Assembly: GCF_963921235.1 (NCBI RefSeq)
Contig: NC_086108.1
Span: forward strand, 3,224,001 to 3,288,000
Length of the DNA: 64,000 nt
Source of the DNA: Mobula hypostoma
Taxonomy: Eukaryota
Direction of reading: 5' to 3'
A model generated the notes under the pieces. It had not been told where the DNA came from and searched no databases. It saw nothing but the letters and a program-made list of their open reading frames with translations. Made by a program: the position numbers and the translations under genes. Below are positions 1 through 64,000 of the stretch, in pieces. Numbering within the stretch: the stretch's first letter is position 1; each line of letters opens with the position of its first letter.

Positions 1-489
1 TTTGTTTGACCAGTCAGGGTTGTTAGCCCTGAGCTGAACCCCTGAACCTGGAGGACTGGTAGACCACTCAATCCAGCCTTTACCCTTTGACCTGTTTGGC
101 ATGGGAGGGTGACCCAAAAGCCAAAACATAAAGCCCTGACTCCTGCCACCATACAGTGGCTCTCCGGGTCATTGAGGCATACGAGCCTCTAAACTCTACA
201 ACATGGCTGTGGTCCTGTTGGAGGATGCAGACCTTGTCAAACTGTTAACTTGCCTAGTCCCACCGAGCCCCACCGAGACCATCGCCCTCTGTACCCCTCC
301 CATCCATGTACTGTTCCAAACTTCTCTTCAGCGGCGCAATTAAACCTACTTCAGCTGGAGGCTCACACCATTCTGAGCAAAGATCCCCCTTACACCCCTC
401 AAATATTTCACCTTTCACCCATAACCTATGACCTCTAGTTGTAGTAGTCTCACCTAACCTCAGTGGAAAAAGCCTGTTTGCATTTACCC

Positions 490-1256
490 GACCCAATTTA
501 CATCGGTTGTGCGCAAGTGGAACAGGTCAAAAGTTTTAAGGTCCTCAGGGTCAATATCACAAATGACCTGACTTGGTCCGACCAAGCAGAGTCCACTGCC
601 AAGAAGGCCCACCAGCACCTTTACTTCCTGAGAAAACTAAAGAAATTTGGCCTGTCCCCTAAAACCCTCACTAATTTTTATAGATGCACCGTAGAAAGCA
701 TTCTTCTAGGGTGCATCACAACCTGGTATGGAAGTTGTCCTGTCCAAGACCGGAAGGTGCTGCAGAAAATTGTGAACACAGCACAGCACATCACACAAAA
801 CAATCTTCCGTCCATGGACTCACTTTACACCGCACGCTGTCGGAGCAGTGCTGCCAGGATAATCAAGGACACCACCCACCCAGCCAACACACTGTTCGTC
901 CCTCTTCCCTCCGGGAGAAGGCTCAGGAGCTTGAAGACTCGTATGGCCAGATTTGGGAACAGCTTCTTTCCAACTGTGATAAGACTGCTGAACGGATCCT
1001 GACCCGGATCTGGGCCGTACCCTCCAAATATCCGGACCTGCCTCTTGGTTTTTTTGCACTACCTTACTTTCCCTTTTCTATTTTCTATTTATGATTTATA
1101 ATTTAAATTTTTAATATCTACTAATTTTAACTAGTTTTAATATCTTTAATATTTAATATTTGTAATCCAGGAAGAGTGAAGAGCGGAATCAAATATCGCT
1201 CTGATGATTGTACGTTCTAGTACTAATTGTTTGGCGACAATAAAGTATAAAGTATA
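490..1256 (+). mobile_element. Rex1/Babar-like LINE 3' end (RT C-terminus, 3' UTR, (aaagtat)n tail) inserted in a CR1 fragment
   Basis: ORF reads KKAHQHLYFLRKLKKF...FYRCTVESIL...FGNSFFPTVIRLLN. The flanking minus-strand CR1 sequence (240-489) resumes at about 1257. Confidence 0.85.
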
Positions 1257-2254
1257 AACCCCTGGTAATTTTGTATACCTCTGTCAGGAGGAGTTTGACA
1301 GATCCCAGTCACCAGAGATGGCCAGAAACACCACGCCACTTCTGTGGGCCGGGTAAGTTTCTGGAGCAGAGGAGATGCCACCGGCTGGGTGTGCTGGAAG
1401 CTGGAGATGAACTCTTGCAGGAAGAGTCAAATCCAGAAACCCCAACACTGTTCGGACAGTTTCCTTTGGTGAGGGAGACTAGGACCAGAGGGCTGAGGCT
1501 CAGAATAGGAGAACATCCATTCAGAACGGAGACGAGGAGGAATTTCTTTAGCCAGAGGGTGGTGAGTCTGTGGAATTTGTTGCCACAGGCGGCTGTGGAG
1601 GTCAGGTTGTTGGGTGCATATAAGGCAGAGGTTGATAGACTCCTGATTGGTTAGGGCATGAAGGGAGACGGGGAGAAGGCAGGAGACTGCGATGGAAATG
1701 GATCAGCCATGATGAAAAGGCAGAGCAGACTCGATGGGCTGAATGGCCTAATTCTGCTCCAAAGTCTTAAGGTCACATTATCTCGGAAACAAGATTAGCT
1801 TTAGATTTACATTTATATCAAAATTTTGAATAATACAGTGAAATGTGCCATTTGTGTCAACAATCAGCAGGGTCTGACGGTGTGCTGGGTGCAGCCCGCA
1901 AGTGTCACTACGCTTCAGAGCGTGGACACTACCCCGAAACCGACATCTCTGCAATGTGCGAGGAAAGCCGAGCTCCTGCAGCAAACCCACACGGTCACAA
2001 GGGCAACAAGAGGAAGGACGGTGAGGCCTTGGAGAGGTTTACCAGGATTCGAGGGTGTGTGCTATCACAAGAGGCTGCACAGACTTGGGTTGTTTGCTCT
2101 GGATTGGCGGAGGCTGACGAGAGATCTGATAGAGTTTTGTAAGACAATGAGAGGCAAACAGAGCGAGGCCTGTCATGGGGGGGAACTGTCTCAGATACTG
2201 AAGTGTAGTTTTGGGAACTATATTACTGATGGATCCTGGATCAATGGACTCTTT

Positions 2255-2575
2255 GTGAGTTGGGGAGGGGGTCAATGCTTTTGCCGGTGTAAGCTGGTGG
2301 GGGGGGGGGGTCGATGCTTTTGCTGGTGTGAGTTGGGGGGGTCGATGCTTTTACTGGTGTGAGTTGGGGGGGTCGATGCTGTGAGATGGGGGGTTGATGT
2401 TTTTGCTGGTGGGAGTTGGGGATGGAGGTGGATGCTTTCGCTGGTGTGAGTTGGGGGTTTGATGCTTTTGCTGGTGTGAGTTGGGGGGGTCGATGGTTTT
2501 GCTGGTGTGAGTTGGGGGAGGAGTTCGATACTTTTGCTGGTGTGAGTTGGGGGGGTCGATGCTGCTGCTGGTGCG
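2255..2575 (+). repeat. Degenerate ~29-bp G-rich minisatellite
   Basis: About 10 imperfect copies of gatgcttttgctggtgtgagttgggggggtc. Confidence 0.85.
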
Positions 2576-3252
2576 AAGTGTGGTGGGCTTCAGGCCTCCG
2601 ATGTTTCTCGTTCTGTGGGCTTTCTTTGTTTTGTGGATGTCTGTGAGGTGGATGAATTTCAGGTTGTACACTGTATATACTGTCTACTCTGATATTCAAT
2701 GTACTTTGAAACCTTTGAAACCTTGAAAATGCTGGACAACAGGTCAGGCAACATCTATTGAATGGCATAAACAGTCAACATTTGGGCCAACACTCTTGAT
2801 GGAGGAGTCCTGATGAATGGTCTCAGGCTGAAACGATAGATGCTGCCTGACCTGCTGAGTTCCTCCAGCACTCTGTGTGTGTTACTCAAGGACAACAAGA
2901 TGGGCTCCTGATCTCGCAGTCTACCACACTGTGATCTTGCACCTTATTCAAAGTTCAAAGCTCAAAGTCAATTTTGTTCTCAAAATACATACAGCATATG
3001 TCACCATATACAACCCTGAGATTCATTTTCCTGTGGGCATACTCAACAAATCTATAGAATAGTAACTGTAACAGAATCAATGAAAGACTGCCCAACTAGG
3101 CTGTTTAACCAGAGTGCAGAAAACAAACTAGGAAAACACAGAAAGAAGAAATAATAATAAAAATTAAATAAACAATAAATATCGAGTACATGAGATTGAG
3201 AACAGTCCTTGAAAGTGAATCCATTGGTTTTGGGAATATTTCAATGATAGGT

Positions 3253-3460
3253 TGAGTGAAGTTATCCACACTGGTTCAGGAGCCTGATGGTTGTGGGGTA
3301 ATAACTGTTCCTGAACCTGGTGGTGTGGGACCTGAGGCTCATTGTGGTGAGTGAAGTTATCCACACTGGTTCAGGAGCCTGATGGTTGTAGGGTAATAAC
3401 TGTTCCTGAACCTGGTGGTGTGGGACCTGAGGCTTCTGCACCTTCTCTCTGATGGCAGCA
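3253..3460 (-). repeat. About two copies of the same 95-bp unit inside a Rex1/Babar-derived fragment
   Basis: The same unit occurs at 3262 and 3357, embedded in a longer LINE-tail fragment (about 2950-3460). Confidence 0.9.
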
Positions 3461-3673
3461 GATGAGTGGGTGGGTGGGGGAAGGTGGTACGAAGTAAGAA
3501 GCTGGGGGTGGTAGGCAGAAGAGGTAAAGTGTTGAAGAAAAAGTAATCTGAGAGGGGAGGAGATTGCACTATGGGAGAAAGGGATGGAGGAGAGCACAGA
3601 GTTTGTTGGGCCAAAGGCTGAATCGCCTCTAGTTGCACAACACCTCTAAAGAAGAACGGAAGGAGCAGGTCAC

Positions 3674-4051
3674 CTTTAAATATCTCCTCCTCTTCCACAC
3701 TCTTCCCCGAATCCGATTTCTCGCTGTCATTGCAGCTGAGGGTATCCCGGTGTGTCTGAGGGGCCAGAGATCCTGCCGAGCGTTTTCTGCACCTGGTGGC
3801 CAAGCGAGAGTGCTGGAAGGTACAGGAGGGCCCAGCCTGTTGCAGCCAGCTGTCGCCGTGCTCCTTGAGGAAGAGGGGGTTGATGAAGAAGAGTGCCCCG
3901 TTCTCTCCGGTCACCTGGATGGAACACATTGGGAGGTGCTGATGCTTCAGGAGCTCTGCGGTGGATGTGGCTGGGTCTACCTCTATGGTGTCACCGGCGG
4001 CTTCCTGGGAGCTTCCATCTTGCTTTTGGTTCAGTGGCAAATCCCAGAACA
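3674..4051 (-). CDS. RIN-family gene exon (post-SH2 linker)
   Basis: Acceptor ccttgtttccatgcag and probable donor G|GTGACC; 378 bp, phase 1 to 1. Encodes FWDLPLNQ...CSIQVTGENGALFFINPLFLKEHGDSW...EEEEIFK, containing the RIN-type GAL.FINPLFL motif. The donor position is less certain than the acceptor. Confidence 0.85.
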
Positions 4052-4793
4052 CTGCATGGAAACAAGGAAGAGATTGACACTAGGTGGAGATACTAGCTGG
4101 GGCATTGAGTCCAAGAGTTGGGAAATCATTCTGAAGCTGTATAAAACTGTGGTCAGGCTGTACTCAGAGCTTTCCTACCGCACACTGATGCACAGTGGAG
4201 ACTATCTGGGCTGGTTGCATCATGGCCTGGTACGGGATCCCCAATACCCAGGAACAGAAAGTGCTGGATACAACCTAGTGCTTCACAAGCAAAGCCCTTC
4301 CACTGTTGAGCACATCTACAAGGAGCACTGCCAGGAGAAAGCAGCATCCATCATCAAGGACCTCACCATCCAGGCCATGCTCTCTTCTCACTGCTGCCAT
4401 TGAGAAGGAGGTAAAGGAACCTCAGGTTCAGGAACAGTTAGTACCATCAGGGTCCTGAACCAGCGTGGATAACTTCACTCACCTCAACTCTGAACCAGTC
4501 CCACAAATATCAAGGGCTCTACAACTCATGTTCTGAGTATTATTTATCATCTTAATTTGGATAATTTGACTACTTTGTACATTGGTTGCTTGTCTATCTT
4601 TTTCATGTAGAGTTTTTCATTAATTCTATTGTATTTCTTTATGTTCCTACAAATACCCACAAGACAATGAATCTCAGGGTTGTATATGGTGTCATATATG
4701 TACTTTGATGATAAATTTACATTGACTTTTTGACTTTGTGAAGTGTCCTTGAAGTGAGTCAATAGGTTGTGGAATTAGTTCAGAGTTATGATA

Positions 4794-6020
4794 AGTGAAG
4801 TTATCTACACCGGTTCAGGAGCCTGATGGTTGAGGGGTAATAACTGTTCCTGAACCTGGTGGTGTGGGACCTGAGGCTCATTGTGGTGAGTGAAGTTATC
4901 CACACTGGTTCAGGAGCCTGATGGTTGAGGGGTAATAACTGTTCCTGAACCTGGTGGTGTGGGACCTGAGGCTCATTGTGGTGAGTGAAGTTATCCACAC
5001 TGGTTCAGGAGCCTGATGGTTGTGGGGTAATAACTGTTCCTGAACCTGCTGGTGTGGGACCTGAGGCTCATTGTGGTGAGTGAAGTTATCCACACTGGTT
5101 CAGGAGCCTGATGGTTGTGGAGTAATAACTGTTCCTGAACCTGGTGGTGTGGGACCTGAGGCTCATTGTGGTGAGTGAAGTTATCCACACTGGTTCAGGA
5201 GCCTGATGGTTGTGGGGTAATAACTGTTCCTGAACCTGGTAGTGTGGGACCTGAGGCTCATTGTGGTGAGTGAAGTTATCCACACTGGTTCAGGAGCCTG
5301 ATGGTTGTGGGGTAATAACTGTTCCTGAACCTGGTGGTGTGGGACCTGAGGCTCATTGTGGTGAGTGAAGTTATCCACACTGGTTCAGGAGCCTGATGGT
5401 TGTGGGGTAATAACTGTTCCTGAACCTGGTGGTGTGGGACCTGAGGCTCATTGTGGTGAGTGGAATTATCCCCGCTGGTTCAGGAGCCTGATGGTTGTGG
5501 GGTAATAACTGTTCCTGAACCTGGTGGTGTGGGACCTGAGGCTCATTGTGGTGAGTGAAGTTATCCACACTGGTTCAGGAGCTTGATGGTTGAGGGGTAA
5601 TAACTGTTCCTGAACCTGGTGGTGTGGGACCTGAGGCTCATTGTGGTGAGTGAAGTTATCCACACTGGTTCAGGAGCCTGATGGTTGTGGGGTAATAACT
5701 GTTCCTGAACCTGGTGGTGTGGGACCTGAGGCTCATTGTGGTGAGTGAAGTTATCCACACTGGTTCAGGAGCCTGATGGTTGAGGGGTAATAACTGTTCC
5801 TGAACCTGGTGGTGTGGGACCTGAGGCTCATTGTGGTGAGTGAAGTTATCCACACTGGTTCAGGAGCTTGATGGTTGAGGGGTAATAACTGTTCCTGAAC
5901 CTGGTGGTGTGGGACCTGAGGCTCATTGTGGTGAGTGAAGTTATCCACACTGGTTCAGGAGCCTGATGGTTGAGGGGTAATAACTGTTCCTGAACCTGGT
6001 GGTGTGGGACCTGAGGCTCC
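4794..6020 (-). repeat. 95-bp minisatellite, about 13 copies, derived from the 3' coding end of a Rex1/Babar-like LINE
   Basis: ttatc anchors recur every 95 bp from 4801 to 5941. The minus strand encodes SLRSHTTRFRNSYYPTTIRLLNQ, homologous to the LINE C-terminus FGNSFFPTVIRLLN at 463-1002. Confidence 0.95.
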
Positions 6021-6315
6021 TAAGGACAGGTTTGCCACACCCTGTCCACATTTATAGCTTGGCTTGAGGTACAGGAGGGAAGCTGCTTCCTGTGGAACAG
6101 CCGCGAAGCACCGTTACCATCGGCGGGGAGTGTTGACAGGTTCAGGGTGGGCAGGGAGGGAGGACTAGGGGGTTGACACTTAACTCAGAGTGGGAGGTAG
6201 CAGAGCTGAAGTGAGAGCAGTGAGGAGGAAGCACAGGGAGGAAACGAGCCCCAGAATAAAGGAAGCCATATAAACTAATCACGAAAGCAAAGCCAGTGTG
6301 GTCAGATGAACTCAC

Positions 6316-6407
6316 TCATGCCAAGCGCTGAGATCTCCTCCAATTCCTCCTTGTAGGTGGCGCACAAGATGGCAAGTGGCAGTTGCAAGCGAGAGGGTAG
6401 AACATCC
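6316..6407 (-). CDS. RIN-family gene exon (end of SH2)
   Basis: Acceptor tatttgcacag and donor GTGAGT; 92 bp, phase 2 to 1. Encodes (R)DVLPSRLQLPLAILCATYKEELEEISALGM, similar to RIN2 RDVLPFTLKLPYAI...LEELAQMG. Confidence 0.92.
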
Positions 6408-7394
6408 CTGTGCAAATAGAACAGGTATTCGTGTTAGAAAGGGACCACAGGCACTCAATGCAATGACATTACAGGAGTTCCTTATTTCACATTGCAGTTT
6501 CCTGTTTTTGCAATTACAAAATATGTAAATCTTGGCAGCTTTTTTTTAAAGTTACATAGCATAAAAGAGTCTGTGCTGTTTTATGATGACCTACCTGGGC
6601 TTTGTGAATGAGTAACTGTGTGATTGCCATCCTCAGACACTAGGACTGCCACATCAATAGGCAACATGACAGAGGCAGGTGCTGCTCTGACCAGGGTGAC
6701 ATGAGAGACGCCATTTATCATGCCATGTTTCAGTACATCACGGGTAAAGCCCTCCCAACCATTGAGCACATCTACATGGAATGCTGTCGTAGGAAAGCAG
6801 CAGCCATCACCAGAGATCCCCACCCCCCAGGACGTGCCCTTTTCTCAGGTAGAAGATACTGGCACCGCCAGGTTCGAGAACAGTCGGTACCCTTGCACCT
6901 CCAGGCTCTTGAACAAAAGGGGTTAACCACACCTGTCTTTTGAGATGATCTCACTTTGAGGGCTCTTTATCTTGTTATTTCATGCTGTCGTTATTTATTG
7001 ACATTTGTTTATATTTGCATTTGCACAGTTGTCTTCTGTGTTCTTGCTCTTTCATTGATCCTGTTTACAGTTACTATTCTATAGATTTGCTGAGTATGCC
7101 CGCAGGAAAATGAATCTCAGAGATGTATGTGGTGACAGATATGGACTCTGATAATAAATTTCACTGTGAACAGGTGATGACAATCAACCAAATTATTAAT
7201 TTCACAATAACTGCACCAAAAATGGTCCTCTAAGACAATTTCTGGAATGGAACAGTTGTATGGGCCCTAGAGGACGGGCTGGCATTGGAGAGGGTACAGA
7301 GGACAATGATTCTGGGAGTGAAAGGGTTTATTTATGAGAAACATTTGATGGCTCTGGGCCTGTACTCACTGGAGTTCAGGAAAACAGGGGTGAC

Positions 7395-9910
7395 CTATCA
7401 TCAGGGAGCTCCACCACCCAGGACATGCTCTCTTCTAGCTGCCATCAGGCAGAAGGTACAAGAGCCTCAGGACCTCCACCACCAGGTTCAGAAACAGCTA
7501 CTACCCCTCAACCAACAGGCACTTGAATCAGAGGGAATAACTTCACTCAGCTTCCCTTGCCCCCATCATCGAAATGTTCCCACATCCAGTGGACTCATTT
7601 TCAAAGACTCTCCATCTTATGTTCTTGATATTTGTTGCTTAGTTATTTACTATTATTCTTTCTTAATTTCCTTTTGCATTTGCGCCAAGAAAGCACATTT
7701 GCACATTGTTGCCTTTTGCACTCTGGTTGAAGGTCCCAGTTGGTGTGGATTTTACGTAAAATATACTATAAGTTATAATAAGAGCAAATTTAGAAACAAT
7801 AATAGGTAGTGCAAAAGGAGAGCAGAAATAGCAAGGCAGTGTTCAAAGCTTCACAGTTCTTTCACAAACCTGATGGTCGATGGGAAGGAGCTGTACCCTA
7901 ATCGTGGTGTTTGTGGCAACAGGCTCCTGTACTTTGTCCCTGATGGTAACATTGAGCAGAGGACACGTTGGGGCTGATAGGGGTCTTTAATGATGGATGC
8001 AGCCTTTTTGAAGTTGTCCTGGATGCTGTGGAGGCTGGTGCCCACGATGGAGCTGGCTGAGTTTACAACTTTCTGCTGCTTTTTCCGATCCTGTGCAGAG
8101 GTCCCTCCGTACCAGCCGGTCAGAATCATTGAGTGTGTGCCTTCAGGCTCCTGTACCTCCTCCCTATCAGTAGCAGTGAGAAGAGGGCATGGCCTGGGTG
8201 ATGGGGTTCTTAATGATGGATGCTGCCTTTTTGAGGCACCGCTCCTTGAAGGTGTCCTGGATGCTGTGGAGGCTGGTGCCCATGATGGAGCTGATTGAGT
8301 TTACAACTCTCTGCAGTTTATTTTGATCCTCTGGCCCACCCCAACATACCAGACAGTGTGCAGCCAGTCAGAATGCTCTCCATGGTACATCAGTAGAAAT
8401 TTGAGTGTTTCAGGTGACAAACCAAATCTCCTCAAGCTCCTAATGAAATATAGCCACTGTCTTGTCTTCTTTGTATCAATATGTTGGGACCAGGTTAGAC
8501 CCTCAAAGATGTTGACAGCCGGAAACTCAAAATTGCTCACTTATTCCACTTCCGATGGCTCTGTGAGGGCTGGTATGTGTTACCATTTCTGAAGTCCACA
8601 ATCAGCTCTTTGGTCTTACTGACGGAAGAGCTGCAGCATCACTCAACTAACTGATCCTAAACCATCCTAACTGATCCTTTACACATTCTTAGCTAAGTAT
8701 CTGTTTGTTGAATATTTAGTTTTGTAGTCTGTGTAACCGGGAACTTAGATATTTGGTCGATTATTTTACAGTTTCTAAATGAATGCTTAATATACTTACT
8801 TGTGGTGAATGTTTTCTGCCTCATTCACCAAACCCGTGAACCTGCTTCCGCATCACACAGGTTAATCAGCAGCAGTGCACTGTAACTTACCTGCTGACAC
8901 AGTAGTAACCAATCAGCTGGAAGATGCTGGTAAACCCCAGGTAGGAATGTTCCAGGTAATAAACTGCATGAGAAAATAAATAATATTAATCTAGAATCGT
9001 GATCCCACACTGGCCTGAAGAAAGTTTACAGCATAAATAGGTAAAAGGTCAATGCTTACCCTCTGGTATTAGACATTCCTACCCTGTGAAACAGGTACTC
9101 TCTGTCCACTCGATCTGCCTCTCATAATCGTATAAACCTCTATCAGATCTCCCCTCAGCCTCCGACACGCCAGAGAAAACAACCCAAGTCTATCCAGCCT
9201 CTCATGATAGCACATGCCCTCTAAACCAGGCACTTCCTGGTAAACCTGTTCTGCACCCTCTCCAAAGCCTCAACATCCTTCCTATAGTGGGGCAACCGGA
9301 ATTATATTTGTACACGTAAAGGTGATAAATAATCGTCAGTCTAATTGAAATGTGAATCTCTCCTTTTATGAAATTCAGGAATAACTACCTCGGAGTGAGC
9401 AGGGGCAGAGGTCAAGTAGTATCAGATTCACTAGGATATGTCGTGAAATTTATTAATTTTGCGGGAGCAGTACAATGCAATACATGACAAATGTAGAAAA
9501 AACTGTAATACACTAAGTATATATATGTATTTTAAATAAGTAGTGCAAAAATAGAAATTAAAAGGTAGTGAGGTAGTGTTCATGGGTTCAATGTCCAGTC
9601 AGAAATTGGATGGCAGAGGGGAAGAAGCTGTTCCTGAATCGCTGAGTGTGTGCCTTCAGGCTTCTGTACCTCCTCCCTGATGGTAGCAGTGAGAAGAGGG
9701 CGTGTTCTGGATGATGGGGGTCCTTTATGGTGAATGCCGCCTTTTTGAGGCATCACTCCTTGAAGATGTCCTGGATACTACGGAGGCTAATGTCCATGAT
9801 GGAGCTGACTAAGTTTATAGCTGTCTGTAGCTTCCTTCGATCCTGTGCGATAGCCCCCACCCACCCCCCAACACCCCACCCCATACCAGAGGGTGATGCA
9901 GCCATTCAAG
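7395..9910. mobile_element. Cluster of Rex1/Babar-derived 3' fragments
   Basis: Repeated KAASIIKDP / aggtacaggagcctgaagg / gcatccatcatc motifs on both strands. Similar fragments occur at 4190-4735, 6735-7170, 50300-50840 and 59050-59410. Confidence 0.7.
8891..8963 (-). CDS. RIN-family gene exon (SH2 C-terminal half)
   Basis: Acceptor ttttctcatgcag and donor GTAAGT; 73 bp, phase 1 to 2. Encodes (V)YYLEHSYLGFTSIFQLIGYYCVS(R), similar to RIN LEGS...F.DLFRLIAFYCISR. Confidence 0.9.
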
Positions 9911-11051
9911 ATGCTCAAGCCCATTTCAACATGAACAGTGACAGGGCAGTCAGCTAACTCTAACCCCTCTCACCTCAGCCCATCAATCTCCGTACCACAG
10001 GGCCCACAACAATGAACGGAGAGTTTCAACCACCAGCGTAACAGGAAGAGACTCTCGTGTCCAAGCTCAAGTTTACCAGCAAAAGAAACAATGTTCCTCT
10101 GGGCCAAAGTACTCAACACAGTATAGGTAACTCTCTCGTAAAGCATAGAGTCATAGAGTATAGCAGAGAAACCTTCGGCCCATCTAGTCTGTGCTGAACC
10201 ATTTAGACTGCCTACTCCCATCAACCTGCACCCAGGACCATAGCCCTCCATACCCCTACCATCCAAACTTCTCTTAAACGTTGAAATTGAACTTGCATTC
10301 ACCACTTGTCCTGGCAGCTCATTCCACACTCTCACCACCCTCTGAGTGAATAAGTTTTCCCTCATGTTCCCCTTAAACTTCTCACCTTTTCACCCTTAAC
10401 CCATGACCTCTGGTTGTAGTCCCACCCAACCTCAGTGGAAAAAGCCTGCTTGCATTTATCCTATCTATACCTCTCATAATTTTGTATAGCTCTATCTAAA
10501 CCTCTCTCAATCTTCTACCTTCCAAGCGATAAAGTGCTAACCTATCCAATCTCTTCATACAACTCAGGCCTTCCAGTCCCAGCAACACCTTTTCTACTTT
10601 ATTGACACCTTTCCGGCGGTAGGTGACTACAACTGCACACAATACTCCAAATTAGGCCTCACCAACATCTCCATACAACTTCAACATGAAGTACTATTAC
10701 CACAAATAAATAAACAAATAATTAAAAAATATTCCAGTGATGATTGAGTTATGACAAGACTTTCCCCTCTCACTGGAAGCCTGAAATCGTGCAGATGACA
10801 GAGTGCAAAACTCAAGACTGGAAAGTTCATACATGGAATATGTGGGTACAGTGCCAGTGACCCGGGTTCAATTCTTGTCACTGCCTGTAAGGAGCTTGTA
10901 TGTTCTCCCCGTAACCGCGTGCGTTTCCTCCCACAGTCCAAAGACGTATGCGTTTCTCACATCTGGAGTGTTGCACACTGTTCTGGTCACCCCACTATAG
11001 GAAGGATGGTGAGGTTTTGGAGAGGGTGCAGAAGTGGTTTACCAGGATGCT

Positions 11052-11855
11052 TATCCGTGTAAGTGGAACAAGTGCTACACATGCCCTTACACTTCCTCCC
11101 TTACCACCATTCAGAGCCCCAAACAGTCCTTCCAGGTGAGGCAACACTTCACCTGTGAGTCGACTGGGGTGATATACTGCGTCCGGTGCTCCCGATGTGG
11201 CCTTCTATATATTGGCGAGACCCGACGCAGACTGGGAGACCGTTTTGCTGAACACCTACGCTCTGTCCGCCAGAGAAAGCAGGATCTCCCAGTGGCCACA
11301 CATTTTAATTCCACATCCCATTCCCATTCTGATATGTCTATCCACGGCCTTCCCTACTGTAAAGATGAAGCCACACTCAGGTTGGAGGAACCTTATATTC
11401 CATCTGGGTAGCCTCCAACCTGATGGCATGAACATTGACTTCTCAAACTTCCATTAATGTCCCACCTCCCCCTCGTACCCCATCCGTTATTTATTTATAT
11501 ATACACATTCTTTCTCTCTCTCTCCTTTTTCTCCCTCTGTCCCTCTGACTATACCCCTTGCCCATCCTCTGGGTTTTTTTTCTCCCCCTCCCCCTTTTCC
11601 TTCTCCCTGGGCCTCCTGTCCCATGATCCTCTCGTATCCCTTTTGCCAATCACCTATCCAGCTCTTGGCTCCATCCCTCCCCCTCCTGTCTTCTCCTATT
11701 ATTTTGGATCTCCCCCTCCCCCTCCAACTTTCAAATCTCTTACTAGCTCTTCCTTCAGTTAGTCCTGACGAAGGGTCTCGGCCTGAAACGTCGACTGTAC
11801 CTCTTCCTAGAGATGCTGCCTGGCCTGCTGCGTTCACCAGCAACTTTGATGTGTG
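11052..11855 (+). mobile_element. Penelope-like element 3' part (GIY-YIG endonuclease + pLTR with hammerhead motif), 13-bp TSD
   Basis: Encodes CKWNKCYTC...FTCESTGVIYCVRCSRCGLLYIGETRRRLGDRFAEH...VATHFN (GIY-YIG). TSD ttaccaggatgct at 11039-11051 and 11856-11868 splits a CR1 coding fragment. Confidence 0.92.
11761..11797 (+). ncRNA. Minimal type I hammerhead ribozyme motif in the Penelope-like pLTR
   Basis: Sequence parses as AGTC-CTGACGA-AGG gtctcgg CCT-GAAA-CG-TC^GACT, with the conserved CUGANGA/GAAA core, stem I AGTC/GACT, stem II AGG/CCT and a palindromic ACGT stem III. Predicted cut after C11792. Confidence 0.75.
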
Positions 11856-13298
11856 TTACCAGGATGCTGTCTGGTTTAGAGGACATGTGCTATCATGAGA
11901 GGTTGGATAAACTTGGGTTGCTTTCTCTGGAGTGTCGGAGGCTGACGGGAGATCTGATAGAGGTTTATATGATTATGAGAGGCAGAGATCGAGTGGACAG
12001 AGTGTATCTGTTTCCCAAGGTAGAAATGTCTAATACCAGAGGGCATGCATTGAGGATGAGAACGGGTAGGTTCAAGGGGGATGTGAGGGGTAAGTTTTTT
12101 GCTCAGAGAGTGGTGGATGTCTGGAATGTGCTGCCTGGTCTGGTGGTAGAGGCAAATACATTAGGGGCTTTTCAGAGACGTTTAGATCGATATGTGGAAG
12201 ACAGAGGGATATGGACATTGTGTGGAGAGGAGAGTTTAGTGTTTGGGTGTTTTTGATTTGCTATTTAGCTGGTCCAGCACAACATTGTGGGCCAAATGGC
12301 CTGTTCCTCTGATGTATTCTTGTGCTGTACTATGCTCTATGTATCCAAACTTCTCTTAAACATTGAAATCGAACTTGCATTCACCACTTGTCCTGGCAGC
12401 TCATTCCACACTCTCACCACCCTCTGAGTGAAGTCTCTCCTCATGTTTCCCTTAAATTTTCACCCTTAACCCATGACCTCTGGTTGTAGTCCCACCCAAA
12501 GCCTGCTTGCATTTACCCTATCTATACCCCTCATAATTTTGAATACCTCTATCAAATCTTCTACGTTGCAAGGAATAAAGTCCTAACCTATTCAATCTTT
12601 CCTTATGACTCGGGTCCTCCAAACTCGGAATCATCCTTGTACTCTCTCAACCTTAATTACATCTTTCCAGTAGGCAGGTCACCAAAACTGCACACAATAC
12701 TCCAAACTGGGCCTCACCAACATCTTATACAACTTCAATGTAACATCCCATCCCCTGTGTTCAGTACTTTGATTTATGAAGGCCGATGTGCCAAAAGCTT
12801 TTTTTTAATAGCCTTATCAACCTGTGACGCCACTAGGAACGAATTATGTACCTGTATTCCCAGATCCCTTTGTTCTACTGCACTCCCTCAGTGCCCGACC
12901 TTGGTTGGTCCTCCTGGAGAGCAACATCTCTCACTTGCCTGTTCAACTGTGAGTGCCCACAAGGAAATGTATTTCAGGATACTATATGCTGACCTATACA
13001 TATTCTGAGAATAGATTTACTTTGAACAGTGTTCAAAGAGCAGCCAATTACAGCCAGATGTCGATCAGGTTGAAGTACAACCAGGAACCAGAGACAGGAA
13101 TCGCTTCTGCCCAGAGACACCCAGGCCGTTTACAGCTGACCTTATTGCTGACAATAACATTTGCAGATTATCTAAACCTGAAAGTTAAAAATGTGAGAAG
13201 CACTCAGCAGGCCAGGCAGCATGTTGAAAAGAGAGATAAAGTTAACGTTTCAGGTCAAGCATCCTTCAGCAGAACATTAACACGAGATGCTGCAGACG

Positions 13299-16200
13299 CA
13301 ACACACACAAAATGCTGGAGGAACTCAGCAGGTCAGACAGTGTCGATGGTCAGAGTAACACACACAAAATGCTGGAGGAACTCAGCAAGTCAGACAGTGT
13401 CGATGGTCAGAGTAACACACACAAAATGCTGGAGGAACTCAGCAGGTCAGACAGTGTCGATGGTCAGAGTAACACACACAAAATGCTGGAGGAACTCAGC
13501 AGGTCAGACAGTGTCGATGGTCAGAGTAACACACACAAAATGCTGGAGGAACTCAGCAGATCAGACAGTGTCGATGGTCAGAGTAACACACACAAAATGC
13601 TGGAGGAACTCAGCACGTCAGACAGATCGATGGTCAGAGTAACACACACAAAATGCTGGAGGAACTCAGCAGGTCAGACAGTGTCGATGGTCAGAGTAAC
13701 ACACACAAAATGCTGGAGGAACTCAGCAGGTCAGACAGTGTCGATGGTCAGAGTAACACACACAAAATGCTGGAGGAACTCAGCAAGTCAGACAGTGTCG
13801 ATGGTCAGAGTAACACACACAAAATGCTGGAGGAACTCAGCAGGTCAGACAGTGTCGATGGTCAGAGTAACACACACAAAATGCTGGAGGAACTCAGCAG
13901 GTCAGACAGTGTCGATGGTCAGAGTAACACACACAAAATGCTGGAGGAACTCAGCAGATCAGACAGTGTCGATGGTCAGAGTAACACACACAAAATGCTG
14001 GAGGAACTCAGCACGTCAGACAGATCGATGGTCAGAGTAACACACACAAAATGCTGGAGGAACTCAGCAGGTCAGACAGTGTCGATGGTCAGAGTAACAC
14101 ACACAAAATGCTGGAGGAACTCAGCAGGTCAGACAGTGTCGATGGTCAGAGTAACACACACAAAATGCTGGAGGAACTCAGCAGGTCAGACAATGTCGAT
14201 GGTCAGAGTAACACACACAAAATGCTGGAGGAACTCAGCCGGTCAGACAGTGTCGATGGTCAGAGTAACACACACAAAATGCTGGAGGAACTCAGCAGGT
14301 CAGACAGTGTCGATGGTCAGAGTAACACACACAAAATGCTGGAGGAACTCAGCAGGTCAGACAGTGTCGATGGTCAGAGTAACACACACAAAATGCTGGA
14401 GGAACTCAGCAGATCAGACAGTGTCGATGGTCAGAGTAACACACACAAAATGCTGGAGGAACTCAGCAGGTCAGACAGTGTCGATGGTCAGAGTAACACA
14501 CACAAAATGCTGGAGGAACTCAGCAGGTCAGACAGTGTCGATGGTCAGAGTAACACACACAAAATGCTGGAGGAACTCAACAGGTCAGACAGTGTCGATG
14601 GTCAGAGTAACACACACAAAATGCTGGAGGAACTCAGCAGATCAGACAGTGTCGATGGTCAGAGTAACACACACAAAATGCTGGAGGAACTCAGCCGGTC
14701 AGACAGATCGATGGTCAGAGTAACACACACAAAATGCTGGAGGAACTCAGCAGGTCAGACAGTGTCGATGGCCAGAGTAACACACACAAAATGCTGGAGG
14801 AACTCAGCAGGTCAGACAGTGTCGATGGTCAGAGTAACACACACAAAATGCTGGAGGAACTCAGCAGGTCAGACAGTGTCGATGGCCAGAGTAACACACA
14901 CGAAATGCTGGAGGAACTCAGCCGGTCAGACAGATCGATGGTCAGAGTAACACACACAAAATGCTGGAGGAACTCAGCAGGTCAGACAGTGTCGATGGCC
15001 AGAGTAACACACACAAAATGCTGGAGGAACTCAGCAGGTCAGACAGTGTCGATGGTCAGAGTAACACACACAAAATGCTGGAGGAACTCAGCAGGTCAGA
15101 CAGTGTCGATGGTCAGAGTAACACACACAAAATGCTGGAGGAACTCAGCAGGTCAGACAGTGTCGATGGCCAGAGTAACACACACGAAATGCTGGAGGAA
15201 CTCAGCAGGTCAGACATTGTCGATGGTCAGAGTAACACACACAAAATGCTGGAGGAACTTAGCAGGTCAGATAGTGTCTCAGGTCAGAGTAACACACACA
15301 AAATGCTGGAGGAACTCAGCGGGTCAGACAGTGTCGATGGTCAGAGTAACACACACAAAATGCTGGAGGAACTCGGCAGGTCAGACAGTGTTGATGGCCA
15401 GAGTAACACACACAAAATGCTGGAGGAACTCAGCAGGTCAGACAGTGTTGATGGCCAGAGTAACACACACAAAATGCTGGAGGAACTCAGCAGGTCAGGC
15501 AGTGTCGATGGACAGAGCAACACACACAAAATGCTGGAGGAACTCAGCAGGTCAGACAGTGTCGATGGTCAGAGTAACACACACAAAATGCTGGAGGAAC
15601 TCAGCAGGTCAGGCAGTGTCGATGGACAGAGCAACACACACAAAATGCTGGAGGAACTCAGCAGGTCAGATAGTGTCGATGGTCAGAGTAACACACACAA
15701 AATGCTGGAGGAACTCAGCAGGTCAGACAGTGTCGATGGACAGAGTAACACACACAAAATGCTGGAGGAACTCAGCAGGTCAGACAGTGTCGATGGTCAG
15801 AGTAACACACACAAAATGCTGGAGGAACTCAGCAGGTCAGACAGTGTCGATGGTCAGAGTAACACACACGAAATGCTGGAGGAACTCAGCAGGTCAGACA
15901 GTGTCGATGGTCAGAGTAACACACACAAAATGCTGGAGGAACTTAGCAGGTCAGATAGTGTCTCAGGTCAGAGTAACACACACAAAATGCTGGAGGAACT
16001 CAGCGGGTCAGACAGTGTCGATGGTCAGAGTAACACACACAAAATGCTGGAGGAACTCGGCAGGTCAGACAGTGTTGATGGCCAGAGTAACACACACAAA
16101 ATGCTGGAGGAACTCAGCAGGTCAGACAGTGTCGATGGACAGCAACACACACAAAATGCTGGAGGAACTCAGCAGGTCAGACAGTGTCGATGGTCAGAGT

Positions 16201-19200
16201 AACACACACAAAATGCTGGAGGAACTCAGCAGGTCAGACAGTGTCGATGGCCAGAGTAACACACACAAAATGCTGGAGGAACTCAGCAGGTCAGACAGTG
16301 TCGATGGTCAGAGTAACACACACAAAATGCTGGAGGAACTCAGTGGGTCAGACAGTGTCGATGGTCAGAGTAACACACACAAAATGCTGGAGGAACTCAG
16401 CAGGTCAGACAGTGTCGATGGTCAGAGTAACACACACAAAATGCTGGAGGAACTCAGCAGGTTAGACAGTGTCGATGGTCAGAGTAACACACACAAAATG
16501 CTGGAGGAACTCAGCAGGTCAGACAGTGTCGATGGACAGAGCAACACACACAAAATGCTGGAGGAACTCAGCAGGTCAGACAGTGTTGATGGTCAGAGTA
16601 ACACACAGAAAATGCTGGAGGAACTTAGCGGGTCAGATAGTGTCGATGGTCAGAGTAACACACACAAAATGCTGGAGGAACTCAGCAGGTCAGACAGTGT
16701 CGATGGTCAGAGTAACACACACAAAATGCTGGAGGAACTCAGCAGGTCAGACAGTGTCGATGGTCAGAGTAACACACACAAAATGCTGGAGGAACTCAGC
16801 AGGTCAGACAGTGTCGATGGCCAGAGTAACACACACGAAATGCTGGAGGAACTCAGCAGGTCAGACATTGTCGATGGTCAGAGTAACACACAGAAAATGC
16901 TGGAGGAACTTAGCAGGTCAGATAGTGTCTCAGGTCAGAGTAACACACACAAAATGCTGGAGGAACTCAGCGGGTCAGACAGTGTCGATGGTCAGAGTAA
17001 CACACACAAAATGCTGGAGGAACTCGGCAGGTCAGACAGTGTTGATGGTCAGAGTAACACACACGAAATGCTGGAGGAACTCAGCAGGTCAGACAGTGTC
17101 GATGGTCAGAGTAACACACACGAAATGCTGGAGGAACTCAGCAGGTCAGACAGTGTCAATTGTCAGAGTAACACACACAAAATGCTGGAGGAACTCAGCA
17201 GGTCAGACAGTGTTGATGGTCAGAGTAACACACACGAAATGCTGAAGGAACTCAGCAGGTCGGACAGTGTCGATGGTCAGAGTAACAACACAAAATGCTG
17301 GAGGAACTCAGCAGGTCAGACAGTGTCGATGGTCAGAGTAACACACATAAAATGCTGGAGGAACTCAGCAGGTCAGACAGTGTCGATGGTCAGAGTAACA
17401 CACACAAAATGCTGGAGGAACTCAGCAGGTCAGACAGAGTCTATGGTCAGAGTAACACACACAAAATGCTGGAGGAACTCAGCAGGTCAGACAGTGTCGA
17501 TGGTCAGAGTAACACACACAAAATGCTGGAGGAACTCAGCAGGTCAGACAGTGTCGATGGTCAGAGTAACACACACAAAATGCTGGAGGAACTCAGCAGG
17601 TCAGACAGTGTCGATGGACAGAGTAACACACACAAAATTCTGGAGGAACTCAGCAGGTCAGACCGTGTCGATGGTCAGAGTAACACACACAAAATGCTGG
17701 AGGAACTCAGTGGGTCAGACAGTGTCGATGGTCAGAGTAACACACACAAAATGCTGGAGGAACTCAGCGGGTCAGACAGTGTCGATGGTCAGAGTAACAC
17801 ACACGAAATGCTGGAGGAACTCAGCAGGTCAGACAGTGTCGATGGTCAGAGTAACACACACGAAATGCTGGAGGAACTCAGCAGGTCAGACAGTGTCGAT
17901 GGTCAGAGTAACACAGACAAAATGCTGGAGGAACTCAGCAGGTCAGAGAGTGTCGATGGTCAGAGTAACACACACGAAATGCTGGAGGAACTCAGCCAGT
18001 CAGACAGTGTCTGAGGTCAGAGTAACACACACAAAATGCTGGAGGAACTCAGCAGGTCAGACAGCGTCGATGGTCAGAGTAACACACACGAAATGCTGGA
18101 GGAACTCAGCAGGTCAGACAGTGTCGATGGTCAGAGTAACACAGACAAAATGCTGGAGGAACTCAGCAGGTCAGAGAGTGTCGATGGTCAGAGTAACACA
18201 CACGAAATGCTGGAGGAACTCAGCCAGTCAGACAGTGTCTGAGGTCAGAGTAACACACACAAAATGCTGGAGGAACTCAGCAGGTCAGACAGCGTCGATG
18301 GTCAGAGTAACACAGACAAAATGCTGAAGGAACTCAGCGGGTCAGACAGTGTCGATGGTCAGAGTAACACACACAAAATGCTGGAGGAACTCAGCAGGTC
18401 AGACAGTGTTGATGGTCAGAGTAACACACACAAAATGCTGGAGGAACTCGGCAGGTCAGACAGTGTCGATGGTCAGAGTAACACACACAAAATGCTGGAG
18501 GAACTCAGCAGGTCAGACAGTGTCGATGGTCAGAGTAACACACACAAAATGCTGGAGGAACTCAGCAGGTCAGACAGTGTCGATGGTCAGAGTAACACAC
18601 ACAAAATGCTGGATGAATTCAGCAGGTCAGACAGTGTCGATGGTCAGAGCAACACACACAAAATGCTGGAGGAACTCAGCAGGTCAGAGAGTGTTGATGG
18701 TCAGAGTAACACACACAAAATGCTGGAGGAACTTAGCGGGTCAGATAGTGTCGATGGTCAGAGTAACACACACAAAATGCTGGAGGAACTCAGCAGGTCA
18801 GACAGTGTCGATGGTCAGAGTAACACACACAAAATGCTGGAGGAACTCAGCAGGTCAGACAGTGTCGATGGTCAGAGTAACACACACAAAATGCTGGAGG
18901 AACTCAGCAGGTCAGACAGTGTCTATGGACAGAGTAACACACACAAAATGCTGGAGGAACTCAGCAGGTCAGACAGTGTTGATGGTCAGAGTAACACACA
19001 CAAAATGCTGGAGGAACTTAGCGGGTCAGATAGTGTCGATGGTCAGAGTAACACACACAAAATGCTGGAGGAACTCAGCAGGTCAGACAGTGTCGATGGT
19101 CAGAGTAACACACACAAAATGCTGGATGAATTCAGCAGGTCAGACAGTGTTGATGGTCAGAGTAACACACACAAAATGCTGGAGGAACTTAGCGGGTCAG

Positions 19201-22200
19201 ACAGTGTCGATGGTCAGAGTAACACACACAAAATGCTGGAGGAACTCAGCAGGTCAGACAGTGTCGATGGTCAGAGTAACACACACAAAATGCTGGATGA
19301 ATTCAGCAGGTCAGACAGTGTCGATGGTCAGAGTAACACACACAAAATGCTGGAGGAACTCAGCAGGTTAGACAGTGTCGATGGTCAGAGTAACACACAC
19401 AAAATGCTGGAGGAACTCAGCAGGTCAGACAGTGTCGATGGACAGAGCAACACACACAAAATGCTGGAGGAACTCAGCAGGTCAGACAGTGTTGATGGTC
19501 AGAGTAACACACACAAAATGCTGGAGGAACTCGGCAGGTCAGACAGTGTCGATGGTCAGAGTAACACACACAAAATGCTGGAGGAACTCAGCAGGTCAGA
19601 CAGTGTCGATGGTCAGAGTAACACACACAAAATGCTGGAGGAACTCAGCAGGTCAGACAGTGTCGATGGTCAGAGTAACACACTCAAAATGCTGGATGAA
19701 TTCAGCAGGTCAGACAGTGTCGATGGTCAGAGTAACACACACAAAATGCTGGAGGAACTCAGCAGGTTAGACAGTGTCGATGGTCAGAGTAACACACACA
19801 AAATGCTGGAGGAACTCAGCAGGTCAGACAGTGTCTATGGACAGAGTAACACACACAAAATGCTGGAGGAACTCAGCAGATCAGACAGTGTCGATGGTCA
19901 GAGTAACAACACAAAATGCTGGAGGAACTCAGCAGGTCAGACAGTGTCGATGGTCAGAGTAACACACACAAAATGCTGGAGGAACTCAGCAGGTCAGACA
20001 GTGTCGATGGTCAGAGTAACACACACAAAATGCTGGAGGAACTCAGCAGGTCAGACAGTGTCGATGGTCAGAGTAACAGACACAAAATGCTGGAGGAACT
20101 CAGCAGGTCAGACAGTGTCGATGGACAGAGCAACACACACAAAATGCTGGAGGAACTCAGCAGGTCAGACAGTGTTGATGGTCAGAGTAACACACACAAA
20201 ATGCTGGAGGAACTCGGCAGGTCAGACAGTGTCGATGGTCAGAGTAACACACACAAAATGCTGGAGGAACTCAGCAGGTCAGACAGTGTCGATGGTCAGA
20301 GTAACACACACAAAATGCTGGAGGAACTCAGCAGGTCAGACAGTGTCGATGGTCAGAGTAACACACACAAAATGCTGGATGAATTCAGCAGGTCAGACAG
20401 TGTCGATGGTCAGAGTAACACACACAAAATGCTGGAGGAACTCAGCAGGTCAGACAGTGTCGATGGTCAGAGTAACACACACAAAATGCTGGATGAATTC
20501 AGCAGGTCAGACAGTGTCGATGGTCAGAGTAACACACACAAAATGCTGGAGGAACTCAGCAGGTTAGACAGTGTCGATGGTCAGAGTAACACACACAAAA
20601 TGCTGGAGGAACTCAGCAGGTCAGACAGTGTCGATGGACAGAGCAACACACACAAAATGCTGGAGGAACTCAGCAGGTCAGACAGTGTTGATGGTCAGAG
20701 TAACACACACAAAATGCTGGAGGAACTTAGCGGGTCAGATAGTGTCGATGGTCAGAGTAACACACACAAAATGCTGGAGGAACTCAGCAGGTCAGACAGT
20801 GTCGATGGTCAGAGTAACACACACAAAATGCTGGAGGAACTCAGCAGGTCAGACAGTGTCGATGGTCAGAGTAACACACACAAAATGCTGGAGGAACTCA
20901 GCAGGTCAGACAGTGTCGATGGTCAGAGTAACACACACAAAATGCTGGAGGAACTCAGCAGGTCAGACAGTGTCGATGGTCAGAGTAACACACACAAAAT
21001 GCTGGAGGAACTCAGCAGGTCAGACAGTGTCGATGGTCAGAGTAACACACACAAAATGCTGGAGGAACTCAGCAGGTCAGACTGTCGATGGACAGAGCAA
21101 CACACACAAAATGCTGGAGGAACTCAGCAGGTCAGACAGTGTTGATGGTCAGAGTAACACACACAAAATGCTGGAGGAACTTAGCGGGTCAGATAGTGTC
21201 GATGGTCAGAGTAACACACACAAAATGCTGGAGGAACTCAGCAGGTCAGACAGTGTCTATGGACAGAGCAACACACACAAAATGCTGGAGGAACTCAGCA
21301 GGTCAGACAGTGTTGATGGTCAGAGTAACACACACAAAATGCTGGAGGAACTCAGCAGGTCAGACAGTGTCGATGGTCAGAGTAACACACACAAAATGCT
21401 GGAGGAACTCGGCAGGTCAGACAGTGTCGATGGTCAGAGTAACACACACAAAATGCTGGAGGAACTCAGCAGGTCAGACAGTGTCGATGGTCAGAGTAAC
21501 ACACACAAAATGCTGGAGGAACTCAGCAGGTCAGACAGTGTCGATGGTCAGAGTAACACACACAAAATGCTGGATGAATTCAGCAGGTCAGACAGTGTCG
21601 ATGGTCAGAGTAACACACACAAAATGCTGGAGGAACTCAGCAGATTAGACAGTGTCGATGGTCAGAGTAACACACACAAAATGCTGGAGGAACTCAGCAG
21701 GTCAGACAGTGTCGATGGACAGAGCAACACACACAAAATGCTGGAGGAACTCAGCAGGTCAGACAGTGTTGATGGTCAGAGTAACACACACAAAATGCTG
21801 GAGGAACTCGGCAGGTCAGACAGTGTCGATGGTCAGAGTAACACACACAAAATGCTGGAGGAACTCAGCAGGTCAGACAGTGTTGATGGTCAGAGTAACA
21901 CACACAAAATGCTGGAGGAACTCGGCAGGTCAGACAGTGTCGATGGTCAGAGTAACACACACAAAATGCTGGAGGAACTTAGCGGGTCAGATAGTGTCGA
22001 TGGTCAGAGTAACACACACAAAATGCTGGAGGAACTCAGCAGGTCAGACAGTGTCGATGGTCAGAGTAACACACACAAAATGCTGGAGGAACTCAGCAGG
22101 TCAGACAGTGTCGATGGTCAGAGTAACACACACAAAATGCTGGATGAATTCAGCAGGTCAGACAGTGTCTATGGACAGAGTAACACACACAAAATGCTGG

Positions 22201-22450
22201 AGGAACTCAGCCGGTCAGACAGTGTCGATGGTCAGAGTAACACACACAAAATGCTGGAGGAACTCAGCAGGTCAGACAGTGTCGATGGCCAGAGTAACAC
22301 ACACAGAATGCTGGAGGAACTCAGCAGGTCAGACATTATCGATGGTCAGAGTAACACACACAAAATGCTGGAGGAACTTAGCAGGTCAGATAGTGTCTCA
22401 GGTCAGAGTAACACACACAAAATGCTGGAGGAACTCAGCAGGTCAGACAG
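13299..22450 (+). repeat. 57-bp satellite array, about 160 copies, derived from the terminus of a Penelope-like element
   Basis: Unit aacacacacaaaatgctggaggaactcagcaggtcagacagtgtcgatggtcagagt is repeated head-to-tail for about 9.15 kb with occasional 54-56 bp variants. The first ~40 nt match the dispersed pLTR sequence seen in reverse at 2839-2880 and 56404-56448. Confidence 0.97.
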
Positions 22451-22494
22451 CATGTGTGGAGAGGAATAAAGAGTCAATATATCAAAGCAGGAGC

Positions 22495-23010
22495 CTTCCC
22501 AGTGGCCAAAAATTTCTATTTCCATTCCCATTCCCATTCTGACATGCTGGTCCATGGCCTCCTCTTGTGCCCAGATGAGGCCACCCTCGGGGTGAAAGAG
22601 CAACACCTTATATTCCATCTGGGTGGCCATCAACCTGATGGCATAAATATCGATTTCTCCTTCTGGTGAAAAGCAATTACCTCCCCTCCTCTTCTTGCAT
22701 TCCCCATTGGCTTCTTACTTCTCACCTGCCTATTACCTCCCCCTGGGTCCCCTCCTCCTTCTCTTTCTCTCATGGTCCTCCTCTCCTGTCAGATTCCTTC
22801 CTCTTCAGCCATTTACCTTTCGCACACAGCTGGCTTCACCCATCACCGTTCAGCTATCCTCATTTTCACCCCCCCAACCCCCCTACCTTTTTATTCTGGC
22901 ATCTTCCCCCTTCCTTTCCCAGCTGAAGAAGGGGTTCCGGTCTGAAAGTTGACTGTTTATTCTTTCTGAGATTTGCTGCCCGACTTCCTGCAGTGTTTTG
23001 TGTTTGTTAC
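22495..23010 (+). mobile_element. Penelope-like element 3' fragment (degenerate GIY-YIG tail + pLTR)
   Basis: Homologous to 11285-11855; degenerate hammerhead core at 22922-22955. Confidence 0.8.
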
Positions 23011-23499
23011 TCAGCTGACCATTTCTTTTGGGGGCGAGGGACTGGGGTTGCGGTGACTCAGTCCCACAAGGAAGAGAGCCTTACAACAAGATGCTCTCAA
23101 TATCTTCCACATCTTGGATTTCATGAGTCACTCAGAATCAGATTATTTCCCTTTCCCTGCGTTACACAGGTAAACTTCCTCTTCCAGTCCCCGAACCACA
23201 TTCTTCTCTCTCTTATGTAACACCCACACTTAATGTAATATGTGAAAATAAATAACGCCTCCTTTCTTATGGTGAACAGAGATACCTATCGTTGTATTAT
23301 TCTTAAAACTTTTTTTCCACTTATTTTTCCTTTTGTAAGTTTATTTTGACAGTTTCAGAAATAAAATGATTCAATTCATTCCAACTATGTTTTTAAAGCT
23401 TTCAGAAAACCACTGAGAGTAGAATTCACTCATTCCAGGGGTTCCAGATTGAAGTGTGTGGTGTCTGAGAAGATCAAGCATTTCCTGGCTAGTATGGCC

Positions 23500-24120
23500 A
23501 TGGGCACATTGGCCTTCCTAAATCAAAGTATGGAGTACAGGAGACGGGATGTTATGTTGAAGTTGTACACAACTTGGTGAGGTCTAATTTGGAGTATTGG
23601 GTGCAGGTTTGGTCACCTACCTACCATAATGATGTAAATAAAGTTGAAAGAGTACAGAGAATATTTACAAGGATGTAGCTGGGTCTGAAAGGCCTGAGTT
23701 ATAAGGAAAGTTTGAAAAAGTTAGAACTTGCAACATAGAAGGTTGAGAGGAGATTTGAAAGTGGTATACAAAATTATGAAGGGTATAGATAGGGTAAATT
23801 CAAGCAGGCTTTTTCCGCTGAGGTTGGGTGGGTCTGCAATTAGAGATCATGGGTTAAGGGTGAAAGGTGAGAAGTTTAAAGGGGACATGAGGGGAAACTT
23901 CTTCACTCAGAGGGTGGCGAGAGTGTGGAACGAGCTGCCAGCCCAGATGGGAAATGTGGGGTCGATTTCAATGTTTAACAGCAGTTTGGATAGGTACATG
24001 GATGGTAGGGGTATGGAGGGCTATGGTCCTGGTGCAGGTCGATGGGAGTAGGCAGTTTAAATGGTTTCGGCATGGACTAGATGGGCCAAATGTTCTGCTT
24101 CCGTGCTGCACTCCTCTATG
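23500..24120 (+). mobile_element. CR1 3' fragment
   Basis: RRLRGDLKVVYKIMKG...FFTQRVARVWNELP. Confidence 0.9.
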
Positions 24121-24255
24121 ACTGGCGTAGGCAAAGGTACATCTGTGTGCCTTGGTCTGTGAAAAGGTCATGGGGATGGGACTGTGAGGGAAGGAAGGGG
24201 GAAGAAGGGAGGGGGAGAGAGAGAGGGAGTGATTCAGGCTCAGATTTGTTTCTGC

Positions 24256-25810
24256 TCAGTGCCCACTCTATTAGGTACACCTGTACACCTGCTCGTGAAT
24301 GCAAATATCTAATCAGCCAATCATGTAGCAGCAACTCAATGCATAAAAGCAGGCAGACACGGCCAAGAGGTTCAGCTGTTCTTCAGATCAAACGTCAGAA
24401 TGGGGAAGGAATATGATCTCAGTGACTTTGACTGTGGAATGATTGTTGGTGCCAGACGGGGTGGTTAGAGTATCTCAGAAACTCAGAATCACGTTTAATA
24501 TCACCGACATCTGTTGTGAAATTCGTTGTTTTGGGGCAGCAGTACATTGCAATACATAATATAAAGAACTATACGTGTACATATACATGTAAATTAAATA
24601 AGTAATGCACAAAGAGAGGGAAAAATTACTGAGGTAATGTTCATGGGTTTATTGTCCATTCAGAAATCTGAAGGTGGAGGGGAAGAAGCTGTTATAAAAC
24701 ATTGAGTGTCTGCCTTCAGACTCCTGTACCTCCTCCCTGATGGTAGTGAAGAGAAGAGGGCATGTCCTGTGTAATGGGCACTGTTTCCTCTAAGCTGCAT
24801 GGGTGCATGGGCACACAGTAACTGAAATGCTTCTGTGCACAAGAACTTCATTGCTGCGCAGCTGTAAATTTCTTGTACATAATGTTAATATAATTTTGAA
24901 ATCTGTGTAAATATAATTGTGAAATACCCTGTAATTAACTAAGTGTTAATGAATATACTCCATAAATTTTCTAAATAAAAAACATACCACAACCTTTACT
25001 TTGCAACATCTTAGAGCTTCAACATATTTACATTGTCAGTATTTCAAGTTACAACACTATTAAAAATTGTAACACTAACCACAGAAGGGAAGTCAGCAAT
25101 AGTTAGCATGTTATCAACTATTGTTGTTGTTAACAGACCGCTGGCCTACTCAACACCAACAGTTGGCACCATTGGAACATTTCAAGCTTCTAGTGCTGAC
25201 TGCGAACATAGATAAGTTTTATGAATTCAATCATGTAAATCCAGAAACAGACTAGAAGTGGAACACTTGGATGATCTAATGAGGATTAACTTGTACCTTT
25301 CATCTGGATGTGAAATTAATCAGGACAGTGTTTATAGACAGTGTATTTGTAATAAAGGCAGATGAGAAAAAGTTTATGATACGTGGAAGATTTTCTTTGT
25401 ACTGTATATAAACGTATCCGTCAATTAATAAATAAAACCAAACTATGTGATTTTTAAATTTTCATTCTAAATATTCATAATATGCATATTACAAAATAAA
25501 AGCATCTAAAATGCTGCACAGTTTTCAGGCTGTGTAAAAATTTCCTGCTCAGAGCTATGGTTGGTCTGCCCAGCAGAAGAAATGTTAGTGATCAGGTTCT
25601 TAATGATGGATGCAGTGCTGATCTCCTGGAGTTTTCAAACACACACACTCACCCAGAGTCTCAGCAGTTTACAGAGAATGGTGTGACAAACAAAACAAAA
25701 ACAGTGTGCAGCAGTTCTGCAGGAGAAAACATCTTGTAAATGGCGCATACCATGTCAAACCTTGAAATGGACAGGTGGACAGGCTGTAGCAGCAGAAGAC
25801 CACGGACATA
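24256..25810 (+). mobile_element. Tc1/mariner relic (transposase N-terminal HTH) split by nested insertions
   Basis: MGKEYDLSDFDCGMIVGARRGG..SET at 24400-24483 resumes ADLL...VYREWC near 25615. A TIR-like start occurs at 24256 and a matching end near 28075-28098. Confidence 0.75.
24778..25590 (+). mobile_element. hAT transposon relic (C-terminal dimerisation domain)
   Basis: GTFQASSADCEH...[frameshift]...KSRNRLEVEHLDDLMRI at about 25170-25290, matching the hAT S.A.CER.FS....K...RNRL motif. A related inverted fragment lies at about 30450-30700. Confidence 0.7.
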
Positions 25811-27660
25811 AGCTTTTATAGATATGTGAAAAGGAAAAGACTGGTAAAGACAAATGTAGGTCCCCTACAGACGGAAACAGGTGAATTGATTATGGGGAGC
25901 AAGGACATGGCAGACCAAATGAATAATTACTTTGGTTCTGTCTTCACTAAGGAGGACATAAATAATCTTACAGAAATTGTAGGGGACAGAGGGTCCAGTG
26001 AGATGGAGGAACTGAGCGAAATACAGGTTAGTACAGAAGTGGTGTTAGGTAAATTGAAGGGATTAAAGGCAGATAAATCCCCAGGGGCAGATGGTCTGCA
26101 TCCCAGAGTGCTTAAGGAAGTAGCCCAAGAAATAGTGGATGCATTAGTGATAATTTTTCAAAACTCGTTAGATTCTGGACTAGTTCCTGAGGATTGGAGG
26201 GTGGCTAATGTAACCCCACTTTTTAAAAAAGGAGGGAGAGAGAAACCGGGGAATTATAGACCGGTTAGCCTAACATTGGTGGTGGGGAAACTGCTGGAGT
26301 CAGTTATCAAAGATGTGATAACAGCACAATTGGAAAGCGGTGAAATCATCGGACAAAGTCAGCATGGATTTGTGAAAGGAAAATCATGTCTGACGAATCT
26401 CATAGAATTTTTTGAGGATGTAACTAGTAGAGTGGATATGGGAGAACCAGTGGATGTGGTATATTTGGATTTTCAAAAGGCTTTTGACAAGGTCCCACAC
26501 AGAAGATTAGTGTGCAAACTTAAAGCACACGGTACTGGGGGTAAGGTATTGATGTGGATAGAGAATTGGTTGGCAGACAGGAAGCAAAGAGTGGGAATAA
26601 ACGGGACCTTTTCAGAATGGCAGGCAGTGACTAGTGGGGTACCGCAAGGCTCAGTGCTGGGACCCCAGTTGTTTACAATGTATATTAATGACTTGGATGA
26701 GGGAATTAAATGCAGCATCTCCAAGTTTGCGGATGACACGAAGCTGGGTGGCAGTGTTAGCTGTGAGGAGGATGCTAAGCGGATGCAGGGTGACTTGGAT
26801 AGGTTAGGTGAGTGGGAAAATTCATGGCAGATGCAACTTAATGTGGATAAATGTGAAGTTATCCACTTTGGTGGCAAAAACAGGAAAGCAGATTATTATC
26901 TGAATGGTGGCCGATTAGGAAAAGGGGAGGTGCAACGAGACCTGGGTGTCATTATACACCAGTCATTGAAAGTGGGCATGCAGGTACAGCAGGCGGTGAA
27001 AAAGGCGAATGGTATGCTGGCATTTATAGTGAGAGGATTCGAGTACAGGAGCAGGGAGGTACTACTGCAGTTGTACAAGGCCTTGGTGAGACCACACCTG
27101 GAGTATTGTGTGCAGTTTTGGTCCCCTAATCTGAGGAAAGACATCCTTGCCTTAGAGGGAGTACAAAGAAGGTTCACCAGATTGATTCCTGGGATGGCAG
27201 GACTTTCATATGAAGAAAGACTGGATGAACTGGGCTTGTACTCGTTGGAATTTAGAAGATTGAGGGGGGATCTGATTGAAACATATAAAATCCTAAAGGG
27301 ATTGGACAGGCTAGATGCAGGAAGATTATTCCCGATGTTGGGGAAGTCCAGAACGAGGGGCCACAGTTTGAGGATAGAGGGGAAGCCTTTTAGGACCGAG
27401 ATTAGGAAAAACTTCTTCACACAGAGAGTGGTGAATCTGTGGAATTCTCTGCCACAGGAAACAGTTGAGGCCAGTTCATTGGCTATATTTAAGAGGGAGT
27501 TAGATATGGCCCTTGTGGCTAAAGGGATCAGGGGGTATGGAGGGAAGGCTGGTACAGGGTTCTGAGTTGGATGATCAGCCATGATCGTACTGAATGGCGG
27601 TGCAGGCTCGAAGGGCCGAATGGCCTACTCCTGCACCTATTTTCCATGTTTCTCTGTTTA
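25810..27660 (+). mobile_element. Young 5'-truncated CR1 LINE with uninterrupted 579-aa RT ORF
   Basis: ORF 25826-27565 contains NYRPVSLT, QHGFVKGKSCLTNL, YLDFQKAFDKV, SGVPQGSVLGP, FADDTK and RPHLEYCVQFWSP, followed by the CR1 3' UTR (gggccgaatggcctactcctgc) and a tgtttct tail. Confidence 0.95.
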
Positions 27661-29365
27661 TTAGACACAGGTTCACTTGCTACGTGCCGTGTCGTATGAT
27701 GCAGCCGATCATGGTCGTTCCATGACCACGATTGTTCTTGGCAAGTTTTTCTACAGAAGTGGTTTGCCATTGTCTTCTGGGCAGTGTCTTTACAAGAGGG
27801 GTGACCCCCCCCCAACCCATTATCAATACTCTTCAGAGATTGTCTGCCTGGTGTCAGTGGTCGCATAACTAGGAATTGTGATATGCCCTGGCTGCTCGTA
27901 CGACCATCCAGCACCTGCTCCCATGGCTTCACATGACCCTGATCGGTGAGCGGGGTGCGGCTAGACAGGTGCTACACCTTGCCCAAGGGTGTCCTGCAGA
28001 CTAGCGGGGGGAAGGAGTGTCTTACACCTCCTTTGGTAGAGACGTATCTCCACCCCACCACCCACCAGGCAGTACCAATAAATTGGCCACTGAGTGTATT
28101 TATCAAATGCAGTGAAATGCGTATCTATGTTAACAACCAACGCACCCAAAGGTGTGCCGGAGGGCAGCCCACAAGCAGGATTCAGCAGGACAACAAAACC
28201 AACAGACAGGGAGTGTGTGTGGGGGCGAGATGGAAAGGAGAAGGGGGAGGAAGGGATGAATGGGAAGGAATAGGGAAAGTTTTATTTATTTCCTCATTTA
28301 TTTATTTTTCTGAGGATGTAGGAAGGGTCATTTGGCACATTAAGACTATGCTAGCCTTCAGAGCAATTCTACCACCTCATTATTTCTTTCCTAAATTTCA
28401 TATAATATAGGAGGAGGCCAGGGTAGTACGATATGGTGAGCAAACTCTCCCTCTCCACATATCCAAAGGAATGGCAGAGACTGGTTCAGTTTGCATCAGT
28501 AGCATTGCAAGAGTTGCCAGTCGGCATTGAACTCAACGTAGGACTTTCTTAGCGACTCAGCTCCGGATTTTTCCTTCGGGGTTTACTCCCGAAGCCTTCC
28601 CCGTGAGTGGGTATAACAGCAAGGCAGTGGAGGCTGGAGATCTAAGTTTTCCTTCCCCTAGATGAGCTGCGTACCGTGGCTGACGAGCCTCTGTCACCTG
28701 AAACAACTGGTTGTAAGACACCAGTAGCCGCCTTTGCCCCTTCTCTCAGTAGAAATGGCTCCATCAGGCTCAGTAGCTAAGCCAGACATCAAGGCCAGGA
28801 ACTGGACTTGGTTGTCAGAGGCTACTTGAGGCGCACACCACTGGGAGCTTACCTATTCCCTCCCCCGGCTACAAAAACCTTAAGGCACTATCGACACTAA
28901 CTTGAGAGCAATCCCATTGATCAAACCCTTCCATTTATTTCTGAAGTAACCTGTCATCAGCTGTCCGCAGCCTCCTCCACTCACCATCACTCAGGGACAA
29001 GCTATAGAGGGCAATAAACTTGCTTACCCCAATGTCATAGAACACAGAACAGGAACAGGCCACTCAGCCCACTATGTTGTGCAAACCAAAACACACACTA
29101 ATCCCTAGATAAAACACCCAAACACCAATCCCTCCTCCCTACACCATGTCCATATCCCTCCATCTTCCGCACATCCATGTGTCTATCCAAACGTCTCTTA
29201 AAAGCCCCTAATGTATTTGCCTCTATCACCATACCAGGCAGCGCATTCCAGGCATCCACCACTCTGAGTAAAAAACTTACCCCTCACATCACCCTTCAAC
29301 CTATCCCCCCCCTCACCTTCAATGCATGCCCTCTGGTATTAGACATTTCAATCCTAGGAAACAGA

Positions 29366-29720
29366 TATAAAAGCATGCAGACATGGTCAAGGGTTTCAAA
29401 TCAAACATCAGAATGGGGAAGAAATATGATCTAAATAGCTTTGACTGTGGAACGTTGTTGGTGCCAGAAGGGGTGGTTTGAGTATCTCAGAAACTGCTGA
29501 TCTCCTGTGATCTTCACCCACAACAGTCCAGAGGTTACAGAGAATGGTGCGGGAATTACAACTAATATTCAGTGAGCTGCAGTTCACCTTGTTAATGGGA
29601 GAGGTCAGAGGAGAATGGCCAGACTGGTTCCAGCTGACAGGGAGGAACTGTAACCCAAATAACCATGTGTTACAATAATGAAGTGCAGAAGAACATCTTT
29701 GAATTCACAACACCTCGAAG
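29366..29720 (+). mobile_element. Tc1/mariner relic
   Basis: Same family as the 24256 element (GARRGGLSISETADLL). Confidence 0.75.
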
Positions 29721-29909
29721 TGATGGATCTTAATTAGTGTCCAAGGTTACGGAGGGAATGCAGGAGGTGGGGTTGAGAGGGAAAATAAATCAGCCAGGAT
29801 TGAACGATGGCGATGACTCAATGGGCCCAATACTGCAATTCTGCTCCTATATCTTGTGGTCAGCATTCCCTCTGATTTATTTATGTTTGCACAGACCAAC
29901 CATTGATCT

Positions 29910-30430
29910 ATTGAGGGGGTGCAGCCTAGGTTCACAAGGTTAATTCCCGGGATGTTGGGACTGTAATATGTTGAAAGATTGGAGCGACTGGGCTTGTATA
30001 CTCTGGAATTTAGAAGGCTGAGAGGGGATCTTATTCAAACATATAAGATTATTAAGGGATTGGACACGCTGCAGGCAGGAAGCATGTTCCCGCCGATGGG
30101 TGAGTCCAGACCCAGAGGCCACAGTTTAAGAATTAGAGGTAGGCTGGTAGGCCATTTAGAACGGAGTTGAGGAAAAACTTTTTCACCCAGAGAGTTGTGG
30201 ATGTACAGAATGCTCTGCCCCAGAAGGCTGTGGAGGCCAAGTCTCTGGATGCTTTCAAAAAAGAGATGGATAGAGCTCTTAAAGATACTGGAATCAAAGG
30301 TTATGGGGATAAGGCAGGAACTGGATACTGATTGTAGATGATCAGCCATGATCACAGTGAATGGTGGTGCTGGCTTGAAGGGCCGAATGGCCTACTCCTG
30401 CACCTATTGTCTATTGTTTATTGTCTATAA
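29910..30430 (+). mobile_element. CR1 3' fragment
   Basis: ERLGLYTLEFRRLRGDLIQTYKIIKG plus the CR1 3' UTR. Confidence 0.9.
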
Positions 30431-30828
30431 GTAGGGAATTGTTACACAGCCAGAAAAGTGCAGGGCACTTTACATTTCTTTTATTTAAAATATGCATATT
30501 ATGAATATTTATAATGAAAATTAAAAAATCACATACTTTTGATTGTATTTATTAATTAAAGGGTATAATCAAGTTCAGTATGTAAAGAGAATCACAAGTC
30601 GACAAAAGAAAATTCCAGCATTTGCAGCAACAGAGGCTATGTGCATAGGAGTATTTCAGTTACTGCGTGGCCGCGCAGAGGGAGGAGTGCCAGTCAGAGA
30701 GAAGGTGTAGCGCTGTGTGTTTATGAGGGTGACCCACTCCTGCCTCTGAGTTTAACAGCCTCCCATGCACACTATTTCTGTAGTTCCTTCGGGAAAGCTG
30801 ATGGAAGTAGTTGTGGAGAGAGGTTTAC

Positions 30829-30937
30829 CTGAGCAATTCTCCTTGATGATAAAATCCTCTGTTTCACAGGCCCCCTGTTCCGTACGGACTGTCAGGATCT
30901 TATTTCTTCCGCAATTATTACTCCAAACCAAAAATGC
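30829..30937 (-). CDS. RIN-family gene exon (SH2 core)
   Basis: Acceptor taattccag and donor GTAAAC; 109 bp, phase 0 to 1. Encodes AFLVWSNNCGRNKILTVRTEQGACETEDFIIKENCS, similar to RIN2 IFLVH...KVLSLRL...EFAIKES. Phase-compatible with both flanking exons. Confidence 0.88.
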
Positions 30938-31891
30938 CTGGAATTACAGAGAATCTGAATCAGAATCAGGTTTAATATTGCCGACATATCTTGTGAAATT
31001 TGTTAACTTGATGGAATGAAGTACATGACAAATAAATATAGAGAAAAAAACTGAGGAAAATAAAGTAGTGAGGAGATATTCCTGGGTTCAATGCCGTTTA
31101 GAAATCAAATGGCAGAGGGGAAAGGACCAGCTTCTGTACCTCGAACTCTGATTCTTGTATTAAAATTATTTATAATGGGGATTCATTTTCAGTTTCCCAA
31201 GATTTAACAAATTGTTATTGTAATGGAGACCTGCTATAATGGCACATAGCACAGCGCTTTACAGTACCGGTGATCCAGGTTCAATTCCCACTGCTGCCTG
31301 TAAGTTCTCCCCGTGACTGTGTGAGTTTACTCCTGGTGCCCCAATTTCCTCTCACAGTCTACAGACGTACTAATAGGTAGGTTAATTGGCCATTGTAAAT
31401 TGTCCCATGATTAGGCAAGAATTAGGAGATTGCTAGACGGCGCAGCTCGAAGGGCCAGAAGGGCTGGGAGGGCTTATTCTGCCTGTATCTCAATAAATAA
31501 ATAAATGAACAGACAAGGATACATCTATCCCAAAGCGGAGATACGAAGGATACCCTGTGGGATGGCTTCTCTTGGCTTCACTTACCCCTCAATATATGTA
31601 TTTTGGTTGCACTGAGTTGTTCTCCAATCTTGGTAATTTACTTGCAAATGTTTTGTCACCTTACGAGGAGACATTGACAGCATGCTGGTGTGTCCCCCAA
31701 ATACTTGGCCTTCATACACTTTTCAATCTGTTGATTCTATGTCATTTCAGAAACTGGGTTGTGCTGTGGGGAGGAAATCTCATTGCTGATTGGTTGTGTG
31801 GTGAACTTCGTGTGTTGTGGTGTTCCCTACGTCACAACTGAATTTCTGAAATGACGGCCAATCCGCTGATTGATAAGTATATAAAGGCCAA

Positions 31892-32628
31892 GGAGAGATT
31901 ATCTAAAATATTCCCTAACGTTGATAGTTATTGTGATAGAGGTAAAACCGAGACAGCTACACTAACACACGTGTTTTGGTCTTATTCTATACTGGAACAG
32001 TTCTGGAAGTCAGTTTTTTTGACAATTTCTAAAGCACTTAAAATTCATTTACAACCTAACAAATTAACTGTGCTTTTTGGAATAATTCCTCAAAATATCT
32101 GTGGTATCTCTGTGTCTGACCAACATGTTATTGCATTTGTTACATTGATAGCTAGGAGGGTCATTTTGTTGAAGTGGAAGGATACATCAGCTCCCACTTT
32201 GTCACAATGGTTCTCTCAAGTGATGCTATGTCTTAGTGTGGAGAAAATTAGAGGTCGAACCTTTGAACCTATGTTTGATTTTGAGAAAAGATGGGGTTCA
32301 TTTGCTCGTTATTATCATTTGAGTTAATTGATAGATTTCCTTCACGATCTAACTGTAAATTTCTGGTGTATTTTTTTTCTTGCTGGCGGTTTGATGTTTA
32401 ACTTTAGAAACTTTTTGTATGACGCATGGCTCCGAGGTTGAACACCTAATGGGGTTTTTTCCCCAATTTTTCTTGCTTAGTAGGGTTTTTGTTATCACCA
32501 CAATTTTTTCAATCTTTAAAATAATGTTTTTTTTCTTGAGGCATTGTAAGTGTTGCCTACTTCGATGTACTCATGGTAATTTTGGATAATAATAATAAAA
32601 AGATTTGAAAAGGAAGAAAAGAAAGAAA
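31892..32628 (+). mobile_element. 5'-truncated L1-clade LINE (ORF2 C-terminal Cys-rich region, 3' UTR, A-rich tail), 20-bp TSD
   Basis: Encodes RLSKIFP...CDR...TLTHVFW...FW...ARRVILLKWK...P...W...FEKRW; AATAAA and an A-rich tail follow. TSD gataagtatataaaggccaa at 31872-31891 and 32629-32648. Confidence 0.9.
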
Positions 32629-34324
32629 GATAAGTATATAAAGGCCAAATATTTGGAGGACACACCACAATCAACAGCGCACTGATGGTGTCTCCTCGTA
32701 CGGTGATAAAGCGTTTGCAAGTAAATTGTCAAGACTGGAGAACATGTGAACCCAATCATCAATCACCTCAGCTACAATTTTTCCAAATAATATTTATTTT
32801 ATTTTCTATTCAGAGATGCAGCCACCCAATTACAGCCATATGGCCATTTAACCTGCTAACCAGTACATCTTTGGACTGTGGGAGGAAACCAGAGCACCCG
32901 GAGGAAACCCACGCGGTCACGGGGAGACCATACAAACTCCTCACAGGCAGGGAACCCGGGTCACTGGTGTAATAGCGTAACGCTGACTGATACGCTACCA
33001 TACTGCCCCTGCACCATATTGCTAAAATATGTCAAGTACGCTCTCTTCTCCCCTCCCTCCCACTGGACAGAAGATACAGAAGCCTGGAAGCTTGTAGGAC
33101 AGCTGAAGGACAGCTGTACGATGACTGAATGGAACTCCTGTACAATAAGATGGACTCCTGACCTGACAATTTAACGCATAGTAAACTTACACCTTATTGT
33201 CTGACTGTACTTTCTATAACTGCGACACCTTAATCTGCATTCTTTATTGCTTTCTAGTTCCTTAAGGTCGTTGTAGCTGGGGATGGTAATGGGGACAGAC
33301 TCCCACTACCTGTTAAATGCTCCTAATGGTGTGCAACTCGGATAGCCTCTGACAACCAAGGCCAGCTCCTGGCCTTCACATGTGGCTTAGCTACTAAGTC
33401 TGGCGGAACCGTCTCTACCGACAGGAGGAGGGGCAAAGGTGGGTTACTGGCTCCTTCAAACCAGTCACTTTGGGCAGATGGAGCTCATCATCGAGGAGAA
33501 GGAAAACTCTGCTGCCTTGTGGTTATACCCACTCATGGGGAAGGCTTCAGGAGTGAACCCTGGGTGAAAAATCTGGAGCTGGAGTCCCTAAGGCAGTCCT
33601 GTGCTGAGTTCAGCATTGACTGGCAACTCCTGCGATGCTGCTGGTGCCAAGCTGTTCCTTTGGATTCATCAGCTGCGTGGAGAGGGGGCGCCTCCTACAC
33701 GGGCAACAGCTCGCTCTCCATATCGTACTGCGCTGGCTTGTGTACCTAGACAGCTGGGACACAACGTCCATGGCCAACCCAGACCAATGGAGGCCTACTA
33801 TTGCTTTCTATGATCTCTCCCTGATATCTACTGACCTTCTCACTGAGACACTCCTTAAACCTTCCACACAGCATAGAAATATATCCCAGAATGTAATCAA
33901 AGGGGTCATTTGGAGAACCAGCAGAGATCTGATGGACCAAAGGGTCTTGGCGATAAGAAAATGTGGAAAAGAATCAGGTGCCAAAGGTTTGAGATAATTG
34001 GTAGTAGGATGAGAGGGGAGAGGGGGCTGTCAGTCGTAACCCAGAGGGTGGTGAGAGACTGGGACTCTCGGCCTGAAGGAGAGTTGGAGGTAGGAAACCT
34101 CTCCATACTTAGAGTACTGGACGTGGATTGGGGAGCCATGATCTATAGGACTATGGGCCCTGGTTTGGAAGGTGGGATTAGGCTAGCTGACTTTTACTTT
34201 CTTCCAGTGAGAACACAAATAAGACCATAAGACAAAGGAACAGAATTAGGCCAGTCGGCCCATCGAGTCTGCTCCACCATTCCACCCCTCTCAGCCCTAT
34301 TCTGTGGCCTTCTTCCCATCGGGA

Positions 34325-34985
34325 GAAGATGGCGGCGTGACGACAGCGTGCGCGGCCTCTCCGGTGATGAATATCTTTTATCTGTCAAGTGGGGGACCGT
34401 GCACAATCCTTATTTGATGGAGACAGACATGAGTGCATAGCAGAACATCTGGAAAACTTCTGAAATGTCTGCTTTGCTACCGCTGCTACTGTGTAGTAAC
34501 TGGAATCTCTGGAGCTGAAGGCCTCGAAATCCTCGGCTTTGTGTGTTTCAGCCGCCGGGAGAGGTCAAAGGCACTCAGCAGAGGATGGCGCTTGGGAGGC
34601 TGTATCAGAGCGGCTGGTCGGAAGCTCGGAGTTTTCGGACGGATGGACTCAGGGTCGGCTGTGGTCGGCTGCTTCCAAGGTATCGGCAAGTTGACGGTGC
34701 CTGGAGGTTTATGGCAGGGAGTTTCTCCCTTTTGCCGCCTGCTATCAGGGACTCGGGAGTCGATCGACTCGGGGACTTTGAGATTATTTTTTTTTACTGT
34801 GCCTATGGGCTGTTCTTCATCAAATTATGGTATTGCTTTGCACTGCTGTAACTATATGTTATAATTATGTGGTTCTGTCAGTGTTAGTCTTTGGTCTGTC
34901 TTGTTTTCTGTGATATCACTCCGGAGAAACATTGTATCATTTCTTAATGACAATAAAAGAGGACTGAGTGTTCTCATAATCTAAT
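34325..34985 (+). mobile_element. Non-autonomous LINE-like element (AAGATGGCG head, (ctaat)n tail)
   Basis: A second copy in the opposite orientation at about 62265-62920 shares the head, body and tail; no recognisable protein. Confidence 0.75.
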
Positions 34986-35849
34986 AACCTTTGAAGCCCT
35001 TCCTAACAAAGAACCCATCCTATATATTAATATTATGAATTTATATTTATTGTGTTCATTTTGATTAATGTGTTTTTTATGGTGCATTAGATCCAGCCTA
35101 ACAATCATTTCATTCTTCTTTACACTTGAGTATTGAGGAATGACGATAAACAATCTTGAATCCAGAATCTATCGACCTCCACTTACCAATCAAGAACCTA
35201 TCAGCCTCCGCCTTAAATGCACACGGTGATTTGGCCTTCACAGCCCTCTCCAGCAACAAATGCCACAGATTCACCATCCTCTGACTAAAGAAATTCTTCC
35301 CCATCTCTGTTCTAAAGGGACATGCTTGTATTCTGAGGCTGTGCCCTCTGGTCCCAGTCTCTCCCGCTACTGGAAATATCACCCACCATCCAGGCCACAT
35401 ATGCAGGAAAGGGTTCCGTCATTACGAGGGTTCCCACCCATCCTGCTCATGGACTGTTTGTCCCACTCCATCAGGGAGGAGGCTACATAGCATCAATGCC
35501 GGTAGCTCAAAAACAGTGACTTTCCCCAAGCAGTAAGGCTGATCGACACCTCCACCACTATTTCATTATGTACAGCCTAGTGTCACCTTATGGACACGCA
35601 ATCCATCTATGTATAGGAGCTTTCTAATGTATTTATATTTATTGTGTACTTGATTATTATTTAGTTCTTTATCTTTGTGTTTTTGTGCTGAATCGGATCC
35701 AGAGTGACAATAATTTTGTTCTTACACTTGTGTACAGGAAATGACATTAAACGATCTTGAATCTATTGGAAACATTCTGTTTATGTTCACAGTCAACATC
35801 CACGAGCCGGGGATTTTGTGAATGAGTCGAGATGCTCTCTCTCACTTAC

Positions 35850-36048
35850 CCCTGGGGGCTGCCTTCTGAGAATTTCGCTGACCTGCTCCGGCTCGACTCC
35901 AAGCTGCAGCCAGACTTGGTGGGACAACGAAAGCTTGTCAAAGAGGGTGAGCTTGTCTCGGGACAGCAACTTGCTCTGATCTTCTTCCTCCTCCTCCCAG
36001 GAACTCTGATATCCTCCATTGCACAGTTGCTTCCGGGGGCTGTGGGGA
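35850..36048 (-). CDS. RIN-family gene exon (N-terminal region and start of SH2)
   Basis: Acceptor ttatttcag and donor GTAAGT; 199 bp, phase 2 to 0. Encodes (S)PHSPRKQLCNGGYQSSWEEEEEDQSKLLSRDKLTLFDKLSLSHQVWLQLGVEPEQVSEILRRQPPG, similar to RIN2 SILDRLLHTHPIWLQL...EVLQAQPPG. Confidence 0.9.
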
Positions 36049-36069
36049 CTGAAATAACATTAGATTATG

Positions 36070-36645
36070 GTATGTTGGTCTGTGACCTCTACTGCCATGA
36101 TGAGGACAGTCTCGCATTGGAGGAGCACTGCCTTATGTTTTGCCTGGGTAGCATCCAACCTGGTCACATGAACGTCGATTTCTCTAACTTCTGATCATTT
36201 TCCCCCTCTTCTTCTTCTCTTTCTTCATTTCCCATTCTGGCACCCCCTTACTCTTTCTCTTCTCCTCATTTACCCTTCGCATCCCGCTAGTCCCCCTTCT
36301 CCTTCCCTTTCTCTCATGGTCCACTCTCTTCTCCTATCAGATTCCTTCTTCTTCAGCTCTTTACCTTTTCCACCAATCACCTCCCAGCTTCTCACTTCAT
36401 CACCCCTCCCCCACCCACCCACCTTCCCCCTGAACTGATTTCACCTATCACCTTCTAACTAGTACTCCCCCCCACCTTCTTAATCTGGCGTCTGCCCCCT
36501 TCTTTTCCAGTCCTGATGATGGATCTCAGCCTGAAACATCGACTGTTTATTCCTCTCCACTGAAGCTGCCTAACTTGCTGAGTTTCTACCGCAGTTCATG
36601 AGTGTTACTCTGATTTCCAGTATCTGCTGAATCTCTCATATTGGT
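36070..36645 (+). mobile_element. Penelope-like element 3' fragment
   Basis: Same family; hammerhead-like cagtcctgatgatggatctcagcctgaaacatcgactg at 36508-36545. Confidence 0.8.
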
Positions 36646-37294
36646 GATCCGATTACAACAAGTTACCAGGGTGCAGGCCAGGCTTCCCATCCTCTAGGTG
36701 AAAGAACTGAAGGCATGGTGGTCTGGTTTGCAGACCATACCAAGATAGGCGGAGGGACTGGAGTGTCACGGAGACAGGGAGTCTGCAGAATGTCTTGGAC
36801 ATATTAGGAGCATGGGAAAACGTGGCAGATGGAATATGGTGCTGGGTGATGCCATATTTGTAGAAAGAATAATGGTGTAGACTATTTTCTAAGCAGGGAG
36901 GGAATTCAGAAATCAGAGGTACAATGGGAGTTGCAGGACGTTTCGGTAGTGAGGAAGGCAAATGCAATATTAGCATTCGTTTTGAGAGGACTAGAAAAAG
37001 CAAGGACATACTGCTGAAGCTTTACAAGGTGGCGGTGAGACCATATTGGGAATTTTGTGAGCATTTTGGGACCCATATTTCAGTGATGGAGGTGTGTCTG
37101 TACCAAAGGAGTTGTAAGGCGCTCCTTCCCTCCGCTAGCCTGCAGGTCACCCTTGGGCAGGGTGTAGCACCTGCTTAGCCCCCCGATCAGGGTCACGTGA
37201 AGCTAAGGGAGCAGGCGGTGGATGGTCGCACGAGCAGCTGATGCGTGTCACAAGTCCTGGTTATACTGATTCCAGGCAGACAATCTCCGAAGAG

Positions 37295-37590
37295 TCTCTG
37301 GTCCTCACCCTCAACAGTTTCTCCTCCACTCCTCCCACTTCCTTCAAACCCAAGGTGTAGCCATGGTCGCTTGCACTGGTCCCAGTAATGCCTGCCTTTT
37401 CATCGGCTACTTGGCCAGACCGTGTTCCAAGCCACTCTGCAACTCCACACTGACAACTGCATTGGTGCTGCTTCACGCACCCGTGTGAGCTCATCACCTT
37501 CATCAACTTTGCCTCCAACTTCCACCCTGCCCCCAGATACACTTGGACCATTTCTGACACCTCTCTCCCTTTCCTCAATCTCTCTGACAT
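37295..37590 (+). pseudogene. Penelope-like reverse transcriptase fragment
   Basis: Frameshifted translation gives LVLTLNSF...HFLQTQGVAM...ACLFIGY...(TDN)CIGAAS...FINFASNFHPA...TWTISDTSLPFL, the PLE RT core motifs. Confidence 0.75.
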
Positions 37591-39157
37591 GCTGTTACTG
37601 CACCGTATTGCTGAAATGCATCGAGCATTCTCTCTTCTCACCCTTCCACTGGGCAGAAGATTCAGAAGCCTCAAAGCATGTACCACCCAGCTGAAGGACA
37701 GTTTCTTTCTCGCTGTTATAAGGCTACTGAATGGACCTCCTGTACGAAAAGATGGACTCTTGACCTCACAATTTACCTCGTTATAACCTTGCACCTTATT
37801 GTCTGACTGCACTTTCTCTGTAACTGCAACACCTTATTCTGCATTCTTTATTGCTTTCTAGTTCCTTGAGTTTGTTACGTATGATGTGGGTGATCGTGGT
37901 CTTTTCATGACCATGATTGCTCTTGGCAAATTTTTCTACAGAAGTGGTTTGCCATTGCCTTCTTCTGGGCAGTGTCTTTACAAGACGGGTGACCCCAGCC
38001 ACTGTCAATACTCTTCAGAGATGGTCTGCCTGGTGTCAGTGGTCACATAACCAGGACTTGTGATCTGCACCAGCTGCTCATACCATCCCATGGCTTCAGG
38101 TGACCCTGATCGGGGGGTGGGGGAGGTGATTGCAGCTGAGCAGTTGTCACACCTTGCTCAAGGGTGACCTGCAGGCTAGCGGAGGGAAGGAGCACATCAT
38201 ACCTCCTTAGGTAGAGACACATCTCCACCCCTCCAAGCACAAAATATTTGCTTCATTTCTAACATCGCTTGTGTTGCCAGAGTAGCGTCACAGTTAGCAT
38301 GACCAATTACAACTCAGTATGTCAGAGTTCAGAGTTCAATCCCACTGTAAGCAACTTTGTACATCCTTCCTGTGACCGTGTGGGTTTCCTCTGGGTGCTC
38401 TGGTTTCGTCCCACAGTACAAAGGCGTACCAGTTGGTAGGTTAGTGGGTCATTATAAGTTGACCTGTGATTAGACTAGGGTTAACCTGATGGGTTGCTAG
38501 GTGACAGGGTGCAGTAGGCCAGAAGAGTCTGTAAATCAGAAGCTCCCAACCTTTTTTATGCCATGGACCAATACCATTAAGCAAGGGGACCATGGACCCA
38601 AGGTTGGGTATACTGCCCCCAGCTCTAAATAAATAGATAATTCACAGCAAAACCTCATTGAATGTGAGGTGCATTTGGATGTTTTGCAGTGGATATAGAA
38701 GGTGCTATAGAAATTCAGGATCCCCCGTGCATTCCCCCTTCAATGGAGTCCAATGGGCTGGACTAATGGCCTCCTTGGCATGGTTCAGGAGGTGTGTCAC
38801 GGCTGAAATGAACGTTGAACAGGATGGATGCACTGAACAGTCTATTTCAAGCAACACACACAAATTGAAGACGAACTCAGCGGGCCAGGCAGCGTCTAAA
38901 ACAGTATAATTGATGTTTCGGGTCAAGACCCTTCATCAGGACTATTTCAGTCTTTATGCCGGGCTCCCATCGGACATGAGGTACAGAGGGCTGAAATTCC
39001 ACACCACTGGGTTCAGGAGCAGTTCCCTCCCTTCAATCATTCGGTTCTTGAACTGACCTGTGCAACTCTGGTTAGGCCACATGTGGAGTATTGCAAACAG
39101 CTGTGGTCACCCCACTATAGAAAGGATGTTCAGGCTTTGGAGAGGGTGCAGGAGAGG

Positions 39158-39386
39158 TGAAGCACCTTCAATAGTTCCAAAAGACTGAAGTAGGGTAAAT
39201 ACTGAAAGGCTTTTATTTGCAGTAAGACGTGACCTCCATGCTGAGTGTCTGCCCCTGGACTGAGGGGGAGGAGCAGGGCGAAATCGCCTTTATTCAGGGA
39301 GCTGTGGGAGGAGCCACAGGGGCAGTCAGCAGAGGGGCATGTCCAGACAGGTAACCCAGTTACACATATATATATGGTTTATCACA
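39158..39386 (-). mobile_element. Solo LTR (229 bp, TG...CA) with 5-bp TSD
   Basis: agagg at 39153-39157 and 39387-39391 flanks TG...CA inside a CR1 coding fragment; two AATAAA motifs on the minus strand. Confidence 0.75.
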
Positions 39387-39459
39387 AGAGGTTTACCAGG
39401 ATGCTACCTGGTTTAGAGGGCATGTGCTATCATGAGAGGCTGGACAAACTTGGGCTGGT

Positions 39460-42095
39460 ATGTTGCCTCTCGGGTACCAGGGTCCAGGATATCTCAGACC
39501 GAGTGTTACGTGGAGGGGTGAACAGGCCAAAGCTGTGCTCCATGTAGGTACCAATGACGTGGGTAGGATGGGTGATGAGCTTCTACACAGGGAGTTCAGG
39601 GAGTTAGGTGCTGAGTTAAAGGGCAGGACCTCCAGGATTGTGATCTCAAGATTGTTACCTGTGCCACGTGCTAGTGAGGCCAGAAGCAGGAAGATTGTAC
39701 AGTTTAATATGTGGCTAAGCAGTTGGCGTAGCAGGGAGGGCAGAAGATTTTCACATCACTGGACTCTCTTCCAGGGAAGGTGGGACCTGTACAGACAGGA
39801 CAGTTTGCACCTGAGCTGGAGGGGGACTAATACCCTAGCAGGAAGGCTTGTTAATGCTGCACAGTGGGGTTTAAACTAGAGTTGCTGGGGTATGGGAACA
39901 GTTAGAGAGGAGGCTGTGGAGGCAGATGTTGGTAAGACCTCAAACAAAGTTAGGAATGAAAAGGTTGAGCATGGTGTGACTAGTGTCCTGAGCTGCGTAT
40001 ATTTCACTGCAAGACGTAGCATCGGAAAGACGGATGGTGGTGTTAAGGATGAGGTCGCTGGTTTACAAACGGAGGCAATGCATAGTGAGGAGGGGCTGTT
40101 GACAGGGCAAAATTGCAGTCACCTGGATGAATTGCAACATAAAAGGTGGACAAAATCGAAAAGGGTGAATACAGGACTGATTGTGTTGTATCTGAATGTG
40201 CACAGTATACGGAATAAGGTTGATGAACTTGCAGCACAGTTGCAGATTGGCAGGTATGATGTTGTAGGCATCACTGAATCATGGCTGAAAGATTATAACT
40301 GGGAGCCTAATATGTAAAGATACACATTGTATCAAAAACAGGCAGGAAGGCAGAGCGGGTGGCGTTGCTCTGTTGGTAAAAAATGAAATCAAATCAATAG
40401 AAAGAGGTGACATAGGGTTGGAAGGTGTTGGATCATTGTGGATAGAGCTAAGGAACAGTGAGGGTGAAAAGACCCTGATGAGAGGTGTATACAATGCCCC
40501 CCCCCCAGACAGCAGTAAGGATGTGGCCTACAAATTACAATGGAAAATAGAACATGCATGATAAAAGGGCAATGTTACAGTAGTTATGGGGGATTTCAAT
40601 ATACAGGTAGACTGGGAAAATCAGGTTGGCGCTGGATTCCAGGAGGGGAAGTTTCTGGAGTGTCTACCAGGTGGCTTTTTAGGGCAGCTCATGGTCGAGC
40701 CCATGAGGGAATCAGCTAATCTGGATTGAGTGTTATGCAATGAACCAGGATTGATTAGAGAGTTTAAGGTACAAGAACCCTTAGGGGAAAGTGATCATAA
40801 TATGATCAAATTTACGGTGAAATTTGATAAGGGGAAGCTAAAGTCATATGTATTAGTATTAAATTGGAGTAAGTGGGATTACAGAGGCATGAGAGTGGAG
40901 CTGGCCAGAAATAATTTGTGAAAAACGCTGGCAGGGATGACAGCTGAACAGCAAAGGCTGGAATTTCTGGAAGCAAGTTGGAAGGGACAGGATATATACA
41001 TCCCAAAGAGGAAGAAGTATTCTAAAGGAAAGATGACACAATGGTGGCTAACAAGAGAAATCAAAGCCAACATAAAAGCCAAAGTTAGGGCATATAATAA
41101 AGGAAGTATTAATGGGACGTTAGAGGATTGGGAAGCTTTTCAAAAGCAACAGAAGGCAACTGAAAAAGTCATTAAGAAGGTAAAGATGGAATATGAAAGT
41201 AAGCTAGCCAATAATATTAAAGAGGATACCAAAAGATTCTACAGACACATGAAATGTAAAAGAGAGGCACGAGTGGATATTGACGGCTGGAAAATGATGC
41301 TGGAGAGGTAGTAATGGGGGATAAGGAAATGGTGGATGAACTGAATAAGTATTTTGCATCAGTCTTCACTGTGGAAGACACTAGCAGTATGGTGGAAATT
41401 CCAGATGTCGGTGGTTGTGAAGTTACCATAATTAGAGAGAAGCATCTTGGGAAACTGAAAATGTCTGAAAGTAGATCAGTCACCTGGACCAGATGGGGTA
41501 CTCCCCAGAGTTCAGAGAGAGGTGGCTGAAGAAATCGTGGAGGCATTAGTAATGCTCTTTCAAGAATCACTAGATTCTGAAAGACTGGAAATTTGCAAAT
41601 ATCGCTCAACTCTTCAAGAAGGCAGAGAGTCAGAAGAAAGGAAACTATAGGCCAGTCAGTCTGATCTCAGTGGTTGGGAAGATGTTGGAGTCGATTATTA
41701 AGGATTTGATCTCAGGGTACTTGGAAGCACACGATAAAATCGGCCATAGTCAGCATGGTTTCCTCAAGGGAAGATCTTGCCTGACAAATTTGTTCGAACT
41801 CTTTGAAGAAATAACAAGCAGGATAGACAATGGAGAATATCTGTTGTGTATTTGGATTTTCAGAAGGCCTTTGACCAGGTGCTACACATGAGGCTGCTTA
41901 ACGAACTAGGAGCCCATGGTATTACAGTGAAGATTCTAGCCTGGATAAAGCAGTGGCTGATTGGCAGAAGGCAAAGACTGGGAATAAAGGGAGCCTTTTT
42001 TGGTCGGCTGCCAGTGATGAGTGGTATTTCGATTCTTTCTACGTTATGCATCAATGATGGAATTGATGGCTTTGTTGCAAAGTTTGCAGATGATT
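39460..42095 (+). mobile_element. Degraded CR1 LINE: ORF1 SGNH esterase, APE endonuclease, RT
   Basis: VLHVGTNDVG...DSLHL (esterase), LNVHSIRNK...VGITESWL (APE), and SQHGFLKGRSCLTNL / YLDFQKAFD (RT), with many stops and frameshifts. Confidence 0.9.
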
Positions 42096-42840
42096 ACTTT
42101 GAGTGCCAGGCTTTAGACGTTTCAGAAAGGACAGGGAGGGAGGCAAACGAGGTGGGGGTGTGGCATTGCTGATCAGAGATAGTGTCACGGCTGCAGAAAA
42201 GGAGGAAGTCATGGAAGGGTTGTCTACGGAGTCTCTGTGGGTGGAAGTTAGGAACAAGAAGGGGTCAATAACTCTACTGGGTGTTTTTTATAGACCACTC
42301 AATAGTACCAGGGATATCGAGAAGCAGATAGGGAGACAGATTCTGGAAAGGTTTAATAATAAGAGGGTTGTTGTGGTGGGAGATATTAATTTCCCAAATA
42401 TTGATTAGTATCTCCCTAGAGTGAGGGGTTTAGATGGGGTGCAGTTTGTTAGGTGAATTCAGGAATGTAGATAAGCCTAAAAGAGGAGAGGCTGTACTTG
42501 ATCTGGTATTGGGAAGTGAACCTGGTCAGGTGTCAGGTCTCTCAGTGGGAGAGCATTTTGGAGATAGTGATCACAATTCTATCTCCTTTACCAGAGCATT
42601 GGAGAGGTATGAGAACAAACAAGTTAGGAAAGCATTTAATTGGAGTAAGGGGAAATATGAAGCTATCAGGCAGGAACTTGGAAGCATAAGTTGGAAACAG
42701 ATGTTCTCAGGGAAATGTACGGCAGAAATGTGGCAAATGTTAAGGGGATATTTGCGAGGCGACCTGCATTGGTACGTTCCAATGAGACAAGGAAAGGAAG
42801 GAACCATGGTGTACAATTGCTGTTGAAAATCTAGTCAAAA
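42095..42840 (+). mobile_element. CR1 endonuclease fragment
   Basis: RKDREGGKRGGGVALL...GVFYRP...VVGDINFP...LDLVL...SDHN. Confidence 0.9.
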
Positions 42841-43586
42841 ATCTAGTTTTGGTCTAAAACATCAACTATTTATTCCCCTGCATAGATGTTGCCTGACTTG
42901 CTGAGTTCCTCTTGCATTTAGTGTGTACTGCTGAAGATGTCCAGTGTCTGCGATATCTTGATTTTCTTGTGAGGCTATGTGCCAGGGATACTGCTGCAAG
43001 TAAGTTTTTATTGTACCTGCACACACATGAACTTGTGCATTTGAAAATAAACTTGACTTGGCTTCATTTATCAAAAAGCAACCAAAGCAAACTCTGGATT
43101 AAGAGATTTGAAATGTAAATTTGGCAAACAAACAGTGTTATATACGTTCTTGGTCTGAGCAATTTGCTTATCGCTTGTGGGTTCAGTGAGCTGCATCGCA
43201 GTGGGGAAGGAGGCGTGAAGCAGTAACAAAAGACAGAAATGATGAATTCTGAGCAGTTAAATACGCTTGGTTACATGCAGCCTACAGTTATTTCCTGTTA
43301 TCATAAATTTAGATAAACTTGCAAGAAGATATTCTAAACATTCCCATTAACCTTAAACTGCTATTTTCACAATGAAATACAGCTGCTGAATAACAAGAAA
43401 GTCTTGCATTTGTACAACATCCCAGGACATTACAGAGACTTGCATCTGTACAAGAGGCCAGGACATCACTTTATTTCAGTGTGTGTGCTACAGGAAAGCA
43501 TGGGAAGCAATTTACATAGTAAGCTCCCACCAACACAAGGTGATGGCCATGACCTTCTTGGTCAAGAGGTATGTATTAGTCTAGAG

Positions 43587-43665
43587 CAGGGGTTCCTAAC
43601 CTAGGGTCCGCGACCCCTTGCTTAATGATTTTGGTCCTCGGCATAAAGCAGGTTGGGAACCCCTG
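43587..43665. mobile_element. 79-bp hAT/Charlie-type MITE
   Basis: TIRs caggggttcctaacc / ggttgggaacccctg with tctaga-like flanks; a related copy lies at about 38537-38612. Confidence 0.7.
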
Positions 43666-43779
43666 CTGTAGGGTTCGCTGAGAATTTCATTCCTCTTTCC
43701 TCGATGTTATGCAATCATTCAGTCTTTACACTGGTTGGCCAAACATTTGAATTCCCATTCCTATTTCCAGTCTGACGTG

Positions 43780-46575
43780 TCTCTGCGGGTGAAAGTTATG
43801 AACAGGAAGGGGTCAATAACTTTACTGCAACACACATAAAAGCTGCTGGTGAACGCAGCAGGCCAGGCAGCATATCTAGGAAGAGGTACAGTCGACGTTT
43901 CGGGCCGAGACCCTTCATGAGTCCTGGCCTGCTGCATTCACCGGCAACTTTTATGTGTGTTGCTTGAAATTCCAGCAGCTGCAGATTTCCTCATGTTTGC
44001 AATAACTCTACTGGGTGTTTTTTATAGACCACCCAATAATAACAGGGACATCAAGGAGCAGATAGGGAGACAGATTCTGGAAAGGAGTAATAATAACAGG
44101 GTTGTTGTGGTGGGAGATTTTAATTTCCCAAATATTGATTGGCATCTCCCTAGAGTGAGGGGTTTAGATGGGCTGGAGTTTGTTAGGTGCGTACAGGAAG
44201 GTTCCTTGACACAATATGTAGATAAGCCTATAAGAGGAGGGGCTGTACTTGGATCTGGTATTGGGAAATGAACCTGGTCAGGTGTCAGGTCTCTCAGTGG
44301 GAAAGCATTTTGGAGATAGTGATCACGATTCTATCTTCTTTACCATAGCATTGCAGAGGGATAGGAACTGACAAGTTAGGGAAACGTTTAATTGGAGTAA
44401 GGGGAAATATGAGGCTATCAGGCGGGAACTTGGAAGCATAAATTGGAAACAGATGTTCTCAGGGAAACGTGAGGAAGAAATGTGGCAAATGTTCAGGGGA
44501 TAGTTGTGTGGTGTTTTGCATAGGTACGTTCCAATGAGACAGGGAAAGGATGGTAAGGTACAGGAACTGTGGTGTATAAAGGCTGGTGTAAACCTAGTCA
44601 AGAAGGAAAGAAGAGCTTACGAGAGGTTCAAAAAACTAGGTAATGAAAGAGATCTAGAAGGTTATAAGGCTAGCAGGAAGGAGCTTAAGAATGAAATTAG
44701 GAGAGCCAAAAGGGGCCATGAGAAGGCCTTGGCGGACAGGATTAAGGAAAACCCCAAGGCATTCTACAAGTATGTGAAGAGCAAGAGGATAAGACGTGAG
44801 AGAATAGGACCAATCAAGTGTGACAGTGGAAAAGTGTGTATGGAACCAGAGGAGATAGCAGAGGTACTTAATGAATACTTTGCTTCAGTATTCACTATGG
44901 AAAAGGATCTTGGTGATTGTAGGGATGACTTGCAGTGGACTGAAAAGTTTGAGCACGTAGATATTAAAAAAGAGAATGTGCTGGTGCTTTTGGAAAGCAT
45001 CAAGTTCGATAAATCACCGGGACCGGACTAGATGTACCTCAGGCTACTGTGGGAAGCGAGAAGGAGATTGCTGAGCCTCTGGCAATGATCTTTGCATCAT
45101 CAATGAGGATGGGAGAGGTTCTGGAGGATTTGAGGGTTATGGATGTTGTTCCCTTATTCAAGAAAGGGAGTAGGAATAGCCCAGGAAATTATAGACCAGT
45201 GAGTCTTACTTCAGTGGTTGGTAAGTTGATGGAGAAGATCCTGAGAGGCAGGATTTATGAACATTTGGAGAGGCATAATATGATTAGAAATAGTCAGCAT
45301 GATTTTGTCAAAGTCAGGTTGTGCCTTACTAGCCTGATTGAATTTTTTGAGGATGTGATTAAACACACTGATGAAGAAAGAGCAGTAGATGTAGTGTATA
45401 TAGATTTCAGCAAGGCATTTGATAAGGTACCCAATGCAAGGCTTATTGAGAAAGTAAGGAGGCATGGGATCCAAGGGGACATTGCTCTGTGGATCCAGAA
45501 CTGGCTTGCCCACACAAGGCAAAGAGTGGCTGTATACGGGTCATATTCTGCATGGAGGTCAGTGACCAGTGGAGTGTCTCAGGGATCTGTTCTGGGACCC
45601 CTACTCCGTGAATTTTATAAATGACCTGGATGAGGAAGTGAAGGAATGGGTTAATAAGTTTTCTGATGACACAAAGCTTGGGAGTGTTGTAGATAGTGTG
45701 GAGGGTTGTCAGAGATTACAGCAGGACATTGATAGGATGCAAAACTGGGCTGTGAAGTGGCAGATGGATTTCAACCCACGTAAGTGTGAGGTGGTTCATT
45801 TTGGTAGGTCAAATATGATGGCAGAATGTAGTATTAATGGTAAGACTCTTGGCAGTGTGGAGGATCAGCGGGATCTTGGGGTCCGAGTCCATAGGACACT
45901 CAAAGCTGCTACGCAGGTTGACTCCAGTTAAGAAGGCATACGGTGCATTGGCCTTCATCAATTGTGGAATTGAGTTTAACAGCCGAGAGTAATGTTGCAG
46001 ATATATAGAACCCTGGTCAGATCCCACTTGGAGTACTGTGCTGGGTTCTGGTCACCTCACTACAGGAAGGATGTGGAAACCATAGAAAGGCTACAGAGAA
46101 GATTTACAAGGATGTTGCCTGGATTGGGGAGTGTGCCTTATGAGAATAAGTTGAGTGAACTTGGCCTTTTCTCCTTGGAGCAACGGAGGATGAGAGGTGA
46201 CCTGACAGAGATGTATAAGATGATGAGAGACATTGATCATGTGGATAGTCAGAGGCTTTTTCCCAGGGCTGAAATGGCTAGCATGAGAGGGCATAGTTTT
46301 AAGGTGCTTGGAAGTATGTACAGAGGAGATGTCAGGGGTAAGTTTTTTACGCAGAGAGTGGTGAGTGTGTGGAATGGGCTGCCAGTGGCAGTGGTGGTGG
46401 AGGCGGATACGATAGGGTCTTTTAAGAGGCTCCTGGATGGGTACATGGAGCTTAGAAAAATAGAGGGCTATGGGTAAGCCTAGGTCGTTCTAAGGTAGGG
46501 ACATGTTCAGCACAGCTTTGTGGGCCGAAGGGCCTGTATTGTGCTGTAGGTTTTCTATGTTCTATGTTTCTATGT
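43780..46575 (+). mobile_element. CR1 LINE ORF2 (endonuclease C-half to 3' end), frameshifted
   Basis: GVFYRPP, KENPKAFYKY, NYRPVSLTS, DFSKAFDKV, FSDDTK and HLEYC motifs, with a (tatgtttc)n tail. Closely similar to the 42095-42840 copy. Confidence 0.92.
43828..43999. mobile_element. Short Penelope-like insertion with inverted pLTR arms, 14-bp TSD
   Basis: TSD caataact(t/c)tactg at 43814-43827 and 44000-44013 within a CR1; inverted arms gcaacacacataaaag...caggccagg and cctggcctg...ttttatgtgtgttgc. Confidence 0.85.
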
Positions 46576-47060
46576 GTTGGTCCATGATCTCCTCTTGTGC
46601 CATAATGAGGCCACCATCGGGGAGGAGGAACACCTTAAAGTCCGTTTGGGTAGCCCCCAACCTGATAGCATGAATATTTCTACCTTCTGGTAAAAATATT
46701 TCCCTCTTCTTCCATTCCTCACTCTAGCCTCTTACCTCTTCTCACCTGTCTATCACCTCCTCCTGGGTCCCCTCCTCCGTCCCTTTCTCCTATGGTCCAC
46801 TCTCCTGTCAGATTCCTTCTTCTCCAGCTCTTTACCCTTCCCACTCATCTGGTTTCTCCCACTACCTTCCAGCTATCCTCCTTCCCCTCCTCTCCAGCTT
46901 TTTATTTTAGCACTTTCCCCTTCCTTTCAAGTGCTGAAGAAAGATCTCAGCTCAAGTTGTTGACTGTTTATTCCTTTCCATAGATGCTGCCTGACCTGCT
47001 GAGTTCCACCCACACATGTGTGTTGCTTTGGATTTCGAGCTTCTGCAGAATATCTCTCCT
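46575..47060 (+). mobile_element. Penelope-like element 3' fragment
   Basis: Same pLTR family (gatgctgcctgacctgctgagttcc), degenerate. Confidence 0.75.
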
Positions 47061-47724
47061 GGTTGTTAAAGACTGCACCTCTGGCAGTGTTGGGGTTCCC
47101 TCAGTACGAGTCTGGAGTTTTGTCCTGGGTCTCTGGAATGGGGCTAGAACTTATTGTGACAATTTCACTTTCTTCACACCCACCCCTTCCCTCAACTGTC
47201 CAATCCCCCAAACTTTCCCTATCTCCTGATCTCCACTGACTCCCTGTCAGAAGTCACCAAGTTTCCAGCCGACTCTTTGGGACCTCAATGAGCCACCAAC
47301 GTCCAGCACCCGATCACCCACCCCAACTCCCTTGGTTCCCAGAGTCTGGTGGCGTGGTTTCCCTGCTCTGTGTGAAAGTGAATACGCAGCAGTGAATGTG
47401 GCGGCACCTGACACCTTGAGCCTTGTTGCTGCTGAGGTTTCAGAGCAAACACGTTGTCACATGGTCAAAACTTAGATGCCTGAAATTAAAATCTAAGCAA
47501 GATTGGGTCAGCGTGGACTGGATAGGCCGAAGAGTCTGTTTCTCTCCAGAGCAGGAGATATGTGACTTTAGGCCACCAATATGGTTGACTCTTAAAGGGC
47601 CTCTCCTCTTTCCCCAGTGTTACACAATCTATTAGACCCATTCACCAGGGCGGATGAGTATGACCGTTGTTCTCATCAACAGATGTCCTCAATTTAATGT
47701 CCCATCATAAAAGCAACAGCTCCT

Positions 47725-48330
47725 TAAGCTTTTGGCACATTGGCCTTCATAAATCAATGTATTGAGTACAGGAGATGGGATGTTATGTTGAAGTTGTATA
47801 AGACATTGGTGAGACCTAATTTGGAGTATTGTGTGCAGTTTTGGTCACCTACCTATAGGAAAGATGTAAGGTTGAAAGAGTGCAGAGAAAAGTTACAAGG
47901 ATGTTGCCAGGTCTGGAGGACCCGAGTTACAAGGAAAGATCGAATCGATTAGGACTGTATTCTTTAGGAAGTAGAAGGCTGAGAGGAGATTTGATAGAGG
48001 TATACAAAATTACGAGGGGTATAGACAGGGTAAATGCAAGCAGGCTTTTTCCACTGAGGTTGGGTGGGACTGCAACCAGAGGTTATGGGTTAAGGGTGAA
48101 AGGTGAAAAGTTTAAGAGGAACATGAGGGGGAACTTCTTCACTGAGCAGGTCGTCAGAGTGTGGAACAAGCTGCCAGCACATGTGGCGCATGCAAGCTCG
48201 ATTTCAACATTGAAGAGAAGTTTGGATAGGTACATGGATGGTAGGGGTATGGAGGGCAGATAGATGGGAGTAGGCAGTTTAAATGGTTTCGGTGTAGACT
48301 AGATGGACAGAAAGGCCTGTTTCTTTGCTC
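47725..48330 (+). mobile_element. CR1 3' fragment
   Basis: LYKTLVRPNLEYCVQFWSP; RRLRGDLIEVYKI. Confidence 0.9.
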
Positions 48331-48707
48331 TGTGACTATGGCAGGGCAGGGCGGGGCAGGGCTCCCTCAACACAGCACCGAGGTGGGGCCAGAACATTCT
48401 CAATCTCAAACACCACCCCACCCCTCTTCACACTTCCCACCCCTATCTCGCCCTCACCTCATGGAAGCCCCTGGCAAACGTGAGAGGGTAGGGACCATCT
48501 TTCCACTGGTAACCCAGCCACCTCTAAGTTCCAGAGAAATTCCTTTCCCTGGTGTATGGGGAAGTGTGGACCGCGGATTCATGCCCAGGCTAAGGTCAGA
48601 CATTGGCAGAGAAGGGGTATGAAATACTCTGCTGGGCAAAATGGCCCTTTCTTGTGCCATAAATTTTACATAGTTCCAAGGACTGAGTGAGAAGTTTTGA
48701 GAGTTAC

Positions 48708-48757
48708 CTCATCTGTTCCTTGGAGTTTTTGGGTTTCGGGCTCGATGTCCTCAGCAT
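48708..48757 (-). CDS. Candidate first coding exon of the RIN-family gene
   Basis: aaaATG CTG AGG...ATG AG|GTAACT gives MLRTSSPKPKNSKEQM(S), ending in phase 2 as required by exon 35850-36048. There is an in-frame upstream TAG and a possible acceptor (gtgtgcag) at 48838-48840. No homology support. Confidence 0.5.
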
Positions 48758-49364
48758 TTTCCTGGTCAGGTTAGTCTTCTATTCACGTGGTTGCCTTCCT
48801 TTCCAACCCATGTTGTGTCCAAGTTCTTCCTGTGTCTCTGCACACAAGCCCAACCACCACCAGTCTGGGGGCTCTCGAAGCAAGGCGAGGCAGGCAACCA
48901 GCCACAGGCAAACTTGTCCCACCGTACACAGTTGATAATCCAAGGGTTAGCAAGAAGGAAGAGACGATGGAAGATCAGAGCACAAACGGAGAACCAGCAA
49001 GTCCCGAGACAGACGGCTGTTGCAAAGCTAACGATTTCCGGGTCGCTTGATTTCTGCTCCTAATCCACTGGAGCCCGGGTCTAGTTGTGAGATTAAGCGT
49101 GTTGATGGGTTATAACAGTTCAGAAGTAAACCACAGCCCTTCTGTGGTTACCTCAGTTCGTGTTTTACAGAAGCCCTTTCCCTCAGCCAATACGAGCAGA
49201 GACAGCCCAGCTCAGTGACCCAATTTAAAATTGGTTTCACTCTAACTTTCAGACAAGTTGCCTGAGACATAGAGATTCGTCCTCGAGAGGGTGAGGGGGA
49301 GAGAGAACCCCTTATCTCACTCGTTTCACAATTACAGATGTGTGACTTTTTTTCAGACAGTCCA

Positions 49365-49985
49365 TTTCCTTCCAATCCCTCCCTCCCTCACTCTCCCCCA
49401 TCTCCTCTCCTCTTTCTCACTCCCTTGTCATCCAATATCCCTCTCTCTCTCTCTCTCTCCCGCTCCCCTCTAACCCCCTCTCCCCTCCCTTCAATCCTTC
49501 TCTCCCTCTATAATCCCTTTCTCTCACTTCTCTCTCCAATCCCTCTTTCCCTTTGCTGTTCCACCTCCAATCTCCCTCTTTCTCACTCACTCTAATTCCC
49601 CCTCCCACTCTCTCCACACATCTCTCTCCTTCTCCCAATACCTTTGTCTCATCGTCCTTCTGTTTCACTCCAATCTCCCCCTCTTTCTCTCTCCCTTCCC
49701 CTTCAATTTCCCTCTCTGCCTCTCCTTCAAAATTCCCCCTCCCTATCTGTCTTTTTCTTCTCTCTCTCTCTCCCTCAAATCCCCCTCTTTCCTTCTCCCT
49801 CAAATCTCTTGCTTTCTTCCTCTCCCTCCATTCCGTTTCTCTCTCCCTCTCCCTCCATTCCCCTCTCTCTCCCCTCTCCCTTCCTCTCCTTCCCTCTCTC
49901 TCCCACCCCTCCCCCCCTTTCTCTTCCCTCTCCCTTCTCCCTCTCTCCTCTCCTGTCCTCCTCCCTCCCCACCCTCCCTCATTGT
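49365..49985. repeat. Polypyrimidine (CT-rich) low-complexity tract
   Basis: About 620 bp composed almost entirely of C/T on the + strand. Confidence 0.95.
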
Positions 49986-50909
49986 CTCTGTTCGGGTGTT
50001 TCGTCAGAATGGAACTACAGAGTAGGCAGTCAGTTCGCAGGTCATCCTCCAAAACAGAAAGTATGAAGCCACTCAGGGCTGTGGGAAACTATAACACACT
50101 TACTCACAGATGGCTCGCAATGGGAAAAATTTGTAATAGAACTTCTTAGTCAAGCACAGTGACCCAAACAGCAAAGGAGTTGGAAAGTGCAAGATGGTGA
50201 GTCCTGTGACAAACACACTCAGTGCACTGGACTGATTTCACAGGCAGATTTCAGGGAGGTTTAGGGCTGACTGTAACTTCGAACTATGGTTTCTCCTAAA
50301 GTTAGTGGATTTAGCCCAGTCCATCACGGGTAAAGCTCCCCACCATTGACCACATCTACATGAAATGTTGTTGCAGGAAAGCAGCATCCATCATCAGAGA
50401 TCTCCACCACCCAGGTCATGCTCTCTTTTCGCTGTGGCTTCAGGAAAAAGCTACAGGAGCCTCAGGACTCACATCACCAAGTCCAGGAACAGTTACTACC
50501 CCTCAATCATCAAGCTCTTGAACCAAAGGGGATAACTTCACTTGCCCCATCATTGAAACGTTCCCACAGCCAATGGACTCACTTTCAAGGACTCTTCCTC
50601 TCATGTTCTTGATGTTTATTGTTTATTTATTTATTATTATTATCTCTCTCTTTTTGTATTTGCGCAGTTCATTGTCTTTTGCATACTGGTTGAGCACCCC
50701 GGCTGGTGTGGTCTTTCATTGATTCGATTATGCATATTATTATTTTATAGACTTATTGAGAACACCCACAAGAAAATGAAGCTCAGGGTTGTATATGGTG
50801 ACATATATGTACTTTGATAATAAATGTACTTTAATACTTTGAGAATTATACGGCATGTTTGGGATTTTAGAGACAGAGATTAGCTTTATTTGTCACATGT
50901 ACATGGAAA

Positions 50910-51270
50910 GGTTGGTGGCGGGGTGGAGCTACGTCTCTACCAAAGGAGGTGTGAGGTGCTCTTTCTCTCCACTGGCCTGCAGGTCACCCTTGGGCGAGGT
51001 GTAGCACCTGCTTAGCCCCTCTCCCTGATCAGGGGCAGGTGAAGCCATGGGGGAAGGTATGAGCAGCTGGTGCATATCACAAGTTCTAGTTACGTAACCG
51101 CTGACGCCGGGCAGACAATCTCTGAAGAGTATTGATCATGGCTGGGGTCACCCGTCTTGTAAAGACACTGCCCAGAAGAAGGCAATGGCAAACCACTTCT
51201 GTAGAAAAATTTGCCAAGAACAATCCTGGAAAGACCACGATTGCCCACGTCATATGACACGGCACATAAT
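50910..51270 (+). repeat. Unclassified ~350-bp interspersed repeat
   Basis: acgtctctaccaaaggaggtg...aaaccacttctgtagaaaa recurs at 27680-28060(-), 37085-37295(+) and 37880-38230(-). Confidence 0.8.
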
Positions 51271-53377
51271 GATAATGTCTTACGACGCAGTGCATAATGA
51301 ATAAACAAGCGTCAAAACGTCCTTGGACGTCAACGACCAACGCAATCCAAGGACGTGTTGGGAGCAGGCCACACGTGTCACTATGCTTCTGGTGGCAACC
51401 TTGTATGTGTTCTACTTACTAATCCCAATCCGTCCGTGTTTGGAACCTGGAGCATCCAGCAGGAAACCACACGGTCACAGGGAGAACATACCAACAAAAC
51501 AGCAGGGGGAATGGAACCCCGGTCAAGGGTGGTGTCCAGTGTTTTGTTAACCGCTACACTACCCTGTCACCCACACCTCATCTGATGTTCTCCCATTGAC
51601 GAGTCACAAGCTCCCTCTCCACAATGATCTTGTAAATGCTCTGCTGTATCTCATCGCCATAGTAACACTCCAGAAGAGCTTGAAATGATTTAGGGACGGG
51701 GATGGTTTAGAGGTCAGGCCAGAGTCCAAGCCATGGAGAGAATTAAGGGTGATTAAAGGCAGGTAGGTGGAGATGAGTCCATGGTCAGATCAGCCATGAT
51801 CATATTGAATGGTGGAGCAGGCTCGACGGGCCAGATGGTCGACTCCTGATCCTATTTCTTATGTTCTCATGTTTGGAAGCCAGTGACGCAGACATAGGAC
51901 GTACGTAGTCAGATGTTGGGCTAGCAGACCAGCGCAGACAAGAGTCAGCAAGTTGGCGGCAGGTCCTGGGGTTGTTGTTCCGTGCGGACAGGAGGACAGT
52001 GGGCTGATGACCCCCTAGTTGCGCAAGTCAGCGAGACTGGACCGCAAGGTTTGGTGTCTGGGTCTGGTGTCCTGTCGTTGGCCGGTCCAGGGCCCAAGGG
52101 TTTGGTGACTGGTGAGTCCTGAGGTTGATACCGAAGGTCGGTCAGAAGATTGACTGGAAGTCCGGAGTCGAGGCTGTGAATATCCGTGAGTCCACTGGGG
52201 AAGTAAAAAGCCCAAGGTCTGCGAGTCCGAGGCGACTGCGAGCTGGAGTCTGAAGACAGCCTGTCCTGTCCTGGGTTTGGAGGACTGTGCATGTAGGTGG
52301 GAGAGAGGAACGAGGCTTGTTTCACCGGCCACCAACTTAGTTCTACTTCCCAATTCCATTCCAACATATCAGTCCAAGGCCTCCACTACTGTCGCAATGA
52401 GGCCACACTCAGGCTGGAGGGGTAGCACCGTATATTCCATCTGGGTAGCCTCCAACCTGATGGCATGAACATCGATTTCTCAAACATTGGGTAATTGATC
52501 CCCCCCTGCGCCATTCCCATTCCCAATTCCCTCTCTCACCTTTCAAGGACACTACTGAACAGACGTGGAGAGGATCTTTCTAACAGCGGAAGAGTCGAGG
52601 ACCAGAGGGCACAGCCTCAGAATAAAGAATGTGATGAAGAGGAATTTCATTAGCCAGAGGCTGGTGAATCGGTGGAATTCATTGTCACAGACGGCTATGG
52701 AGGCCAAGCCATCGGATATATTGAAAGCAGAAGTTGATTAGTCAGGTGCCAAAGGTTATGGGAAAAAGGTAGGAGAATGGGATGGAGAGGGGAAGTAAAT
52801 CAGTCATGATGGAATTGCAGAGCAGACTTGATGGGCAGAACGGCCTAATTCTGCTCCTCTGTCTTATGGTCTAATGAACCTGGGTCTCTGATGCTGGGAG
52901 GCAAGGCCACTGCACTGCCTTTTTTACCAGCCCTGTCAACTCAGGGGTAATTAAGGAGAGACGGTCTTTGTTGGCAATGCCTGTAATGTCCACATTCTAA
53001 CAACAGACAAATCTTTAAAAAAGACCTTATTGCCCTGCAAAGCTGTTTCTCCTGTCTGAAGTGTTTTTCTTGGATTGACTTTCATCAGGAATGTTCCACT
53101 AATAGCTGTCAAGTTCTTCCCCCCTCTCCCAGCAGACCCCCTTAATATTAATACAGTGTTAATGATCTGTGATCAAATGCATCAGAATTGTCCTCCACCA
53201 ACCAGAATTGCCCTCGTTCGATGAGCGTGTTAATTGGGTACGTGTTAATTAAGAAGCTTGTATGTAGTTCAGGATTCAGGAGAGGTGGAGACAGGAGCAA
53301 CCTCTTAGCCTGGTCTTTCCAGCCTTGCTCCTTTGTGCGTATTTTGGTTTCGCTGCTAGGAGACATTTCCCGTCGAG

Positions 53378-54496
53378 ATGCCCAGAGGATTTCTGGTCAG
53401 AAGGAAGAAGAGGGTTATGCCACGCAATGCGAGAGGGAGACAGGTCATGGGTTACCCTGACGATGGTCCCGACCCATGGACCTGGACTGGGGTTCACGGG
53501 AAGGGACTGAGGGAACGATCCAGCACAGTGAGGTTGTGGAACCAAAGTACTTTCTCCAGTGGGTTGTCAGCGTCAGATGATGCGGTTCACACCGTGACCA
53601 GATCACTGGCCAGGGAGACTGTCACATCTTCAACCCTTCAGTCAAGAAAAACATCAAGTCTTCCTGAGGCACCAGGACAGAGCAGTGTGGACTCATTGGT
53701 GGGAGAACTATGTGGCCTTGCAGGTCAGGTCAACACAACAAACCCCGTGGAGCAGAGTGCCAGACACAGGGCAGGACACACCAGTGACATGAAGAGCCTG
53801 AGCTGTGATGTTCTAGGGGCATACGTTTGCCGGTTGTGTGGTGATGAATACACAGACTGCTTTGCTCTGGCTCGACACAAATGCTCTGGGATAGTCCGGG
53901 TAGAATATCGGTGCTTGGAGTGTAGCAAGGTCTTTGGCTGCCTGGCCAACCTGGCCTCTCACCGCCGGTGGCACAAGCCTTCCCAGAATACCACCAGCCG
54001 CGGCAGGAAGAGGGCAGCACGGCGCCCAACTCTCAGGGGTTCATATGGTTGCCCAGGAAGCAAGGAGAGATCAGCTAATCCACTGAATCCGAACATACCT
54101 TCACCTCAGGTGGAGGGTGCGTTGCAGATCCACCGAGACAATGGCACCAAGTCAGTAAGGATGGAGACGTCTGCATGTGTGACTCCGCTGTACTGGACAG
54201 ACAATAACCTTCAACCCGGCCTCTTTCAGGGTCCCGTATATCCGCTGGATGGTCAGTGTGTGCTAGGCCATTCTTCCAGACCCAAGGCCTCACCGTGTCC
54301 ATCCCAGGCTGCCGAGGTCTTTAAGGATGGCATCCATAGTGTCGAGGTCTCCCAGCGCACGGTGGAGGCCATTCCTTGCAGGTGCCCCCTGGGAAGTGTC
54401 TTTACTACACCTGAAGCAAGAAGGCAGATGAGCGAACTAAAGATCGTGGAGAACAGTCAGGAGGTATCGCAGCTACAGGGGAGAAGAGGCTACTAA
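53378..54496 (+). CDS. INSM-family (insulinoma-associated, SNAG + C2H2 zinc finger) transcription factor, intronless, divergent; only ZF1-ZF2 intact
   Basis: 372-aa single-exon ORF starting [12 protein letters not shown], matching the SNAG motif of INSM1/2 (MPRGFLVKR). It contains [56 protein letters not shown] (about 53813-53980), matching the INSM ZF1 (C2HC-type, HKC) + RIVRVEYRC linker + ZF2 ([12 protein letters not shown]). Orthology within the family is not resolved. Confidence 0.93.
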
Positions 54497-54579
54497 CCAT
54501 ACCAGCTACTCGCTCAGGACCATCACCCCTCATCTCCATTCGTCTGACCATGATGTGGATGTATGCCTTTACCTTGCTG

Positions 54580-54965
54580 TCACTGAGTGTACGTCCGTGG
54601 TCTTCTGCTGCTGTAGTCTATCCACTTCAAGGTTTGATGTGTTGTGTGTTCAGAGGTGCGCTTGTGCACACCACTGTTGTAACGTGTGGTTGTTTAAGTA
54701 ACTGTCGCCTTCCTGTCAGCTTGAACCAGTCTGGCTGTTTACTTCTGATCTCTCTCATTAACAAGGCGTTTTCACCCTCTCTAGATATTTTGTGTTTTTT
54801 GCACCATTCTCTGTAAACCCTAGAGGCTGCTGTGCATGAGAATCCCAGGAGATCAACTGTTTCTGAGATACTCAAACCACCCTGTCTGGTACCAACAATC
54901 GTTCCACGGCCGAAGTCACGTAGATCACATTTCTTCTCTGTTATGATATTTGGTTGAACAGCCAC
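54580..54965 (-). mobile_element. Tc1/mariner relic
   Basis: KKCDLRDFGRGTIVGTRQGGLSISETVDLLGFSCTAASRVYREWC. Confidence 0.8.
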
Positions 54966-55505
54966 TGAACTCCCAAGTCCCTTTGCACCTCTGATTTTTG
55001 AACTTTCTCCCCATTTAGAAAATGGTCCAAGTTTTTAGTCCTTCTACTGAGGTGCATGGCCATGCACTTCCCCACACGATATTCCATCTGCCACTTCTTT
55101 GCCCATTATTCTGATCTGTGTAAGTCCTTCTGCAGATACCCTGCTTCCTCAACGCTACCTGCCTGTCTGCCTATCTTTGTGTTGTCCACAAACTTGGTCA
55201 CAAAGCTGTCAATCCCATCATCCAAATCATTGACATATAAAGTAAAACGAAGGGGTCCCAATATTAACCCCTGAGGAACACCACTAGTCACTGGCAGCCA
55301 AGCAGAATAGGCCCCCTTTATTCCCACTCACTTCCTCCTGCCAGTCAGCCAATCCGCTATCCATATTTTTACCTTTTCTGTAATACCATGCACTCTCATC
55401 TTCTTCAGCAGCCTCGTTTGCGGCACCTTGACAAAGGCCTTCTGAAAACCCCAATAAACGACAAAACACTGACTCCGCTTTGTCTGTCCTGCTTGTTATT
55501 TCACT
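54965..55505 (-). mobile_element. CR1 RT fragment
   Basis: WLPVTSGVPQGLILGP...YVNDLDDG...KFVDNTK. Confidence 0.85.
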
Positions 55506-55564
55506 GATGTATGCTGTGAAGTTTGTTGTTTTGTGGCACTGAGGTATGAAAAAAAATGCAAAAC

Positions 55565-56215
55565 GTGCATTAAAAAGTAATGATGCAAAATACAGATGTG
55601 CAATGAAACCATATCGTTGTATACTTGAGGAGGAGGAGTTGTAGTCTCATAGCCACAGGGAGGAAGGATCTCCCGTGACGTTCAGTGCTGAACCTCAGAG
55701 GAATTAGCCTGTTACTAAAGGTGCTCCTCTGTTTGTCCAGCACGTCATGGAGGGGGTGAGAGGGATTGTCCATAAAGCTCCGTAGTTTCTGCAGGATCCT
55801 CCTCTCCGACACAACCACCAGGGAATCCAGTTCCACCCCCAGAACAGAACCAGCCTTCCCGACGAGCTTATCCATGTTCTTGGCGTCAGCTGCTCTCACC
55901 CTGCTGCCCCAGCGGACTGGAATGCTGGCCACCACTGAGTCGTAGAACATCTGCAGCAGAGTACGGCCGATGCTGAATGACCGGAGCCTCCTCAGGAAGC
56001 ACAGTCACCTCTGTCCCTTCTTGTAAGGAGCCACAGTGTATTGTCCAGGTGACTTTCCAGATACTGTAGTCCCAGATGACTTCTAATTCCATTCCCTTGA
56101 TGGAGATGGGAATACAGGGTGTTTTCACCTTCCTGAAGTCCACCACCAACTCCTTCATCTTAGTGATATTGAGCTGCAGGTGATTCATCCCACGCCCCTC
56201 AATAAAGTTGTCCAC
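55565..56215 (-). mobile_element. Rex1/Babar/L2-like LINE 3' fragment
   Basis: NHLQLNITKMKELVVDFRK; FYDSVVAS; MDNPSHPLH...TERHGRSFLPVAMRL. Confidence 0.8.
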
Positions 56216-56450
56216 CACTCTTCTGTTCTCAGCCTCTTGACCTCACCAGCCCTTTGTCTTTCCCATCCACCTGGCTTCACCTATCACCTTCTCGCTATCC
56301 TCCTTCCCTTCCCCTGCACTTTTATTCTGGAGTCTTCCCCCTTCCTTTCCAGTCCTGATGGAGGGTCTTGGCCCGAAACGTCGACTGTTTATTCATTTCC
56401 ATGGATGCTGCCTGACCTGCTGAGTTCCTCCAGCGTTTTTGGTGTGTGTG
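56215..56450 (+). mobile_element. Penelope-like pLTR fragment with hammerhead-like motif
   Basis: cagtcctgatggagggtcttggcccgaaacgtcgactg at 56350-56387. Confidence 0.8.
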
Positions 56451-57179
56451 GCTCTACAACTCATTTTCTCAGTACTATGTATTTACTTATTTATTTAGTG
56501 ATATAATTATTATTTTTTTGTATTTGCACAGTTTGCCTTTTGCACATTGGTCGTTTGTCAGTGTTTGTTTGTGTGTCGTATTTCTTCAATGGAGTGGATG
56601 TAGAGAGGATGTTTCCTATAGTGGGGGAGTTTTGAACCTGATGATATAAACTCAAAATAAAGGGACGTTCCTTCAGAACAGAGATGAGGAGGAATTTCTT
56701 TAGCCAGAGAGTGGTGAATCTGTGGAATTCATTGTCACAAAGGCTGTGGAGACCAAGTTATTGGGTATATTTAAGGCAGAGGTTGATTGATTCTTGATTG
56801 GTCAGGGATGAATACCGGGAGAAGACAGGAGAATGGATCGGTCATGATGAAATGGTGAAGCAGATTCATTGGAATAATTCTCCTCCTACATCCTACTGTC
56901 TAATTGTCTATATTGTGTTTCTTTGTTCTACTGTGAATGCCTGCAAGAAAACAAATCTCAATGCTGACTATTTAATAATAAATTTACTTTGGATTTAAGT
57001 GCAAAAAAGAGCAAAGTAGTACTTTCTGAAGTAAGACTATTCCATTGAAAATGTTTTAAAAATAGATACATAACTTAAATGTTTTCTCACTTTTAAAATT
57101 TTCTCTTATTTTCTTATAAGAAAGGAGAGGCCATTTGGCCCATTGATTCAGAACTGGTTCACAGAAATTCCTATGGGTC

Positions 57180-57610
57180 CCATTAGTTAGTAACTGCTTG
57201 TTACACCGCTGCCGTTTCGGGCAGTAATGAAGGTCCTCCATCTCTGTCTGTTCTTGGCCATCTTCTCTACTTTTCCCCAGATGTGGTTCCGGATTCTCAT
57301 TCCTGCCTCTACGGTATGGTGCCAAGTTGTCTTTGGCCTTTCAGAGGTCCAATGAAGAACTGTCTCAGAGATGGAGTTGGCCTCTGTCCTCACCATGAAC
57401 CCAAACCACCTCCACTGTTTCCTCACCATGATGGTGACCATGTCCTCTTGGTGACCCTGAAGGAGTAGCGGGTGGTTGGAGGTCTTTCTTGGTCAGAAAA
57501 TACGGGGGATCTTCTGGAGGCTCATGGCGCGGAATGACGACAACTTGGCAAGGTCACTATATATCATGCACCAGCATTCTGACCTGTACAAGAGTGCGGA
57601 CAGAACACAG
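57180..57610 (-). mobile_element. RTE-clade LINE 3' fragment
   Basis: RKQWRWFG...RPKTTW...MAKNRQRWRTFITA with a short (taac)-type tail. Confidence 0.75.
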
Positions 57611-58763
57611 ATTTGGGAGGGGTGTGGGTCCAGCTCAGGGTTAACAACTCTGACTGTCAAAAGGATTTGTTATGAAACAGCAATGAAGAATCATTTATCA
57701 TTAGTCCCATTGCCGCACTTATTTTCCCCACCTCTCTCATGCACGCATGCCTATCAACTGCCCCAGTTCTCCTGTCATTTACCTTCACCGAGAGTTCATT
57801 GACAGTGGCCATTGCGGGCAGCACAGTAGCGTGGTGCCTTATAGTCCCGGGAACGCAGGTTCAATTCCTGCCTCTGTCTGTAAGGAGTTTGCATGCTCTC
57901 CCCGTGACCGCATGGGTTTCCTCCGGGGGCTCCAGTTTCCTCTGAGCAGTCCAAAGACGTACCAGTTGGTGGGTTAATTGCTCATTGTAAATTAGGCTAG
58001 GATCAAATTGTGGTTTTGCTGGGCGGTGTGCCTCCAGTGGCCGGAAGGGCGGATCAATAAATAAATGTCTTTGAGGTGTATGAGCAAACTGGAGCACCCA
58101 GGAGAAGCCACACAGCAACAGCAAGATCCTGCAGACTCCACTCAGACAACACCAGAAGCCAGGGTTGAACCCTGGTCAGCAGGACCACTAAGTGCTGCAC
58201 TGTGACACCACCCACAGAATGAATAAGACTGCCGACTTCTGCAACAGTTCCACCCTGCAGGTTTCTCCGTCTTGTCCGCAACTCAGAGTTTCTGTTTGCT
58301 TTGAAATTCATCCCACAGTCCGGTGGGATTGATGAAGAATTAGGGGGAAAGGTGTTGGCTGGTGCTTGGTGGAGATTTGGTGGGTTGAAGTGTCTGTATT
58401 GCCCAGTGACTATCAGACCGTGCATTGCCTCTCCCTGTAAAGCTGACCGCAACTCCGAACAGCTCACTCATGGAGCTACCCCGTGAAGCGCGAAGATATA
58501 CATTTCCACAGTGCAGAATGCAATCTCACGCCATGCCAATGCACCTTACAACCAATGATGTCATCGGTAGCCACGGCAGCATAGCGATAAGCGCATCACT
58601 TTACAGGAACACTTGTAAGATCAGGTTTAATATCCCCAGCATACGTCGGTGAAACTTCTTGTCTTTGTGGCAATGCACAATGTACGATGCAATACATAAT
58701 AACAGAAAAAAGCCGAATTACAGCAAGCATGTGTATATTTATTGTGTAGTGAACTGAGGGAAG

Positions 58764-59045
58764 CACAGTAGCATAGTGGTTAGCAAAATGCTTTGCGGAT
58801 CCAGTGACCGGGGTTCAATTCTCTGCGCTGTCTGTAAGGAGTTTGTAGATTCTTTTCGTGATGGCGTTGGTTTCCTCCGGGTGCTCCGGTTTCTTCCCAC
58901 AGTCCCGAGACGTACCAGTTGGTAGGTGAATTGATCAGTGTAAATCGTTCCATGATTAGGCTAGGAGTAACTTGGGAGATCGCTGGGTGGTATGGCTCAA
59001 AGGGACAGAAATGCCTATTCTGTGCTACGTTTCAGTAAATAAATA
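58764..59045 (+). mobile_element. tRNA-derived V-SINE (HE1-like)
   Basis: A box (tagcatagtgg), B box (ggttcaattc), V-domain gtttcctccgggtgctccggtttc..cccacagtcc and a (taaa)n tail. Other copies at about 10845-10950, 31240-31505, 32810-33010(-), 38280-38530, 57810-58065 and 58065-58210(-). Confidence 0.85.
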
Positions 59046-60378
59046 AAATTAAAATAGTAATTAAAAAGTAGTGAGGTGGTGTTCATGGGTTCAATGTCCA
59101 TTCTGAAATCGGATGGCAGAGGGGAAGAAGCCGTTCCTGAATCGTTGAGTGTGTGTCTTCAGGCTCCTGTACCTCCTCCCTGATGGTGACAATGAGAAGA
59201 GGGCATGTCCTGGGTGGTGAGAGTCCTTAATGATGGACACCACCTTTCTGAGGCATTGTTCCTCAAAGATGTCCTGGAGGTGACTAAGTTTACAATTTTG
59301 TGCAGCTTATTTCAGTTTGTACAGTAGTTCCCCCACTGCCATAGCAGACAGCGATGCAGCCAGTTAGAAGTTTCTCCGCAGTAAATCTGTGGAAGTTTCT
59401 GAGTGGTTTTGGAGCCACGCACTATGGTGCAGAACAAGATGGCCAATGACCACTTGGAGCCTAAATTGAATTTTGCACCGAAGATGAGAGTTGATATGAC
59501 CAGCTGCCTAAATGTTTGCATCAAGTTCAGTCTTGTAGTCCATGCAAGGGTTAAACTTCCACAGGAAGTTTCATATGGTGGGGGGGGGGGAGTCCCCTTA
59601 AGGTGCAGACTCTGTGAGAAAGTGCTGTTAATGTAAGAAGCCTCTTACGATCTGGACAGACACAGCAGTTATCACAAGTCAGGCTGTTTGACACACTCAG
59701 ATCAATTATCAGCTTTCCTCTCCTCTGCCAAGAGTGTGCACATTGCAATTTCCAGTCCTGCCAGGCTATAGGAAACAATCTCACTGAGGCTCACATACAG
59801 CTTTAACAGGAAGTGACTGAGAGGAAATGTTGAAGACATTTGCAGCAACACATACTTTCGTGGTAATTAAAAAGTTCAGCAGTGCCAAACTATTCTTTAT
59901 TCTAGTTCTCTTGAGCTAGGGAGCTGCTGGAGATCTTTTCGAAACAATGGTGTGCAGATACGTGACCACTGAAAGATTGAAGTGTGATCAGAAATCAGGA
60001 AGTAAAACTTCCCCAGTTGTTCCTCAATTGCAGCCTCTTGCACATTTCGAAGTACATTTATCATCAAGTGTCTTACATGTCCCCATATATATCCCTGAGA
60101 TTCATTTCCTTCCAGGCATTTACAGTAGATACAAAGAAATACAATAGAATCATGAAAACTTACACACAATGGCAGACAAACAAGCAATGTGCAAATACAG
60201 TAAACTAATAATACTGATAACGAGTTGTAAAGTGAGTCCAATGTCTTAGCAAAGTACAGCACAGAAACAGGCCCTTTGGCTCTTCTAGTCCATCTGGAAA
60301 CCACTTAAACTGCCCTCTCCCGTTGGCCTGCCCTCCATATGTCTACCATCCATGTACCTGTCCAAACTTTGATTAAAC

Positions 60379-60563
60379 TTTGTTTCCCACCCTCCCCCCC
60401 GCCTTCTTTATAGGGCCTCTGCCCCTTCCCTCCTCAGTCCTGACGAAGGGTTCCGGCCCGAAGTGTTGACTGATCGTTTCCACGGATGCTGCCCGACCTG
60501 CTGAGTTCCTCCAGCGTGTTGTGAGTGTTGCTTTGACCCCAGCATCTGCAGAGTATTCTGTGT
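60379..60563 (+). mobile_element. Penelope-like pLTR insertion, 11-bp TSD
   Basis: TSD tttgattaaac at 60368-60378 and 60564-60574; hammerhead-like motif at 60435-60472 with GAAA changed to GAAG. Confidence 0.85.
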
Positions 60564-60950
60564 TTTGATTAAACGTTGTACTCAAGCTTGCACGCTCCAC
60601 TTGTGCTGGCAGCTCATTTCACACTCTCACCACCCTCTGAGCGAAGGAATTTCCCCTTATGTTCCTCTTAAACTTTTCACCTTTCACCCTTAAGCCACGA
60701 TCTCGAGTTGTCGTCCCACCCAACCTCAGTGGAAAAGGACTGCTTGCATTTACCCTATGTATACTCCTCATAATTTTGTATACCTCCATCAAATCTCTCA
60801 CTATTCTATGTTCTAAAGTATACAGTCCTAACCTACTCAATCTTCCCTAATAACTCAGGTCCTCCAGATTCAGCACATCCTTGTGAATTTTCTCAACCTT
60901 ATTTACATCTTTCCGGTAAATAGGTGCCAAAACTGCACACAATACTCTAA

Positions 60951-61140
60951 GTTGCTGGTGAACGCAGCAGGCCAGGCAGCATCTATAGGAAGAGGCGCAG
61001 TCGACGTTTCAGGCCGAGACCCTCTCGGCCTGAAACGTCGACTGCGCCTCTTCCTATAGATGCTGCCTGGCCTGCTGCGTTCACCAGCAACTTTGATGTA
61101 TGTTGCTTGAATTTCCAGCATCTGCAGAATTCCTGTTGTT
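60951..61140. mobile_element. Penelope-like insertion forming a perfect 71-bp-arm palindrome, 13-bp TSD
   Basis: Arms 60949-61019 and 61023-61093 are exact reverse complements around a ccc loop. TSD cacaatactctaa at 60938-60950 and 61141-61153. Confidence 0.92.
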
Positions 61141-62264
61141 CACAATACTCTAAATTAGGTCTCACCATGCATCATACAACTTCAACGTGACATCCCATCC
61201 CCTGTTCTCAGTGCTTTGATTTATGAAGGCCAATGTGCCAAAAGCTTTCTTTACAACCCTATCTACCTGTGACACAACTTTCAATGATTATGAACCTGTA
61301 TTCGCAGATCCCTCTGTTCTACCACACTCCTCAGTGCCCTAGCATTCAGTGTGTAAGGCCCTACTGAAGTCAACACATTGCACGTGTCTGCAGTGAATTC
61401 CATCTGCCATTTTTCAACCCATTTTTCCAACTGGTCCAGATAGCCCTGCAAGCCAAGAAAGTCTTCCTCACTGTCCACTACAGCTCCAATCCTGTGGCAT
61501 TCCCAGATTTGCTGATCCAGTTATCCACATTGTTATCCAGATGGTTGATATAGATGACAAACAACAACGGACCCAGCACGGTCTCTGCGGCATGCCACTA
61601 GTCACAGGCCTCCAGTCGAGAGGCAACCCTCCATCACCACCCTCTGGCTTCTTCGGCAAAGCCAATGACGACCTCATCCTGAATGCTGAACAACTGAACC
61701 TTCTTGTGTCTCAGTCTCTCTGAATCTCTCTCACTCTTTAAACACTCACTGGATCAGTTGTGTCTCAGTCTCTCTGTATCTCTCTCATTCTGTAAGACAC
61801 TCTGTCTCATTCATCTGCACTCTCAGATGGTTTGGGTTCAAGTCCACCTACCTGCGCTGTCTGTACTGATGCTGTCTTTCTGGACCGAGTATGATATGCA
61901 GTGTTTTGCAGACAAGATACTCTCACAAGTGAATGCAAGAACCTAAGAATTAGGAGCAGGAGTCGGCCATCTGGCCCATCTGTCGAGCCATTCAATAAGA
62001 TCCTGACTGATCTGGCCATGGGCTCAGCTCCATCCACTTATCTTCTGCCCAGAACTCTTAATTCCCCTGATATCCAAAAATCTAAGTAACTGTGTTAAAT
62101 ATATTTAATGTGGTAGCCTCTACTGCTTCCCTGGACAGAAACACTACTCTCTGGGAAAAGCAGTTTCTCCTCATGATGTCCTAAATATATTCCCCTTGAA
62201 TCCTGAGACAGTGGCCCCGAGATCTGGTCTCACTCGCCAGCAGAAACAACTACCTTGCTCTATC

Positions 62265-62920
62265 TTAGATTAGATTATGGGGACACTCAGTCCTCGTTTA
62301 TTGTCATTTAGAAATGCATGCATTAAAAAATGATACAATGTTCCTCCAGTATGCTATCACAGAAACACAGGACAGACCAAGACTAAAACTGACAAAAGCC
62401 ACATAATTATAAAATAGTTACAACAGTGCAAAGCAATACCGTAATTTGATAAAGAGCAGACCATGGGCATGGTAAAAAAAAAGTCTTAAGTCCCGATAGC
62501 CCCATCATCTCACGCAGACGGTAGAAGGGAGAAACTCTCCCTGCCATGAACTCCAAGCACTGCAAACTTGCCGATGCATTGGAAGCACCCGACTGCAGCC
62601 GACTCTGAGTCCGTCCGAAAATGTCGAGCCTCTGACCAGCCCTCTGACACCGAGCACCATCTCTGCCGAGCGCTTTGACCCCACCCCGGCCGCCGAGCAA
62701 CAAGCAAAGCCAAGGACTCGGGGCCTTCCCTCCGGAGATTCTCGATCGCACAGTAGCAGCAGCAGCGAAGCAGGCATTTCAGAAGTTTCTCCAGATGTTC
62801 CTCTGTACTCTCACGTCCGTCTCCATCAAATCAGGATTGTGCATGGCACACTACTTGACAAATAACAGATATCATTCACCGGAGTGGCCGCTGCGAGCTG
62901 CGTCGCGGTGCCATCTTCTC
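62265..62920 (-). mobile_element. Second copy of the AAGATGG-headed non-autonomous element
   Basis: Reverse-complement similarity to 34325-34985 across its length; inserted in a CR1 3' fragment. Confidence 0.75.
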
Positions 62921-63603
62921 CTCTTGCTTATCCATCTCTCTCATAATTGTAGATTTTATCTATAAGATCCCCTCTCATTCTTATGATTTCCAGGAAGTTG
63001 AGTCCATGATGCCTCTATCTCTCCTCATAGGCCAATCCGTCACACCATTCCCCCACCCCCATCTCCGGAATCAACCTGCTGGAGCTCCTCTGCATCACCT
63101 CCAAAACCAGTACATCCTTTCTCAAACCAGGAGCCCAGATATGCACGTGTCCTCCGGGTGTGGCCTCACCTGTACCCTGCACAGTTGCAGCATAAATTCA
63201 ATCCCTCTAACAAAGAAGGCCAACTTTCTATTTGCCTTCCTGAGGAACTGTTGCACCTACAAACCAACTTTTTGCAGTTCATGCATATTCACTGGTCAGG
63301 GCCACCAGGTTCGGAAAGTTATTAGACTACAACCATCAGGCTCCTGAACCAGTGTGGATAACGTCACTCACCTCAACTCTGAACTGATTCCACAAACTAT
63401 GGACTCACTTTGGACTCTACAACTCAGTATTATTTATTTATTTATTTATTTATTTATTAATTATTTGCATAATTTGCCTTCTTTTGCACATTGGTTGCTT
63501 GTCAGTCTTTGTTTATGTATAGTTTTTCATAAGTTCTATTTCATTTCTTTATTTCCCTGTAAATGCTTGCAAATAAATGTCTGGGTACCAGATGGAGACT
63601 TTC

Positions 63604-63800
63604 ACAGTGCCTATAAAAAGTACTCACCCCCCTTGGAAGTTCTCATGCTTTAGTGTTTTACGTTAAATCACAGTGAATTTAATTTGGCTTTTTTGACACT
63701 GAACAACACAAGAATGTACAGTACTTGTGTCAAAGTAAAAGTAGATCTCTACAAACTGATCTAAATTAATTACAAATATGAAACACGAAATAATTGCCAG
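63604..63800 (+). mobile_element. Tc1-like terminal inverted repeat fragment
   Basis: cagtgcctataaaaagtactcacccccttgg resembles a Tc1 TIR start. Confidence 0.6.
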
Positions 63801-64000
63801 AGTATTCTGGTTACATAAGAAATAGGAGCAGGAGTAGGCCATCCGGCCCATCGAACCTGCCCCACCATTCAATAAGATCATGGCTGATCTGTCCGTAAAC
63901 TCAGCTCCATCTACCTGCCTCTTCCCCATAACCCTTAATTCCCCTACAATGTAAAAACCTATCTAACTGTACCTTAAATACATTTAGTGAAGAAGCCTCA

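Follow-up and report, generated by a model that had tools for sequence, protein, structure and literature searches.

INSM1 and INSM2, the closest described relatives of the gene reported here, are intronless and encode proteins with five zinc fingers. A recent proposal, set out in PMC11880201, holds that other factors tether INSM1, which acts as a co-repressor and not as a sequence-specific DNA binder. According to that paper, the first finger (ZF1) binds TEAD1 with a KD of 39.5 nM, in a way that resembles the binding of Nerfin-1 to Sd, and five ZF1 residues (I268, L271, P279, F280 and A283) are crucial for TEAD in the yeast two-hybrid system. ZF2 and ZF3 bind DNA weakly and without specificity, ZF4-5 bind it very weakly, and residues 221-256 bind CTCF, FOXA2 and NEUROD1. 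Nerfin-1, the Drosophila homologue of INSM, with its partner Scalloped, and the SNAG repressors GFI1 and SNAI1 are further parallels, likened by their descriptions: in each, contacts between proteins let a SNAG or a finger module do the recruiting or tethering. GFI1 and the SNAI proteins differ in binding DNA specifically through their own fingers.

The window is a stretch of 64,000 nucleotides of Mobula hypostoma DNA (contig NC_086108.1, positions 3,224,001 to 3,288,000), on the chromosome here called C50. It carries a gene whose protein resembles INSM1 in its SNAG motif, CCHC ZF1 and C2H2 ZF2; in an alignment to structure 8JPY it shares 44 of 57 residues with human INSM1. Like the INSM1-type gene of its own genome, on chromosome C22, it has a single exon, is collinear from the start to the C-terminal motif, and has a RIN-type neighbour. 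It differs from INSM1 in lacking the ligands of ZF3-5, in its degenerate pre-ZF1 block, in having Cys for P279, and in its chromosome. On balance we take it to be a functional, fast-evolving fourth vertebrate member of the INSM family, most likely descended by genome duplication and so far seen in elasmobranchs only. Neither a third nor a fourth INSM clade, nor the name 'insm3', was found in the literature searched on INSM phylogeny, duplication and cartilaginous fish. A supplement of the ohnolog database paper PMC13450315 has neither an INSM entry nor gene tables, and the database may still list the family.

Four INSM loci in one genome

An own-genome search returned 177 matches, four of them at E <= 1.4e-20, one each on C50, C1, C22 and C82; the next best stands at 0.0096. 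C22 carries a five-finger INSM1-type locus, C1 a five-finger INSM2-type locus, and C82 a locus of a third clade with three fingers, all on separate chromosomes, while the window gene on C50 has two fingers. This makes the window gene the genome's fourth INSM locus. The initial annotation had called it a candidate third paralogue, a count that has to be corrected since a distinct third clade has its own locus on C82. Its view that the gene is not an INSM1 or INSM2 orthologue is borne out; it had proposed looking for separate five-finger loci for both, and these are the genes on C22 and C1.

In the protein tree, the window protein groups with proteins from Pristis and Heterodontus (100/99), outside INSM2 (99/99), INSM1 (96/90) and the third clade (100/100). 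The stem of this group measures 2.34 changes per column, and AU tests do not reject joining the group to chondrichthyan INSM1 (dlnL 4.65, p 0.136) or to the INSM2 clade (dlnL 2.75, p 0.149). Because of the long stem and the non-rejecting tests, the sequences alone do not show an ancient split, and the tree by itself cannot place the window clade. With respect to INSM1, the window gene lies outside the clade and a separate gene exists on C22, with joining not rejected; with respect to INSM2, a separate gene exists on C1, with sister status not rejected.

The third clade, whose members have three or four fingers, occurs in chondrichthyans, coelacanth, salamanders, caecilians, bichirs, paddlefish and elopomorphs (P0121-P0135 and others, annotated 'insm1-like', '1a-like' and '1b-like'). 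It resembles the window gene as an extra paralogue absent from the amniotes sampled, with fingers reduced to three or four in 20 of 20 rows, with SNAG and ZF1-2 kept, and with P279 replaced by Ala in its elasmobranch members. Unlike the window gene, it forms a distinct clade (100/100) with bony-vertebrate members and still has ZF3, the canonical C-terminus and the pre-ZF1 block. It is also slower, with 74% identity to Pristis against 60% for the window protein; for the same species pair the window gene evolves about three times faster than its C82 paralogue (path to Pristis 0.95 versus about 0.28). The automatic labels 'INSM1-like', '1a-like' and '1b-like' conceal two further paralogy groups.

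The coding region and its orthologues

The window ORF begins with ATG and is uninterrupted over 372 amino acids in the ORF listing. Listing and motif scan together confirm what had been read from the letters, an intact frame with SNAG, INSM-type ZF1 and ZF2, and no more C2H2 fingers (Table 1). Aligned with five-finger INSM proteins, the protein is collinear all the way from Met1 to the motif at the C-terminus. With one ORF that spans this whole length, collinear with intronless paralogues, the coding region appears to be intronless as well.

Table 1. Features of the fourth INSM-family gene, in window coordinates
Feature	Position	Strand	Remarks
CDS of fourth INSM-family gene	53378..54496	+	single exon; 372 codons, stop at 54494-54496
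SNAG motif	53378..53413	+	aa 1-12
ZF1, atypical CCHC finger	53822..53884	+	aa 149-169; C151..C169, C-x2-C-x12-H-x-C
ZF2, C2H2 finger	53906..53974	+	aa 177-199; C179..H199
Decayed ZF3 relic (YGCPGSK...LQIHR)	54044..54136	+	aa 223-253; second Cys and first His ligands missing
Decayed ZF5 relic	54371..54433	+	aa 332-352; His ligands missing
Relic of canonical INSM C-terminal motif (SENRQV.LLQ)	54446..54478	+	aa 357-367; from paralogue alignment

Within the SNAG motif, 10 of 12 residues are identical in every pairing of three orthologues. Across 34 INSM rows, at least 90% carry each of M1, P2, G4, F5, L6, V7 and R9; position 8, where Lys predominates, is Arg in the window protein. The N-terminus aligns with PRGFLVKRSKK of the INSM1 chain in PDB 3ZMS, a segment that by itself falls below significance, and from this motif identity it is a putative LSD1-binding SNAG. 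All 34 of the INSM proteins aligned have the ZF1 ligands C151, C154, H167 and C169, and the ZF2 ligands C179, C182, H195 and H199 are likewise invariant in the alignment. Residues 145-201 match 8JPY, the solved structure of human INSM1 ZF1-ZF2, at E = 2e-25. In the ZF2 helix, C188, N191 and S194 correspond to the human INSM1 DNA-contact positions C306, N309 and S312, as these are given in PMC11880201.

ZF3, ZF4 and ZF5 of the canonical five-finger architecture are absent from the protein, which has two finger motifs. A regular-expression scan of the three forward frames of 53001-55600 found no finger beyond ZF1 and ZF2; an extra match at 55168 crosses a stop codon. When the three other INSM proteins of the genome were searched by tblastn, neither the window nor some 110 kb of flanking sequence yielded further finger relics, the remaining matches having E > 0.2. 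Within the frame, every column of the ZF3 relic has its counterpart in the ZF3 of the paralogues on C22, C1 and C82, and the ZF5 relic aligns with the paralogue ZF5, FPCKYC..TF.SSPGLTRHINKCH; the Heterodontus orthologue retains YCPATFLAASGLMRQ there. These alignments show that fingers 3-5 decayed where they stood, with loss of zinc ligands. What is left of the C-terminal motif puts the stop codon close to the ancestral gene end. Ahead of ZF1, the genome's other three paralogues share a conserved block (..FEDEVTTSPVLGL.IKE..), of which the window protein keeps only T-x-P-V and Heterodontus less. An assembly error that conceals fingers 3-5 was considered and is ruled out by the same architecture in Pristis and Heterodontus.

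The best database match to the window protein is the Pristis orthologue P0001 (376 amino acids, 60% identity, 98% coverage, E = 8.3e-133). The Heterodontus orthologue P0002 (463 amino acids, 89% coverage) is full-length and collinear, and the Rhincodon orthologue P0223 is a partial model that lacks the SNAG start and has the clade-specific states in common. Only four indel events separate the window gene from Pristis, their whole-codon sizes following from the way the protein alignment was built. Conservation is concentrated in SNAG and ZF1-2. Between the window protein and Heterodontus, identity is 10/12 in SNAG and 46/58 in ZF1-2, and 38/126 in the N linker and 46/156 in the tail; over the orthologue comparisons, ZF1-2 reach 46-50/58 against 30-52% for the linkers.

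These comparisons bear on whether the gene could be a copy without function that is breaking down, its frame still open only by chance and the loss of three fingers being the visible decay. Fingers 3-5 and the pre-ZF1 block are indeed degenerate, most of the protein is predicted to be disordered, and the gene is annotated in few species. It has no CpG island, the observed/expected ratio being 0.31-0.51 against 0.33 for the window. When random substitution of the window CDS was simulated, however, with indels ignored, the frame stayed open in 3 of 2,000 runs at 62% amino acid identity and in none of 2,000 at 40%, while the real frame is open and collinear in Mobula, Pristis and Heterodontus. 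All eight zinc ligands of ZF1-2 and the SNAG are kept beside the diverged linkers, the stop codon is at the ancestral position, and the marks of a pseudogene (frameshifts, premature stops, uniform neutral divergence) were not found. We regard decay as very improbable. The open, collinear orthologues and the neutral simulation argue, as the initial annotation did, against a dead pseudogene, and by these comparisons the ORF is a real gene and appears to be functional.

The window gene has orthologues in only three named species, against nine named elasmobranch species for the third-clade gene in similar searches; it is either often lost or often unannotated. Database searches showed no orthologue in chimaera, bony vertebrates or cyclostomes. 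As for other genes in the window, a Pfam search of 44 of its 91 stop-to-stop ORFs of at least 110 amino acids gave only reverse-transcriptase fragments, weak matches and translated satellite. A high-copy repeat lies at about 54550-54800. Over 53200-54800, contigs from three sequencing runs with the same species label (word share 0.00) covered this repeat and no part of the ORF, a result that has no bearing on expression.

Neighbouring genes and origin

Marker families for the synteny comparison were chosen by their human map positions. At C50:3,176,884, at a distance of 100 kb from the window gene, there is a VPS9 exon. Exons with the same limits and the same core (GADDFLP..EYMMELLD..GEG) occur also on C22, C82 and C1, and six other VPS9 loci lack both features. 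From the exon limits and the motif we take these genes to be RIN-type; the protein atlas gave a generic VPS9 domain. On C22 the RIN-type exon and the INSM1-type gene are 300 kb apart. Alpha-actinin is represented by four exons, on C50, C1, C22 and C82, with 34-47 of 48-49 residues identical, and one Rap_GAP subfamily is found on C50, C82, C1 and C2. Alpha-actinin and Rap_GAP paralogues are within 3.7 Mb of the window gene, and other copies are on other INSM chromosomes. The alpha-actinin and RIN-type paralogues occupy exactly the four INSM chromosomes; by arithmetic from chromosome sizes, the chance that four genes fall one on each of these is about 1.8e-5. The RIN-type, alpha-actinin and Rap_GAP subfamilies thus give the pattern of an ohnologue block.

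Other families differ in what they contribute. Glycogen phosphorylase has three genes, on C22, C1 and C82, with no C50 copy; cofilin has no C50 copy, and the forkhead genes of C50 lie only at 53-66 Mb. These three families support C82 as part of the paralogon and add nothing for C50. The Sds3 domain (PF08598), tried as a marker for BRMS1-type neighbours, was dropped when dispersed repeats swamped the search.

The neighbours of the window gene are most like those of INSM2, with which it shares the family core: the RIN-type exon of C50 is identical to the C1 copy at 32 of 41 residues, against 24 of 41 for the C22 copy, and its alpha-actinin exon matches that of C1 at 47 of 49. INSM2 may be its nearest ohnologue. 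INSM2 differs in its five fingers and in its RALGAPA-type neighbour, with exons 60 kb from the gene on C1; C50 has no RALGAPA-type gene. The tree is neutral on a sister relation between the two.

A later duplication would account for part of the evidence. The window gene would then be a copy of INSM1, INSM2 or the third-clade gene made within cartilaginous fishes, which diverged fast and lost fingers 3-5, its outside position in the tree being a long-branch artefact. The very long stem, the AU tests that reject joining to neither chondrichthyan INSM1 nor INSM2, and orthologues seen only in elasmobranchs all agree with this, and a retrocopy would look alike because INSM genes are intronless. 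Against such a copy speak the RIN-type paralogue 100 kb away, parallel to the arrangement at the INSM1-type gene on C22, and the alpha-actinin and Rap_GAP paralogues close by; by arithmetic, a copy inserted at random would come to lie within 100 kb of one of the four RIN-type genes with a probability of about 2.3e-4. Since the RIN-type exon of C50 is nearer to C1 than to C22, it is not a recent copy of the C22 block, which makes recent duplication of a RIN2-INSM1 block unlikely. We consider a duplication within cartilaginous fishes improbable.

Descent by the early-vertebrate genome duplications is likely. With no orthologue seen outside elasmobranchs, this origin rests on synteny in one genome. 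The initial annotation had suggested an ohnologue lost in mammals: synteny and searches fit an ancient origin with loss outside elasmobranchs, and the tree leaves room for a duplication specific to cartilaginous fishes (AU p 0.136). If the ohnologue origin is true, the INSM duplication history, for a family of key neuroendocrine and sensory-cell regulators, is complete: there were four ancient copies, and mammals have kept two of them. The broader claim, that elasmobranchs keep all four INSM ohnologues and that selection pared the fourth to a minimal core of SNAG and ZF1-ZF2, goes further and is doubtful.

Proposed mode of action

On this reading the window gene began as a five-finger INSM gene. 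Zinc ligands were lost from fingers 3, 4 and 5 where these stood, and purifying selection probably kept SNAG, the CCHC ZF1 and the C2H2 ZF2. The gene product may work in the nucleus as an adaptor for co-repression. Its SNAG peptide, like that of INSM1, would dock into LSD1/CoREST, and its ZF1 would hold it on a partner that is bound to DNA, for which TEAD, the partner shown for human INSM1 ZF1, is a candidate. Sequence-specific DNA binding of its own is presumably absent, since the protein lacks ZF3, the finger through which INSM1 mainly contacts DNA. The degenerate pre-ZF1 block would by position lie in or next to the human INSM1 region that binds CTCF, FOXA2 and NEUROD1, so the range of partners is probably narrower than that of INSM1. 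We put forward LSD1 recruitment, which the initial annotation had suggested together with altered DNA binding, and tethering by TEAD or another partner, as a tentative assignment, with somewhat less than an even chance of being right.

In this protein the kept SNAG, ZF1 and ZF2, set against the decayed ZF3-5 and pre-ZF1 block, offer an independent evolutionary test of the tethered co-repressor model of INSM1 in PMC11880201. If the proposal is true, the gene is a natural separation-of-function form, which shows INSM proteins at work as LSD1/CoREST adaptors tethered by TEAD or another partner, with no need of fingers 3-5 or of DNA recognition of their own. The gene is a candidate extra regulator for elasmobranch development; a role in neuroendocrine, lateral-line or electrosensory lineages is speculation.

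The initial annotation also raised the idea of a competitor of INSM1. As a decoy, a SNAG protein unable to reach DNA would titrate LSD1/CoREST or TEAD away from INSM1, GFI1 or SNAI-type repressors. The loss of ZF3 fits a decoy, as does the unconserved block by ZF1, in or beside the CTCF/FOXA2/NEUROD1-binding region given in PMC11880201. The five residues crucial for TEAD correspond to V150, L153, C161, F162 and A165 of the window protein, three identical (L, F, A), one a conservative change (I to V), and P279 replaced by Cys in three species and by Ser in Rhincodon, which may weaken TEAD binding. A pure SNAG decoy, however, would not need ZF1 and ZF2, which are the best conserved parts. A decoy thus seems unlikely.

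Structure predictions bear on the tethered adaptor that we prefer. AlphaFold is confident only over about residues 149-199 (block means of 80-91 for residues 151-200), with a short helix at 161-166 in ZF1 and another at 189-198 in ZF2. The ZF3 relic is predicted to be disordered, with pLDDT below 50 over most of it; the ZF5 relic is also below 50, and the tail is disordered. A predicted complex of residues 140-205 of the window protein with a shark TEA domain, run without alignments and with added zinc, which is outside the calibration, received weak support, 0.39 against 0.01 for the best of three controls. Of 78 solved complexes 51 attained the mark, as did 2 of 108 mismatched pairs; just 5 of the 78 attained it with scores of 0.60 or below, as did every one of the 4 mismatches that passed (of 180). 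Three runs share at least 77% of contacts, with partner pLDDT of at least 66, and as a prediction the complex points to tethering and away from a decoy.

A fourth, two-fingered INSM gene

The window contains a 372-codon ORF running without interruption from ATG through stop, and the encoded protein begins [12 protein letters not shown]. A regular-expression search of the translated ORF finds just ZF1, a C-x2-C-x12-H-x-C finger, and ZF2, a C2H2 finger. The three forward frames across 53001-55600 give no further finger, the sole extra match spanning a stop codon. Pfam yields only weak generic C2H2 matches at residues 177-201, all below gathering scores. The initial annotation, which described an intact ORF with two fingers and none further, agrees with these results; its designation of the gene as a candidate third INSM paralogue has to be changed to fourth. 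The window corresponds to positions 3,224,001-3,288,000 of contig C50 (G000) in a 3.48-Gb assembly. A six-frame search of this assembly with the window protein finds four strong loci, each at E <= 1.4e-20, with a fifth match at E = 0.0096. Separate five-finger INSM1 and INSM2 loci, as a tBLASTn-type check was meant to reveal, lie on contigs C22 and C1, and the gene on C82 occupies a separate third clade. In a protein tree (64 rows, 415 columns, LG+C20 PMSF, careful search), the window protein groups with one protein each from Pristis and Heterodontus; their shared stem is 2.34 changes per column long, and this clade falls outside the INSM1, INSM2 and third clades at 90/87. The genome's other paralogues are placed among sequences of rays and skates, which marks the species as a batoid. 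The window gene is therefore the fourth INSM paralogue of the M. hypostoma genome.

Coordinates of the INSM loci, the parts of the window protein and neighbouring features (positions without a contig are those of the window; aa, residues of the window protein)
Feature	Position	Strand	Description
Window gene (C50)	53378..54496	+	372 aa; 2 fingers; own clade (100/99)
ZF1	aa 151-169	+	regular expression on translated ORF
ZF2	aa 179-199	+	regular expression on translated ORF
ZF3 relic	aa 223-253	+	alignment to paralogues
ZF5 relic	aa 332-352	+	alignment to paralogues
Canonical C-terminal motif relic	aa 357-367	+	alignment to paralogues
INSM1-type gene	C22:86.57 Mb		424 aa from its MPRGFLVKR; 5 fingers; INSM1 clade (96/90)
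INSM2-type gene	C1:64.19 Mb		477 aa; 5 fingers; INSM2 clade (99/99)
Third-clade gene, L004	G000:C82:11,219,932-11,223,174 (11.22 Mb)	-	365-aa ORF, canonical C-terminus retained; 3 fingers; third clade (100/100)
VPS9 exon	C50:3,176,884-3,177,033		100 kb upstream of window gene
95-bp unit, second short copy	3253-3434		1.4 kb upstream of main array
95-bp tandem array	4794-6019		12.9 copies, 97% matches
57-bp satellite	13300-22450		9-kb array; 160.7 copies, 95% matches
Reverse-transcriptase frame (PF00078)	25790-27562	+	E = 1.1e-31
Reverse-transcriptase frame (PF00078)	45013-45621	+	E = 9.8e-19
Very high-copy short repeat	~54550-54800		immediately 3' of the stop codon
First AATAAA downstream of stop	55453

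Among the papers searched, none listed describes an INSM clade beyond INSM1 and INSM2. In PMC10982350, an Insm tree served only to sort sturgeon and paddlefish annotations into Insm1 and Insm2.

A word-indexed protein search returned 769 proteins at E <= 0.001 among 2,759 candidates. Only two match over the whole length: P0001 from Pristis pectinata ("insulinoma-associated protein 1-like", 376 aa, 60% identity, 98% coverage) and P0002 from Heterodontus francisci ("1a-like", 463 aa, 38% identity, 89% coverage). The remaining matches score 109 bits or less, mainly over fingers 1-2. A three-sequence profile, searched against 1.84 billion representatives, recovers the same two proteins at 760 and 640 bits, with the third-best at 147 bits, among 1,387 matches at E <= 0.001. 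A partial Rhincodon typus gene model, P0223 (215 aa, lacking the SNAG start), carries the clade's own residue states in ZF1-2 and upstream. In RefSeq, these orthologues are automatic models with INSM1-type names.

The window, Pristis and Heterodontus proteins align end to end, with four indel events, of 7, 3, 3 and 3 residues, between window and Pristis. Identity to Pristis and Heterodontus, respectively, is 10/12 and 10/12 in SNAG, 50/58 and 46/58 in ZF1-ZF2, 68/131 and 38/126 in the N-terminal linker, and 98/165 and 46/156 in the tail. In a neutral simulation, the window CDS was randomly substituted down to the observed amino-acid identity, 2,000 runs each, ignoring indels and hence lenient; the frame stayed open in 3/2,000 runs at 62% identity and 0/2,000 at 40%. 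This makes a dead copy very unlikely, and the initial claim that this is no dead pseudogene is borne out by the simulation and by the concentration of identity in SNAG and ZF1-2.

Over its tail, the window protein stays collinear with INSM proteins that have five fingers, and the stop codon is close to the ancestral end. The segments that align with ZF3, ZF5 and the C-terminal motif show that fingers 3-5 lost their zinc ligands in place; the ZF5 relic is clearer in Heterodontus. A block upstream of ZF1, common to the other three paralogues, is cut to T-x-P-V. AlphaFold2, given a 34-row alignment, is confident in the two fingers only (10-residue block means of 80-91 for 151-200, with helices spanning 161-166 and 189-198), and the remainder of the protein mostly scores below 50. 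We conclude that the window gene is genuine and under constraint, an INSM-family member whose reduced architecture is new.

Gene neighbourhoods and origin

The outside position in the tree is also what long-branch attraction towards the outgroup would produce. AU tests reject neither a union of the window-gene clade with chondrichthyan INSM1 (dlnL 4.65, p 0.136) nor one with the INSM2 clade (dlnL 2.75, p 0.149). The protein tree is therefore silent on origin, and gene neighbourhoods were examined, with marker families chosen from the human paralogous regions around INSM1 and INSM2.

The VPS9 exon upstream of the window gene has counterparts with equal limits and a GADDFLP..EYMMELLD..GEG core on C82, C1 and C22, the last 300 kb from the INSM1-type gene; neither feature occurs at the genome's other six VPS9 loci. 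We label the four RIN-type, from exon limits and motif. For alpha-actinin, the four C-terminal exons map to C50 (6.91 Mb), C1, C22 and C82, with 34-47 of 48-49 residues identical; a fifth match, on C67, is an outlier. One Rap_GAP subfamily is found on C50 (4.79 Mb), C82 (130 kb from the INSM gene there), C1 and C2, and RALGAPA-type exons adjoin the INSM2-type and INSM1-type genes. Phosphorylase has three genes, on C22, C1 and C82. By our own arithmetic, the chance of four genes falling one each on C50, C1, C22 and C82 is ~1.8e-5, from contig sizes, and the chance that a randomly placed gene would end up 100 kb or less from one of the four RIN-type genes is ~2.3e-4.

Recent copying of the C22 block is argued against, because the C50 RIN-type and alpha-actinin exons are nearest the C1 copies (32/41 identical, versus 24/41 for C22, by our own count from the alignment, and 47/49). 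The C22 RIN-type exon is nearest the C82 copy. The two exon families suggest two duplications ordered as (C50, C1) and (C22, C82), and there are hints that INSM2 is the nearest ohnologue of the window gene. With evidence from one genome only, we regard an ohnologue origin as likely; the gene is probably an old one of this kind that elasmobranchs alone have retained.

TEAD interface and the third clade

The structure of human INSM1 ZF1-ZF2 (PDB 8JPY) matches residues 145-201 at E = 2e-25, and the INSM1 chain of 3ZMS opens with the PRGFLV of the window protein. According to PMC11880201, human INSM1 ZF1 has a CCHC fold and binds the TEAD domain of TEAD1 with a KD of 39.5 nM, I268, L271, P279, F280 and A283 being crucial; ZF2 and ZF3 bind DNA at micromolar strength without specificity, ZF3 more strongly, and ZF4-5 very weakly; the region that binds CTCF, FOXA2 and NEUROD1 is residues 221-256. 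Mapped onto the window protein by the 8JPY alignment, the TEAD-critical positions are V150, L153, C161, F162 and A165. In place of P279, the three full-length orthologues have Cys and the Rhincodon model has Ser. The DNA-contact positions of the INSM1 ZF2 helix are retained (C188, N191, S194). Compared with human INSM1 as described there, the window protein retains the putative LSD1-docking peptide and partner-tethering finger but has lost the main DNA-contacting finger, ZF3; the FOXA2/NEUROD1/CTCF-binding block is probably lost as well.

Residues 140-205 were modelled together with a shark TEA domain (from the TEAD protein P0365) and two zinc ions, a riding ligand outside the calibration; no alignments were used. 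The predicted complex scored 0.39, against 0.01 for the best of three controls, and was classed as "weak support". In calibration, the mark was reached by 51/78 solved complexes and 2/108 mismatched pairs; scores at or below 0.60 comprised 5 of the 78 solved complexes and all 4 of the passing mismatches (among 180). Contact agreement between runs is at least 77%, and partner pLDDT is at least 66. The prediction gives a small push towards retained TEAD binding. SNAG would dock LSD1 and ZF1 would tether the protein to its partner, making the window protein a plausible, putative SNAG-dependent tethered co-repressor.

The third INSM clade of gnathostomes comprises 20 rows of the tree (support 100/100), every row with 3-4 fingers. 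Orthologues of the C82 protein occur in 9 named elasmobranch species; after them, its best matches come from salamander, caecilian, coelacanth, bichir, paddlefish and eel. The clade as a whole ranges over the 9 named elasmobranchs, chimaera, coelacanth, salamanders, caecilians, bichirs, paddlefish and elopomorph teleosts, annotated under INSM1-type names; among the proteins seen, amniotes and most teleosts seem to lack it. In elasmobranch third-clade ZF1 (e.g. P0121, P0123), the P279 equivalent is Ala and the F280 equivalent Leu, in 9/9 rows including the C82 protein of M. hypostoma itself. Judged by these residues, both extra paralogues may have an altered TEAD-binding ZF1 interface.

Surroundings of the gene

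No other host gene was seen within the 64-kb window, which is repeat-rich. Across 51001-57000, no CpG island lies at or upstream of the gene (observed/expected 0.31-0.65 per 500-bp bin, versus 0.33 for the whole window). Hundreds of short contigs from three same-species runs pile up, at 90-95% likeness, on the repeat 3' of the stop codon; contigs of these runs leave the ORF uncovered, which has no bearing on expression. The two reverse-transcriptase frames are LINE-type retroelement fragments. The 57-bp satellite has strong strand asymmetry (AT skew ~0.36) and yields long spurious open frames matching unrelated Pfam families.
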